In this document: piece by piece, positions 1 through 64,000 of the stretch
Layout of the letters: every line of letters begins with the position of its first letter
Numbering within the stretch: the first letter of the stretch is position 1
Source: Curvularia clavata
Lineage: Eukaryota
NCBI GenBank assembly: GCA_023920165.1
Contig: CP089280.1
Location: forward strand, 2,356,001 to 2,420,000
Direction: 5' to 3'
Length of the DNA stretch: 64,000 bases
Translations under genes and position numbers: made by a program
The notes under the pieces: model-generated
The model's input: only the letters and a program-made list of their open reading frames with translations
Database searches by the model: none
What the model was told of the DNA's origin: nothing

Positions 1-504
1 AAATGATGTTAACGCTGTCAGGTCCTAGATTCCACTCGGACTTCTTCACTGCTGCTATCACGCCCTTCATCACCTCATTTTTGTACTTGGTGTCGAGTAT
101 CTTCTCTCCAAAATATATGCTTCTGCAAGCAGAACGGAGACTTTCTCTGCTTCTTCAGCTGTTCTTTCCCGTGTGTCATGGCCCTTGTTGTATTGCTTGA
201 CTGACAGGCTACCAGAGTAAAGCCATCTAATGTAGTCGACCACCACTTGCGCAGAATCATCTGGAAGATCCATGACGTCTGGTTGTTCTCTCGAAATAGT
301 CCACTCTGGCTTGATAGCGTTTTGGAAAAAGCTCGAACTCTTACCAAGGACACCTCGATGGACGTTGAGGATTTCCTCTTGAGCGCCTGGTTTTGTAACC
401 CTTAACTTGATAATCACATCGCTCGGCCTAGTCTTGTTAGTCATGCAGGACATAAATTCTAGTCGTCTGGTGTCTTACTCCATATCGCTTCCGTTGTGCA
501 TCAT
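1..504 (-). pseudogene. BTB/POZ-domain protein, 5' part; apparent 1-nt frameshift; runs off the window edge
   Basis: Exon 504-479 (MMHNGSDME), GT..AG intron 478-428, then a fungal BTB-like sequence (LNVHRGVLGKSSSFFQNAIKPEW...MDLPDD...YIRWLY...LAEAYI). The expected continuation GEKILDTKYKNEV lies in a shifted frame after ~nt 110. Confidence 0.65.
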
Positions 505-1459
505 AAATTTTGACTTTCGGATGTTGGGAATATGCCCAATAGATTGATTGGCTGGGTAACTGGAGTATAAGAAGTGAGCAATGACGGACAAAGATTTCCG
601 TTCAAATAGTCAAATGTAAAGAGACCAATATTTCTTTCTAGCATATGCTAAGTACTATCAAAATCATGCGCAAGGTTCTGAACCAGGGGATTACCAGCAG
701 GGTAGCGAACCACTGGCGAATCTCTGTCATGGTAAGTTTTCTCCCCCATGGTTCTTTTTTCGCTACCAAATCACCAACTAGGCACCCAGATATTCGTTTG
801 GCAGGGAACTACGAAGGTTGATGACATTATATGGGATATGGTCATTATCCTATTCTTTATCTTAGCCATGACTAGACACTCTGCTGACCGAAGATTTCCC
901 AGAACAAGCCGCCCTTCAATCATTTACATTCAATATACAACTGAAACACGGCTCATACCATTTTACTCACAGGCTTCAAGATTGACGTAGGTGCTATCAA
1001 AATCTTTGTCACCTATAAGATCGCAATCGTGATACGCAATTATGTTTGAAGGATAAGTGCCAGGACCATGAATCCATGCCACTTCCTAAATGCTGCAGGA
1101 TTATACACGCTTTTGCCTCAGTAAGCATTTGAGGAAGCTGTGAGATCTTGAACAAATAAGATTGTATTGAGGAACTGATCCAAAGTTCGCTTAGGCTTCA
1201 GATGGGTCATGTGGTGAGAATATATACACATGCACTATCAGACTAGTCCTAATCAAGACTACTTCTCGAGTCCGATTATGTGATCTTAGCCTTGATCAGA
1301 TCAAACCTTATCAGATGAGATCAAGTCAGTCTCCATCAGATGAGATTAGTCTCCACTAGTGGATTCCATCAGTGATCAAAACTCATACGTTGCGACAGCA
1401 TTACATTATTAGTGATGGGTATCTCAGACAAATACATAACACTATCCTAAAAACGATTC

Positions 1460-2692
1460 TCACTTAGCCGCCTCCGCAGCCGCCTTTTCGGCAGCCTCTT
1501 CGGCAGCCTCTTGCTGGCGAATTTCTTCCTCCAGCCTCTTCCTTTGACTTTCTCTTGACTCTTTCTTACTTGCTTTTGGACTGAATGAAGAGAACTTTGG
1601 GGTGACAAGCGGTGTGCCATCTACGCTCCTGAATGGTCTGAGCGGTGTTTGGACTGACGCTTCAGGAGGTTTCGCTGCCTCAGCCTCCTGCTTGCGAAGC
1701 TGTTCTTCCAACTTCTTCTTTTCCGCTTGCATTCTCGCCGCCTCTTTCAGCTTCATCATAGCTTCTTCTTCCAAGCTAAACCAAGGCTTTTGACTAGATT
1801 TGTCTTCAGAAGTCGATGTAGATTTTGAAGGTCCAGTTGGGGTGTCCGAAGGCTTGAGGTTGGGTTCGCGACCGGCCCACCGTACAGACTCGAGGGCAGG
1901 AAAGTCCGACTTGGCGTCCATGACAGCGGCGTGCGCATGGTCAATACGGGTGTAGACGATCGAGGCGACAGCCAAAACCTTGCGATGCTTTTCTCCAGAA
2001 AGCCTTATCTTCTTCTCTTTGAGCATCAGGACCATGTCCACTTTGCCGTACTTTGCAAACATGCTCGCAAGCTTCTCCTTGTCCCAGTGCAATGAATCGC
2101 CCTCCCTCTGAAACCTCACTATTACTGCGCGGTCCGTCTCAGAAGAATCGCCCGTCTTGGGCCTGACGTTGGCCTCTTCCGCTTCTTGACGTTTCTTCGC
2201 CCAGCGCTCTTCCTCTTCTTGACGTTCCTTCGCCCAGCGCTCCTGGAGTGCTTCCCTGCGTCTTCTGCCATCCTCGGCTAACCGTTGCATTTGTTGTTCG
2301 GCCTCGTTCATGTCCTCAGGCATCTTCCTCTTCAGGTCGGCTCTCGAATCTTTGCTTTCCTGCTCTCTCCTCTCCAGGTCCTCCTTCATCTTACGCCGTC
2401 GCTCATCTAGCCGCTCATTTTGTAGCGCCTTCTCGCGTCGCCTTGTCCTTGCACGATCGTACTCTCCCTTGAGCTTTTCGTCTATGAGGATGTCGCGCGC
2501 CCATCCTAGGGCGATGAAGCGATCGGCAGCGGTTTTGTCGTCAGGGTTCTTGTCGGGATGGTATTTTATCGATGCCTTTCGGTAGGCTTTCTGAATGGCG
2601 GCTGCCTCGGCATCGAACGCGACTCCGAGGAGTTCGTAGAAATCGTCTGTAGAGGACTTTGCGAGTTCCTCGAGATCTCTGTTGTCGCCCAT
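1460..2692 (-). CDS. cwc23: DnaJ (J-domain) + RRM protein, splicing factor Cwc23/DNAJC17-like
   Basis: 410-aa ORF: J-domain with HPD (DFYELLGV...YHPDKNPD), coiled coil, RRM-like segment (FAKYGKVD), charged C-terminus. Confidence 0.8.
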   Translation of the reverse strand: MGDNRDLEELAKSSTDDFYELLGVAFDAEAAAIQKAYRKASIKYHPDKNPDDKTAADRFIALGWARDILIDEKLKGEYDRARTRRREKALQNERLDERRRKMKEDLERREQESKDSRADLKRKMPEDMNEAEQQMQRLAEDGRRRREALQERWAKERQEEEERWAKKRQEAEEANVRPKTGDSSETDRAVIVRFQREGDSLHWDKEKLASMFAKYGKVDMVLMLKEKKIRLSGEKHRKVLAVASIVYTRIDHAHAAVMDAKSDFPALESVRWAGREPNLKPSDTPTGPSKSTSTSEDKSSQKPWFSLEEEAMMKLKEAARMQAEKKKLEEQLRKQEAEAAKPPEASVQTPLRPFRSVDGTPLVTPKFSSFSPKASKKESRESQRKRLEEEIRQQEAAEEAAEKAAAEAAK

Positions 2693-2987
2693 TGCGCCAA
2701 AGGGCCAACGGCAGGTGTGAGGCGAAGATGCGCTTCTGTTGGTGGGACGTAGTTTGCGCGTGCCTGGTTGAGATCGCCGTAAAGATATTCAGAAAGTCGC
2801 AAGTCGAGTCAACGAGGCAGAAGGACGCAGAAGATGGACGCCCACTAGCGCACCTTTTGAGCTGGGGTTATGTGTTATACCGCTTTAGGTCTGGGCTAAG
2901 GGTAGCTGCATTAGCGCGCCAGATCTTCGGAAACAGCGTCGAAAGACTTTCACTGCGCGTGAAGCTGCAATCTGACCTCCACCACGA

Positions 2988-4454
2988 ATGTCAGTCGCGT
3001 CCTCCGTCAAACGTGCAGTCATGGCCACTCCACCAACAGAGAGTCGCAAAAAGGTGCTGGAAGGAATTTTCGCCGTTAACAAGACACAATGGGCGTCTTC
3101 GGCCGGCGTCCTACGTGACCTGCAAGAACATTTCGCCCGTTCCTCCCTGATTGCGCCTTGGCTGGAGAGCCAGAAACGGTCGCTTATCTTGTCGCATGCA
3201 AAACCAAAACACATCAACAACCTCAAAGTGAAGCTCGGCCATGGCGGGACTCTGGATCCAATGGCGACTGGTGTCTTGATCGTCGGGCTAGGAAAGGGCA
3301 CAAAATGTCTACAGCGTTTCCTGGAATGTACCAAAACATACGAATGTGTCGTGCTGTTTGGAGCCGCCACAGACAGTTACGATGCTGTAGGAAAGGTGGT
3401 GAGCAAAGCACCGTACGAGCATGTCACGAAAGAGCTAGTGGAAGAGAAGCTTGCGCAATTCCGGGGCAAGATTATGCAGAAGCCCAGTGTCTTCTCAGCG
3501 CTCAAGGTTGACGGTAAGAAGATGTACGAATACGCAAGAGAAGGCAAAGAGATACCTGAAGTAGCTGCACGACCGGTAGAGGTGGAGGAACTGGAGCTTG
3601 TAGAGTGGTTTGAGCCAGGAAGCCATGACTATGCGTGGCCAAAGGAAGAGGTCGATGACACCGAAATGGAAGGCGCAAAAAAGCTGCTTGGTATCAGGGA
3701 AGAAGATGCAAAGGTTCATGCGAACACCATGGCGCGAAAGGGACGAAAGCGGTCGCGGTCGCCGGAGAGCGACAGCGTTGAAGGTGCCGGGAAGCAACCA
3801 AAGATTCCAAAGTCAGACACTGAGCCAGCCATGTCTGGTGCTTTGCCATCACAGGACGCGTCAGCAGAGGCAGCCGGAACACCTCAGGATGCCGCAGCGA
3901 AATCCATAGTTGATCCACAGCCACCAACAGAAGAGAGACCAGCAACCTCAGTCGAGCAAGCAGAAGCAGTAGACGAAGCACAAACACAGAGTGACGCACC
4001 CTCATCCACACCGTCCCAACTGGCACAGCCCCCGGCTGCCCGCCTGCGCATGACTGTCACATCTGGCTTCTACGTCCGTTCGCTCTGCCACGACCTCGGT
4101 CTCGCCTGCTCCTCCCTTGGCTTAATGTCTTCTCTGATCCGCTCTCGTCAGGGCGCCTACACTCTTGGCAAGAATGTTATCGAGCTCTCTGATTTTGACT
4201 CTCCTGAAAAATGGGAGCCCCAGCTTCAGCAGCAGCTTGAAGAATTCATGGAAAAAGAGGGCTGGGAAGCAGAGGAGCTAGAGGATGATGAAACCTGGCA
4301 ACAGAAGAAAAAAGAGCGCCTAAGTGAGAGGAGAGAGGACGACCGGGATAGGAGTTACCGAGGCAGTGGGAAGAACAAGTGGAATAAGGGCAAAGGAAAG
4401 TACTCGGGCAACCGGTACTCCAAGAACATGGATGGAGGGAAAAAGGAAGCTTAA
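2988..4454 (+). CDS. PUS4: tRNA pseudouridine-55 synthase (TruB family)
   Basis: Catalytic KLGHGGTLDPMATG motif, K-x-Y motif, SALKVDGKKMYEYAREG and VTSGFYVRSLCHDLG. Confidence 0.92.
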   Translation: MSVASSVKRAVMATPPTESRKKVLEGIFAVNKTQWASSAGVLRDLQEHFARSSLIAPWLESQKRSLILSHAKPKHINNLKVKLGHGGTLDPMATGVLIVGLGKGTKCLQRFLECTKTYECVVLFGAATDSYDAVGKVVSKAPYEHVTKELVEEKLAQFRGKIMQKPSVFSALKVDGKKMYEYAREGKEIPEVAARPVEVEELELVEWFEPGSHDYAWPKEEVDDTEMEGAKKLLGIREEDAKVHANTMARKGRKRSRSPESDSVEGAGKQPKIPKSDTEPAMSGALPSQDASAEAAGTPQDAAAKSIVDPQPPTEERPATSVEQAEAVDEAQTQSDAPSSTPSQLAQPPAARLRMTVTSGFYVRSLCHDLGLACSSLGLMSSLIRSRQGAYTLGKNVIELSDFDSPEKWEPQLQQQLEEFMEKEGWEAEELEDDETWQQKKKERLSERREDDRDRSYRGSGKNKWNKGKGKYSGNRYSKNMDGGKKEA

Positions 4455-4627
4455 GAATTTCTTGATGATGGAATGGTATTGATTTTCTAAAAAGAAAAGA
4501 CCAGAAAACTATATATTGATACCCCGCAACAGCGCCTTCTAATTTAGGTTGCAAGTTTGGTAGATTAGCATTCGCCAATGACACAAGATGTGCATAGATG
4601 CAGTACTTTAAAGAAAAAACTCCTTCT

Positions 4628-6139
4628 TCAGACGTCCACTTCAGAATTTCTCCGACTTGAACTTTGCCTCACGCTCCGAAAACTACCGTGAGTATCAGCG
4701 TCCGAAGCACCATGCACCTCGTCCTTCCTATCTTCGTGGTTTATGAAGAGAAAAGAGAGCACCATGATCGCAGCACCGACCCAGTATAGAGCGCTGGCGT
4801 ACTGCGAGTCCAGCACCATCTGTCCAACCAGTGAACATGGAATCGTCAGACTAAGGCCGACAGTAACGATAAGCGGCGATGTAAGCAACATGGCATATGC
4901 CCAGCAAAAGTCTGAAACGAGGGATGACGCGCTGTTGATGAGGACAATGTTGAGAATGCGGGATGTAGGCGGGAGCTCGAACGGCTCGATGCCAGTAAAA
5001 TGCAGAATGATGAATCCAGGCCAGAGAAGCAGAACGTTGGATAGTCCAACCAGACCGAAGAAGAGGGGCATGTTGACCTTTGTCTCATCGCCAATCTTAG
5101 CCTTCATGAAAACAGTGTAGAAGCCGTATAAAACAGCAGACACAAACGCCATCACATCGCCGATCGCCAGCTCGCGGGGTGTTTTGTGTGGGAAAGACCC
5201 GCGATTTTCGTCGGTGTCGCCGGATACATCGACCATGGATATCAGAGCTACACCACCCAGAGAGGCGAGAACACCGACCAGCTTAAGCAAGGTAAAGCGC
5301 TCGACGCGCATCAAAGAGCCCAGCAACAACGTCCAGATACTCGATGTGGAAGCCAGAATGGTAGAGCTGGCGACCGTGGTGTATTCCAGACAAGCCGCCG
5401 CAAAATAGTTTGCCAGAAACCAGAGTACGCAGAATTCGAGCGCTAGTTTCGCCGTATCATGCAGTGTCAACCCTTCCTCAGCATCTGCGCCTACGTCTCT
5501 TGCGCTGCCTAAACTGTGTGATCCATGGATGGATGACGCCAGCAATACCTCGGCGGCTTCATCATTCTGAGTCTTGTTCGAAGGCGCCAAAGAAGAACCA
5601 GATTCGTGCTCGCGGAGCAGTGTCCATTTCCCAGCCTTGCGTTGCAAAAGTTCGTAAATGCGTGTGAGAAGCGGTTGGCGAGGTTGGCGAGCGATGTTCG
5701 GTTGGCGGTAGTCGACCCAGAGGCAATGTAGAAGCATGGGTAGTAAGGGTAGGATGAAGAAGGCGGTATTGATGTAGGTTACGAAGTAGGGTTTCGAAAA
5801 CGAGTTGTCTGCAAATATGGTCTGCTCATACGTTAATTTCTATATGGTACTGGTGCTGACAGATCAGATGGAAGGCCAACTTACACTTGCCAGGAAGTTA
5901 CTCGCAGTCCACAGAAACACCGTCGCAAGGAGGAGCGTTATTCCAACAGCATGTCTGATTTTGCCTCCCCACACTGCCTTCTGCTCCTTCCCATCTGTCC
6001 ACTGGCTGGCTTCGCTGGCTGGGCTCTCAAGGTAATCCTCGCCTCGCATGTACGCGCTCTCGTCGGAGACGTCGCTCACGTCGCTCACGCGAGGACTGAG
6101 GGGCGTGGTTTCGACCAGCTCTTCCCGCCGGGGTATCAT
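4628..6139 (-). CDS. EamA/DMT-family (SLC35F5/Thi74-like) multi-pass membrane transporter
   Basis: Exons 6139-5885 and 5821-4628 join in frame across a GT..AG intron (FLAS|TIFADNSFSKPYFVTYINT). Multiple TM helices; LTSPLIVTVGLSLTIP motif. Confidence 0.85.
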
Positions 6140-6707
6140 GGTTGAGAAAAGTGGTAGAGATTATCGCGGCTGGGCTCGCGTGATGGGCAAGTCAGGGAGG
6201 GTCCTCGGGGATAAACGGAGTCACGGCTGGAGATTGCGTGGAGGCATGAAACAGGATCCGAGTGCCCATCAATTAGTCGGTGAAGGAAGGGAGAGATGAG
6301 GAACTGCGGTTGCACGGGGTGCTTCGGAGTGACACGCGGACAGCAGCGAACTATTATGTTGATTCGGGGGGGTTCTTGTCTCAGATGGCGGTACTAGGGT
6401 CCCGCGTGAGCCACAGTTGGGTGTGGCTGACCCACGCTACTGCGGCTATTCGGCGCATGCATCAGCACGAGCTGACATCACCCTTGTACCGAGAGATATC
6501 GATGATGTATATTGGTATGCAGCTACGTAGGCTTTCCATCGTTAAAGTCATGTCCCCGCAAAAAAATAAGTTACAAGATATGCTTCCTCCACAAGAAGTA
6601 TGCCAAAACACCAAACTCCATTCCAACTCCAAATGCAAGGCGGCATTTCGGCGGGTAGATAATCACTTGGCCTTCTCATAGACGTCGCTGATTTGTCGCG
6701 GCGTACA

Positions 6708-7658
6708 CTAGCATGCGCAGCCACCCTCGTTGCCCTTGAGGTCAATCGGGATTGTCTCCGGGAAATCGTTGCCGAAGTCACCTACGTCTTCTTGCGCGAG
6801 AGCTTGTCGTGCAATGACTACAAATGTTAGCTATCACTGACTCTAGTTTGCCTGAAGGACCTGGCGTACCCTCGAAAGCTTGCTCAACGTTGATCGCCTC
6901 TTTGGCACTGGTTTCGAAGTAGGGAATGCCGCCCTTTGACTGGCAAAAGGTCATGGCGCGCTTGGACGAAATCTATTTCTCGGGTCAGACAAATTTGCAA
7001 GTCGCCAGCGCATGTAACACTCACCATCCTTTTGCTTTCTTCGACATCGATCTTGTTACCGATAACAACCTGTACTTATCAGTAAACCGCCTTTTTGCCG
7101 TATCTTGGACATCCACCCACAAATGGAAAGCTCTCTGGGTCCATAGGGCTAGCCTGTACGAGGAACTCGTCCCTCCAGCTGTCCAGTGTATCGAAACTCT
7201 TCGAGTTGTTGACGTCGTATACGAGCACGCAGCAGTCAGCTCCACGGTAGAAGGCAACGCCCAGCGATTGGAAGCGCTCTTGACCGGCTGTGTCCCAGAG
7301 CTGTGCTCTATTAGCCTGCTGTTGATCCAGGCAATCAGCACACACCCACCTGCATCGTGACAAGCCTGTCATCAACGAGCACTTCCTTGGTCAGGAAATC
7401 GGCGCCGATGGTCGCTTTGTAGCTTGCGCTGAACTTCTTGTTGACCTGATCACTTTGCGTAAGCACTGCCGTGTGGTTTCAAGCCGCTGCCTTGTTGTCT
7501 CAGAGCTGGATTCCAGGGCTTTCGTACATATTGGTTCATCAAGCTCGTCTTGCCGACCCCGCTGTCCCCGAGGATAATGACCTGTGCGCATTAGCTATGA
7601 TTCGGCGTCTGGCACGAAGCTTCTTTACCTTGAGAAGAACCTTCTTTCTTGAAGCCAT
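6708..7658 (-). CDS. YPT7: Rab7/Ypt7 small GTPase (multi-exon)
   Basis: Exons read [49 protein letters not shown]...|[29 protein letters not shown] and ETSAK motifs; C-terminal GCAC* (CxC prenylation). Confidence 0.95.
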
Positions 7659-8526
7659 GGTGTGATTTGTGTGCGCAAAGTGCGGAACTAGGTGCGGCGC
7701 GATTGACTCAAGGCGCGAAGCTCAGTAGTCTGCGACGTCAAGCCGGGTGGAATGCGGGGTTGTATAGCAAGGACGTCGATGGCCGGCCCTGAAGATCGGG
7801 GGTTCTGGAGGGCTTTTCTCGAGAAACCGGGGAGCTGAAAGCGTTCTATGCGCAGGTACGGTGAGGAGATGTACAGCTCTGCTGCCAACAATCGATGATG
7901 GTTGATGTCAAGGCTGGGCACGGACTCTGCGCTAGGCTGCCCGCCCCATCATTTGATAACATCTGAGCTCGGTCCAGCCGCGCACCCACCTGACCGTCCC
8001 TTCACCCTTGCTTCTACGTGTCACCGACAGGCATTTCCCCTCTCTTACCCCTCTGCACTCCTCTCTACAGCAACCGCTTACCCGCGTGGCGTATGCTTCT
8101 CTAAAGCTGTTGCAAAGCCTCAAAGTCCAGTGGTGACTCGAGATGCCAGCTAACCTAAAGCCCATGGATTTCGTTGCTCACCATCTGCTCATCAAGGATA
8201 ACAGTTTACCTCGGCCGCAGCGAACATAGTAGAAGAACACGTGACTATCCGCTTCGAAAAATATCCTTGCAAAATACCTCGAGTAACCCTCAAACAATCA
8301 GCGAGAGCAAGCATAGTAATCCTTGTTGCATTGTCGGAGTAGACGTGACGGTGATACTAGCGTCTAAGATGTCATGAAAGCAATTCTTTCAAGCCACGTG
8401 CTACGAGAGACCACACCCGACAGAAGATAATCAAGCATTTTGCTCGATTCGCTATCCCAGGCTTTGTGGCTACATGGCTGATATAAAGAAACTTGTATAT
8501 TGTCGAAAGCACGAAAACTCATACTA

Positions 8527-8605
8527 ATGTCCTTCCCCGAGTGCTGGGACACCCGCCGTGCTGGGACAAATGAGGGGTACTTTGACTTTCAGCACTTCGC
8601 TTTCT
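8527..8605 (+). repeat. Left terminal inverted repeat
   Basis: ATGTCCTTCCCCGAGTGCTGGGACACCCGCCGTGCTGGGACAAATGAGGGGTACTTTGACTTTCAGCACTTCGCTTTCT; matches the reverse complement of 16248-16326. Confidence 0.95.
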
Positions 8606-9192
8606 ATGTCCGCGCTGAGAATCGCTAGTAACTTGTGTTGCCTATATGCTAGAGGTATTTATAAACATATCTTAACACTTCTACCGAAAAATTACATCGC
8701 TATTACTACTCTTATTGCGTAAGTTACAACAGACCTTTCTTTCGTGCACGACGGTGTTGCTTTGCTACAATCCTGTATAGAACCTTGCAGCGTCTAAGAA
8801 ACTCTAAGAAATTGCAGTTATGCCTAAGTGACCTTACGACAGCGCGGTAAGCTACGTTTGACCTTGTGGCGCCTACAACACCTATATTCATACAAGATCG
8901 CAGTCGTGATCAGTACCTCGGCTCGTTCGGAGCGGCTCTGCAAATCTTATGTAACTATGTTTAGGTAATTAGTAAACTAATAGTTAATTATATCTCTAGC
9001 GGCTGTTAGGGCTGTGGCGCAGCACTAATAGGCGGTTTGAGCATATGAGCTCTAGCGGAGGTCGTCCTTAAGGGAGATTGTTAACAACTAGTTAGAACTG
9101 TAACTGCTACATATCGATTACTTATAACTATTACGCCGGAAAACTTGTACTAGTTATATTTTTTATCAATATGAGTCCATGTAATTATAGCG

Positions 9193-12100
9193 CTAGAGAA
9201 TTCTAAGCAAAACCACACGGCCAGACATAAGCCCTAGACAAGCTACTTGGTCGTGTACTATAGTCAAGCTTGATCGACACTCTGGCGGAAGCCATAGGAA
9301 GCGTTGTTGGTTGCGGAATATCCACTGATCCTGCACTCGAATATACGAGCACTGCGACCTTGGCTTCAAGAGTGATGTGCCAACTATAGCTTGAGGTAAA
9401 GGGATATCGCCTTGGTACGTGTGAAGTACCCGGCTATCTGGCGAGAAGCTGATATACGAAGTGAAGCCATAAGGGCTATCTAGCGTACTGCGACATGTCC
9501 CCGTCGCCGCTTCCCACAGCCGTACTGTGTTGTCTTCAGATGACGACGCGACTAGCTGCCCATCTGGCGAGAAGGCCACCGCCCTAACCCGCTTGGAATG
9601 GCCCTTGAGCGTGCTGCGACACGTCCCCGTTGACGCTTCCCACAGCCGTACTGTCTTATCAAAAGATGCCGACGCAACTATCTGCCCGTCAGGCGAGAAG
9701 GCTACCGCCCAGATGTCTGAGGAATGGCCCTTAAGCGTGCTACGACACGTCCCCGTTGACGCCTCCCATAGCCGTACTGTCATGTCATCAGACGCTGACG
9801 CAACTAGCTGCCCGTCAGGCGAGAAGGCTACCGCCCATACATCTGAGGAATGGCCCTTAAGCGTGCTGTGACACGTCCCTGTCGCCACTTCCCACAGCCG
9901 TACTGTCTTGTCTAAAGATGCTGACGCAACTAGCTGTCCGTTTGGCGAGAAGGCTACTGCGTTGACACTCCTAGAATGGCCCTCGAGCGTGCTGCGACAT
10001 GTCCCTGTAGCCACCTCCCACAGCCGTACTGTGTCTTCAAAAGATGCTGACGCAACTAGCTGCCCGTCTGGTGAGAAGGCTAACGCCTTAACACTTGTAA
10101 AATGGCCCTCGAGTATGCTGCGATGCGTCCCCGTCACTACCTCCCACAGCCGCACTGTGTTATCAGAAGACGCTGATGCGACTAGCTGCCCGTCTGGCGA
10201 GAAGGCCACCGCCCAGACATTCATGGAATGGCCCATGAACGTGCTGCGACATGTCCCCGTTGACGCCTCCCATAGCCGCACTGTCGTGTCGCCAAGTGCC
10301 AATGCGACTAGCTGCCCGTCTGGCGAGAAGGCCACATCGTGGGCATACGATGAACTGCCCTTGAGCGTACTGCGATACGTCCCTGTCGCTGCCTCCCACA
10401 GCTGTACTGTGTTTTGGTCTAGCGGGAAGGATCCAGGGTTGTCAGGCGAGGAAATGCCCTCTAGCGTGCTGCGACACGTCCCCGTCACTGCCTCCCACAG
10501 CCGTACTGTCTTGTCGCCAGATCCCGACGCGACTAGCTGCCCGTCTGGCGAGAAGGCCACCGAGTTGCCTAAAGATGCTGACGCGACTAGCTGCCCGTCT
10601 GGTGAGAAGGCCACTGCGCCGACATATGAGGAATGGCCCTCGAGCGTGCTACGACACGTCCCTGTCGCCGCCTCCCACAGCCGTACTGTCTTGTCATCAG
10701 ACGCTGACGCGACTAGCTGCCCATCTGGCGAGAAGGCCACCGCCCTAACTCGCTCAGAATGGCCCTCGAGCGTACTGCGACACGTCCCTGTCGCCGCTTC
10801 CCACAACCGCACTGTCTTGTCATCAGACGCTGACGCAACTAGCTGCCTATCTGGCGAGAAGACCATTGCGCTAACTCGCTCAGAATGGCCCGCAAATGTG
10901 CTACAACACGTCCCTGTCGCCGCTTCCCACAACCGCACTGTCTTGTCATCAGATGCTGACGCGACTAGCTGCCCGTCTGGCGAGAAGGCTATCGCTGTAA
11001 TATATGAGGAATGGCCCTCAAGCGTGCTACGACACGTCCCTGTTGCCGCCTCCCACAGCCGTACTGTCTTGTCATAAGATGCCGACGCAACTAGTTGCCC
11101 GTCTGGCGAGAAGGCCACTGCGCCAACACCTGAGGAATGGCCCTCGAGCGTACTGCGACATGCGTCCCAGTCGGCTTCTTTCATAGATAGCATCTTGACC
11201 TTTTCTGGCACTTGGTCTACAAATGTTTGTCGTATTAGGCTCTTCTCTGGTGCGAACACTAGCGCTGAGTAATAGATCTGCAACGGTGAATCTGCAAGCA
11301 CAGATTGGAACCGCAGCACGAACCGCTTAGCGTCATGAAGAAAGTCTAAAACTAGCTCTGAAGAGGGCTATATTATATATTAGTAGAGTTGTAGGAATAT
11401 TTCCCTATAAAGATCTTACACTAGTAAGTGCCTGAAGGCTGTTAAGCAAGTTGACGCATCTGCTCGATTCTCTTACAAGGCTCATAGCTTCAAGCCAATG
11501 AAGAAGGTGCTTCTGTAGAAAGAGATGCGTCACGTCCCTGTCGACGATGCCTTGCCCACTCTGCTTGAGATGGTCAACCCAGTAGCGACACGCATATTGT
11601 AGATCAGGCGGCAGCCTAGTAGCGACTGTCTGCTCATCTACCTCGCTCCTTAGTACTCCAGGGCCTGGAAGGCCGCATATGTCCTGATGAAGACCGCCAG
11701 ATCCAGACATAAGCTCAAGGCAGCGAGATGCAAGCTTCTGGTGTGTCCTTTTCTCATCCACCCAGAACGGGCTCTTTCCTTGCTTTTGGGGGTCGAGGAG
11801 GAACTCGCGAAAGGACAGGTGGAGTGGCCTGATAGGAACGTCCTCCCTGTCAGGAATACTAAGAACGGAGTGCAAGGCATCTAACCGGCATTCGACTTGT
11901 TTCTTCGGAACTTGAAGGAGGCGCGCAAGGGGGCTGATAGGAAGTGGACTTGCTAAGATAACTATGCTACCTACGAGTTCACGGAAGACGCGCAGCCAAT
12001 CTTCTCTATCTCTTTCTTCCTGCTCAACAAGCAACTGGTCTAGGACGGGAAGGTAGGTTCGGTCGAGCTGTGAAAAAGCTGTTTTTGGATACTGCAAGAC

Positions 12101-13478
12101 CTTATTCAGGTACACTTCGGGGTCGCCTCCTTTACTACCAACATACCGACACACAGTGGCAGCGTAGATGAACAACGGCACAGCTAACTCAACTAGCGCT
12201 ATGATATGCTGTTGAGCTGGCCAGTCTGAGGCTAGCATGCGTTCTTTTCGTATTATACTAAGCTTATGCTCTAGGAACAGACGGATGTCATGCTCGATCG
12301 TGCTCCTTGGTACTTCGTGGAGCACTAGGTCTTGGTACGTGCCGTTTGGCATCTCCTTGAAGCCTAGGCGGATGTGGAGCTCTGGCCGACTGGTGACCAC
12401 GATCCGTAGCGGCACTGGGCGAATGTCCTTCGTCTGAGCGAGCAGCCGAAGGATCGCTCGAACGTCTGCTTCTCGTTCACATTCGTCTAGCGCGTCGATC
12501 ACGACAACTCGCACCAAGGCCCGCGAGTGAGTCTGCTTTATCCCCAAAAGTGGCTGTAGAATAAGCTTCTCGAACTGGTCTTTTAGAGCTTTGTGTGAGA
12601 TAGCCGGGTCCTCGTCGAGCGTCTTCTTAATACCGGGCAGCATCCCTGGCTCGCAGGCGACTAGGTCCGTGGCGATGGTAGCAAAGAACCGTGACGCGTT
12701 GCCACGCTCGCCCTCACCTTTCTTGAAGAAGAAGCTTGCTCCTAGCTGGCCGCGCCTGGCAAATGATTCGGCAATAGTCCGCGCAATTGTGGACTTTCCT
12801 GTGCCAGCCATGCCGCTAAGCCAGAATATAGACTTGCTATCCTTATCTTGTGCCCATTTTGCGATGTCATGCAGCAGTGCGGTGCGGGTGTTTGGTAGGC
12901 ATCGCGCGTTGTGTTCCTCCGTGTGTGAGTCGTAAGACGCTCCTTGGGCGATAGGTAGTTTAGCTAGGTCTAGTTTCTGGTCTATGCTGAACACAACAGC
13001 CCTGTATAGCTAGTAAGATGCTGTTTCTGCGCACAACGGATCTATGTACGGAAGCTTACGTCTGATCAACCTGTAGCGCTAAGCTAAAGGCCTGTTCGTA
13101 TCCTTCCAAGCTCGAGATAATCTTGTCCACCTGCTTGCTCGTAAACGGCCATTTAAGCGCACGTAAACTGAACCGGCTCATAGTCTTGCGGGCCTTTCCC
13201 GGTTCTAGCTTCATGTCTAGGGTTTCCAGCTTGTTCAGGCATTGTTCGACCGAGTCCAGCAGCCCTTGGGTGGCAGAGAGCCGCGTCTTGTCCTGGCTGT
13301 CGAGAAGCTGCTTCATCTTCTTCAGCACGTGGTTGATGTCGCTAACTTTTCTCTTCACACGCTCGATATCGCCCTTCGCGTCCTTTACGGCCATAGAGTA
13401 CTGGACGCATAGCGACGCAATCTTGGCGGATATGTCGATTACTGCGATGACGCTTGCTGCGCCCGAAAGGCCATCCAT
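9193..13478 (-). CDS. Fungal NLR (STAND) protein: HeLo-like/Helo_like_N-type N-terminal domain + NACHT + WD40 repeats (NWD-type), ~1391 aa
   Basis: Exons 13478-13060, 13001-11420 and 11367-9193; GT..AG introns of 58 and 52 nt give one 4176-nt frame. N-terminus MDGLSGAASVIAVIDISAKIASLC...ALKWPF; Walker A WLSGMAGTGKST; Walker B VVVIDALDEC; LHLSFREFL; HLLHWLEAMSL; then the WD array. Confidence 0.92.
9440..11160 (-). repeat. Tandem 126-bp (42-aa) WD40 repeat array with high internal identity
   Basis: Unit CRSTLEGHSxxVxAVAFSPDGQLVASASxDKTVRLWEAATGT; 11 full units, one fused half-pair, one degenerate 33-aa unit and a terminal partial unit. Confidence 0.95.
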
Positions 13479-13980
13479 AACGTGAGGTCTGCGACGGAGA
13501 TAAAGTAAACTAGTCGATCGCGCCTTGTGCGGTTGTAGGCTGATGGAGTAGCGAGAATGCTGTCGGGCTGAGAGCAGTACTGCAATCCATCGTTCGCTGC
13601 ACAAGGCTGAGAGGGCTGGCACAGCTAAGCACTGTCACATCGCAGGCTGCATGGGGTCGGAAAGGCTTCGGAACCACGATTCGCCAGAGCCCGCTTGCCT
13701 ACTCTTACTGCGCACTTGAGAGGCGAGTGGAATACTACACAAACATCATCCTATCTGATGGCCTGCACCATAGTGCCATCGTTTGAGCACTTCTACAGTT
13801 TGTTAGGTTAGGTATAGTATTGAAGCGCCATTCGAAGCTACATCGCGCGCTTGCTATTTTTAGAACAAGTTCCGCTCGTCCTCTGCCGCATGTCATCAGT
13901 GTGACAGGACGCGCTTTGGTTACGTCGAGGCTGCTCGTTACCACCCCTTTGCTGGTATAACTAGCAACACACTCGCGGCT

Positions 13981-15651
13981 ATGGATCCAGCTAGTCAAGC
14001 ACTGGCTGAAGCCTTCTCTTCCGGCCAGCGTGAGACATATCGTACTATGGCGGAGAAGAGCAATGTCCCTCGCTCTACCCTTCATCGTCGTAGGCACGGA
14101 GGAACGTCGAAAGAAGCAAAAGCTCAGCGCCAGCAATACCTAACTATCGAGGAAGAGAAAGCACTTGCTTTATTCTTGCTACTAATGTCTAGTTTTGGGC
14201 AACCGGTTCGGATCAAGTACGTACCTACGCTAGCCTTCAGCATCGCACGCCGGCGGTCCACGACGACCAACAAGCCGATCAAGTCTCCAGGCAAGAACTA
14301 GGCTCGCGCCTTCGAGAAACGCCACCCTGAACTCAAAGCGAGACGAGTCAAGTCAATAGACTGGAAGCGCCATGAGAACAACATATACGATAAGACTGTA
14401 GAGTGGTTTCAGATAATTGGCAAGGTGCTGCAGGATGCAGCGGTACTGCCAGAGAATATGTACAACATAGACGAGACAGGGGTTATGCTAAGCAAGCTTG
14501 GCTCTGTCAAAGTCCTGGTAGATAAGGACGATAGACGCGACTATAGAGGTGCTGGCATGAAGCGGACGATGGTGACTGCTGTCGAGTGCATAAGCGCTGA
14601 CGGTAGGGCGCTGCTACCTCTCATCATCTGGCCAGCCTCAACGCACCGAAGTAACTGGACTACGTATCCCACACCTGGATGGCACTATGGGTTCTCTGAG
14701 AGCGGTTACAATAACTCTAAGATTAGCTTGGAGTGGCTTATGCGTGCTTTTGATTCCCAAACTAGAGACCTAGCTAACAGTAAACCGCGGGTGCTGATCT
14801 GCGACGGCTTCGGCACTCACGAAACGCTAGAAATTCTTGAATTTTGCCTTAGTAACAACATTATACTATGCCGTCTCCCCTCTCACACCTCCCATAAGCT
14901 GCAGCCCTGCGATATTGGAGTATTCGCGCCCTTGAAGACAGCCTATCGCGACCAGGTCGAGCGGCTAAACAGAGGAGGTATAGATACAGTTAGTAAGGAG
15001 CACTTCACCTCGCTATACGACCCTGCAAGGACCAAGGCTTTCACGAGGCGGAATATCAAGGCCGCCTGGGCCGCAAGTGGCTTGCTGCCTTTTAACCCAG
15101 AAAGGGTACTCCAAGACATACCAAGGCCACCTGCAGAGCTCACGGTTTCTATAGCTAGTAAGGATATGCCATCTGATCCTAGGGACGAAATACCTGTAAC
15201 ACCTGTAACGCCAGTAAACACAGAAGGCCTAGTGTCGCTTCATAACCTAATTAAACAGGACATATCTACGCTTGACGAACCAAGCAAACAGCGCCTACAG
15301 AGACGAGTACAGAAGCTAGCGAGCGCGGCTCACATCTCATTCGCCCAACAAGGTCTCCTGCAGGACCACAACCGACTATTAGCTAAGATTAACGGAGAGG
15401 CTAAGGTCCGCCGAGCGACTCGATCAGTTGTGCTAGGGAAGGCGAAGGTGATGAGCTATGAGGATCTGGAGGAGGCACGGGCAAAGCGTACTGCCAAAGA
15501 AAAGGCTATGGCGGAAAGAGGTAAAGCGAAGCGTGGTCGTAAGCGTGAGGTTGCCCAGAAGGATTTAGCTGAACTAGAGCTAATCACTCAAGCTGCAAGG
15601 ACGAGCGAAGTTGCAAGGCCATGGAGGGCGCCCGTGGCGCGGATGTATTAA
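13981..15651 (+). pseudogene. pogo/Fot1-type DDE_1 transposase interrupted by one in-frame stop
   Basis: ORFs 13981-14301 and 14425-15651 share a frame (556 codons read through). HTH-like N-terminus (NVPRSTLHRR); PGKN*ARAFEKRHPEL where W is expected; catalytic NIDETG, ICDGFGTH and LQPCDIGVF, with 35 residues between the last two Asp. Confidence 0.92.
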
Positions 15652-16247
15652 TGTTAGATCAGTGCCAAAGCACGTAGTAGTGCTTAAAACACTAGTAGTC
15701 TCTTATACTAGTTAGGCTAACTTTACAATAATTATAAACATAGAGAAGCAGCTCTTATTTCGCCTAGCCCTGTTAGTAGTTGCTTCGAGTATTTTTTTAA
15801 CACCAGAGTTTGGATTATTTGAGTATCTGCCAAAGAGACGAGGCTGTGCACAGCCACAAGGTCTTTAGCCACAGTTGATAAATTACACTAGAGCTAATTA
15901 CGTAAGGCATGTAGGATCGCTTATCGCTAGCCGAAGTAGCGATCCGCGTGGCGACCCTGTATAGCTTTGGGCAATACAGCAGGCGCGAAGCTGATGATGG
16001 CTTGCCACGTTAATATGAGGCTCTTAGGGCTGGAAACTAATATTCTTTATATACGATAGGTAGTAAAAACCTCTAAGCAGTGCTATAGCAGAGTGACGCT
16101 ATTATTCACATGGGAAAGGCTGTTTGTAACATTTACAAAAAGAGCATTAACAGCTACGTAATTTTTAGTTAGGAGGATCGGGATAGATCTACTAATAGCT
16201 ATACACCATAGCCAATTTGAATATATAGCGAATATTAGAACGTGCAA

Positions 16248-16326
16248 AGAAAGCGAAGTGTCGAAAGTCAAAGTATCCCTCATTTGTCCCAGCACGGCGG
16301 GTGTCCCAGCACTCAGGGATGGACGT
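16248..16326 (-). repeat. Right terminal inverted repeat
   Basis: Ends ...GTGTCCCAGCACTCAGGGATGGACGT followed by TA; the reverse complement begins ACGTCC. Confidence 0.95.
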
Positions 16327-17026
16327 TACTTATTTGGCAGTAGAAGAAGATGTGCCCCCGCATTTGAAACGATCTTAATGATCATGAACCTCAACTCTTC
16401 CACTCGAACGATCGTTGTTGGCCAGTAAGTAGCCCTCGGTCTTCGAGCGTTGTGAAAGCCTTACAATTCTATGGAAAGTGCGCCCAAGTGCCAGATCAAA
16501 GAGTAGCTGCGGAGGTGTCATGAGAAGAAGACTCAAACCCATGTCTTAGCAAATTGGGCACGAGAAGTGAGCGCAACATGGAACCCAGAGGTTTGGTTTG
16601 TACAATATTCCTTTTTTCTTAATGCAAGGGCAGCATCGGGTCAGCAGGAATAGCTCAATTTGTGTTCTGGCTTCTAGTAAGCAGTGCATATTCAGAGGTC
16701 CGACGCTAGCGTTTGCCACTGTTCAGCACCCCTACCTACTGCGCCATCGCTATCCTTTTTTCCCATTCCGTCATCCCTCATGTTTTGAGCAACGAGTTTG
16801 ATGAAGCTTATCAAGGTTGTTCACCGATATATACATCTACGCTTCAGCTATGACATTGTACAATAATCAACTTCACAATTGGCCGTGTGGGGATCCGGGA
16901 AGCGGGGAAGACTTTGGTTCACTACCAGCGGCAAAGCAATCGTATATGATGCCGCGCAGAGATGGATACTATTAGACCTAATTTATTTCCTGTACTCCCA
17001 TCTATCAAGGAAGAAATCAATCCAAC

Positions 17027-18140
17027 ATGTCGCAAACCAGCACCACCAACGTGGATATCGAGAGTATACCTGCCGCGATGAGAGCGTGGCAATGGTCAAC
17101 CTGTAGTACGACACTCGAGGAAGCCATATATATCAACGACTCAGCACCTTTGCCAACCGCCCGACGTCCATTATTACCTGGAGAGTCGCTGATACAGGTC
17201 TACGCTGCTGCCTTGAACCAAGTAGATTACAAATTTGCGGAGCTTCCAATTGCTGGCCGCATGGCAATTCCAAAGCCCGCAACACCCGGACTAGATTTTG
17301 CTGGAAAAGTCGTGCAGACAGGGCCGGATTGTAACATCAAGGTTGGCCAAATGGTTTTCGGCAAGGTGGAACCTAAGCAACAATTTGGTACGTTGGGAGA
17401 GTACATTATTGGTTCAAGGGCTGGTACTGTTCCAATCCCTGAGGGAGTATCCGTGGAGCAGGCAGCGACGCTAGGCGTGTGTGGCCTCGTCACATATCAG
17501 TCCATCGCACGAAATGTGAAATCGGGTGATCGTATCCTTATCAATGGTGGATCTGGTGGAACCGGTACTTTTGCTATTCAGATCGCCAAAGCATTGGGTT
17601 GCCATGTCACGACAACTTGTTCTGGTACGCATGCCACACTTCCCATCACATTGAGAATCCTAACTTTGCGCAGGTGCCAACATCCAGCTCTGTAAGAACC
17701 TTGGGGCTGATGAGGTGATTGACTACCGTAAGGATGATGTCCCTTCGCTCTTAGCAAATGGCTCACAGCAATACGACATGATCCTCGACAATGTCGGACA
17801 CCCATTCGAGCTTTACTGGAAGTCTCCATCGTTTACCAAACCTGGCGCAAAGTACGTGCAAATAGGATCACAAGTCAGCCTGTCATTCATCTACGACCTC
17901 GCATTCCGCTTCCTAGTTCCAACCTGGCTCGGTGGTGGGCAACGGCCGTTTTCATTTGGTTTCGCGTTAACGAATTTCGACGACTTTACTGCGTTAGGGA
18001 AGTTGGTGGCTAGCGGAAAGGTTTCGCCCTGCATAGACACTGTCTATGAATTCGAGGATGTTCCGACAGCATATGCAAGGCTGAGAACAGGCCGGGCCAA
18101 GGGGAAAATGGTGGTGAGCATGAAGAGTGAAGAGAAATAA
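17027..18140 (+). CDS. NAD(P)-dependent MDR-superfamily oxidoreductase (quinone reductase/RTN4IP1-like)
   Basis: Exons 17027-17624 and 17674-18140 join in frame (TTCSG|ANIQLCKNLGADEVIDY). AALNQVDYK, TPGLDFAG, nucleotide-binding INGGSGGTG and C-terminal GRAKGKMVV. Confidence 0.9.
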
Positions 18141-18353
18141 TGATCGTAGAAAATATATCCAGTGGATAAGGAAACATGGTAATATGACTAAAACATCACA
18201 GTATGTGTAAATCAGCGTTGGTGTTGGAGTGTGGGAAATGGACGTGATCATGTTTTACACTCGAATGTGTAATGCAAAGAACGGAAACGAATCAATGCCT
18301 CATATTACCGCCTAAACGCTGCTCTCGATCCTCAAGTAACGAAGATTGTTCAT

Positions 18354-19440
18354 CTAGGTAGTAGAAACAAACACGACTAGTACGGTCAAGTAGCTAGATC
18401 TGAATTAGAATGTGATGGTGGGTAGGGGTTTTACTTACGTTGCACCAGCTAAAGCAGATTCCGAATACTTCAAAGTTGAGACGCAAGAAAGTACCAGCAA
18501 AAAGAAGATGAGGGACAATACTATGATAAGCATTTTGATCCGCCGGCTATCAATGACACTACACAACACCATGGGAACAGATAATAGAAGAATGGTGGCG
18601 AACAACACCAGCGTTCGGGTGATTCTCCTAATGAGGGAATCGCGAAACATGAAGATGTTCGGATCATTGGTAACGTTGCGGTCGCAGATCTTTTAGGAAT
18701 TATCAGCGCAGTATAAAGAGCCATCGGTCCCAATGACTAACCTTTTGGGAAGATCTACCTATTTTGGTCAGTATATTCTCCAACCAAGCGTCAAGCCGGG
18801 TAGCAGCGTGATCTGGTGGCGACGAAATCGCAGAGAGGTCGTGCACATGAGTGAGATAATCAGTCTCTTCTACGTCAATGCATGGATTCCCACTTGTCCA
18901 GTTTTGCAGGCTTTGCACATCCCGGGATCTAGCTGCATCCAAATCGAGTATCTGACGGGTCCGTTGGACAAATTCATCTGTGGTCCGTTTTAGAAGAGCA
19001 CAAGTGACGCTCAGAAGGAACCCATCATACCGTATTCCGCAAGACTGGTGTCAATTTCGGCAATGCATAGCCTTCTCTGCTCATTTGCATCATCGCGTGA
19101 GCTTCCAAGATACAAAGCTGCGCACTCATCCTTATCTATTTTGTCGAGTTGCTTCTCAAGCATCGATAGTCGATCTTGCTTAAGCAGCAGTAATCGAACA
19201 CGCAAGCGCGCAAATCGCCGGCAGACTTGAAGCGATTTGTGCGATGCTAGTAGCGCAGCAAAGCGAGGATAGCCTAATCGGTACTCTTCAACTACGCTCT
19301 GTTAATCCGTAGGTAGCCTCATGTAGAGTACTGGACTGGAACTTGCTTGCTTGAGATTTCTCCTCTAATCTGTTCTTATTGGCCTCCGGAGAGGTGCACC
19401 AATCACGGAAGCTTCGAAAAGATGTTTTTAGGCGCTGCAT
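18354..19440 (-). CDS. DUF6594-like membrane protein (multi-exon)
   Basis: Exon pieces EEYRLGYPRFAALLASH...RRFARLRVRLLLLKQDRLSMLEKQLDKID, LAEY|DEFVQR...VQSLQNW, and a hydrophobic C-terminus ending AGATYLTVLVVFVSTT*. Family assigned from remembered motif pattern; start codon tentative. Confidence 0.72.
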
Positions 19441-19976
19441 CTTCAATTATGTAATGCTACCGTCTTTGACGGCTATCAGTCGCATAGCCACTTTGCTGAG
19501 TGATTCGCCTTTATACCTTTCTGTAAGTGACATTAAGAAGAATAGACTCCATCATCATCGCTTACCGTAACACGACGTTGGCTCGTTATCTTTGCTGTGC
19601 CATGGCTTTTGATAGCGCATGATGCGTCGGTCGCCTGATTGCTCGCAGCTCACCGGAAAGCCACAGGCAACTGCTCTGGTAGACACTCTTCGTGGCTGTA
19701 TTATTGTCTCAGATCCGGTCAAGACAAGGTGCAGAGTGGCTTAAGCCTCATTGGCTGCAACTGCCAATGCACAGCCTCTCAAGCATGCACGATACGTGAC
19801 TCTCCGCCATTGGCCATATTTCGAAGTGTGTGTTTCTGTTATAAGGACTACAGGCTCATTTGATACTATGGAAACACATGCAAAGCTCGCACTGCACTGT
19901 AAAAATCGTGGCCAAGCGCCTTGTATAGTTTTGAGTAAGAAATAACGCCAGAGACATTAGAGATCCTGAAGAAATC

Positions 19977-20384
19977 ATGCCACAACAACCTCGACGGCAC
20001 GTCTGCATTGAACCCGAGACAATTTGCAAAGAGCTGACATGTTGAAATCCAGACCTCCTAATGACTTTGAGCAGCAACATGTGATAGGTCAAACTACGAC
20101 AAGATTTTGGGATGGTGCTTACAAAGACCAACCCTATGCTCTTATAAAAGAGTACCCAAAAGTAAGGCCATCCCAAAACCAGATTTCGGTATAGTGCTCA
20201 CGAACAGAAACACAAATATCAGCAGGGTGATATAGTGAAATGGTTCGTAAACGGTGTTCTGCAGGGAATATACAAGATCAAAACTATTTGTGGTGAGGAA
20301 GAATATACGCTTTCAACTCCGGATGGCCAAGTCGCAAACAATGGTGTAGCTGTAGCAGGAAAAGATCTACAACCGGTGGTTTAA
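19977..20384 (+). CDS. Small (~100 aa) spliced hypothetical protein absent from the ORF track
   Basis: Exons 19977-19996, 20053-20161 and 20208-20384 (intron 2 GTAAGG..CTCAC..CAG; intron 1 GCACGT..GCTGAC..CAG, or an alternative ATG at 20039). Product MPQQPRRPPNDFEQQHVIGQTTTRFWDGAYKDQPYALIKEYPKKHKYQQGDIVKWFVNGVLQGIYKIKTICGEEEYTLSTPDGQVANNGVAVAGKDLQPVV*. Confidence 0.65.
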
Positions 20385-20607
20385 AGGTGTTCTGTGTTTG
20401 CTAGATGAACCTCTGCTATCCTTATCACGTACCTAGACTAGAGCTTTCTCGCGTAGTAGTGTTCGTATAGTAAAGCTTACTGTTGCCTAGTCAATTCACA
20501 GACATAGTAAACCCATCTAGCCTTTCAATTCACAAAACCTTACACATTCCAAAGTAGAACACTTTCCTCTCCTCACTAACGACAAAAACCCTCATAGCAC
20601 AACCAAC

Positions 20608-21555
20608 TCAACCCCCTCTCCTCACCACCATACCCACCCACACCTTCACACCAACCCACTTCCTCCCCCTCTTCCCCACCCTCGCTTTCTCTCCCTCTAC
20701 ATCCCCCTCCTTAACATCCCTCTCTCTCACCTGCAGGACCTCCAACCCCGCCTTCCCCGCCGCTCCCACCATCTCCTGAACCGTATGCACAAAACTTTCA
20801 CCCCTAACCTTAACCCCCTTCTCATCCACAAACCCCGCCTGACTTCCCGTTCCCCCCATCTCCTCATGCATATTCGTCACCAGCGCCATTCCCCTCGGTC
20901 GCAGGAGTCCCGCCAGCGAAGTGAAGAAGGTGTCGAGAGGAACGTGTTCGAGGACAAGCGTAGATACAATGGCATGGGCGGGGACGGGGGATGTATCTCG
21001 TACTGTGTCAGGAGTGAGAGAAGAAGAAGAGGAAGAGGCGGAAGGGGAGAAGACGTCGTAGCAGTCTAGGGACCAAGTTTTCCCAGCGACTAGAGCGGGA
21101 GGTAGAGAGGAAAGTTTAGTGCGTGCGATGTCGAGCATGGGCTGTGAGAAGTCGAGGCCGTGGATGTGGATGGTGGGGGGTGAGGAGGGGGGGAAAGGGT
21201 GAGAAAGGAGTTTGAGGGTGTTGCGGCCGGTGCCGCAGCCGAGGTCGAGGATACGGAGGGCTGAGTCGTTGTCGATAGATGTTTTGTTGGTGTTGACGAC
21301 TTGAGTCAGAAAGTTTGGGAGTAGAGTCTCAAGCTCAATGTCGTCAATGGCTTGTAGCATGTTGCCGTCTGAGTCGTAGACCGAGGCCCATTGATTGTAT
21401 GCGTCTTGCGTGGCTACATGGTGGATCGGTGTTGAGGACTTGGGTGGGATATACTTTGTTTGGTCCGACTCAATGGTTGAAAACGAGGCGTTGATGTCCT
21501 TGACATCGACGAGCGACGTGTCGAAGGTCATGTCGACGGATGTTGGTTGTGTCAT
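20608..21555 (-). CDS. Class I SAM-dependent methyltransferase
   Basis: 315-aa ORF; motif I RILDLGCGTGRN, GLDFSQPML, STLVLEHV, LLRPRG. Confidence 0.88.
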   Translation of the reverse strand: MTQPTSVDMTFDTSLVDVKDINASFSTIESDQTKYIPPKSSTPIHHVATQDAYNQWASVYDSDGNMLQAIDDIELETLLPNFLTQVVNTNKTSIDNDSALRILDLGCGTGRNTLKLLSHPFPPSSPPTIHIHGLDFSQPMLDIARTKLSSLPPALVAGKTWSLDCYDVFSPSASSSSSSLTPDTVRDTSPVPAHAIVSTLVLEHVPLDTFFTSLAGLLRPRGMALVTNMHEEMGGTGSQAGFVDEKGVKVRGESFVHTVQEMVGAAGKAGLEVLQVRERDVKEGDVEGEKARVGKRGRKWVGVKVWVGMVVRRGG

Positions 21556-21945
21556 GTTCGTCTTGATTTGCGGCTGGAGAGAAGAAGAAACTTGAGTGGA
21601 TGTCGTCGCCGTGTCAGACGGGTGCCTGACACCGTCTATATAACAATTACCCCATGGGCCAATGACTATTCTTCACGCCCTGGCCGCGCCCAGCTTGTAT
21701 TCAGAATTGCCTAATCGGGCAATATGTCGTGCAGGCTCCCGTAGCGTGACTCACATAGTCGCCCGTGGACTATGTTCTGGTTCGCGCTAGACAACACCGA
21801 CCCTGTTCGTCTTCTGCCGAATCACAAGCCATCTTCTTAAGACTGGAGAGAGAGCTCATCCCACACACACATATGCTAATAGTATCGTCATGACGTTCAT
21901 GTCTTATTGTTAGTATTACAAGTCATAATTGTACAATTCCCAGTT

Positions 21946-22965
21946 CTATCCCGTCTTCTCAAAGTACCGCGTCAAAATTCGCTCTTGATGCATAACCAGC
22001 CGTCTATGCGCCATTAGCGCGTCACGCAACCGCGTGTCCACCCATCCCTTGCCCAGCTTGTCATCCAGCAGCAAATGTGTGTACGCAAAAACGCTGGCGT
22101 CGAATAGGCCCGGCCTCTGCGCTCCAAAGAACCAGTCGTCCTTTCCTAGCAGCGTCTCCAGTGCCGCAAACGCCTCGGCGGCCTGGTTGTACAGTGTCTC
22201 GTCGCTGATGATGCTAGAGAACTTGACGAGTTCGGCCTCGGCGGCCAGACGCAGTTCGCGAGATATCGTGAGGCGCACAAAAGGGTTGCGCGAGGTGGGC
22301 AGGATATATAGGGGCTCGGCAATGGTGCTAAAGTTCTGGGAGAGGTAGACGGCATAGAGCTGCAATGTGTTAGCCATGACCCAGGCATTGTTCCCTCGGA
22401 CAAACATACCCAGGCTCTTCGTATCCGATGGTCTATCAGGCTGAGATATGCCTCGTATCGTACATCACCCGGCTCTTCAATTTCCTTGTCGCTATTGTTC
22501 ATGGCCCAGCGCTGCAGCTTACTCGACGGAACAGGGTGCGATTGCCTCGACGTCTCTGATGGCAGGGGAAGGAGAAATGGCAGCGAACCGCTTGGTGAGG
22601 CATGGTTGTTCGCTGAGGCGATCCGGAACGGTATCCTGGAGAACTTGAGGTATGCCTACGGTATGGTCAGTCCGCGTGGTGGGGTAATGGGGTATGCACA
22701 GCTATGTCCTGACCTGCCATTTCAAGCACGCCGGGTTATACGACGGTGCGCCTCGAAGAGCACCCTGCTCCGTGGTAAAGACGTACAGCACATGTGCGTT
22801 CTGGTCTTGGGGTGCGCGTTGCGGAAACTCGTTGACGGGGTATGTGAGGAGCGGGAATTGGTCGAAAAGCTGCTTTATCGGCGCAGGGACCGAGAGGATG
22901 CTATTTGACGGCGGTGTTTGTCTACTACTCGTAGCAGCAACATTGCTTCTGCCGGACCGCGACAT
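21946..22965 (-). CDS. SAM35: Mitochondrial outer-membrane SAM complex subunit Sam35 (metaxin-like)
   Basis: Spliced: PIKQLFDQFPLLTY...PSYNPACLKWQ|AYLKF...NEHASPSGSLPFLLP...GST-like C-terminus (WFFGAQRPGLFDASVFAYTHLLL). Confidence 0.82.
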
Positions 22966-23338
22966 GCTATCCGTGTGGTGAGGGCGGCGATGATGTCGCA
23001 AAAAGTCCCATGCGGCCCGGAGCCGAGGAAAGCAACGCCGATCATTAGCATGTTGCAGTACACCCACGTCTCACTAATAGACAACATCTTTTTTTTTCAA
23101 AAGAAAAAAGAAAAATTATCCTGCACACCCTATTATTAGAGCCGCAGAATAAAGTGTTTATTTGTCACAGCATTGATTGCACAGGCATTCAGTTCCACAG
23201 GCATTTGTCAAACATATCAAATTCTATACATGGGTGATATCTCGCTCCTTCGTCAAGCGGGCTGCCGCTTATTAATTTCGTCACTCATCACAGGCTCAAG
23301 CCTATGCTCCAAGCCCTATCCTCCCAGAAACAACCCGC

Positions 23339-25802
23339 TTAGATAAGCTGCTGGAAAGCACGGTCGAGAGGAGATCGCAGAGGCTTGACCTCCTTGTAGA
23401 AGTCAATGGTGGCCTTCGCGCGCTTGGCAATACCCTCGGGGGTGAACTCAAACTTCTGTAATGGGCATTAGCATCTATCTTGCGTGTGATGAATATTTGG
23501 TTTATTCTTACCTTGTAGACCTCCTTGTATGGACCAGAGGCACCGAAGCGGTTCAAACCAAACTGCTCGTGCGAGTACTTCTCCCAGCCCATGGTGGACA
23601 TGACCTCAACGCTGAGCGATGGGATACCACCGGGGATGACTGACATCTTGTACTCCTTATCTTGGGCGTCAAAGACCTCGAAGCAAGGCAGCGAAGCAAC
23701 ACGGGCGGTGATTCCCTGCTCCTTGAGAGTCTTGACAGCCTCCAAGCAGAGAGAAACCTCAGAACCAGTGGAGACGAGGGTGATCTGGGCGTCCTTGTCC
23801 TCAAGAGCGACGTAACCTCCCTTGATAGCCTTCTCGAGCGTTGAGCCCTCAAGCTGGGGAAGGTTCTGGCGGGTAAGGGCAAGGATGGATGGCGTGCCCT
23901 TGGAGGTGAGCGCCATGTAGTAAGCAGCAGAGCACTCGTTTCCGTCGGCTGGGCGCCAGACCATCATGTTAGGCAGAGCACGGAAGTGGGCAAGAGTCTC
24001 GATAGGCTGGTGGGTAGGGCCGTCCTCACCAAGACCAATCGAGTCGTGGGTAGCGACGTAGATGACGCGCTGGTGTGAGAGCGAAGACAGACGAGCAGCA
24101 CCGGCAGCGTAGGACATGAAGTTGAGGAAAGTACCACCGGCAGGGATGATGGTGCCGTAGGCGGACATTCCGTTCATGACAGCGGCCATGGCGTGCTCGC
24201 GGACACCGTATCTCAGGTATCGGCCAGACCACTCACCAATGCCGAGATCCGGAGGCTGGAAGTCGACAGCCTTCTTCCACCTGGTGTTGTTGGAGCCAGT
24301 CAGATCGGCAGAGCCGGAGAGAAGCTCTGGGACGACGTCGTGGATAGCCTCGAGGACCGACTCGGAGAGCTTTCTTGAGGCAATCGCAGGGTCGGAAGGC
24401 TTGTATGTGGGGAGGGCCTTTTGCCAGCCCTCGGGAAGGTCGCCAGTAAGACGGCGGGTGAGGTCGGCGTGGAGCTCCTTGTGCTCCTCGCCGTACTTCT
24501 TCAGGAGCTTGTTCCACTCCTCCTCAGCAGCAGCACCCTCGGCAGCGTGCTTGTGGTACATGTCATAGACCTCCTGGGGGACCTGGAACATCTTCTCGGG
24601 GTCGAAGCCGAACTTCTCCTTGACCTGCTTGCAGTCGTCGGCCTTGAGAGGGTTGCCGTGGACACCGCCGGTACCCTGGAGAACGGAACCGAAACCAATG
24701 GTGGTGGTGAGCTTGATCATTGAGGGCTTGTCGGTGACCTTCTTGGCCTCGGCAATGGCCTTCTCGATGCCCTCAAGGTCAGTGTCACCGTTGGGGACAT
24801 GCTGGACGTGCCAGCCGTACGCCTCGAAGCGCTTGGAGACGTCCTCAGTGAAGGCGCACTTGGTGTCACCGTCTGGAGCAGGTTAGGCTCAAAGTGCAAT
24901 TTTTTCAATCTACCAGCAAAACTCACCAATGGAAATGTGGTTGTCGTCGTAGATGGCAATGAGGTTGCCGAGCTTCAAGTGGCCAGCCATTGAAGCAGCC
25001 TCGCTGGCGATACCCTCCATGGCACAGCCATCACCAAAGAACATGTATACGTGGTTGTTGATCAGCTCGTAGCCGGGCTTGTTGAAGACGGCGGCGGTGT
25101 GCTTCTCAGCAATGGCGAGACCGACGGCGTTGGCGAAACCCTGACCGAGAGGGCCAGTGGTAACCTCAACACCGGGGGTGTCGTGGGACTCGGGGTGGCC
25201 GGGGGTGATGCTGTCGATTTGCTGTGACGAGTTCAGTATTTGTCCTGAATCTGTAGCCCTTTTTTTTTAACTTACACGGAACTTCTTGAGGTCCTCAATG
25301 CTGACATCGTAGCCGAAGAGGTGGATCAGCGCATACTGGAGCATGCATCCGTGACCGTTGCTGCGACCCAGTTAGCAGTGTCGTCCAAACGTGAACCGCG
25401 CCGCCATTGGAAACAGCAAGGCGCAGAAAAGTACGTACGAAAGAACGAAGCGGTCGCGGTTGACCCAGTTGGGGTTCTTGGGGTTGAAGGTCATGAACTT
25501 GTTGAACAGGACGTGGGCCACTGGGGCCATGCCCATGGGCGCACCCGGATGACCCGAGTTGGCCTGGAATGTGGCATCGACCTGTACAGAGGCCAAAAGT
25601 CAGCCATTGAGTTGTTTTGCAGCTTCAAAAGGAGGCTCGTTGTTGGCAAAGCTAGCTTGTTGAGGCGGCAGAGGAGCTTGCCGCCAGCGGGGCAGAGCTG
25701 TTTGGGACAATGGTGGGGGGGTGAAACAGCACAGAGGGGGATACATACCGCTAGGGTTCGGATGGTGTTGATTGCGAGCTCATCGGTCTTTCCGTACGGC
25801 AT
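23339..25802 (-). CDS. TKL1: Transketolase (multi-exon)
   Basis: [40 protein letters not shown]-binding [31 protein letters not shown]. Confidence 0.97.
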
Positions 25803-26780
25803 GATGGGCAGACTGTCGATGGGAAAAGAATGGGAGGAGAAAAGAAGAAGATCGCAGGTGGCTACGCGCTGCGATGTTTAGGTTTTGTAGGATAGTGGGG
25901 GTGGGTGATGCTAAGGCCGTCATGCCTGCCTCAGATACCTATGATGCACCAAAAGTGGAACACCAGGTGGGGTCCTCGAGCCAGCCTGATTACATCAATT
26001 CCGCCCACCGCCCACTCTCTTCAATGCACGCGTATTGGGTAAGCCGCCATTGCGCTGACAGGGACTCCCTATTGCCCGTCCGGTCCACTGACTGTCTCTT
26101 ACTAACCTCTTGCCTGCTCTGTCCCTGTCTGCATTCGTTGCCCTCTTCCGCCATGCGCCGAAGACCACCGTATCCCGGATCACACTGCGCCGGCCGCCAC
26201 GGTCATGCTATTTTTTGGCTCCGTTTTCAACCTCTGCCCTTGAGCCAGCCAGCCAGGGCAGACACCGAGCAGAAAAAAAAACGACTCTGAGCATAATTCT
26301 TCCGGGCATCAATTGCCGACACGCCCCCGCGATCGGCGCCGCGGCCGAAACGGCCTTTGAGGCTCAAACTTCATCAATGGACTGGAACCCTCTGTTGGAC
26401 TAGAGCCGGCTATTTAACCTATTCCCCGAGGGTGCATTCGACAACTGCGATAGCGTGGGACTTGGTGTTGATATTGCAATTAGCCCAAATAGCGGGATGC
26501 GGCAGTCATTTACCCTGTTACCCTGACAAACCCAACAGAATCTACGCGCCAAGCACCAATGGATGCGGGCATAGCACCACGCCCGCCGTTGTTTGAGAAA
26601 ATGATAGTGAGTAAACACGTGAGAAATAACCCCAAGAAAAGTACAGTCATGACTAGGGTTCAGTCTCCGTTTCCATAGCTCTTAATTAGAAGAAATAAAT
26701 AAATAAAAATATGTATACATAAGACAAAAGAAAGGATATATAGTCAAGAATCAAAATGTCCGCTCTGTCTGCGGAACTTC

Positions 26781-29063
26781 TCACCTTCGTACGCCGTCAC
26801 CCCACCCCACCTCTAGAAACAAATCTTCGCCCTTCTTCCGTGGTGTCAGTCTCGGAATCCATACGGGGCTCTTGAGCCCGTCTGCGCCAAAATCGACGTC
26901 AACATCTCTGCCAATGTTCACCTCCTTCATATCTTCTCTCTTCCTAACGTTCAGAGGCCTCACAACTTGCTCTTCGTACATGACTGGACTCTTGCCCCAC
27001 GTTCCGCTCTGCACCCGGCTTTTTCTCTCAAAGCCATTCTTCGAGGCAGGCGTCGTGCTCCATGATTCTGCGCTGACGCTGCGCACATGTGAACGTCCGT
27101 TGCGATGAGGTGGGCTGACGACCCGGCGCGGCGGCGACGTAAAGGGGTCGCGGTGCGGGCTTTCAAGTCGAGGCCGGGATTCCAGTAAAAGTGGAGGCAG
27201 GGCATTGTTGCGTTTCTGAAGAAGCGACGATGCATCTGGCACTCGGTGCGGGCTCTGGAACCTGTGTTGTGGTGGACTGCGCGACACCAACTGGTTCGAC
27301 GCTCGCGGTACCTTTGGATATCGCAGCTTGGAGATTGGAGACTCTGCAACAGGCGATAGTGGCGGCTTGTTATTGCTGCTGTCATCAGACAACTGCTTCT
27401 GGTCGTCTTCATCTTCAGGCGTTGGGTCGTCGGGGTCGACCGTCTCGAAAGACGTCTGACTGGACAGCGAATCACGCTGGTTTGTCCAAGTGCGGGAAAT
27501 CGTACTCGATGATTTCTTGGGCTTGATCTCTATAGTCCTGGGTGACTCTTTTGGGCGAATGATACGTGTGGGGCTAGCTTTGGGTGCCGCACGACTTGGC
27601 TGGCTTGAGAAGTAGTAGTCGATGATGTCTCCAGAGCTGCCGTCGTCGCGCGAGCTTGGCGTCGTGGCTTTAGACTCATATGAATTCATTGTAGATGACA
27701 TCTGGAAAGGCGATGCTAGCCGGGGACGTTGCGCGGGTTGCTGACGAGGTTGCGATGCACTATTACTAGGCAACTCTGCCGTAGCCACTTGCTTTGGCTC
27801 AACTCTTCCCTGTTGGACTGGCATACTAAGAAACAGCTCAGAGCCTCGGCTGCTTCCCTGAGCGCTTGTATTATTAGAATTTGTTGCGGTCCTCGTAGGC
27901 TGCAATGAGCGAATGGGTGGAACCGGGACTGGAGGCGCCGGTGGAAATGTCGAGGATCCTCGGCGTGATACCACTTCGTCCTCTTCGAAGACAGTCTCTT
28001 CTGTCATTGTACTGTACGGTCGCAGAGAGTTATTAGCCTGGGGCTGCTTTGAGCCAGGCAGTGTTGGCTGAGTGGCAGCTGGTGCTGGTTTCTTGGGTGC
28101 TAGAGGGTTCCCGTCCAGCTCTGCGCTTATGGCGACGCCGATTTGGTCTAACGGCAACGAAGAATTGGAAGAACCATTAGAAGTCCCTACTCCAAGCCGC
28201 TGCTTGAGGCGGCCTCCTTTTTGTCGTCTCCCCGGACCCAAGGCCGGTTCCGGCATGGGCGGAAGCTGCTTCACTGGTTCAGGGCTATCCTGCATAGGAA
28301 GATAACGCGAGAATCGTGTCGAGAATTTCTTGTCGTGCTGTCTCCGATCTTTGTCGTCGAAAAGCATAGTGTTTCTCTGTTCCTTCCGTCTCCTCAACCA
28401 CACGCTCAAAGCCATAAGTCCAATAGCCAAGACGAAGGCAGCTACGGCAGCCACTGAGAGCCCAGCAATCTGTGCAGGTGTCATTCTTGGTTTGTCATCT
28501 GCAGCTGTGGTAACCGGGGCCGATGTAGGTGTCGCTGACGAGGTGGGCGATGGAAACGACGAGACAGTGTCGACGAAAGCAGACTGAGTCGAACTGGTTT
28601 GAGTATGCTGATCTGAAGTGATAGTTGGAGTCGTCGTAGCTACCGACTTCCCTGAAGACGGTGACGCCGTGCTAGTTACCACATAAGTGAGAGTGCTTTT
28701 GGTTGGCATGACTGCATCTGGCTGTCCTAGACATATCCCGTATGCTGTGCTGAGGTGGTTCTTGGATTCTTCAGCTGAGCATGATAGATAGATGCAACCC
28801 AAGGCCACTTCACCGAGTGACTCTCCCAAGGTACTGTAATGTGAACAAAGACAGTGAAGATTCTGTTGACCAGAGCATGCTACGGGGAACCTTTCGTCCA
28901 GCGAAGACCGTAGACATGACTGTGCACAAGAGGGTACGTTTTGTTGAAGCGACTGTGGAAGTGTTTGTGGTGTGGGAGCGACAGTAGGAGCGGCCAGCAA
29001 TGGCGAAGCTAGTATTACAAAGACTGATGATATCCATGGCCTTTTGAAATGGCGCAAAAGCAT
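26781..29063 (-). CDS. Single-pass membrane protein with a CFEM-like Cys-rich ectodomain and a long Ser/Pro-rich cytoplasmic tail
   Basis: Signal-peptide-like start MLLRHFKRPWISSVFVILASPLLA; VPSCAQSCL...C...HCLCS...C..C..C; S/T stalk; TM helix IAGLSVAAVAAFVLAIGLMALSVWL followed by RRRK. Confidence 0.75.
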   Translation of the reverse strand: MLLRHFKRPWISSVFVILASPLLAAPTVAPTPQTLPQSLQQNVPSCAQSCLRSSLDERFPVACSGQQNLHCLCSHYSTLGESLGEVALGCIYLSCSAEESKNHLSTAYGICLGQPDAVMPTKSTLTYVVTSTASPSSGKSVATTTPTITSDQHTQTSSTQSAFVDTVSSFPSPTSSATPTSAPVTTAADDKPRMTPAQIAGLSVAAVAAFVLAIGLMALSVWLRRRKEQRNTMLFDDKDRRQHDKKFSTRFSRYLPMQDSPEPVKQLPPMPEPALGPGRRQKGGRLKQRLGVGTSNGSSNSSLPLDQIGVAISAELDGNPLAPKKPAPAATQPTLPGSKQPQANNSLRPYSTMTEETVFEEDEVVSRRGSSTFPPAPPVPVPPIRSLQPTRTATNSNNTSAQGSSRGSELFLSMPVQQGRVEPKQVATAELPSNSASQPRQQPAQRPRLASPFQMSSTMNSYESKATTPSSRDDGSSGDIIDYYFSSQPSRAAPKASPTRIIRPKESPRTIEIKPKKSSSTISRTWTNQRDSLSSQTSFETVDPDDPTPEDEDDQKQLSDDSSNNKPPLSPVAESPISKLRYPKVPRASNQLVSRSPPQHRFQSPHRVPDASSLLQKRNNALPPLLLESRPRLESPHRDPFTSPPRRVVSPPHRNGRSHVRSVSAESWSTTPASKNGFERKSRVQSGTWGKSPVMYEEQVVRPLNVRKREDMKEVNIGRDVDVDFGADGLKSPVWIPRLTPRKKGEDLFLEVGWGDGVRR

Positions 29064-31564
29064 AATTGTACAGTACCTGAACCAGAATAAACAACATGCT
29101 TTCAGATTAGGGCAAGGCGAGATGGTACTCACTAAGAGATCTAGACATGAGGGCAAATGCAAGGAAGCGCCGAGCCAGCAGCGGAAAGGGACAAGGAAAT
29201 TGAAGGAGAAAGACTCAAGGAAATTCGTAACACGCCTCAGGCCTCATGAAGTTTTGTCGATGTATCCAAATCCAAGCCGACGGGGGCTGATAAGCTAACA
29301 ATATGTAGTATTGGCATGTTTGCCAGCCGCCGTGTCAGAGCGATGCCTGGGCAACCGCTGAGGCGGCAAGTTGGGAGCATACCGAGGCCGTTGACACCCA
29401 TGGTAAGCGCTCGCAGGACGAACACAGAATGATTGACTGGAGAGGCGTCGGTTGTACGCTGTGGTGATGCAAAGTTGCTATTCTAGGCGCTGGTATGCTG
29501 CGCTAAGCGCTGAGGTACAAAACTAGTCTACCATGTCAGCCAGTAGTTGCACAGCATCGGGATGCTCGTCACACAGAACACCAAAGCGAGCCTTGGCCTA
29601 CGTGCAGTGCAGAGGACGAAAATAGGTGTATATCCACTGCATGCTGCATTAATAGTGACAATGCAATACTCCGCCTCCAGCACACATCTGCAATTGATAC
29701 TTGTACATGGTGCGATGGTCGACTCACAACGCCTCTGCGTTGTCAATGGCCACAACATCACCTGATCAAAGTATCCTGTTTCACTGTGGTCTGCTCACCA
29801 TGGATATATCTGCCTAGATATGTATAGTGCGCACACGTTGACTGAATCCATGGGAAAGCACTCTGTTCAACGGCCAAGGGTCCCAGGTTATATAGAAGTC
29901 ACGTGCTGGACGGCGACACCTGCGGTTAGAGTTGCCTGCGGGAATGTAGATCGCATGCAACGATCCCGAAAGATGGAGGAGTTGCGGCAATGCTACGAGA
30001 AGGACCGCAAGTGAGCCGGACCGATACAGTGAACAGAAGAAGGTTGCGAGTCATAATGACGTATTCTGGGCTTCTACGTTGCGTCTCTTGTGGAGCTGGT
30101 ACAGCAGAGAATGGAAAGGACCGGAGCAAGGCATGTACAATACAGGCAAAGACAGACGATGGGAATTGAGATGTCTCTGCGCGTGCATGCTGGCGGCTCC
30201 TATGTATAAGCACGGAATGGCTTTCGGTTCGTGTGGAAGCATGTGAATGGGCCCACGGACGATCGATCGAAGGTAATCTCTAACAAAGCCCTACCAGCTA
30301 CCAGAACGCGGTGTTAAAGGTTAGTACAAGACAAAATAAGGACTTCGTTACGATAGTAGTGCCTCTGCTCGGTCGATACCATGCCCCCTTTTTCACCGAC
30401 GCTCACACATGGCCATGGCTTCCACGTGTGGTTCGTGGATCGTCCCGCCTGTTCGAGTCAAGGGATTCGTGCTGAAGCCGCGACTTGGGACACATCATCC
30501 TAGTGAGCAAGATGGAAGGGTCTGGGTGGCAAAAGCTGTTGAGGCGCCTAGGGGCTCCATAGTGAGTTCGAGATGCTGAGAACCACAGACGAACGGGTAG
30601 TGGCACCGCGTCTCAGTGGCCAGTGGTATGCGTTCATAAAAATGTGATCAACACCCGCCCGGCCAGGCACGATTGCCACCTGCACCCAGCGCTGGGGCAA
30701 GATGACGACGGTACGCGTCGCTTACTTTGGACGTTAAGAGCCAAGGTGCCTGGGAGAAAGCAGAGAGACGTGAGTGGTGATTGGTTGCAGTGTGCACGAG
30801 TCGGGGAGATGAAGAGGGGATAAGACGACGGAGGTTTGGCGACTGTAGGCGGCCTATCGGAGCTACCCGAATGTGGTAAGGTGTCAATAGAAGCCTGGTC
30901 GAGGCTCACCGAGAAGCGAACAGCCAGTGGCGGATCGAGTGGCTGGCGCAAACAAGGAGCACGGCAGTTTTGTTTGATTTTTTTTTTCTTTCCTCCGTAC
31001 GAATACAATGGCATTATGACGACGGGCAATTTGGGTGGGGGGAGCACGAGATGGCATTAAAAGCAAGCAAGCGATGTCGGACTGGGGGGTGGCGTGTGAA
31101 GAGCGGCAGAGAGGAGGTGGCAGTAACATGGGACGGAGCAAGACAAGGTTTCCAGCCGTGCTTGGGGTCTGCTGCGGCTCCGAGCGTCAGGCTCGTCTTA
31201 ATTCGATGGAGCCCTCATTTTCCACAAACCTTCTAGAAGCGTAACTAGCCAAAAGTCGGGCGGGACGAGTTCGGGAGTCGAGTGGCTCGACAGCGCTTCC
31301 ATGTCTTCAGGGCTTTTGCAGGCTATTGAGGGGGGCGAGGCGACACCAGGGCGGACGGAGCCGATTGCTAATCAGAGGCAAGCTACGACTAGAGAGCAGG
31401 GCGAGCCAGCAGACGGCGAGGCGCGAGGGGGAGCATGAGAGATGAACGGGCGGATGACTACCAGGTACTATTGCCATGCCATGCCGGGTTCCTGAGCGAG
31501 GGGAGTGGGCGGGCGGTGGCCGTCTAGTGGGCGGGCGGGTAGTGTGTCGAGTGTAGTGCGTCGT

Positions 31565-31584
31565 GTGTCGTGTCGTGTCGTGTC
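31565..31584 (+). repeat. (GTGTC)4 microsatellite in a GT-rich low-complexity tract
   Basis: Read directly from the sequence. Confidence 0.8.
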
Positions 31585-32532
31585 GGACGTGTCGTGCGTC
31601 AAGAGTCGTGCGTCTTGTCTGTGGCAGAGAGCTGGGCTGATGATCGCAGCGCAAGGCGAGCAGCAGCAGAGCAGAGAGACAAGTCGATGGGTCTAGTCTG
31701 CTGTAGTTGGAGCGAGACGCAGGTGGGCGGAGGTTTGCCAGTGGGTGCAGCAGCAGCGAGTGGCCCGCGCCTTCCCAGCTAGACTCTGGCGGCCCTTCCT
31801 TTCCAGGATGGTACCGCACGATTCCGGCAAGCGCGTCTCCTTTCGCGGCCTTCTTCAAGCTCTCTTCATACAACCCTCTCGTTCTTTGCTTCTCCCAAAC
31901 GTTGTCACCAACCTGCCGGCATTCACTGGAAACCAGCTGCAGCGTGCGACTCCCGCCCGTTCTGCATCCCGCCTGACCAACGTCTTGTGAGCACCGCCAA
32001 AGCCTCGTACCTGGCCCTTTGTCCTCCTCTGCAGCGAGCAATCCACCCCAGCCGATCCTTCTTCCCCCCCGAACCGACCGTGCAGCAACCCTGAAAGCAC
32101 CTCGGAGCCAAGCGAGGCCAGTCTCGTTCTCCATACGCCAGCCATCCCTTGACGCCCTCTTCGTCTTTTACCCCTTCCCCGTTTAATCACAACACTCTCA
32201 CACCCACCCACTCATCCTCTCGCACACGCGCCCTCTCGCCCTTGCGAGTTAGTCCTTTGTAATAACAGGTGAGCCTTTTTTTTCTCTTCCGCAGCACGTC
32301 GACGCCTCCACTGCTGCTGCTACACTGCTCCTGCATCGCTGCATCGTTCGCCCAGCCACGCTCTCTCGCTTGCGCGCAGCTCTAGTGCAGTCTTGCCTGC
32401 CCTCCTGCCCTGCCATTGAGCCATCTGTTGACACTGCCTGCCAGGTTTCCGCGTTGGCCGGCCTCGACGGAACATCGCCCATCTACCTTTGATATCTAAT
32501 CATCGTCCCGGACTCCGTCCCCTACCGCCGCT

Positions 32533-33751
32533 ATGGGTTGTGGAATGAGCACAGAAGAGAAGGAGGGAAAGCAGAGAAATGAGGAGATTGAGAACCAGCT
32601 GAAGCGCGACAAGCTGATGCAGCGCAATGAGATCAAGATGTTGCTCCTGGGTTAGTATCGCGCCGCGACACGGACTCGCACAATCTCTAACACGGTGCAG
32701 GAGCTGGTGAATCCGGAAAGTCGACCATCCTCAAGCAGATGAAGCTCATCCACGAGGGTGGCTACTCGCGCGATGAGCGTGAGTCGTTCAAGGAAATCAT
32801 CTTCAGCAACACGGTGCAGTCGATGCGCGTCATCCTCGAGGCCATGGAGTCGCTCGAGCTGCCGCTTGACGACCAGCGCGCCGAGTACCACGTCCAGACC
32901 ATCTTTATGCAACCCGCGCAGATTGAGGGCGACAGCCTGCCACCAGAGGTCGGAAACGCCATCTCTGTTCTCTGGAAGGATGCTGGTGTGCAGCAGTGCT
33001 TCCAGCGCTCGCGTGAGTACCAGCTCAACGATTCGGCCAAATAGTGAGTACCTGCCCTGACCCGACATGCGCGTCGCCACTGACCGTCTCAGCTACTTCG
33101 ACTCAATTGACCGCATCGCTGCGCCCGACTACATTCCCAATGACCAGGACGTGCTCCGCTCTCGTGTCAAGACAACTGGTATTACTGAGACGACCTTTAT
33201 CATCGGCGATCTCACCTACCGCATGTTCGACGTCGGTGGTCAGCGATCTGAGCGTAAGAAGTGGATACACTGCTTCGAGAATGTCACCACCATCCTCTTC
33301 CTGGTCGCCATCTCCGAGTACGACCAGCTGCTGTTTGAGGACGAGACCGTCAACCGTATGCAGGAAGCCCTGACACTATTCGACTCCATCTGCAACTCGC
33401 GGTGGTTCGTCAAGACTTCGATCATTCTGTTCCTTAACAAGATCGATCGCTTTAAGGAGAAGCTGCCCGTCAGCCCCATGAAGAACTACTTCCCCGACTA
33501 CGAGGGCGGTCCGGACTACGCTGCCGCCTGCGACTACATCCTCAACCGCTTCGTTTCGCTCAACCAACACGAGACTAAGCAAATCTACACGCACTTCACC
33601 TGCGCCACTGACACTATGCAAATCCGATTCGTCATGGCCGCTGTAAATGGTATGCTCCATGTCCCCCTTTACCCCGTTTGACGACGCTAACGATTTTTTC
33701 TTCACAGATATCATAATCCAGGAGAACCTGCGATTGTGCGGTTTGATATAA
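32533..33751 (+). CDS. GNA1: Heterotrimeric G-protein alpha subunit, fungal group I (GNA1/FadA-type)
   Basis: MGCGMS myristoylation start, [30 protein letters not shown]-terminal NLRLCGLI*; introns 32651-32700, 33044-33092 and 33650-33707. Confidence 0.97.
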
Positions 33752-35985
33752 GGGCAAGAACGAGGGAGTACACGAAATGTATTCCAGCTTGCTCTTGTAT
33801 CACGGCTTGTATGCCTCATGTCCTTCACAGGCGTTGTGGACTTTGCTTTGCATGCTTGCGCTTCCGTCGAGAAATGGCTCTGCTCTAGACCCGCATTGCT
33901 CTCTCTTTGATACCCTGCGGGCGGGCTAGAGAAGCCATGGATTCACACCATCCGCGAAGCCGTCTTTTCTTCTCTCCTTCTATTATTCTTTCTGTCGACA
34001 TCTTTCTTGGGGGGCAAAGAGAGATTGGGTATTGGAACGCGTGCCTCTACTACAAAAGATCTTTCGAGTGGGCCAGCGCGCGCGACGCATGTGGAGCCGC
34101 GGCCAAAAGAAGGATTTCTTTTTCATTTCCTAATACTATGCCTCTTCCTTCTCTCTTTTTTTTTCTTTTGCTTCTTACTTCTTTCTTTTACCTCCTCCGA
34201 GAGTATCTACTTAGTACTACTGCCATGTCGTTGAGGTGTTTTCTTGTCCTGATTTGGCAGGTCCGCTTAGTATGTATACAGAGTGTGCGATATGTAGTGA
34301 AATGATGAAAGAAAAACTGGTATATGAGAGTTTTGTATGTCTATATTAATCAATGCAGAGCGCGAGGGTCTTGTTATTATCATTACTGTTCTATATATAA
34401 TTGACAAGTTTTTTTTTCTTTGTGATTGTGTGCATATAACCGCTGGTTAGTCGTTCTACTGTATTCCAATAAGCTATGTTGGAGACGATCCGTCATGCTG
34501 GGTAGACTAAGCATGACGAAGATTGTAAAAGCAACAAGAGGAAGGGGCCCCTCGTGTTCGTCTCGTATCTGCACATGGATGATCAGCAAGGACGGGTCGA
34601 ACCGAGTTGAGACATGTCGGGCGTTTGAGTCGGGCCGTGGGCGTTGGGAGGGTTGGGCTCGTCGATGCATGTGATGTGGCATGAGATTGATTAGCTGTTG
34701 TGCTGAAATAGATTGAGTTGAATTGCAATGTGATAAGAGGAGTAATGACTAGAGCGGTTTCAGGTTTTAAGCCGCAATAAACAAAACTGGCAATGAGGAC
34801 AGCGGCATGGGTTGGAATGTGGTGATATGCGTCCCTGGAGAATGTACACCTAGGTGCTTGTCTGGGATGCAACCATACCATTTGTTGATGCCAGCTGAAG
34901 CCCTAGTGCAGTCTCATTACGCAAAATGTTTGTGTAAGGTCGAACCACGCAGCTCGATTATTCAGACCATGTCGTCATGTACGGGACGTTCGGGTTGGAA
35001 AAGAAACAAAGAAGGCGTTGTGCTTGGTGGTCTTGGCTTGCATCAGCCACGGAAGCAGCCACATCACCAGCCACGGGAAACCGGAATCGAGGAGCAGCCA
35101 TGTGGAGAGGCCAAACGACGGGCACCGTATAGGCTGACCTGTTAGGTGCCTCAGTCTTGTATGCATTGCATCAATACCGCGGCACGAGGCCCACTTGTGG
35201 ATACGGCAGCAGCAACGTCAACGGCTGCGACCGTCCGTACATGGCAGGCAGCAAGAGGACGAATTGAGGCGGACAAAGTGGAAGAGAGGGAGAGAGAGAG
35301 ACGGATGGGGATTGCACGAATCCCACGCGTTGGTACCATACGTAGGTACTGTGCATGGCACCGCCCGCTAGAGGCTCTGGTACATGCATGTCAGACGTCG
35401 TCGCGTAGAGGATGGGCCTTGGCTACCTAGTTAGCCGCCCCCGTCTACTCGGGCGTATCTCGAAGCAGCCGGCAGCCGCAGCGCGTACGGGACATGTTTG
35501 GCTGCGCAGTGAGACAGATTTGCCATTGCGGCATTTGTATCTCTGGCCAATGCACACGCTCACAGGATGCCTAGTAGCCGTCAGTTGAGCAGCCGCAAGT
35601 TCCGCCGGGCGCCGCTCCTCCCAATCGTCTCCGTGGCCGCAAGAGACAGATTGCGCGCCTTGTTCAGCCCTCTGTATTGCTGCTGTTGCTGTGCATTGCA
35701 TTTCCCTAGGCCAGGCCAGATATGCGGCGGCCCCCAAGCTCTATTCATCATCTCCACCCCCTAAAGCCCAGACGCTGCCGCCCGGCCAGAGAAACAGAAA
35801 CACGTCCTCCTCTCCCTCAGACTTACACCCATTCTTACTTACGTACGTGCATGTCGTGAAGCCCGCCTTCTGCCAACCCGCGGCGCATCATCAAGCAATA
35901 CTTGGCTGCCGCGGACCGACCAAAGAGCCCTGATTGAACGCGTAGCCACTCGCCGAGGCGGTGCACCCGCCCACCGCCCGCCAAC

Positions 35986-38900
35986 ATGCCCCGTCCTACA
36001 TTTACCAGCAGGCTTTCGGTCCCCCAACGCCTCAAGCGTTCCTCCGCCGCATACTCGCCCTCGTCTGCTCCCAATTCCGCCCCAACCTCTGTGCCCGCCA
36101 CTCGCAACAGCAGTCCCCGCATCCGCGCAATGCCCGAGCTGCCCGCCGCTCAAGGCCTGGTGTTGAGGGTCAACGTCATCAAGGGCAGAGACCTCGCTGC
36201 AAAGGACCGCAGCGGCACGTCTGACCCAGTGAGTGACAATCTACCACACCTGCACATACAAAACACACGCACAACCCACTGCCTGAAATCCAAGCTCCGT
36301 CTCTAACTCGCCCGCCCCAGTACCTTGTCCTCACACTTGGCGACGCCAAAGTTACCACGCCCGCCATCAACAAACAGCTCAACCCAGAATGGAACGAGAC
36401 AGTCGAACTGCCCATTGTCGGCGATCAGAGCCTCCTGCTCGAGGTCGTCTGCTGGGACAAGGACCGCTTTGGCAAGGACTACATGGGAGAGTTTGACGTC
36501 ATACTCGAGGACCACTTTCAGAATGGCCTTGTCCAGCAGGAGCCCCAATGGTTTCCCCTCCAGGCCCGCCGCTCGGGCAAGAAGAAGTCGGTTGTTTCCG
36601 GCGAGATCCAGATACAGTTCTCTCTCCTCGACCCTCAAAACCCTAGCGCGACCCCCGAACAGATTCTACAAAAGTTCTTAGCCATTGCAGGCCAAACTCC
36701 CAGTCCCGACGAAGATGAGGAAGAAATCCTTATGCGCGGCGATAGCAATGGCACCGATGCCGAAGAAGACGAAGAATCGAGCTCCGACGAGGCCCAGGAC
36801 GAGTCCAAGAAGGCCGAGAAGAGGGAGAAGCGGCGCAAGAAGCTCAAGATGGCGCGCCTAAAGCGAAAGATCAAAGGAAAGACCAACTATGCATACTCAA
36901 GTGGTGGTGATTTGGCCGGTGTTCTCTTCCTCGAGATTCTGCGATGTTCCGACCTCCCACCTGAGCGCAATGGTAAGTACGCTGGTTGCCTTCACAAACA
37001 CACATGCTGACTTGTCATCTCAAGTGACACGAACCACATTCGACATGGATCCCTTTGTTGTGACGTCACTCGGAAAGAGGACATATCGTACCAAAACAGT
37101 CAGACACGACCTCAACCCCGTATTCGAAGAGAAACTCGTCTTCCAGGTCCTGCGCCATGAGACCAACTACTCGGTCAACTTCACCGTCATGGACAAGGAC
37201 AAGTTCTCTGGCAACGACTACGTCGGCACAGTAAACTTTCCCCTCGAGAAGGCGGTTTCCACAGCTCCCCAAGAAGATCCAGAGACAGGACTCTACAAGC
37301 TCCCTGAACCATCAGATTCCCCTGGTGTCTCTCCCTCGGATGGCAATTCAAAGAAATCCCGCTTCCGCATCCCAATATCCCGCTCCGGATCTACTAACAG
37401 CCTTTCTCGTTTGAGTCGGCCATCCCTCAAAAAGGAGTCGTCGACTGGCTCGCTCTCCGTACAAGATGTCAGCGGAACCCAACCTCCCTCGCCCGGTGCT
37501 CCGCCAAACGCCATGACTGATTCCAACGGTAACCTTGCTCCCGGCAACATGATCAACATCCAACCATCGGCTGTCGATGACGAGGATTTGAAGTTGTACA
37601 CCCTTCCTTTGGAGTTGAAGCATCAGGAGCGCTGGGAGAACAAGCACAACCCTACGCTTGACATTCGTGCCAAATACCTCCCTTACAAGGCTCTCCGGCA
37701 ACAATTTTGGAGGGCCATGCTCAAGCAGTATGATGCGGATGAGAGCGGTTTGATCGACAAAGTCGAGCTGACTACAATGCTGGACACGCTTGGCTCTACC
37801 CTGCACGAAGCTACCATTGACAGCTTCTTCGAACGATTTGCCGAACGACACAACGGAGACCACCTGCTCACATTTGACGAAGCTGTCATTTGCCTTGAAG
37901 ACCAGCTGCAAGCCACCGAAGCAGAGAACGCCAAAAAGAACGAGTCTCTTGCATCGGGCTCGCAAACACCAATGACTTCTGGAATGCTCACCCCAATCAA
38001 TAAGAACAGTTCCACCACTTCAATTCCAGCGCTCGAGACTAGCGTTCTAGGCAAGGAAGGCGAAGAAGGGGCCGAAATCCAGATTGACGATCTGGCAGAT
38101 GACAAGGGCGAGGAGCATGTCATTGAGATTCGCGAATGTCCCATCTGCCACCAGCCCAAGCTTAATAAGCGGTCGGATGCTAACATCATTACTCATATTG
38201 CTACGTGTGCAAGTCAGGACTGGAGACAAGTCAACAACATCGTCATGGCGGGATTCGTCACTTCAAGCCAGGCTCAGCGCAAGTGGTACTCCAAAGTCAT
38301 CACCAAGATCTCGTATGGTGGTTACAAGCTGGGTGCAAACTCGGCCAATATTCTCGTCCAGGATCGTCTTACGGGTCAGATTAACGAAGAGCGCATGAGC
38401 GTTTACGTCCGCCTCGGTATCCGTCTGCTTTACAAAGGTCTGAAGGCGAACAACATGGAAAAGAAGCGAAGTAAGCCAAGCACCTCGTTTGGGATTGAGG
38501 AATAAAAAGACTAACCATTGACAGTTCGCAAGCTTCTCAAGTCGCTCAGTTTCAAGCAAGGACGGAAATATGACGACCCCGCGTCTGCATCGGAGATTGT
38601 GCCCTTCATCAACTTCCATCAGCTCGACATGTCCGAGGTGCTGCTGCCAACGGACCAGTTCAAGAACTTCAACGAGTTCTTCTACCGGGCACTCAAGCCG
38701 GGCGCGCGCCCATGCTCTGCGCCTGATGACCCAAGAGTAATTGTATCACCTTCCGATTGCCGGACAGTGGTCTTCAATACCATCGACGCAGCACAGGCCA
38801 TCTGGGTCAAGGGTCGCGACTTTACCATTGAACGCCTGCTTGGCGACGCTTACCCGCAAGACGTAAAGCGCTACCATGGAGGCTCACTCGGCATCTTCCG

Positions 38901-39499
38901 CCTTGCGCCGCAAGACTACCATCGCTTCCACATCCCTGTCGATGGAGTCTTGGATGAACCCAAGACAATCGAGGGTGAATACTACACTGTAAACCCAATG
39001 GCTATTCGCTCAGCTCTAGACGTATATGGTGAAAACGTCAGAGTCCTCGTCCCCATTGACTCTGTCGCACATGGCCGAGTCATGATAGTTTGCGTGGGAG
39101 CCATGATGGTCGGTAGTACCGTCATTACACGCAAAAAGGGCGAACAAGTGAAGCGCGGCGAAGAACTGGGCTACTTCAAGTTCGGTGGCAGCACCCTGCT
39201 ACTCCTTTTCGAGCCTGGCCAAATGCGGTACGATGAGGATCTTGTAGACAACTCCAACTCTGCTCTGGAGACTCTGGTAAGCGCCCCTATTTCTACGTTG
39301 TATCATGTCACTCCTGCTAATACCCCGCCAGGTCCGCGTTGGCATGTCCATTGGCCACAGCCCTAACAGGCCAGCCCACGTTCCCGACATGCGCAAAAGC
39401 AACCCCACCAATGAAGAGAAACAGGATGCCAAGCGTCGCATCGAGGGTAGCCTTGCGCCTGCTGGCGTCAAAGGGCCCATGCCTGGCGCTGGTATGTAG
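35986..39499 (+). CDS. PSD2: Phosphatidylserine decarboxylase 2 (C2 domains, EF-hand-like segment; multi-exon)
   Basis: C2 (LAAKDRSGTSDP|YLVL; DMDPFVV), DADESGLIDKVEL, FNEFFYRALKPGARP, RLAPQDYHRFH, self-cleavage motif FKFGGST. Confidence 0.93.
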
Positions 39500-40090
39500 A
39501 ATAGATTGCGTTAGAGCGTGCAGGAAAAGAATGCACAAAAAGGCACGGACAAGCTTGGATGTTCATACATGTTTCCGGCGGTGCACTTGGCGTAACGAGT
39601 TTACGATGGAATGTAAGCATACGGATCAGCGGCGTGGGTAGTCGCTTTTTCTCGGGCGTTTGACTAAACTGGGTGTTCCTGGATTGTGGCGGGCGAGACT
39701 CGTCGTTCTACAAAGAAATACACTGTATTACTATCATGATATGCACGTGCTCACCTTTGACGCGCGCTGTGGGGAACGTTAGCCAAACGGTCACGTGCTG
39801 GCGCTAGTCCCGAAATCATTGTTTTGATGATGCTGGCGGCAGGTGCACACACCAACTTCCTTGCTCCGGCCTGACGACCGTTCCCCTCCACGCCCGTCGC
39901 CTAAGGATATTCGCATTACCACCTAATCATTACACACGCCCTACCCGTAATCGGATCGTATTTTGGGTCGCATGTGAATAACCCTCACTTGCGCCCCCGA
40001 CTTTACCGGACGATAGCTCATCTGGCGGCGCCCATGCACGCGCTTTGACCGAACACCAACCCTCTGAACCCCGTGACACAGACTGGACTC

Positions 40091-41909
40091 ATGACTACCA
40101 TCTTTGCGCGCTCCCCGCTGCAATCGCTCCCTATGGCCACAAACCGACCGACTACGCGACGAAGGAGCGCAAAGCAAGCTTTCGAGGACGATGATGCGCC
40201 GGCTGTACAGAAGCGCCCACGGACGGAGGTGAATGGGGCGAGCAAGAAGGCGACCACGGCACCAAAGAAGACAGCCAAAGCTGCCGCATACGACGAGGAC
40301 GATGACGGATTTCAGTTTTCGCGTCGTACATCACGAAGGACCACGAATGCACCCCAAGCGCTGGAACCAGAGCCCGTACCCGTGGAAAAGAGCGCGAAGC
40401 CAGCGCGTCGCAAGAAGCAGTCAATTGCGGCAGTGGACCCAGAATCGTCAGACTCGGGAAAGAGGCGAAGATCAGCGCGTATATCTGGGGACAGGGAGCA
40501 GCTGGAAGTGCGTCCGAAACCCAAGGAGCCAGCTGCAGCCAAGTCGCGGACAAAGAAGAGTGCACCTGCAGAAAAGGAGAGGCAGAAGAAGAGGCACTCG
40601 AGCCCAGCTCCGGAAGTGCAACCGAACGATACCGCGTACGCCGGCGTGCAAACACCTACGCACAATGAGCTCCAGATTGCGAAGAAGCGTGACCCAAACG
40701 CACAAAGAATTATGCTGCCTTTTGCAGATACGCCAGTCATCACACGGAACAAGGAGATGCGAAAAGGGAACAAAGACGGACACCGGAGGAGCAGCACAGG
40801 CTTGCGCGGGAGAAGAGCAAGCTCTCTGATAGATAGTGGTCAGTCGAATGGTGAGTCTGGACAGATTGCGCATGCAATTTGTGCATGCATAAGCCATTGC
40901 GCATCTTGCGGGAGGCATATGCTAACACGTGCGTAGCGCTACCACATTCTGAAGTTGAAGTCCGAGAGTTTTACAAGTACATCGAGCAAAGTTTACCCGA
41001 ACCCCGGCGAATGAAACAACTTTTGACATGGTGTGGGTCGCGAGCGCTACCAGCCAAACCGTCAGGCGATGTTAAGAATGCGAGTGCGATTATGGCCGGT
41101 ATGTGGGAGACAAGGTACAAGATTGGGAATAGAGGGGCTAACTGGATTCCAGCACGGGCGATCGAACAGGAGCTCATTGACGATTTTGCCAGCAAACCGG
41201 AGTTATCAGATTGGTTCAGCAGAGTACGTTATGCAGACGTTGCTAGGGGGAATTCCAGATTGACAAGTGTACAGGAAGAAACTGTGCTGCAACCAGTGGT
41301 GAAGAAGCCGAATCCGCAAAACGAGAAGAACAAAATCACATTAGAAGAGCTGGAAGCTGAAATTAGACTGTGTGTTTGACCCCGCAGGATACAAAAGACA
41401 TCGAGTACTGACTTGGAAACAGACTTGAAGAAGAAAAGGCCGCATGGGAAGCCATAGCCTCATCCTCGAAAACCATACCTCCACCCCCCGCACCGTCAAT
41501 ACCGACATCCACACCTCTACTATCCGACATTGACATTTCCTTCCTCGACCCCGACCAAGCCGCCATCCTCTCGACCCTCCAATCCTCACAACAACCATCA
41601 CAAGCACCACAATCAACACCGCAACCCCCCTCGTCCGCATTCACATTCACATCACCAACAACATTACAATCGCACCTCTCCTCGCTCGCAGACTCGCTAG
41701 AACCCCACATCGACATCTTCGCAGACGGCGTCCACAAAATCGAGCAGTACCGGCAGACGGCCGAGCGCGTGGCAGACCGCGTGCTGGGCACGGCGGCAAA
41801 GCGGCTGGAAGAACGGGATAGAGAAGCCAAAGCACGCGTGGGGACGCAAGGCATTGGCGTGGGTGATGTGCTGAGGGGTTTGGCGGGTGTGCTGGGGGGT
41901 GAGCAATAA
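40091..41909 (+). CDS. DSN1: Kinetochore Mis12-complex subunit Dsn1/Mis13-like (multi-exon)
   Basis: Basic disordered N-terminus with RRSSTGLRGRRASSL, then LPEPRRMKQLLTWCG, LSDWFSR, KKPNPQNEKN and a coiled coil. Confidence 0.78.
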
Positions 41910-42418
41910 GATCACTTTTTCTTTCCTTCTGAAGCCTGCCTTTTTGGCGCGAGAAGAGGGAAGGAAGGAAGAGAAATGAAAGAGTTAACGTTTTCGACTG
42001 CCTGCCTGTTTGTCTGCCCATCGAAAGATTTGAAGGGGGGGTTTTTTTTTGGTTGAAATGCCCCACAATCCACACTTTGTGGTATGAGAACGAATCTATG
42101 CGGAGTTTAGTTGTCCTTTTTCTTAGAGTCTCTGGCTCTTTCTCAGAGGCTAGTAGCCAAGCAAGCAAGCATTGCGATAGGGCGTGTTTTTTTTTTCATT
42201 GCATGGGAAATGGAAATGGGTTGTGGCATCAGCATTTGGGAAAAGAAAGGACATGATTATACCTATACCACTGTTTTATTTTTGTTCCATGTAGATTATG
42301 TGATTCTCTTTGGAATCACTCGCTTACGCGAAATCCATCCTTCACATCCCACTACAACGATAAACTTTGCCCACACTCATCATATAGGAGTGACTTGATA
42401 AAAGCGTTGAGAAGGAAC

Positions 42419-44058
42419 CTAATTCCCTACACACCACACCGCCAGCCTCGCAATCTCATCCTCGTCCAAATCCAACACGAATCCCATCGTCAGCCGCAAA
42501 AACAACAGCCGTTGCTCGAGGTAAACCAGGACATCTACGCTCGACTCGACGAGCTGCTGTGCTGTGCGGCCGAGCAACTGAGCCCAAGCTTCGTCCGAGA
42601 GAATGAGTTTGCCAGAGCTGATTTGGCCCGTTTCGTCGAGTACGGGGCCGAGCTATGTAGATTTTCCCCCAAATCAGTCCCTTTTGTTCCAGTTGAAAAA
42701 AAAAAAGTGGTATAAAGGGGGGGGAAAGAAGGGACTTACGATTTTCGGATTTATACGCAAAGGCACCATCTTACCGCAGTGTTTACAATTCATACTCAGA
42801 CTGTTGGCGAAGAGAGGTGTACCACAGCATTCGTTGCTCATGAGCATGTTGCGCTTGAATGGGGTTACAATGTTGAGGCCTGTGATCAGGACGCTGAGGT
42901 ATCCGACTATCTTTTCTCTAGTGTACGAGTTGGATAGCGAGCGAGCGACGCCATCGACATCGGCGAGTGTGTACAGCGCCTTCACACTTGCGTTTTTGAA
43001 ATCCTGGATTGTAGTGGCGGGGATGGTGAAGGGGGGGTTCACGTGCTCCCGCTTTGTGAGTCGCTGGGCCATGGCACGGAGACGCCGGGCGTCGCCCATG
43101 TCTGGGTCGATGTCTACCCGGGAGTCGCTTGTGATGGTTAGTTTGGCGGTCTTGTGGCCGATGCGCCAGCCGGGAGTCGAGATGAGGAGGATGGTCTTGT
43201 ACGGTGTGAAGTGGGAGGCGGAGTCGCACATGGACGAGTACAGGGTCAAGAGGCCTTCGGATGTGTCGTCGAAGATGTTGATGGGAATGAGTTCGGAGGT
43301 CGTGCCGTTGCGATTCATATCTGGTTTTGTCAGTTTGTATACAGTCGGAAAGGTGTACGAGTATATAACGTACACTTTGATCTTACTCCGATACTCTTGA
43401 CACAGACAAGCAGCTTAGGCGCTTCGACATCGTATCCGCCATTCGTGAAATTCATCAGCGTCATAAGCCTAGCCAGCGGCTTACTCTCCCTTACACCATA
43501 CGGCCTCTTGAATCTTGTTCCATCATCACTACTCTCATGCACTGCAAAATGGCAGTGTCTCTCGCCTTCTGGAAACATGCTTGTGAACAGTGGTGCGGTG
43601 CTAGGTGCAAGAGCATTGAACTCCGAGGAATTTGAAATATGCACTGTCCATATACTAACGAGTAGGCCTAGCCTCAGCTTGTATTGAACATCAGCGTACC
43701 AGAGACGTACTGTAAGTACCCCCGTGTCGTCTGCGATCATAACCTTGATGCATCCCTGGGCTGCCTTGTGTGACTTGTTGGGTCGGACTTGGTCGTTGAA
43801 GTTGACCACGCGGCCCATGAGAGCAAGATGGCAGGGACCAGGTTCAAGAGAGCCCAGGTCGGCTTCTTCATAGTCAATCGTAGGCTTCAAGGTGTTAGCT
43901 ACGGATCGAGACTAAGTGTTGTGATCAAGTACCGTCCAGATGCTTCCTATGTTTGCTCCTGTCAGGGCAACAGCAGACTGCATCTCCCCTGCGGTGAAAC
44001 CATCGCTATTCTTAGCCGGCGAAGGCGAAAAGTAGGATTCAATTGAGGAAGATGGCAT
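42419..44058 (-). CDS. OB-fold nucleic-acid-binding protein (RPA1/MEIOB-like; multi-exon)
   Basis: OB-like segments LMGRVVN...IADDTG and IFDDTSE...LTLY, a CxxC-type Zn motif (ECCG...CKHC), C-terminal VLDETG. Confidence 0.65.
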
Positions 44059-44486
44059 TCTCGGACGTGAGGTGGGCCAAATGGAACAGAGATGCTGAGG
44101 TGAGGATTGGCAGGAACGTTCCTTCCTCTTACGACCACCTCGACAAAACAAGCGTAGTTGCCTGACAGAAATAGTGCTATGAATCTGTAACCCTTGAGAT
44201 AATGTGGCTGCGACGGCCCCTATTGGAATCGATCAACAACATTATGGAGCGGGCATCACGGTTTAGGAGGGCAACAATGCAGTCATGTGATTGTTGGATA
44301 ATAGAGGCAAAAGCCACAATTCACATATGGAGACAATTGATTTGAAAACAAATTTTATATTGCTTTAACGAGAGTAAAGAGTTGGTCAAGCTAATCACAA
44401 ACTCAAGTAGCCGAGTAATCCATTAGATCAGTCAAATAGCCCTTGCACACGAGAGGTCTCATACTACGGACACCTGAAGCAGATGC

Positions 44487-46197
44487 CTAGAACAGCTTGT
44501 GCTCCAGGGTCATGTCATTCTCAGGTTCGAGACCAACGCAAGCACGGAAGATGTTGGTGAGAGCCGCACGCTGCTTAGCAAGAGCGTTGACGACAGGAGT
44601 GCCAGGTGGGGTGAGAGGGGCCTAAGGCGGGTCAGTTAATCGTCGAGCACGTAAGTGTGATTGACATACCTTGAGCATGTAGCTGAGAACGCTAAGCACG
44701 CTGTGGAAGTTGTTGAACTTGGCGTCGCTGCCTTCAGCAGCCTGAGCTCTCCACTGCACACGGGTCATCATCTCAGCGACGAGCACAAGATCGATGATCA
44801 GAGGCGAAGCCAAGAGAGAGTCCTCGCAAACATTGAACAAGCTGATGGTCTGGTGGCCGTCAAGGAAGATCTCGGCATAGTACTCGTCGAGAGCACGCTT
44901 GTCGTCGCCAACAGCAGGCATGTACTTGATGACGACACAGTGGTCAGGGTGCTCGCCGTCCTTGTACAAGACATTGTTGGCAGCGACCATGTCGTCGACA
45001 ACATTGGACTTGGAGATCTCCTTGGAGCGGAACTGCTTCTGAGAGCTGAGGTTCATACCATCATTGTTGCCCAAATGGTTATATGAGGCAATTGAGGTGA
45101 GCTTGATACCAGCGTTGATCATGAAGTCAACTAGCGCAGACTTCATCTTGGTCTGGCCGGACTTGAAGTCATCGCCACCAATGAAGGCGTTGTGCTTCTC
45201 TGCGAGCTCAATGGCACCAGGAACAAAGGTGTTCTGGGGAGAACCATTGATGAACGGGACACCTTCAAGGATCGAGGCAACGGCGAAAACGGTCGAGGGA
45301 GCAACCTCCTCATGACCAGATTCAATGGCCTTGAGCAGGTTGTCCGCAGTGTCGTTGACGCCCTCGAGGATCGAGGCATAACGCTCAGTGTTGGCGGTCC
45401 ACTGCACAATCACCTTGTCGAGGCCATTAGCAGCCTTGAAGTCACTATGAAACTGTCAGTAACTCCAGGCATGTTGTGTGAAACTGTTCGACTTACCGGA
45501 TGTCCTTGCGGATCTGCTCAACATGGGCCATGGAAGCCTTGGTGCCCTCCAGAACGTTGTCGGCACGCTCCTCCTGGTTAGCAGCGATGAAGTCGGGGTA
45601 GTAGATGCTGGGAAGAGGCTTCATGGCGCTCATCTCCTTGCGGACCAGAGACTTGAGAGAGGGAGACAGGACCTTGGCGCGGTCCATGGCATCAGCCAGG
45701 TTCATGCCGCTGATATCCCATCCGCCAACGACGAGGTCATTTGGGTGGACCATGGGCAGGAGATCATGGAAGGGGATGTAAATCTCCTGGCCAGTCTTGC
45801 TGTCAACGCCGAGTTTGGTAGTTGAGCCCATGATGACGGAACCATAGTAGTTGGCCGCGCGCTTTCCCTCCTTGGTTTCCCAAACAAGGTTACGCTTGTT
45901 AGCAATGATACCGGCCGTGACCGTGGTGCCGTTGTTGCCGCCCCAGCCTACCAGCATGACACCGGTCCTGGGGATCTTGCGATCAACCTTGAAGTCGTAG
46001 CGGGTTTCCTTGGGAACGGCAACATAGTGGCCGTCGTTGTTCTTGGTGACATCAGTGGTGCGGTAGACATACTTTGTCTTGATGGTATCCTCGGTGTACT
46101 CGACATTAGGCGAGTGGACAACAAAAGGAGCCTTGGGAGTCGTCTTCACATCAAACCCATTCGCGTGGCCAACGCTTTCTTCTGCGTGTGGTGCCAT
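44487..46197 (-). CDS. INO1: Myo-inositol-1-phosphate synthase
   Basis: [50 protein letters not shown]; ends LEHKLF*. Confidence 0.97.
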
Positions 46198-48825
46198 TTT
46201 GGTGATTCAAGTTCTCGTCGAATTGATGATGAACTTAGTTGCGGAAGTCTAAATCCGACGCTGCCCCAGATGGAGAAGTGCGTCGGCCGGCGAATGGGTT
46301 GTGGATCCTGTGGAGTGTTAGTGAGAACCATCCCCACGTCGTGAAGGCCATCCCCACGGGGTCGTGGAGGGGTACTTACGAGCTGAGGAGATTGGAAAAC
46401 GTCTTGACAGCTGGGCAATGGCCCGGGGGAAATTTGGGGTGAGGTTGGTGAGGGAGAGAGATTGTAGACTGGTCAGCAGGCTGTGAGCTACAATGAGAGG
46501 GAGTTGTTGTGGTGAGGTGGGAAGGAGCAAGGGCGCAATGTAGTCATATAAATGCCCTCGTGCCGCGGCTGACTTATCCAGAACCACCCGCAGTCGCTCC
46601 CGCCTGCAGCCGGCCAGCGTGTTCTTCCACCGCCTCTTTGTCTCTCACCTCTAGACTCTCCACTTTTCATACTCGCGGTTCTCGCCGTAGTCCTGTTGAG
46701 GTGTAGAAATCACCAATCGACGCACCGCACGAGGCCTCGCGATATTCGCCATGCGCCGCTACTCCTACCGCTAGTCCGCGGCAACGCGCCAACAACCTCA
46801 CGCGGTTTGGCGACGATGCAAGCTACGCGGACAAGAGTACGATACGAGCCCAAAGAGACGATGCCTTGCATGGACAGCTGTCGCTTCGCTACTGTATGCG
46901 CCACAATGGAATCCTGCAGCAAAGATGGATGTCTGGTAGTCCTCTTGAGTACCCCACCATCACGTGCTCTATCAACGCGGCATGTGCTCGATGGATGTCC
47001 CGGCACACCTGGCCGCCTTATGCCTACAATGGCACAGGCTTCTCGACGAAGCCTCAGGCTATAAGCCAAGGCCTTATCGCAGCGGTTCCCGACCAAGTTT
47101 TATCAAAGAGAACAAAAGACCGAGTCTTCTCCAGCTTCCTAGTACCGCAGTCGTCCTGTGCCAAATGTTGTTTCAAAGCTCGGCCGTGTCGCCAGTGAAG
47201 GGCAAAGTTGGCACACGAAACGTGATCCGCGTCAAAAATGTTTGCGCGACGGCAGAGGCACGCGACATGGTTGGCAGAAAAATTTGTCGACGGGGGGTAA
47301 AAGTGGGCGCTGTGCAAGATACGACTTTTGCCGTCAGACAATGTTCCAACGTGCAGAGTGTCTTGTGTACACCGACGAAGTCGTCACCGAACCGCGTTAT
47401 TAGCCGTCTGCGAAGCAGGTGAACAGGTGTGGGGCCAAGAGGCGCGAACCCTGAGTCCGCTTGCAGTAGAGCCGGATACGGTAGGCTGCATGTGGAAATT
47501 AGCGATCGACCTTGTGAGCCCATGCACTCGTGAGGGTAGGGTAGGGTAGCATAGGGTAGAAGAATGGGTGCGGCCGTGAGCAGCATTTGCTGTTTGTGCA
47601 TGCATTGCTTTTTTGCTTGCGCCATGGGACGATTCGAAACATCAAGCAACGTCACGGCGATCTGATCAGAAGGATTCCACGTTTTCTCTCCCGTCGACGC
47701 AGTGTCATTACGTCGCGGGCACAGCTGTGGACGAGAAACTGTTGACGTAGCGAAAGGGGTGCTTTAGCTGCCAATAATCTACTGGCTGCAACGTAGATCG
47801 GACAATTGGCTGCGATGTCACGTATAGCCAATCACCCCGGCGACTAATGCCGTCCCCTGATGGTTCCATGGCGCAGGGACAGCATGCGAACAGGGAGCCT
47901 CAGGCACCGACTCGTCAGTACACTCAGTCAGTCAGTCTTCGGTCGGTTCTACACGCCTCGCAGTCCGGCCGCGTTCTCTACTGACATCAAACAAAGAACT
48001 AACCATGCTGCCGGACCCCATACGCCAAACCCAATCATGGCCATAGTGCTTACACTTGACACCACATGGCCGGCACAAGACAGGTTTCATGACACCGCAC
48101 TTGAGGTGGGTGTCGACGGCGTCGATAGTAGCCATGGCTGGAACGGCGACAACCGCACGATCCTGCCAAGTGCAAGCTCCCGCCCCGTGCGCGCCAAAGG
48201 AAATGCCCGCCGAATCAATGACCCGCATGCACTACAACCACCACTGCGCCCAATTCCACGCCTCCGCGAATGGCATGCTGAAGCCCGCGATGCCTCCCCC
48301 GCGGGCGTCCGAATGTGCCGGGGACGAGTGGGCTTCTGTCGTTGATTGCCGACGAGCGTTGTCACCTGTCGCGTGTCGCCATATATGTATGGGCCATCGA
48401 AGGAATTCGTCATTACCGCGTCTCCTGATTGCTTTGTATTAGCCTCGCGATACCCAACATTGCGCGTGTCGATTGTGGGGCCCTGCACCCTCTAGGACTA
48501 CTATATGTGGACGTACTAACCACTTTCCAGCCGCTGGCATTCTAAGCTCGTAGCCTTTTCGGAGCCATGCCCGCATGCTGCCCCTGATTGAGCAAGGTCC
48601 ACACCGTTTCTGAAGATCAAACAGCCCTGTGTGTGTGCGTCCATTGTCGTCGTTCGGCGCACGCGTCTTGCCGTCTTCGACCATCATCCGCAGACCTTGC
48701 TCTTCTTCCATGTCACCATCTTTGAGTCGTACCAACAAACACCCACTGGTTGTAAAATATCCCATAACTGACTCCGGCACCGTCTGCCCTGATATCGTTC
48801 CTTTGAACGAGCTCTAGATGCTACC

Positions 48826-51112
48826 ATGGATCGAATGAGCACGCTCCCGACCATCAAATGCTCCTCGTGTGCCGTCGATATCGATATCCTCCACCTGGCC
48901 GACCATGTCTGCGCCGTGGCCCCCGCACCAGGTAAGAATCATGCCTCTCTGTACTACAAGCTTTGGCTTACCAGTCTTTCCAGCAGCGGCGGTCCCTGAA
49001 CCAATGTCGCCCACCTCAACAGTCATGTCGGACTCTCCACCACCAAGCCTCGCTTCAAAAATCAACCGCGCAGCAACTTTTGGAGGGCCAACGTTCAGCA
49101 ACCGGTCCGACCGTCCAGCGCCGACCGGCCGCATGCCTCCCCCTCCCCGTATTGATTCAAACGCAGCGAGTAAGCGACTGACAATGAGACTGATTTCGCA
49201 AACCCACGTGCTGATTTGTTTAGACAAACCGTTCAGGCCATTGGAACCTTCGCCTATCAACAAAGATCACGAACCTCGAAGTCGCTCCCCAGGATTGGCC
49301 CCGCCCCCACGATCTCCTTTTAAGATGAATCGCAGTGTAACAACACCAATAGACCAATCTAGGGCCCCTCCTTCGCCTGGCTACAGTTCAAACCTAGACT
49401 GTGCCTTTCCCCCATTCCGCCCAAAGACGCCCAAAAGCGCCAAACCCCAACCACGAGAACGCCTAGATCCCTATCAAAATTATGCCCAACCAAGCCCACT
49501 TTTTGCTCCACTCAGTCCACGCTTTGATGGAGGAGAGAACATCACCAAGCGCATGAACACTATTGCGCCAGGGCCGTTTGACGGAAAGTCTGAGCGGAGG
49601 CCGAGCAGATCGAGTGCGACAAACCAGGCGGCGGATGTGTTGCCGAGAGGGCACCAGAGGACAGGAACACAGGGCAGCGTCTTAAGCAACAGGAGCCTAC
49701 ACCAACAGCGATCTTCTGTAACTTCGAACACCTCGCACAGCTCTACATTCTCCACCCGCAGCGTCGGCCTCCCTTCTCACCCAAAGCTCAGCGTCGGAAG
49801 CATCCATGCGCTACCGCCAATGCCACCGACTGCAGAACAGACTGAGGGCATTGATGCCTTCTTAGACCGCTTGCAGAGGGAATCCTCGCACTCCTCTCGT
49901 CCATCTCAAGAAAAGATTACAGGCATGGAACCGACGCGACAGAACAGCAGAGACAGGAGAGTGCCCCCACCAAGGCCGAGGAGGCCCTCTGAAAGGGACT
50001 TACCACCCAGTGACATGAGTGAACTAGACCCACCTAACTTTTTCCCTATCAACAACACATTTCCTCCACAGGGCCCAGGTGCTAGTGGCTCTGAGAGTGA
50101 TGTACCGCGAGGTCTCTCACTGTCTCACTCATTGCGCCCTCCACCGCTGGCTGCTCCGGGACCTAGTGATGGGCAAAACGCCCTTCATACACCTTCAGAT
50201 TCTGGTTTCTCAGATGACTCCTACGCCAGTTCTGGTGTCCGAAGTGTAGCCAGTTCGAGATCAAGCCCGCCAGAATCGGAAGCTGCACACTCGCGCCAAG
50301 CTTCCAAGCTGGGCCGCTCAGACTATACCGCCGAGGAGAATCTAGAGAGGAGCGCAAGCCCAGACTCTTATGGAGAAGGGCCACCCACTCGAGCGCCCAG
50401 AAACTACATTCGTCCTGAAAGGCCAGAGGCATACTCACGCTCGCTCTCTCCAGGCCCTCGCCAGCACACATTTCCACCAAACGAATACAACAAATATCCA
50501 GAATCCCCAATTGACCCTGCTGTACAGATGGGCGCACGAACACCTCTAGGCATGTTCCCGAAAGACCCCATGGCTCAAGAGCCAAGGAGAAGCCCACCTA
50601 GGAGTATGACTGGACCCGAACCACGGCAAGCAGAAGCGCAACGACCTAAACCTGCCAGCAAGGGCAACTGCCGCGGTTGCTCCGAGCCCATTATCGGAAA
50701 GTCAGTCAAGGACTCTTCGGGTCGTCTTACCGGACGGTACCATAAGCATTGCTTTGTCTGCCGAGAATGTGCCGACCCCTTCCCCACGGCCGAGTTCTAT
50801 GTCTTCGAGAATTCGCCTTACTGCGAGCGACATTACCACAAGCTCAACGGGTCACTGTGCAACACTTGTAACCGCGGTATTGAGGGACAGTACCTCGAAA
50901 CAGATTCGCGTCAGAAATTCCATCCCAGGTGCTTCGCATGCTTTACCTGCCGCCTCATCTTGCGAGATGGTTACTTTGAGGTTGCTGGACGAAGATATTG
51001 TGAGCGACATGCCCATGCCGCCGCAGCGCCGCCGAGGAACCACCTCGGACCTGGAAATTACAGACCACGCGACCTCCAGAAACGTGGAACGAGACTCATG
51101 ATGATGGCGTAA
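48826..51112 (+). CDS. LIM-domain (paxillin-like) protein
   Basis: First exon MDRMSTLPTIKCSSCAVDIDILHLADHVC, Pro/Ser-rich middle, two C-terminal LIM domains (CRGC...HKHCFVC..C...CERH; CNTC...HPRCFAC..C...CERH). Confidence 0.85.
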
Positions 51113-52156
51113 GCTGTCCTTTTGTTTTTCCTTTGTCTACTGCATACCTGGTTTCCTTTGAATTTGTCATGTCCTTTAGCGCTTTCTTTTTCACTGGCAT
51201 CACATGAACATTCACCCTCTTCCTTCTTTTCTTGTCCGGCAAGCCCGATTTGTACCATATATTCTGCACTATACCCCTTACTCGATACATTCTTTACTCA
51301 TTGTAATCACCTTGTATACTACTAGCAGCTGGCGAGTGTGTGCGACTTGAGTAGGTGGTTCAGTGTGGTTGGATATATACCCCCTTTTCTTTTTTGTTTT
51401 ACAAATTTGTGGTCTCTGGAAGACTCACCTTGGCCTGTTGAATGCGGTCCGAACTTACGTATACGCCTGTCTGTAGTATACCTAATGTTTATTAATTCTC
51501 ATGATGGACTTTCAATATCAATTCAGCAGTACAGTTTATCCGAGTGATCTGTCATGTTGATGTCATCCTGCTTGATATCACAAAACTGGTGACGTTGGGC
51601 TCTAGGAACCGGCATTCTGGCTGACAATTCTTTAAGTGTTTGATACATCTAGGGGTACATGACCTCCACCATCCGATGACAGCCTCGACGCGACGACCAG
51701 TAAGTGGGTGGACTTAAGTACGCGCTGTCTTCAATGCGCCTCCAACAGCTGTGATTCAAGTCAATTGGCTCTACACGTACATCCCATAGTTGACGGTGGT
51801 GTTTGGTTGACACGTTACGCCTCGGGAGGCAATGATCCGCTCAACGCCACGACAACGTCTAGATGCATCAGAGCGTCTCCATATCCACAAGAAAGACAAG
51901 CCACCTTGCTGCAGCGGCGTTGCCTCGAAAACCCCACCACGTCCGAACAGCGTGGCCTCTTGGAGGTTCGGTAGGAGATTCGCGATGGCTCAGGGACGGA
52001 CTACGGCTAGCGCGCGCACGGATAATTTCCCCAGCGACACGTTGCGAAAGCTACAATACAAACCCCCCTCTCACATTCCATCTCAAGGCTGCTTTCAACC
52101 AACCTTTTTCACTTCTCCTTGTCCTTTTTCTTGCCCCCGGGCCATAGATCGCAATC

Positions 52157-53729
52157 ATGAGCGGCCGTAAGTCAATCCCTCCGCCCTCAATGGGCCGGCA
52201 AAAGCCCACGCGCAAACCAGGGCGCACAGCGACGGCACGCACAGCTAACACCGCGCAGTACGGTTCCTCGATCTTGTCAAGCCTTTTGTGCCTCTCGTCC
52301 CCGAGATTCAGCTGCCCGAGAGCAAGGTGCCGTTCAACAACCGCCTGGTATGGACTGGTCTCACGCTCCTCGTTTTCCTCGTCATGAGCCAGATGCCGCT
52401 CTACGGAATTGTGTCGTCTGATACTTCGGACCCGCTGTACTGGCTGCGTATGATGATGGCGAGTAACAGAGGTACGCTGATGGAGCTGGGTATTACCCCC
52501 ATCATCACCTCGGGCATGGTCTTCCAGCTTCTTGCCGGAACCCACCTGATTGACGTCAACCTTGACCTCAAGTCGGATCGCGAGCTCTACCAAACCGCTC
52601 AGAAGCTCCTGGCTATTCTCCTGTCCTTTGGTCAGGCCGTCGTCTATGTCATCTCTGGTCTCTACGGACAGCCATCCGACCTTGGTGCCGGTATCTGCGT
52701 TCTGCTCGTCATCCAGCTGATGATTGCTGGTTTGATTGTCATTCTCCTTGATGAGCTCCTCCAGAAGGGCTACGGTCTCGGCAGCGGTATCTCGCTCTTC
52801 ATTGCTACCAACATCTGCGAGTCCATCATGTGGAAGGCCTTTTCCCCCACCACCATCAACACTGGTCGTGGCCCGGAGTTCGAGGGTGCTCTCATTGCTC
52901 TCGTCCACCTGCTCTTCACCTGGCCCGACAAGACTGTTGCGCTCAAGGAGGCTTTCTACCGCCAGAACCTGCCCAACGTCATGAACCTGATCTCCACCGT
53001 TCTCGTCTTCGGCGCCGTCATCTACCTTCAGGGCTTCCGCGTCGAGATCCCGGTCAAGTCTGCCCGCCAGCGTGGTGTCCGCGGCTCGTACCCCGTCCGC
53101 CTGTTCTACACCTCCAACATGCCCATCATGCTGCAGTCGGCTCTGTCCTCCAACGTTTTCCTGATCAGCCAGATGCTGTACAGCCGCTTCTCTGACAACC
53201 TTCTGGTCAAGCTTCTCGGTGTCTGGGAGCCCAAGGAGGGCTCTGCTCAGCTTTTTGCTACTTCTGGTGTCGCTTACTACATGTGAGTTGCACAAGTCTA
53301 TTTTCACCTTTCTTGTTACTGACACGATACAGGTCCCCTCCTCTCAGCATCACTGAGGCTCTCTCTGACCCCCTGAAGACCGCCATCTTCATCGTCTACA
53401 TGCTCGTTGCCTGCGCCGTCTTCTCCAAGACCTGGATTGAGGTTTCTGGCTCGTCTCCCCGCGATGTTGCCAAGCAGCTCAAGGAGCAGGGTTTGGTCAT
53501 GGCTGGTCACCGTGAGGAGTCCATGTACAAGGAACTCAAGCGTGTCATCCCCACTGCGGCTGCTTTTGGCGGTGCCTGCATTGGAGCTTTGTCTGTTGGT
53601 AGCGACCTCCTCGGTGCTCTTGGTAGCGGTACTGGTATTCTTCTTGCCGTCACCATCATCTACGGATACTTTGAGATCGCCGCCAAGGAAGGCGACATGT
53701 CCGGTCTCAAGGGCATGGTCATGGGCTAG
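52157..53729 (+). CDS. SEC61: Protein translocon subunit Sec61 alpha
   Basis: MSG|(L)[69 protein letters not shown]; two introns. Confidence 0.97.
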
Positions 53730-56456
53730 ATTGGCTCATAGGAAGGACCTCGTGCCTTTTTTGGTTTTTTTGGAACGAGGATATGTGTAAGGGGTTGAGT
53801 GCTTTGTTCGCACGTTGTAACATATGAAATACGAAAACAAAAAGTACGCGATGGATATTCATGGCATTTACGTACCAAACGTGGCACCTGGCTGGGTCAC
53901 CATAGGCTAGTCGTGGTGTTAATGTATCATTCTTAACAGCAAGAAATGTGTATGGCCGAAATATCTATGCTGTGACGGGTTTCTAAGTCCGGTGATGTAT
54001 GTTGTGGGGCTGGTACGAGTGAGCGTAATATGTGACTTGGCTTGACGAATGCGAACTGTGTCATATACAACTGTCGGCATATTCTAAGCTTGCCATGGTA
54101 GATTTTGGGACGATTGTATCTCACTGTCGGATGCGGAAGGTTATCAGCTACCAATATTTCATGCGGCGTACATAAGTACATTGGAGAGCTGGTGGGTCGA
54201 TATCGTTCGAGTGATGTTAAAGCGAGCGTCTACTATTGTCGCATTCTTGTGCTGAATATTTGTAGCAAGAGCTGAGTGATTGCGGAGGCTATGTCGTCTC
54301 GAGAATAGCTTACTCGGATGGATGGTCAGTGTATGTGGCTTGAATACGGCGTTGCTCTAAGGAAGAATAATACGTAACAACTTTGGATATATCAAGGTAC
54401 CGTGAAATCTTGGATTGAATATCCTGAAATGTTCTATGCCTTGTGCTCAGCTCACCTCATGACTTTCTGTATTCTGTAACTTTTGAACAGCTCTTTGAAT
54501 GTGACTGGTGGTACTTTATTGGCTGTACAGATGGGTGGGTGGAAGGTGCATATTCGCTGTTATTCGAACATCCCTTTCCAGATGACTGTCATACGGATCT
54601 AACTAGCAGACTGATATCTTCTCCGTGCTTCTTCGTCTGCAATACCCTCTGTCAATCCCAGTGTTTCAAAAATGTTGTATCCTTTCTCCGTTAGACATTT
54701 GTCCTGTCAAAGTTTAAAGTATTGTGTTGTATAGTGATAGGCCATGTACCGTTGTAATTGGCTCCTGACGTATTGTTTTTGCAGTAAAGGGAGGGCTAAC
54801 ACTGTCATTACTATTCACGAGCCGGGCATTTGCATCCTGGGGGCAATGTTTATCGACGCTTATCGAATGTTATTGCTCTTATAACTAGTTTTGTCAATCT
54901 TGACGCCGAATTGTTGAAGTCTTAGATTGAGCCTTTTTGTAATTGCTTGGGCTGCCTCGTTAATGCTGAGCAAAACCACGACCACAACGTCAACAACTTA
55001 TGTCACTATCTCATCAATGTCATAGTCGATATGAATCAATGCGTTGGTAGAGCTATGCTCAGTCGTTCTGATGTTTTGTTTCATGTGCATTGGGATTTGA
55101 ATGTATCTCAATCCCAAGAGAACTTATCTTATTTTCTATTGACAACTTGTATTCATTCTACCAACGTTGTGTTTTTTGTGCCGAGATCTTTACCGTTGAA
55201 GATGGTTTCAATATCCGATAGCATCTTTTAGTCTTGTACAAAGTCTTCAATCACTCATCATAGAACCTGACAATGTCGCGGTTCCTACCAGAACTATGTG
55301 ACTACTCCACTGGAAGATCTGTCTTCCAGTGTAAAACATGTCCTTGAGCCCCTAATTGGGTCTCAGGTTAACATATTATCGTTGAGGAATACAAAAACTC
55401 CTTTGCTCGAGTATCCTATCCCGAAGAATACGGACAAAATGGAACAAAATCTGAGGCCACAAGGAGGTCACACATCAAGCCTAGGGATTAGAGTAGTTCG
55501 CGTAAAGGACATTCCAGGTCTGAACTATGCCAAAGATATGTGAGATCTGCGAATGCAAGGTAGAGTGGGCGTTGAGGGTCACAAAAGAGTATCCAATTGC
55601 TTAGATCAGGGCAGGCGAAAAATGCAATTTCAAGAACTGAGTTAACTTAGCAGACTACAGCCCTGGTGTCAACCGGATCGAGAAACGAGTTATAATGAAA
55701 CAGCATGAGAGACAGAGTTTCCATGCTGAAAAAGAGTAGGGAGATGAGTATCTGGTTCACGAAGAACAATTATTCACTCTCACAGCGAAGAAAAAGCAAA
55801 TTATCCTTACTATATCAATGCCGTCTACAAGGGAAAATGGCTTGCATTTGTCGGCAAGGCAATATTTGAGCTCAAGGCAAACAATAACTCCACCTATCAA
55901 ATCCTACATTAACAGTAGTGGTTCTGTGTGACTTAATTCCAACCAAGTCATATGCAGGTATTCGTTACTTTTCAGCACAAGCCCGCCAACGATGCTTCTA
56001 ACATGATTCACCACTAAGCACCAGAAATTCTTAAACACGCTTTGCCCAATATCAAAAGACTATAGTATTATCACCAACCCGACCCTAGACTCCACCACTC
56101 GTCTCCACTGTCCCTTGTTATCAGGCACACTATCTAGCCCCGCACCAAGTCCACGTGACACCGCATCGACCTTCCCAACCCGTCCACCACCCGCCAGCTC
56201 TGCATGCGCGACAAGCTTCACAGAAGCAAGAAGAGAAAGAGGAATGGCTGGGATACTTGATAATGGCTAGACTTCGTATCCTACAATACTCAATTACACA
56301 TATCAACCTCTTACCCACCTTACCTTTGTGAAAAAAGCATTTCAATCCTCCCCGCTATCGGTTCACAATCTATCTTCCTAAAGGCTTACCTAGGCACTGA
56401 GCATATCTACGTACCTGCACACGCACGCACAAACGAACAAACGACGGATAGACAAG

Positions 56457-57188
56457 ATGACGATCCTCGTCTCCCGCATGACCGAATCCGATATTGACGG
56501 CGCCATCGACACCATCCAACTCGCCTTCGCAGCAGACCCCTACAACCTCTGGATCTACCCGGACCGCTCCAAGGTCTCTCTCGTACGGAACCGCGTCTCA
56601 CTCACTCTACGCTGCAAATGGGGGATATCCCACGGCCTCTTCTACGTCGCACGCGAGTCGTCTAATCCCGACAAAATCCTCGGCTGCGCAATGTGGCTGC
56701 CTCCCCACCCTACCTCTGAACCTGAATCCTGGTCGCTGTACCTCTCACACTGGTGGCTGTGGCTGTGCCAGATACGTATGAATGCGTGGTACGGTCGCGG
56801 CGGGCTGTCGACAACGCGGTACTGGATTTGGAAGGCGAGGCAGGCGGAAGCCCAGAAGGAGCTGTGGACGGATCCGAATGGGTATTATTTTTGTAATATT
56901 TTGACCGTCTTGCCGGAGTGGCAGGGGAAAGGGGTCGGTACGGCGCTCGCGCTCGAAGTGTTGCGCATGGCGGATAAGGAAGGGAGGAGGTGCTATCTAG
57001 AGAGTAGTAGGAGGGTGCCCAATGTGGCGATTTATGAAAAGTTTGGGTTCAAGTTGGTCAAGGAGATGGAGTGTAGGGATGGAGAGAGGGAGGAAGATGC
57101 CATTACATTGTTTTGTATGATTAGAGAGCCGCAGGGTAAGCAAGGGGAAGGGGATGGTGCTGAGGCGGTGGAGCGAACAAAGTCGTGA
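56457..57188 (+). CDS. GNAT-family N-acetyltransferase
   Basis: 243-aa ORF; acetyl-CoA motif LTVLPEWQGKGVG, YLESS, NVAIYEKFGF. Confidence 0.9.
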   Translation: MTILVSRMTESDIDGAIDTIQLAFAADPYNLWIYPDRSKVSLVRNRVSLTLRCKWGISHGLFYVARESSNPDKILGCAMWLPPHPTSEPESWSLYLSHWWLWLCQIRMNAWYGRGGLSTTRYWIWKARQAEAQKELWTDPNGYYFCNILTVLPEWQGKGVGTALALEVLRMADKEGRRCYLESSRRVPNVAIYEKFGFKLVKEMECRDGEREEDAITLFCMIREPQGKQGEGDGAEAVERTKS

Positions 57189-60100
57189 TGGAATTAAAGA
57201 CTTAGATGTTTGGATGATGAATCATTCCCATACAGTCAAGGGAGACTGAGACCGAGACTCTCCACCGTCCTTCACTCAACCCAACCCATCGTTTAGGGAA
57301 ATGGACAAAGTTCGATGTTCCCGCTCATGATTACTGATCATCCCAGGACAAACATCTGGCCAGTTCAGGTTGGTGATCGACAGTGACGTGATGAAGAATC
57401 GAGAAGAAGAAAGACGGAGCCTGGCCGCGCGTGTTGGAGGTGATAGTGGATATTAGTTCTGCCATGCCACTCGTCTGTTTTCATTCAATCACCTTCCACA
57501 GCACCATGGCCCCTACACCTTCAACAAGGCAGCAGCTCGGGATATCCGGTGACGGTCGATAAACCGTCAGACCATTGGCCTAATACACCGGGACTCTCGG
57601 ACCTCGAAAGATTGATGTAACACTGACACATTGAGCAAATGCTGTTATATTTTACCCAGCCTATTACACATGCGGAGGGCAATATCGACCACATAAGACC
57701 TATTTTTTTCTTCTCCGGAACACGACGACTAGCCAGTTAAAAAGGGCCGGTGATTAAAAACAAAAAAACAAACATTCTTATCTACTGCGACCCCGCGGCT
57801 GCGCCCGCTCCCAGTCAGCTACGTCATGACTATGCTCACTCACCCAACGTTACATACGTGTATGTATGTACGGCAGCCCGTCTCCGCGCGCAGAGCCTGT
57901 TCGAAAAACAATCATCATCAATCAAAAGCGATAATCATCATGGGCCCACGAGAACCAACCACGACCAAGGGTTATCTTACCGCTAAGGCGTAGATCCAAA
58001 AAGTCGTTGGATGGGTCCAAAGCGAAAGTGCCAAAAGACCCCCCCAACCCCGCTATTGTAGCGTTTTCGTCATGATCGGCGGTCATGCAGGTGGGCTCTA
58101 GGTGTACCGAACCCAACCCCCGTCCTGAGGTATGACAATGACCCCTCCCTCGTTTTCTGGCTGGCGTTAGCTCTTTGCACTAGAGCAGATCGAATCGAGA
58201 TGCATGATGCTTTTTCTTTTTGCCTCCACGGGCCGTTGGAGAGATGGAGGTGGTGTGTGGCAGGGCTCTGCTTTTTTCCTCATTGGGCATGACGCTCAAT
58301 GGTTGGTGGCCTAAAGGTAGGTATCGGGCCGTATAGTCGTAGTGCCTGTACTCCTATGTACTCCTCATGTAAGGTGTTCGGGTTTCGTGCCTGGCTGCGA
58401 GTGATCAGGCAGCCGGAAGATCATGAACTAGGTTGTGGGATCAAGAGACTTGATTCATTGGTTTTTCACTCATGTTCGAGGTTGGGCATGGCCAGTTGAT
58501 GAACTTGGATAAAGAAGCAAGTCGGCCGCACCCAGCACTCTGGAGATCTGGCGTGACTTTTTTTCTTTGCTTCTCTCTATTACAGACTCGCCTAAGAGTA
58601 TTGCCGACAATGATGTCTGGGCATAAGCTTGTACGGTGTATATTCGGCATTTACGCAGCGTTACAGCGGTTGAATAGAGTGGTGTTAAGGGGACCAGGTA
58701 GCATGGGTGTGGGAGATGAGTGTGGACGCAACAACGGCTCAGATTTACTCGTAATCGTCTCGAGGGATGATTGTCGGTGAGATGACACCCATGATCCGGA
58801 GCTTCCTGGTTCCGGACAGCTACTCGGTGTGACCTAGAAACATTGCCAGTCGATAGTATCGAGGACATGGTCAAAAGCAAAAACCCACTTAGGACTGGAG
58901 GAAGGTGTGTGTTCGTGTTGGGCGCAAAATAATGTTTATGAATGCGGAAAGTCACACACACACACGCATGGGTCAGGAGCCAAAAAGCTATTAGTTACTG
59001 TCTTCCGCGGCTGGCCAGTAGCTGCCCGACATTTGACAAGTGCATTCTAGTCTGCGACTTCGCAGTGCGGCGCGCTTGCATGTATCCACCAAGACAAGCG
59101 TGTATAGAACGAGCAACTATAATGGACTATGGTACCACTCAGTGAGTGCAGCGATGGGACGGGCGGGCTGATGACTTGATTGTTGGGCAGCGAGTGGCAG
59201 CGGAAGAAGCGGAAGTAGAAAAAAACAAGAGTGATGAAACGCACACCGGAGGTTGAGCCACCCTGTTATGCCATGTCGAGGTCATGCTGGAGCGGTCTGT
59301 TTGGGGATGAAGGGGGGTAAGTTGTGCCAGGCCGTGGATCACTGTGGACGCTTCTCAAAGGAGGGGTAGTATTGCGGACAGTGGTGGAGCGCGTACTAAC
59401 CGCAGCGGCGTAAAAACATCGGTGTATGTGTCGACAAAGGGAGAGACCGGGCAGCCGTGGTCATCAGACCGGGGACGAGGGCAGGTGGGAAGGCGGCAAG
59501 CCGGGCAATAAGCGACTTGCGTAAACTCGACACAGCGATCAATCCTTTTTGTGTCGGGGCCCAAAAATAGGCGTTCAATATATGGAGATGCCGCTAATCA
59601 GTATCATGCAGGCGTGACTCCTTTTGCGCACATTGGCAAGCGAATAGACAGTTTTTTAAGGGTGGACGCCGCTGAGTGGTCGGGGCCGACTATGACAAGA
59701 CCACGTAAGCACATGGTTTAGCCTAGAGGCGGTTTGTCGATCTGGTGAGGTGAAAAAAACATAACCCACGGATGGTGCATGCATGGATGCATAATAGCAC
59801 CCGCAGGGCCTGTCTGCACCGTCATTGCACCTGATGAGGTACCTGCAAACGATGATGGGCTTGTCTTAGTAGCAGGCGCCAGGATGGAAGATCCCAAAAA
59901 CCCCTTGTTGGTCGGGATAGGCGCAGTAGCACCGAGGCTGGCGTCGTTTTCGACACACGGGCTGATGTGACGGCGGTGGGATGCATGACTGGCAGGCTAC
60001 CAGGCAGTTTTGGCTTACACGCGAGTAGTGAGAGTTGTATACGATGTCGACTAGGGGGCGGCCGCTGGGAAGATTAAAGCGGAGTGGCATTGCCGCTTTG

Positions 60101-60194
60101 GTGCGTAGTATTACAAAGAGTCAGATCGGTGCTTTAGCCATATCGGGTAAGCTTTGTGCCTCGAAGTGGCCCGACCTCGGATACTGCCAGTGTA

Positions 60195-60214
60195 TGTGTG
60201 TGTGTGTGTGTGTG
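60195..60214 (+). repeat. (TG)10 microsatellite
   Basis: Read directly from the sequence. Confidence 0.9.
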
Positions 60215-63200
60215 TTGTGCTGATTGAGAAACTTTGCTTCTATATTAGCTGCCATGTCGACGCCTGTTGCATCAGCAAGCGCCTTGTTCTCGCCATGAAT
60301 CATGGCGATAGCCGGAATCCTTTTGCTCGCAATGTGTTGTATGCAAGGGATGATGCACTGAGATGGCGAACCGGATCGTTGCGACAAGGAGGTTGGTTCA
60401 TTGTCGAGCAAGCGGCAGAAGCAAAACAAACGCCAGTCTGCCTCAAAACGAGTCACTGCCCAACCTAGCGGTACGGCAGGCCTGCGAGCGTAGCATAAAG
60501 TACACCGACTACCAAGTTTCACCAGCTGCGACGCGTCGTGTGAAAAGCCAACACACACACGCACAAGTGCGTGGATCTGATCCCTACCGTCGTAGCAAGT
60601 GCTCACGTTACTTTTTTTTTTGCGCAAGCCGAGCGGCTGTGACGAGGTCTGTTGTGTCGGCCGAACGGCATCAAGGGGTAGTTGGCCTTGAGGACGGCAT
60701 GCCGCCCCTTGGCTGCCACTACACATCACCGCTCATGTGTGATTGCCATGCTGGGTGGAGAGTAGTTGCGTTAGCAGGATTGGATACGGACGTGAATGAC
60801 CCGTGTTGTTGCTAGGCGTCGCCCACAATCTGCCGAGCTAGAAGAACAAGTGTGAGCTTTTGCGGTGGTGCTGATGTCTGAGGTGCATAGTGCGACTGGA
60901 ACCCGGCAAATGTCAATACCAGCACCAACGTCAGGAGGCTCACCGACGATTAGTGTGGCTGCTGATCCAAGAGAGGACTCAGGAGCAAGCGACGGAGGAC
61001 GGCGATTGGTTGTCCCCGGAGGGCTCGACGTTGAACAAGCGCAAGTGGGCAGTCGAGCCGCCTGGCAAGGCTAATGCTCGCAGCCAGGTTCAAGTGCCGC
61101 CACAGCTGCAAGAGAAATTCGTGTTTGACGTCGCCCTAGAGGGGGGGTCTAGAACACGGGCATCACATCGGGCATGCGAGGCAAGTCTAGCAGCGATGGT
61201 CGTCATCCACAAATAATGCGGCTACCGAGCGCACCATTTTCTTGTTGAAGCAGACAGTTTATTGGCCTTGGGGGCGTCGTGTTTGATTGGCACCACGGAC
61301 TGGGGACGGATTCCGGTTGCTGAGAGCAGATGGATATTTTGGGGCGATACGAGGGCGAGGCGCCGCGCTGCACCCTGGATGGGTTGTGTGATGTAGATTG
61401 GTGTCGGAGGACCGATGCGGAGGCCACATGAACAAGGAGACACAGTGTGGCAGCAAAATGGCCTGGCGACCAAATGTGGAGATGGGCTTTGTTATCGACA
61501 GGGGGGCGTGACGCAGTGGGATCAAGCGGCTAGCGTGGGCGGCGGCGCCGCTTATACCGCAAGTTTTGTTCTGCCTAGTCTTTTCCACGATGAGACGCCA
61601 CGTTTGAGACCCACTCGACTCGTGGACCGGGCGCTGGTACGTCATTCAAGGGTTTCTTTCCCGTGTTGCAGATTGCCGGAGTGGGCGTAGCACAAATGGG
61701 CAGCTGAATACGCTTTGATGAGGTGCAGGATCCGCGCGGCGTCAACCCAGGCCAAGCAAAGCAGGTGTGCCCCCGGAAGGAGCCCGGAAATGGCCTTGTC
61801 GGAAACGACAATCTCGATTTGACCAGGCCAACAGGGCACCAGACGGGTAAGTACTAAAGCATGGCGAGTCTGAATCGTGCAAATGGCTTGCAGGCCATCT
61901 TGGGCCCGAGTATGGATGGCACGACAGGTCGTCTCGAGCTGCTGACAGGCAACGGCACGATGCAGGTCAGCACTCAGGACCTGGAGGCGGCGGATTGCAG
62001 CCTTGGTGAGAGTGTGTAAACCTGTGTACTAATATGTGGGTGTGGGTGTGGGTGTGAGTACAGGCAGGCAGCCAGCAAGCAAGCAAGCAAGCGACGGTGA
62101 CAGCTCGGTGCTTACTTTTCCGCGTACAAGCTCATGTTGTGATGCATAGTGTGGTACGACTGCGCCGCAATTTTTTTTCTGCGTGGATCAAAGTGGCCGA
62201 GGCTGGCTGGCAGTGTCGACTGACTAGGCGTGTGATTGTGAGTTACAGAGTCGTGGTTGTTGGTTGGTCATGGCTGCGACAGTGCCAGGTGCCGGCTGTA
62301 TCCGTCTGTGCAAAGCGCAGCAGGCATGGCGAGAGCAGCCAAGTGGCCGTTTTGATAAGGCACTTTGTCCATGGTCAATGGCAAAGTGGTATACTGGTTT
62401 TGGCGAGCAGATGCAAGCCCCCTGACAGGATTGCTCATGGTTTGAACGACAGCGCAGCGCACAACCATGGCTGTGCCCGCGTTGGACCGCCGCCGATCAT
62501 TCAGACGGGACGAAACCAGGGTTCTTTCTCGGCGCTTCGGCTGCATCTCATCAGCGCCCGCCCCGGGGATTTCTGCTTGTCGAACGGCATTGCTGTTTTG
62601 GGCGTGGTCGCCGTGGGGTTGATGTTCCAGGGGGGCGGCCTAACGAGGGCCTGAGCTTGAGCAGAGTGCAGCGAGCATCTGTGGTGATGATCGGGACCGT
62701 CGAGCAGCGTGCATGGCTGGCGATGCCATTGTGTGCAGCAGAGAGGGCCATGCCATGTCGCGCAAGGGGAGGGGACCCCAGAGTCGCGCGAGCAGCGCAG
62801 GTCAGGCAGGTCCAGAGGGGCAGCTGGCATGGATTGTGTCGCCAGTGACATTGCGGGCAGTGAACGCGCGTATCGATGGGCATGGCTGCCGAGTAGGCAA
62901 TAATGCCGTCGCGGTGGTGCAGCAGAGAGCCCACTGTGGCCGTGTTTCGATTAGCAGAGGGCAGGCATGGTTTCAAGGCGTACTGTGGTGTGGAGCACGG
63001 CGCTGGCCAAACGTTAAAGTGGTTCTTTTTTTTTCTTCTTCATATCTCGGCGCTGCCTAAGCCCGCCGTGGCGGCACATGAGGCCGGGCGTGGTGAGTAC
63101 CAATCTCCGCGTGCGCCCCCGCCGTTGGCTGTGTGACGCAGGCCGGCGGTGCATGCATGGCAGTGTGTATATGTACGGTACATGTGCATGTGAGTGTGAG

Positions 63201-63651
63201 GGAGCGAGAGTGGGTGGGAGCGAAAGTGGGGATGCTAAGGACATGGATGCGGACATGGGCAGGGCGAGTGTGGAGACACTGAGTGCACGTCGCGCAGTTG
63301 GCAGGGGCGACGTGGGTGGGCGCGATTTCTGGAAGGCGCTCGGCTAGCGTCTGGACCAATGGCGGCGCCGCCCCAGCGCCCACCCCAGATCGCGCTTGGA
63401 TTCCCAAGGCCAGCACAGTGGTTTGCCGGCTGCACGCGCGACCACGCAGGAGGCGCTGGGTTTACTGGCAATGTGGATGCGCTGAGCGGGTGCTGCACTC
63501 ATTCACCGTCTGCTGCACTGGCCTGGCCTGGCGCCAGCTTGGGTTGGCCCGCCCCGGCTGTATGCTGCTCTCCTGGCCGCCCTGATTGGCTGCAGCCCAG
63601 ATCCCGCCAAAACATGTCGTAGCATCCATCCATGATCCCATCTAATCCACC

Positions 63652-63681
63652 GCACCAGCACCAGCACCAGCACCAGCACCA
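63652..63681 (+). repeat. (GCACCA)5 hexanucleotide microsatellite
   Basis: Read directly from the sequence. Confidence 0.9.
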
Positions 63682-64000
63682 ACATCCAACCCAACCCTCG
63701 CTGTCCGCCTCTTCCATCCTTTCCGAAACTACTGCACCAACCAAACTCTGATGCTCGACGCCCCCATCCTGCCCCGTCGCGCCTGTCGCACGCCCGCCTG
63801 CACTGCTCACCGCGCTGGCCCACGGCCTGTCGTCGCCGGCCTTTGCCCCGTCGCCGGCCTGCTGCTGCTGCTGCTATGCCATCCCACGACACCATGTCGA
63901 CTGCCTCGAGCGCGGCTAAAACCATGACGCTGCGTGCCGAGCAAAAAGAGGGCGTCAAGACTTGACCAGGGCTAGCAGACCGCCCGGAGCCACCGCCCCC

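Follow-up and report, generated by a model that had tools for sequence, protein, structure and literature searches.

Can a DNA transposon of the pogo/Fot1 type carry a complete fungal NLR receptor gene between its ends? The question is raised by a locus upstream of YPT7 in the plant-associated fungus Curvularia clavata, which lies in the 64,000-nt stretch analysed here (contig CP089280.1, assembly GCA_023920165.1; hereafter the window). Our principal reading, to which we give a probability of roughly 80%, is that the locus holds a single 7.8-kb pogo/Fot1 DNA transposon belonging to the Tc1/mariner superfamily, with its own transposase and a divergently oriented, complete NLR gene between its TIRs.

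Two TA-flanked TIRs enclose 7,800 bp (element 8525..16328; Table 1), the element having inserted at a TA that lies some 870 bp upstream of YPT7. The two 79-bp repeats agree at 73 of 79 positions, the 11-bp word GTGCTGGGACA is present twice in the left one (8541-8551 and 8558-8568), and a weaker inverted similarity beyond them (8606-8781 vs 16072-16247) extends the match to 257 nt in total at 71%. The 38-nt TIR core has exactly two occurrences in the window, with none expected from 100 shuffles. When both 270-nt ends were compared with the interior by short-word BLAST, no internal TIR was found beside the transposase, the only matches being chance ones of 9-14 nt with E of at least 0.36; the same search of the ends found no further TIR-end matches elsewhere in the window. 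The preliminary description of this DNA had reported the pair of TIRs with TA on both sides around some 7,800 bp, the lack of an internal TIR near the 5′ end of the transposase, and a Rab7/YPT7 gene as left neighbour, and these observations are reproduced here at the same positions.

Table 1. Features of the NLR-carrying element, in window coordinates
Feature	Position	Strand	Details
Left TA target-site duplication copy	8525-8526		Joint 8524->16327 shiftable by 2 letters; single TA in empty allele
Left TIR, 79 bp	8527-8605	+	TIR alignment
Left subterminal region and NLR 3′ flank	8606-9192		AT-rich, RIP-like dinucleotide bias, GC 0.42
NLR exon 3	9193-11367	-	Linker and 13 WD40 units; stop codon 9193-9195
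NLR intron 2	11368-11419	-	52 nt, GTAAGA...ATATAG
NLR exon 2	11420-13001	-	NACHT/NPHP3_N NTPase
NLR intron 1	13002-13059	-	58 nt, GTAAGC...ACAG
NLR exon 1	13060-13478	-	N-terminal four-helix domain; ATG 13478-13476
Spacer between divergent NLR and transposase start codons	13479-13980		502 bp; presumed shared promoter region
pogo/Fot1-type transposase	13981-15651	+	556 codons; DDE_1 match, DD35D
Right subterminal region	15652-16247		AT-rich, RIP-like bias
Right TIR, 79 bp	16248-16326	-	TIR alignment
Right TA target-site duplication copy	16327-16328

The unity of this arrangement is established by an empty site. X9, a public run from a close relative labelled as a different organism, contains one 17,114-nt contig that matches 3000-8524 with 56 differences and then continues directly with 16327-19458, without an extra letter. 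The joint skips 7,802 nt with the ends TA..GT and has 255 letters on its shorter side; two letters (TA) fit either side, a single TA remains, and the NLR is gone together with the TIRs and the transposase. This clean joint leaves out exactly 7,802 bp, so that the entire unit, with the NLR in it, came in as one insertion at a TA and duplicated the TA. One contig of a further run (X3) has the same joint, but its shorter side is just 28 letters long. The empty allele anticipated in the preliminary description, reading ...CTCATAC-TA-CTTATTTGG..., has thus been found as a single X9 contig, which rules out an NLR resident beside YPT7 independently of the element.

The transposase matches DDE_1 (PF03184; E 1.7e-29, 103 bits with the cut-off at 22), and its catalytic residues D164, D275 and D311, with 35 residues between the last two, form the DD35D signature. 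HTH_Tnp_Tc5, which represents the CENP-B/Tc5-type DNA-binding domain at the N-terminus, reaches 20.3 bits (E 5.5e-4), below its cut-off of 22.2, in the intact relatives P0241 and P0122, and Pfam gave no match to it in the 106-aa N-part of the window's transposase. While the DD35D transposase described earlier is present, its frame is broken in the window's copy by an in-frame TAG (14299-14301, codon 107). Position 14300 is G in the other copies in all four runs compared, open transposases of 556-557 aa exist in relatives, and the change from TGG to TAG is of the type made by RIP. The window's copy would therefore be mobile now only with a transposase supplied by an intact copy.

The NLR gene, by comparison with the earlier claim of an intact spliced NACHT/WD40 gene, holds up: three exons separated by GT..AG introns give a spliced coding sequence of 4,176 nt that encodes 1,391 aa free of internal stops, and the junctions of introns 1 and 2 are crossed gap-free by the relatives P0252 (96% over 641 aa) and P0253, respectively. 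Walker A (GMAGTGKS) and Walker B (VVIDALDE) are intact in exon 2, and Pfam recognises NPHP3_N (E 2.1e-30), NACHT at 26.7 bits, equal to its cut-off of 26.7, and 13 WD40 stretches. The WD40 units of 42 aa correspond to 126-nt repeats at 9412-11250; a 300-nt reference segment of the array has 12 copies, 62-84% alike and with starts mostly 126 nt apart, and variation among the aligned units is concentrated at few positions. At the N-terminus, PF17111 passes its cut-off of 27.2 with 29.2 bits, while SesA, Rx_N and MLKL_N stay below theirs. The model of this domain has four helices (pLDDT 80); Foldseek placed it closest to the MLKL executioner domain (TM 0.60, E 0.41), with no matches at E <= 0.001. 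Relatives of the protein carry the source label 'HET-E-1'. The NLR would most likely act like receptors of the HET-E/NWD type. The WD40 surface would recognise a ligand, the NACHT domain would then oligomerise, and the N-terminal helical bundle would attack the membrane or trigger cell death.

A real transposon could nevertheless carry its NLR as dead weight, a transduplicated and decaying passenger without function for host or element. We consider this unlikely, albeit worth serious weight. In its favour, the window's transposase is already broken, WD40 units 5-6 are irregular (spacings of 60 and 33 aa), and Pyrenophora has transduplicated ORFs to which no use is assigned, as far as the available text of that study goes (PMC3538342). 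A RIP-like bias is also limited to the element, with TpA/ApT values of 1.32-1.54 in the ends and transposase (1.54 in the left subterminal region) against 0.71-0.76 in the flanks, and 74-82% of the differences to other copies are transitions. The NLR parts, however, are less biased (0.90-1.12), the reading frame of 1,391 codons is open with both Walker motifs and both splice sites intact, and near-full-length relatives are annotated in two other genera at 1,381 and 1,475 aa, with 94-96% identity.

If the NLR is true cargo of a transposon, the composite should be met elsewhere. Junctions were drawn from 32 listed pieces out of 1,534, in four runs (X3, X4, X9 and X19) with four organism labels. 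Both the left-end-to-NLR junction and the right end are met at further sites outside this genome: the left end joins the 3′ end of the NLR in contigs of all four runs at 95-99% identity (8563-9586 with 7 differences in X4, 8561-9510 in X9, 8576-9252 in X3, 8704-9574 in X19), including X9, where the site described here is empty, and the right end (16328) abuts differing flanks in three X4 contigs (agreement 0.57) and two X9 contigs (0.68). Stretches from X4, a run labelled as another organism, are 97.6-99.3% alike, non-coding DNA included; one of its contigs (13618-13959) covers only the spacer between NLR and transposase. Among the 32 contigs, neither a second full-length copy from TIR to TIR nor a contig bridging the coding regions of NLR and transposase was seen. 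At 13552, which is 74 bp upstream of the NLR start, two X9 contigs part from the sequence of the window, so some NLR copies have a different upstream neighbour; in X19, what follows the TIRs at 8594 and 8605 is unrelated, which means that other elements share the TIR. The earlier proposal that the element moves and multiplies its cargo thus gains the junctions in four runs and the right-end flanks in two, but not an end-to-end second copy; as no complete second copy was seen, we infer such movement from the junctions and from gene adjacency in relatives.

This adjacency, read from consecutive identifiers rather than from DNA and hence blind to gene orientation and TIRs, places a close transposase next to an NLR of the same family in three of five annotated Pleosporaceae genomes with comparable positional identifiers. 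The pairs are EOA90843.1 (NLR) and EOA90844.1 (transposase) in Exserohilum turcica Et28A, XP_014553201.1 (NLR; 94.2% over 1,371 aa to the window's NLR) and XP_014553202.1 (transposase) in Bipolaris victoriae FI3, and GGP41_007835 (transposase) and GGP41_007836 (NLR) in B. sorokiniana; both genes of each pair are listed on contigs of equal size. An NLR exon-1 ORF (94%) and a transposase C-part (93%) are, furthermore, both listed from Logan contigs of 3,684 nt. Adjacency is not visible in E. turcicum ACJQWK (NLRs 08462 and 11671; transposases 08531 and 11316) or in the C. clavata annotation (NLR 09350; nearest listed transposase 09444, only 66% alike). The divergences of the partners are incongruent, the Et28A and B. 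victoriae transposases being 97.7% alike and their adjoining NLRs 83.7%. Together, left-end junctions, right-end flanks and adjacency in relatives support cargo carriage beyond the YPT7 locus.

The same data bear on a one-off chimera, that is, a single capture or fusion of an NLR in or near this lineage, with a composite that does not propagate as a family. Adjacency would then reflect an abundant pogo family that often inserts beside abundant NLR genes; in B. sorokiniana, according to the part of the source at hand, the predominant DNA transposons are of the pogo type, and no family varies more in copy number than NACHT-WD40. The missing end-to-end copy among the contigs listed, the NLR partners of near-identical transposases being only 79-84% alike, the two of five genomes without adjacency and the X19 TIRs with unrelated sequence behind them all fit such an origin. 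It is nonetheless improbable, since the left-end-to-NLR junction recurs in every run, even in the organism with the empty site, a full-length, 94%-identical NLR adjoins a 95%-identical transposase in B. victoriae, and three chance adjacencies of these two families are unlikely.

The possibility that an NLR residing beside YPT7 came to lie by chance between two independent insertions of one transposon family can be dismissed: the TA duplication is uninformative here because every pogo insertion duplicates TA, but neither an inner TIR nor a remnant of a second transposase is present, and in the X9 allele the NLR, the two TIRs and the transposase are all missing and one TA closes the site. Both alternatives that the preliminary description had itself raised, a resident NLR and independent insertions, are excluded by that contig.

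A single NLR-carrying transposon would work in a simple manner. The transposase would bind the paired 11-bp words in each TIR, cut from TA to TA and reinsert at another TA, and cutting and reinsertion of this kind would copy and move the NLR along. Duplicate copies would then meet RIP and the reshuffling of WD40 repeats, under which NLR paralogues would arise, diversify and die out. The element would as such provide a simple route for copying and scattering NLR receptor genes around fungal genomes. That NLR-carrying pogo elements further amount to a class of 'mobile immune genes' which spreads horizontally among Pleosporaceae is a tentative and rather doubtful idea, compatible with the similarities observed: the NLR of the window matches those of B. 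victoriae and C. clavata at 94-97.6%, the E. turcica and B. victoriae transposases are 97.7% alike, and X4 has the near-identical stretches given above, all these values being unscaled to the divergence of host genes. If true, such elements would be a eukaryotic counterpart of the defence systems on bacterial transposons, each supplying further genomes and species with a finished receptor that diversifies by itself, and the receptor would favour retention of the element by protecting the host or by making carriers and non-carriers incompatible.

Our literature search found no description of a pogo/Fot1 element carrying an NLR; the nearest parallels are ToxhAT, the Starships and, in Pyrenophora, DNA transposons that carry cargo. 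Classical Fot1/pogo members are typically about 2 kb long and carry only a transposase. The window's element shares with them the DDE_1 transposase, DD35D, TIRs and the TA target-site duplication, and differs in its 7.8 kb, the 5.4 kb from the left TIR to the transposase start being mostly the NLR gene.

Among the receptors themselves, HET-E, HET-D and the NWD proteins likewise combine NACHT with highly self-similar 42-aa WD40 units that vary at few positions, going by the accessible text (Paoletti et al. 2007, PMC1805685), whereas the N-terminus of the window's NLR is a PF17111-type helical bundle and not a HET domain. Podospora NLRs lie more often near TEs, which the authors suggest may move them (PMC13449251); the portions available of these two Podospora articles report no NLR inside a TIR transposon.

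Transduplicating DNA transposons, including a hAT element with a histone H3-like gene, are described for Pyrenophora tritici-repentis, of the same fungal order, in the sections available (Manning et al. 2013, PMC3538342); what these elements carry is a coiled-coil ORF or the H3-like gene and not an NLR, and NACHT, WD40 and HET-E have no mentions in the main text to the extent available.

Starships are fungal cargo-mobilising elements (Gluck-Thaler et al. 2022, PMC9156397; Gluck-Thaler & Vogan 2024, PMC11162782), and NLRs belong, by the excerpts at hand, to the four gene families that show a strong association with Starships (PMC11162782). They span tens to hundreds of kb and use a DUF3435 tyrosine recombinase (PMC11162782), in contrast to the 7.8 kb and DDE transposase of the present element. 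A Pfam scan of five of the ORF segments between the TIRs (three NLR exons and two transposase parts) gave only NLR and DDE_1 families, with no DUF3435 captain.

ToxhAT, which the preliminary description had named as a loose precedent in the form of a ToxA-carrying TIR element, is indeed a precedent, but a closer one than 'loose' implies, because its cargo includes a Patatin-TPR gene that its authors assign to the NLR family (McDonald et al. 2019, PMC6737239). This TIR-bounded type II element of 14.3 kb, with 74-bp TIRs, is present in Bipolaris, Pyrenophora and Parastagonospora (PMC6737239). On the evidence of the passages available, it is hAT-associated, carries eight genes, is noted for the ToxA effector and has a different NLR-like architecture (PMC6737239), whereas the window's element is of the pogo/Fot1 type, with a clean empty site and a single NLR as cargo, built of a helical domain, NACHT and WD40.

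Fungal NLR repertoires are large, vary patchily from strain to strain, and evolve fast, and it is not settled how their members move. The 7.8-kb pogo/Fot1 unit in the Curvularia clavata window is a small cut-and-paste transposon of an ordinary kind that has a single complete NLR between its ends. A close relative shows the clean empty site, and other genera have the same pairing of genes. Together this offers a concrete and testable account of how NLRs could be duplicated, scattered, and perhaps spread horizontally.

As the preliminary description held, two 79-bp TIRs with a TA on either side enclose a transposase and an NLR gene. The two TIRs are identical at 73 of 79 positions, with weaker inverted similarity (71%) extending beyond them out to ~257 nt, and their 38-nt core is found at exactly two places in the 64-kb window (0 expected from 100 shuffles). 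Read from the sequence, each TIR carries two copies of the 11-bp word GTGCTGGGACA at a distance of 17 bp, plausibly a candidate arrangement for transposase binding. The statement that no internal TIR lies beside the transposase also held up: a search with both ends returned no further copy of either, be it within the element or in the rest of the window.

Coordinates and identifiers of the element, its genes, and related loci (window positions unless a record is named)
Feature	Location	Strand	Remarks
Left TA + TIR	8525-8605		79 bp; mirror of right end; read from window
Right TIR + TA	16248-16328		79 bp; mirror of left end; read from window
NLR, three exons	13478-13060, 13001-11420, 11367-9193	-	GT..AG introns of 58 and 52 nt
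Transposase	13981-15651	+	556 codons; DDE_1 E 1.7e-29
Left-end-to-NLR contig, run X4	8563-9586		7 differences, 5 gaps
Left-end-to-NLR contig, run X9	8561-9510
Left-end-to-NLR contig, run X3	8576-9252
Left-end-to-NLR contig, run X19	8704-9574
Neighbours, E. turcica Et28A	NLR EOA90843.1, transposase EOA90844.1		2,050,293-nt scaffold
Neighbours, B. victoriae FI3	NLR XP_014553201.1, transposase XP_014553202.1		118,503-nt scaffold
Neighbours, B. sorokiniana	transposase GGP41_007835, NLR GGP41_007836		2,119,570-nt contig
Adjacency not seen, E. turcicum ACJQWK	NLRs 08462, 11671; transposases 08531, 11316
Adjacency not seen, C. clavata	NLR 09350; nearest listed transposase 09444		transposase just 66% alike
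Solo TIR-like stretches, metagenome contigs	L001:4937-5042, L003:44-149, L002:1423-1487		81 nt at 95% to left TIR
Transposase matches, genome contigs	L004:10001-11251, L005:9683-11215		56-72% identity; fungal-type pogo/Fot1

The left neighbour of the element is, as claimed, a Rab7/YPT7 gene on the - strand, the insertion lying ~870 bp upstream of its start codon. Parts of window 7400-17399 occur in 20 public sequencing runs from 14 studies, with sampled words present at 0.95-0.97 in two runs of organism A (X1 0.97, X2 0.95) and at 0.23-0.59 in the others. Four of the 22 runs listed, labelled as different organisms (X3, X4, X9, and X19), were aligned to window 3000-22000 at ≥85% likeness; the word shares of the other 18, among them X1, X2, and three plant metagenomes (0.23-0.26), are not counted as evidence. 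The run evidence consists of Logan contigs, 32 of 1,534 pieces being listed, and their depth is not taken as copy number.

The decisive record is a 17,114-nt contig from X9, which matches 3000-8524 (56 differences) and then 16327-19458 (183 differences). The joint falls between consecutive record positions 9203/9204 and skips 7,802 nt with ends TA..GT; its shorter side spans 255 letters, and 2 letters fit both sides. This is the empty allele that had been predicted to read ...CTCATAC-TA-CTTATTTGG..., and NLR, TIRs, and transposase are absent from it together. That a resident NLR was merely bracketed by two independent insertions is ruled out by the same allele. Tc1/pogo-type excision usually leaves a footprint, and the clean TA in X9 is therefore read as a never-occupied state, the 7.8 kb being an insertion in the window's lineage. 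The pogo/Fot1-type unit went in as one piece at a TA. The observation behind the proposed single NLR-carrying element is confirmed and its interpretation supported. A single X3 contig with the same joint adds weak support, as one side holds 28 letters, under the 31-letter bar. In X4 and X19 the flanks are without cover; such a gap proves no absence and is not counted for horizontal transfer.

The right flank is far more variable than the left. The X9 empty-site contig differs by ~6% there versus 1% on the left, and skips 97, 581, and 219 nt (window 19458-20570). At 20500-21500, neighbouring 500-nt stretches swing in GC skew from -0.52 to +0.47, and the depth of X3 rises sharply to 103; another repeated or strongly asymmetric element may lie there.

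The element ends and the junction between end and NLR exist at other sites as well. Contigs leading from the left end into the 3′ end of the NLR are present in all four aligned runs, three of them beginning within the TIR, and the X9 contig must stem from another locus because the site here is empty in that run. Behind 16328, unlike and mutually different sequence follows in X4 (3 contigs, agreement 0.57) and X9 (2 contigs, 0.68), so the right end adjoins other flanks. TIRs in X19 pass into other sequence at 8594 and 8605, which indicates a TIR common to other elements, and two distinct X4 contigs over 14714-15090 (9 and 38 differences) imply at least two transposase copies in X4. Variants with a shorter stretch separating the left TIR from the NLR stop codon (8605-9193) occur in X3 and X9, whose contigs join 8605 to 8893, 8925 to 9193, and also 8925 to 9269.

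The spacer between the two genes (places 13679-13902) is covered by contigs in all four runs. An NLR exon-1 ORF (94%) and a transposase C-terminal ORF (93%) are both listed with a Logan contig size of 3,684 nt, an equality that would fit one contig bridging the spacer; among the contigs listed, none bridges the two coding regions, and no second TIR-to-TIR copy was seen. Two X9 contigs match the NLR plus 74 bp upstream of its start and leave the window at 13552 for unrelated sequence. The captured NLR segment may have its inner boundary at this point, or the contigs may represent an NLR copy outside a transposon.

The transposase and NLR families are also neighbours in other genera. Judged from positional identifiers in five annotated genomes, the two genes are adjacent in three and without visible adjacency in two. 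Relative to the window NLR, the B. victoriae protein is 94.2% identical over 1,371 aa and that of C. clavata 96.3% over 1,358 aa. Between Et28A and B. victoriae, the transposases are 97.7% alike and the adjoining NLRs 83.7%, which implies that the cargo evolves much faster, that it is exchanged among paralogues, or that some pairings are of separate origin. We put the probability that this is a cargo-carrying transposon family, as opposed to a one-off, at roughly 0.8.

Wider scans returned isolated parts. Scanning metagenome contigs for a 24-nt TIR core gave 3 loci (L001-L003) with one solo TIR-like stretch each (65-106 nt, 82-95%); these are solo ends or remnants, with no transposase, NLR, or second TIR at these loci, and are thus uninformative on cargo. 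A transposase search of genome contigs gave two loci with more distant relatives (L004 and L005), at which neither clear TIRs nor an NLR within 10 kb were seen, and the same search of viral contigs gave no loci. Both genome records are labelled actinobacterial MAGs, one locus lying in a 6.65-Mb "chromosome" with locus GC of 0.50; a contaminant or a chimeric assembly is the more likely explanation than a gene of bacterial origin.

The NLR gene was described as spliced and intact, and it is: the spliced CDS of 4,176 nt encodes 1,391 aa free of stops, and annotated relatives cross both exon junctions without gaps. Its earlier labelling as HeLo-like/NACHT/WD40 stands for the latter two parts, with an NPHP3_N/NACHT match (E 2e-30) containing both Walker A and Walker B, and 13 WD40 stretches. 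The N-terminus matches PF17111 at 29.2 bits (cut-off 27.2), with weaker SesA, Rx_N, and MLKL_N matches. An AlphaFold model of this domain (59-sequence alignment) forms a four-helix bundle at pLDDT 80; Foldseek gave 0 matches to it at E ≤ 0.001, the top TM-scores belonging to the MLKL executioner domain (0.60, E 0.41), and the HeLo-like label therefore derives from Pfam, the modelled fold being no more than compatible with it. The WD40 units, of 42 aa, are closely alike, with differences clustered at few positions; units 5-6 are irregular. At 10168-10746 the array contains a 279-nt step in a 126-nt series, with unit spacings of 60 and 33 aa, and looks like a recombination or deletion scar within the repeats, the frame still being open. 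Of 8,000 candidates scored against the NACHT exon, 3,126 are relatives at E ≤ 1e-30, with Pleosporales supplying the top ones, and "HET-E-1" is the source name for many.

The DD35D spacing attributed to the transposase follows from its catalytic residues D164/D275/D311, and 970 relatives score at E ≤ 1e-100 among 8,000. Relatives of 556-557 aa have open frames, with a sub-threshold Tc5/CENP-B HTH match at residues 57-121. The window frame is broken by an in-frame TAG at 14299-14301, where other copies in all four aligned runs have G at 14300 and thus TGG; the window copy is therefore now non-autonomous, with the NLR frame still open. TpA/ApT is 1.45-1.54 at the element ends, 1.32 in the transposase, 0.90-1.12 in NLR parts, and 0.71-0.76 in the flanks, and (CpA+TpG)/(ApC+GpT) is 0.79-1.09 in the element versus 1.20-1.27 in the flanks. 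By the usual thresholds, these ratios indicate a RIP-like signature in the element and none in the flanks, the NLR parts being less affected. Transitions make up 74-82% of differences from other copies, and TGG to TAG is the kind of change that RIP makes (PMC1805685).

Mechanistically, an active transposase would cut and paste the element from TA to TA and take the NLR along, both genes would be expressed from the 502-bp divergent spacer, and copies would subsequently diversify or die through RIP and repeat reshuffling. Capture might have proceeded, as one possible route, through use of the outer TIRs of two NLR-flanking elements and later loss of the inner parts; of inner TIRs the element retains no trace. 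The unit is a compact two-gene system for asking who benefits from the receptor: host, transposon, or both. For annotation, real NLR genes are lost from view when this repeat family is masked, and copy-number variation of NLRs is put down to the wrong cause if the transposon goes unrecognised.

The element has the DDE_1 domain, DD35D spacing, TIRs, and TA duplication that define pogo/Fot1 elements, and departs from them in its interrupted transposase frame, its unusual size, and its content of more than one gene. In the papers found, Tc1/Mariner and hAT elements with cargo are documented in Pyrenophora (Manning 2013, PMC3538342), and the fungal NLR movers reported are Starships, which often carry NLRs (PMC13449251, PMC11162782), with ToxhAT, a TIR element of eight genes, also holding a Patatin-TPR gene that its authors class as an NLR (PMC6737239). 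In Podospora, highly repeat-conserved NLRs are enriched near TEs relative to other genes, and the authors go no further than to suggest that TEs may move NLRs (2026, PMC13449251). A 2026 B. sorokiniana pangenome preprint finds pogo to be the main DNA transposons and NACHT-WD40 orthogroups the most copy-variable, and its available text draws no link between the two. Among main texts retrieved by full-text literature searches, none reports an NLR within a pogo/Fot1 or Tc1/mariner element; the supplementary repeat libraries of Manning 2013 and McDonald 2019 may be relevant here. McDonald 2019 (PMC6737239) also mentions, for P. tritici-repentis, a Tc1-Mariner element of 7 kb that is undescribed and could be related to the one in the window. 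Cargo-bearing elements are already known; the variant here is a compact DDE transposon with a single complete NLR as cargo, conserved across genera.
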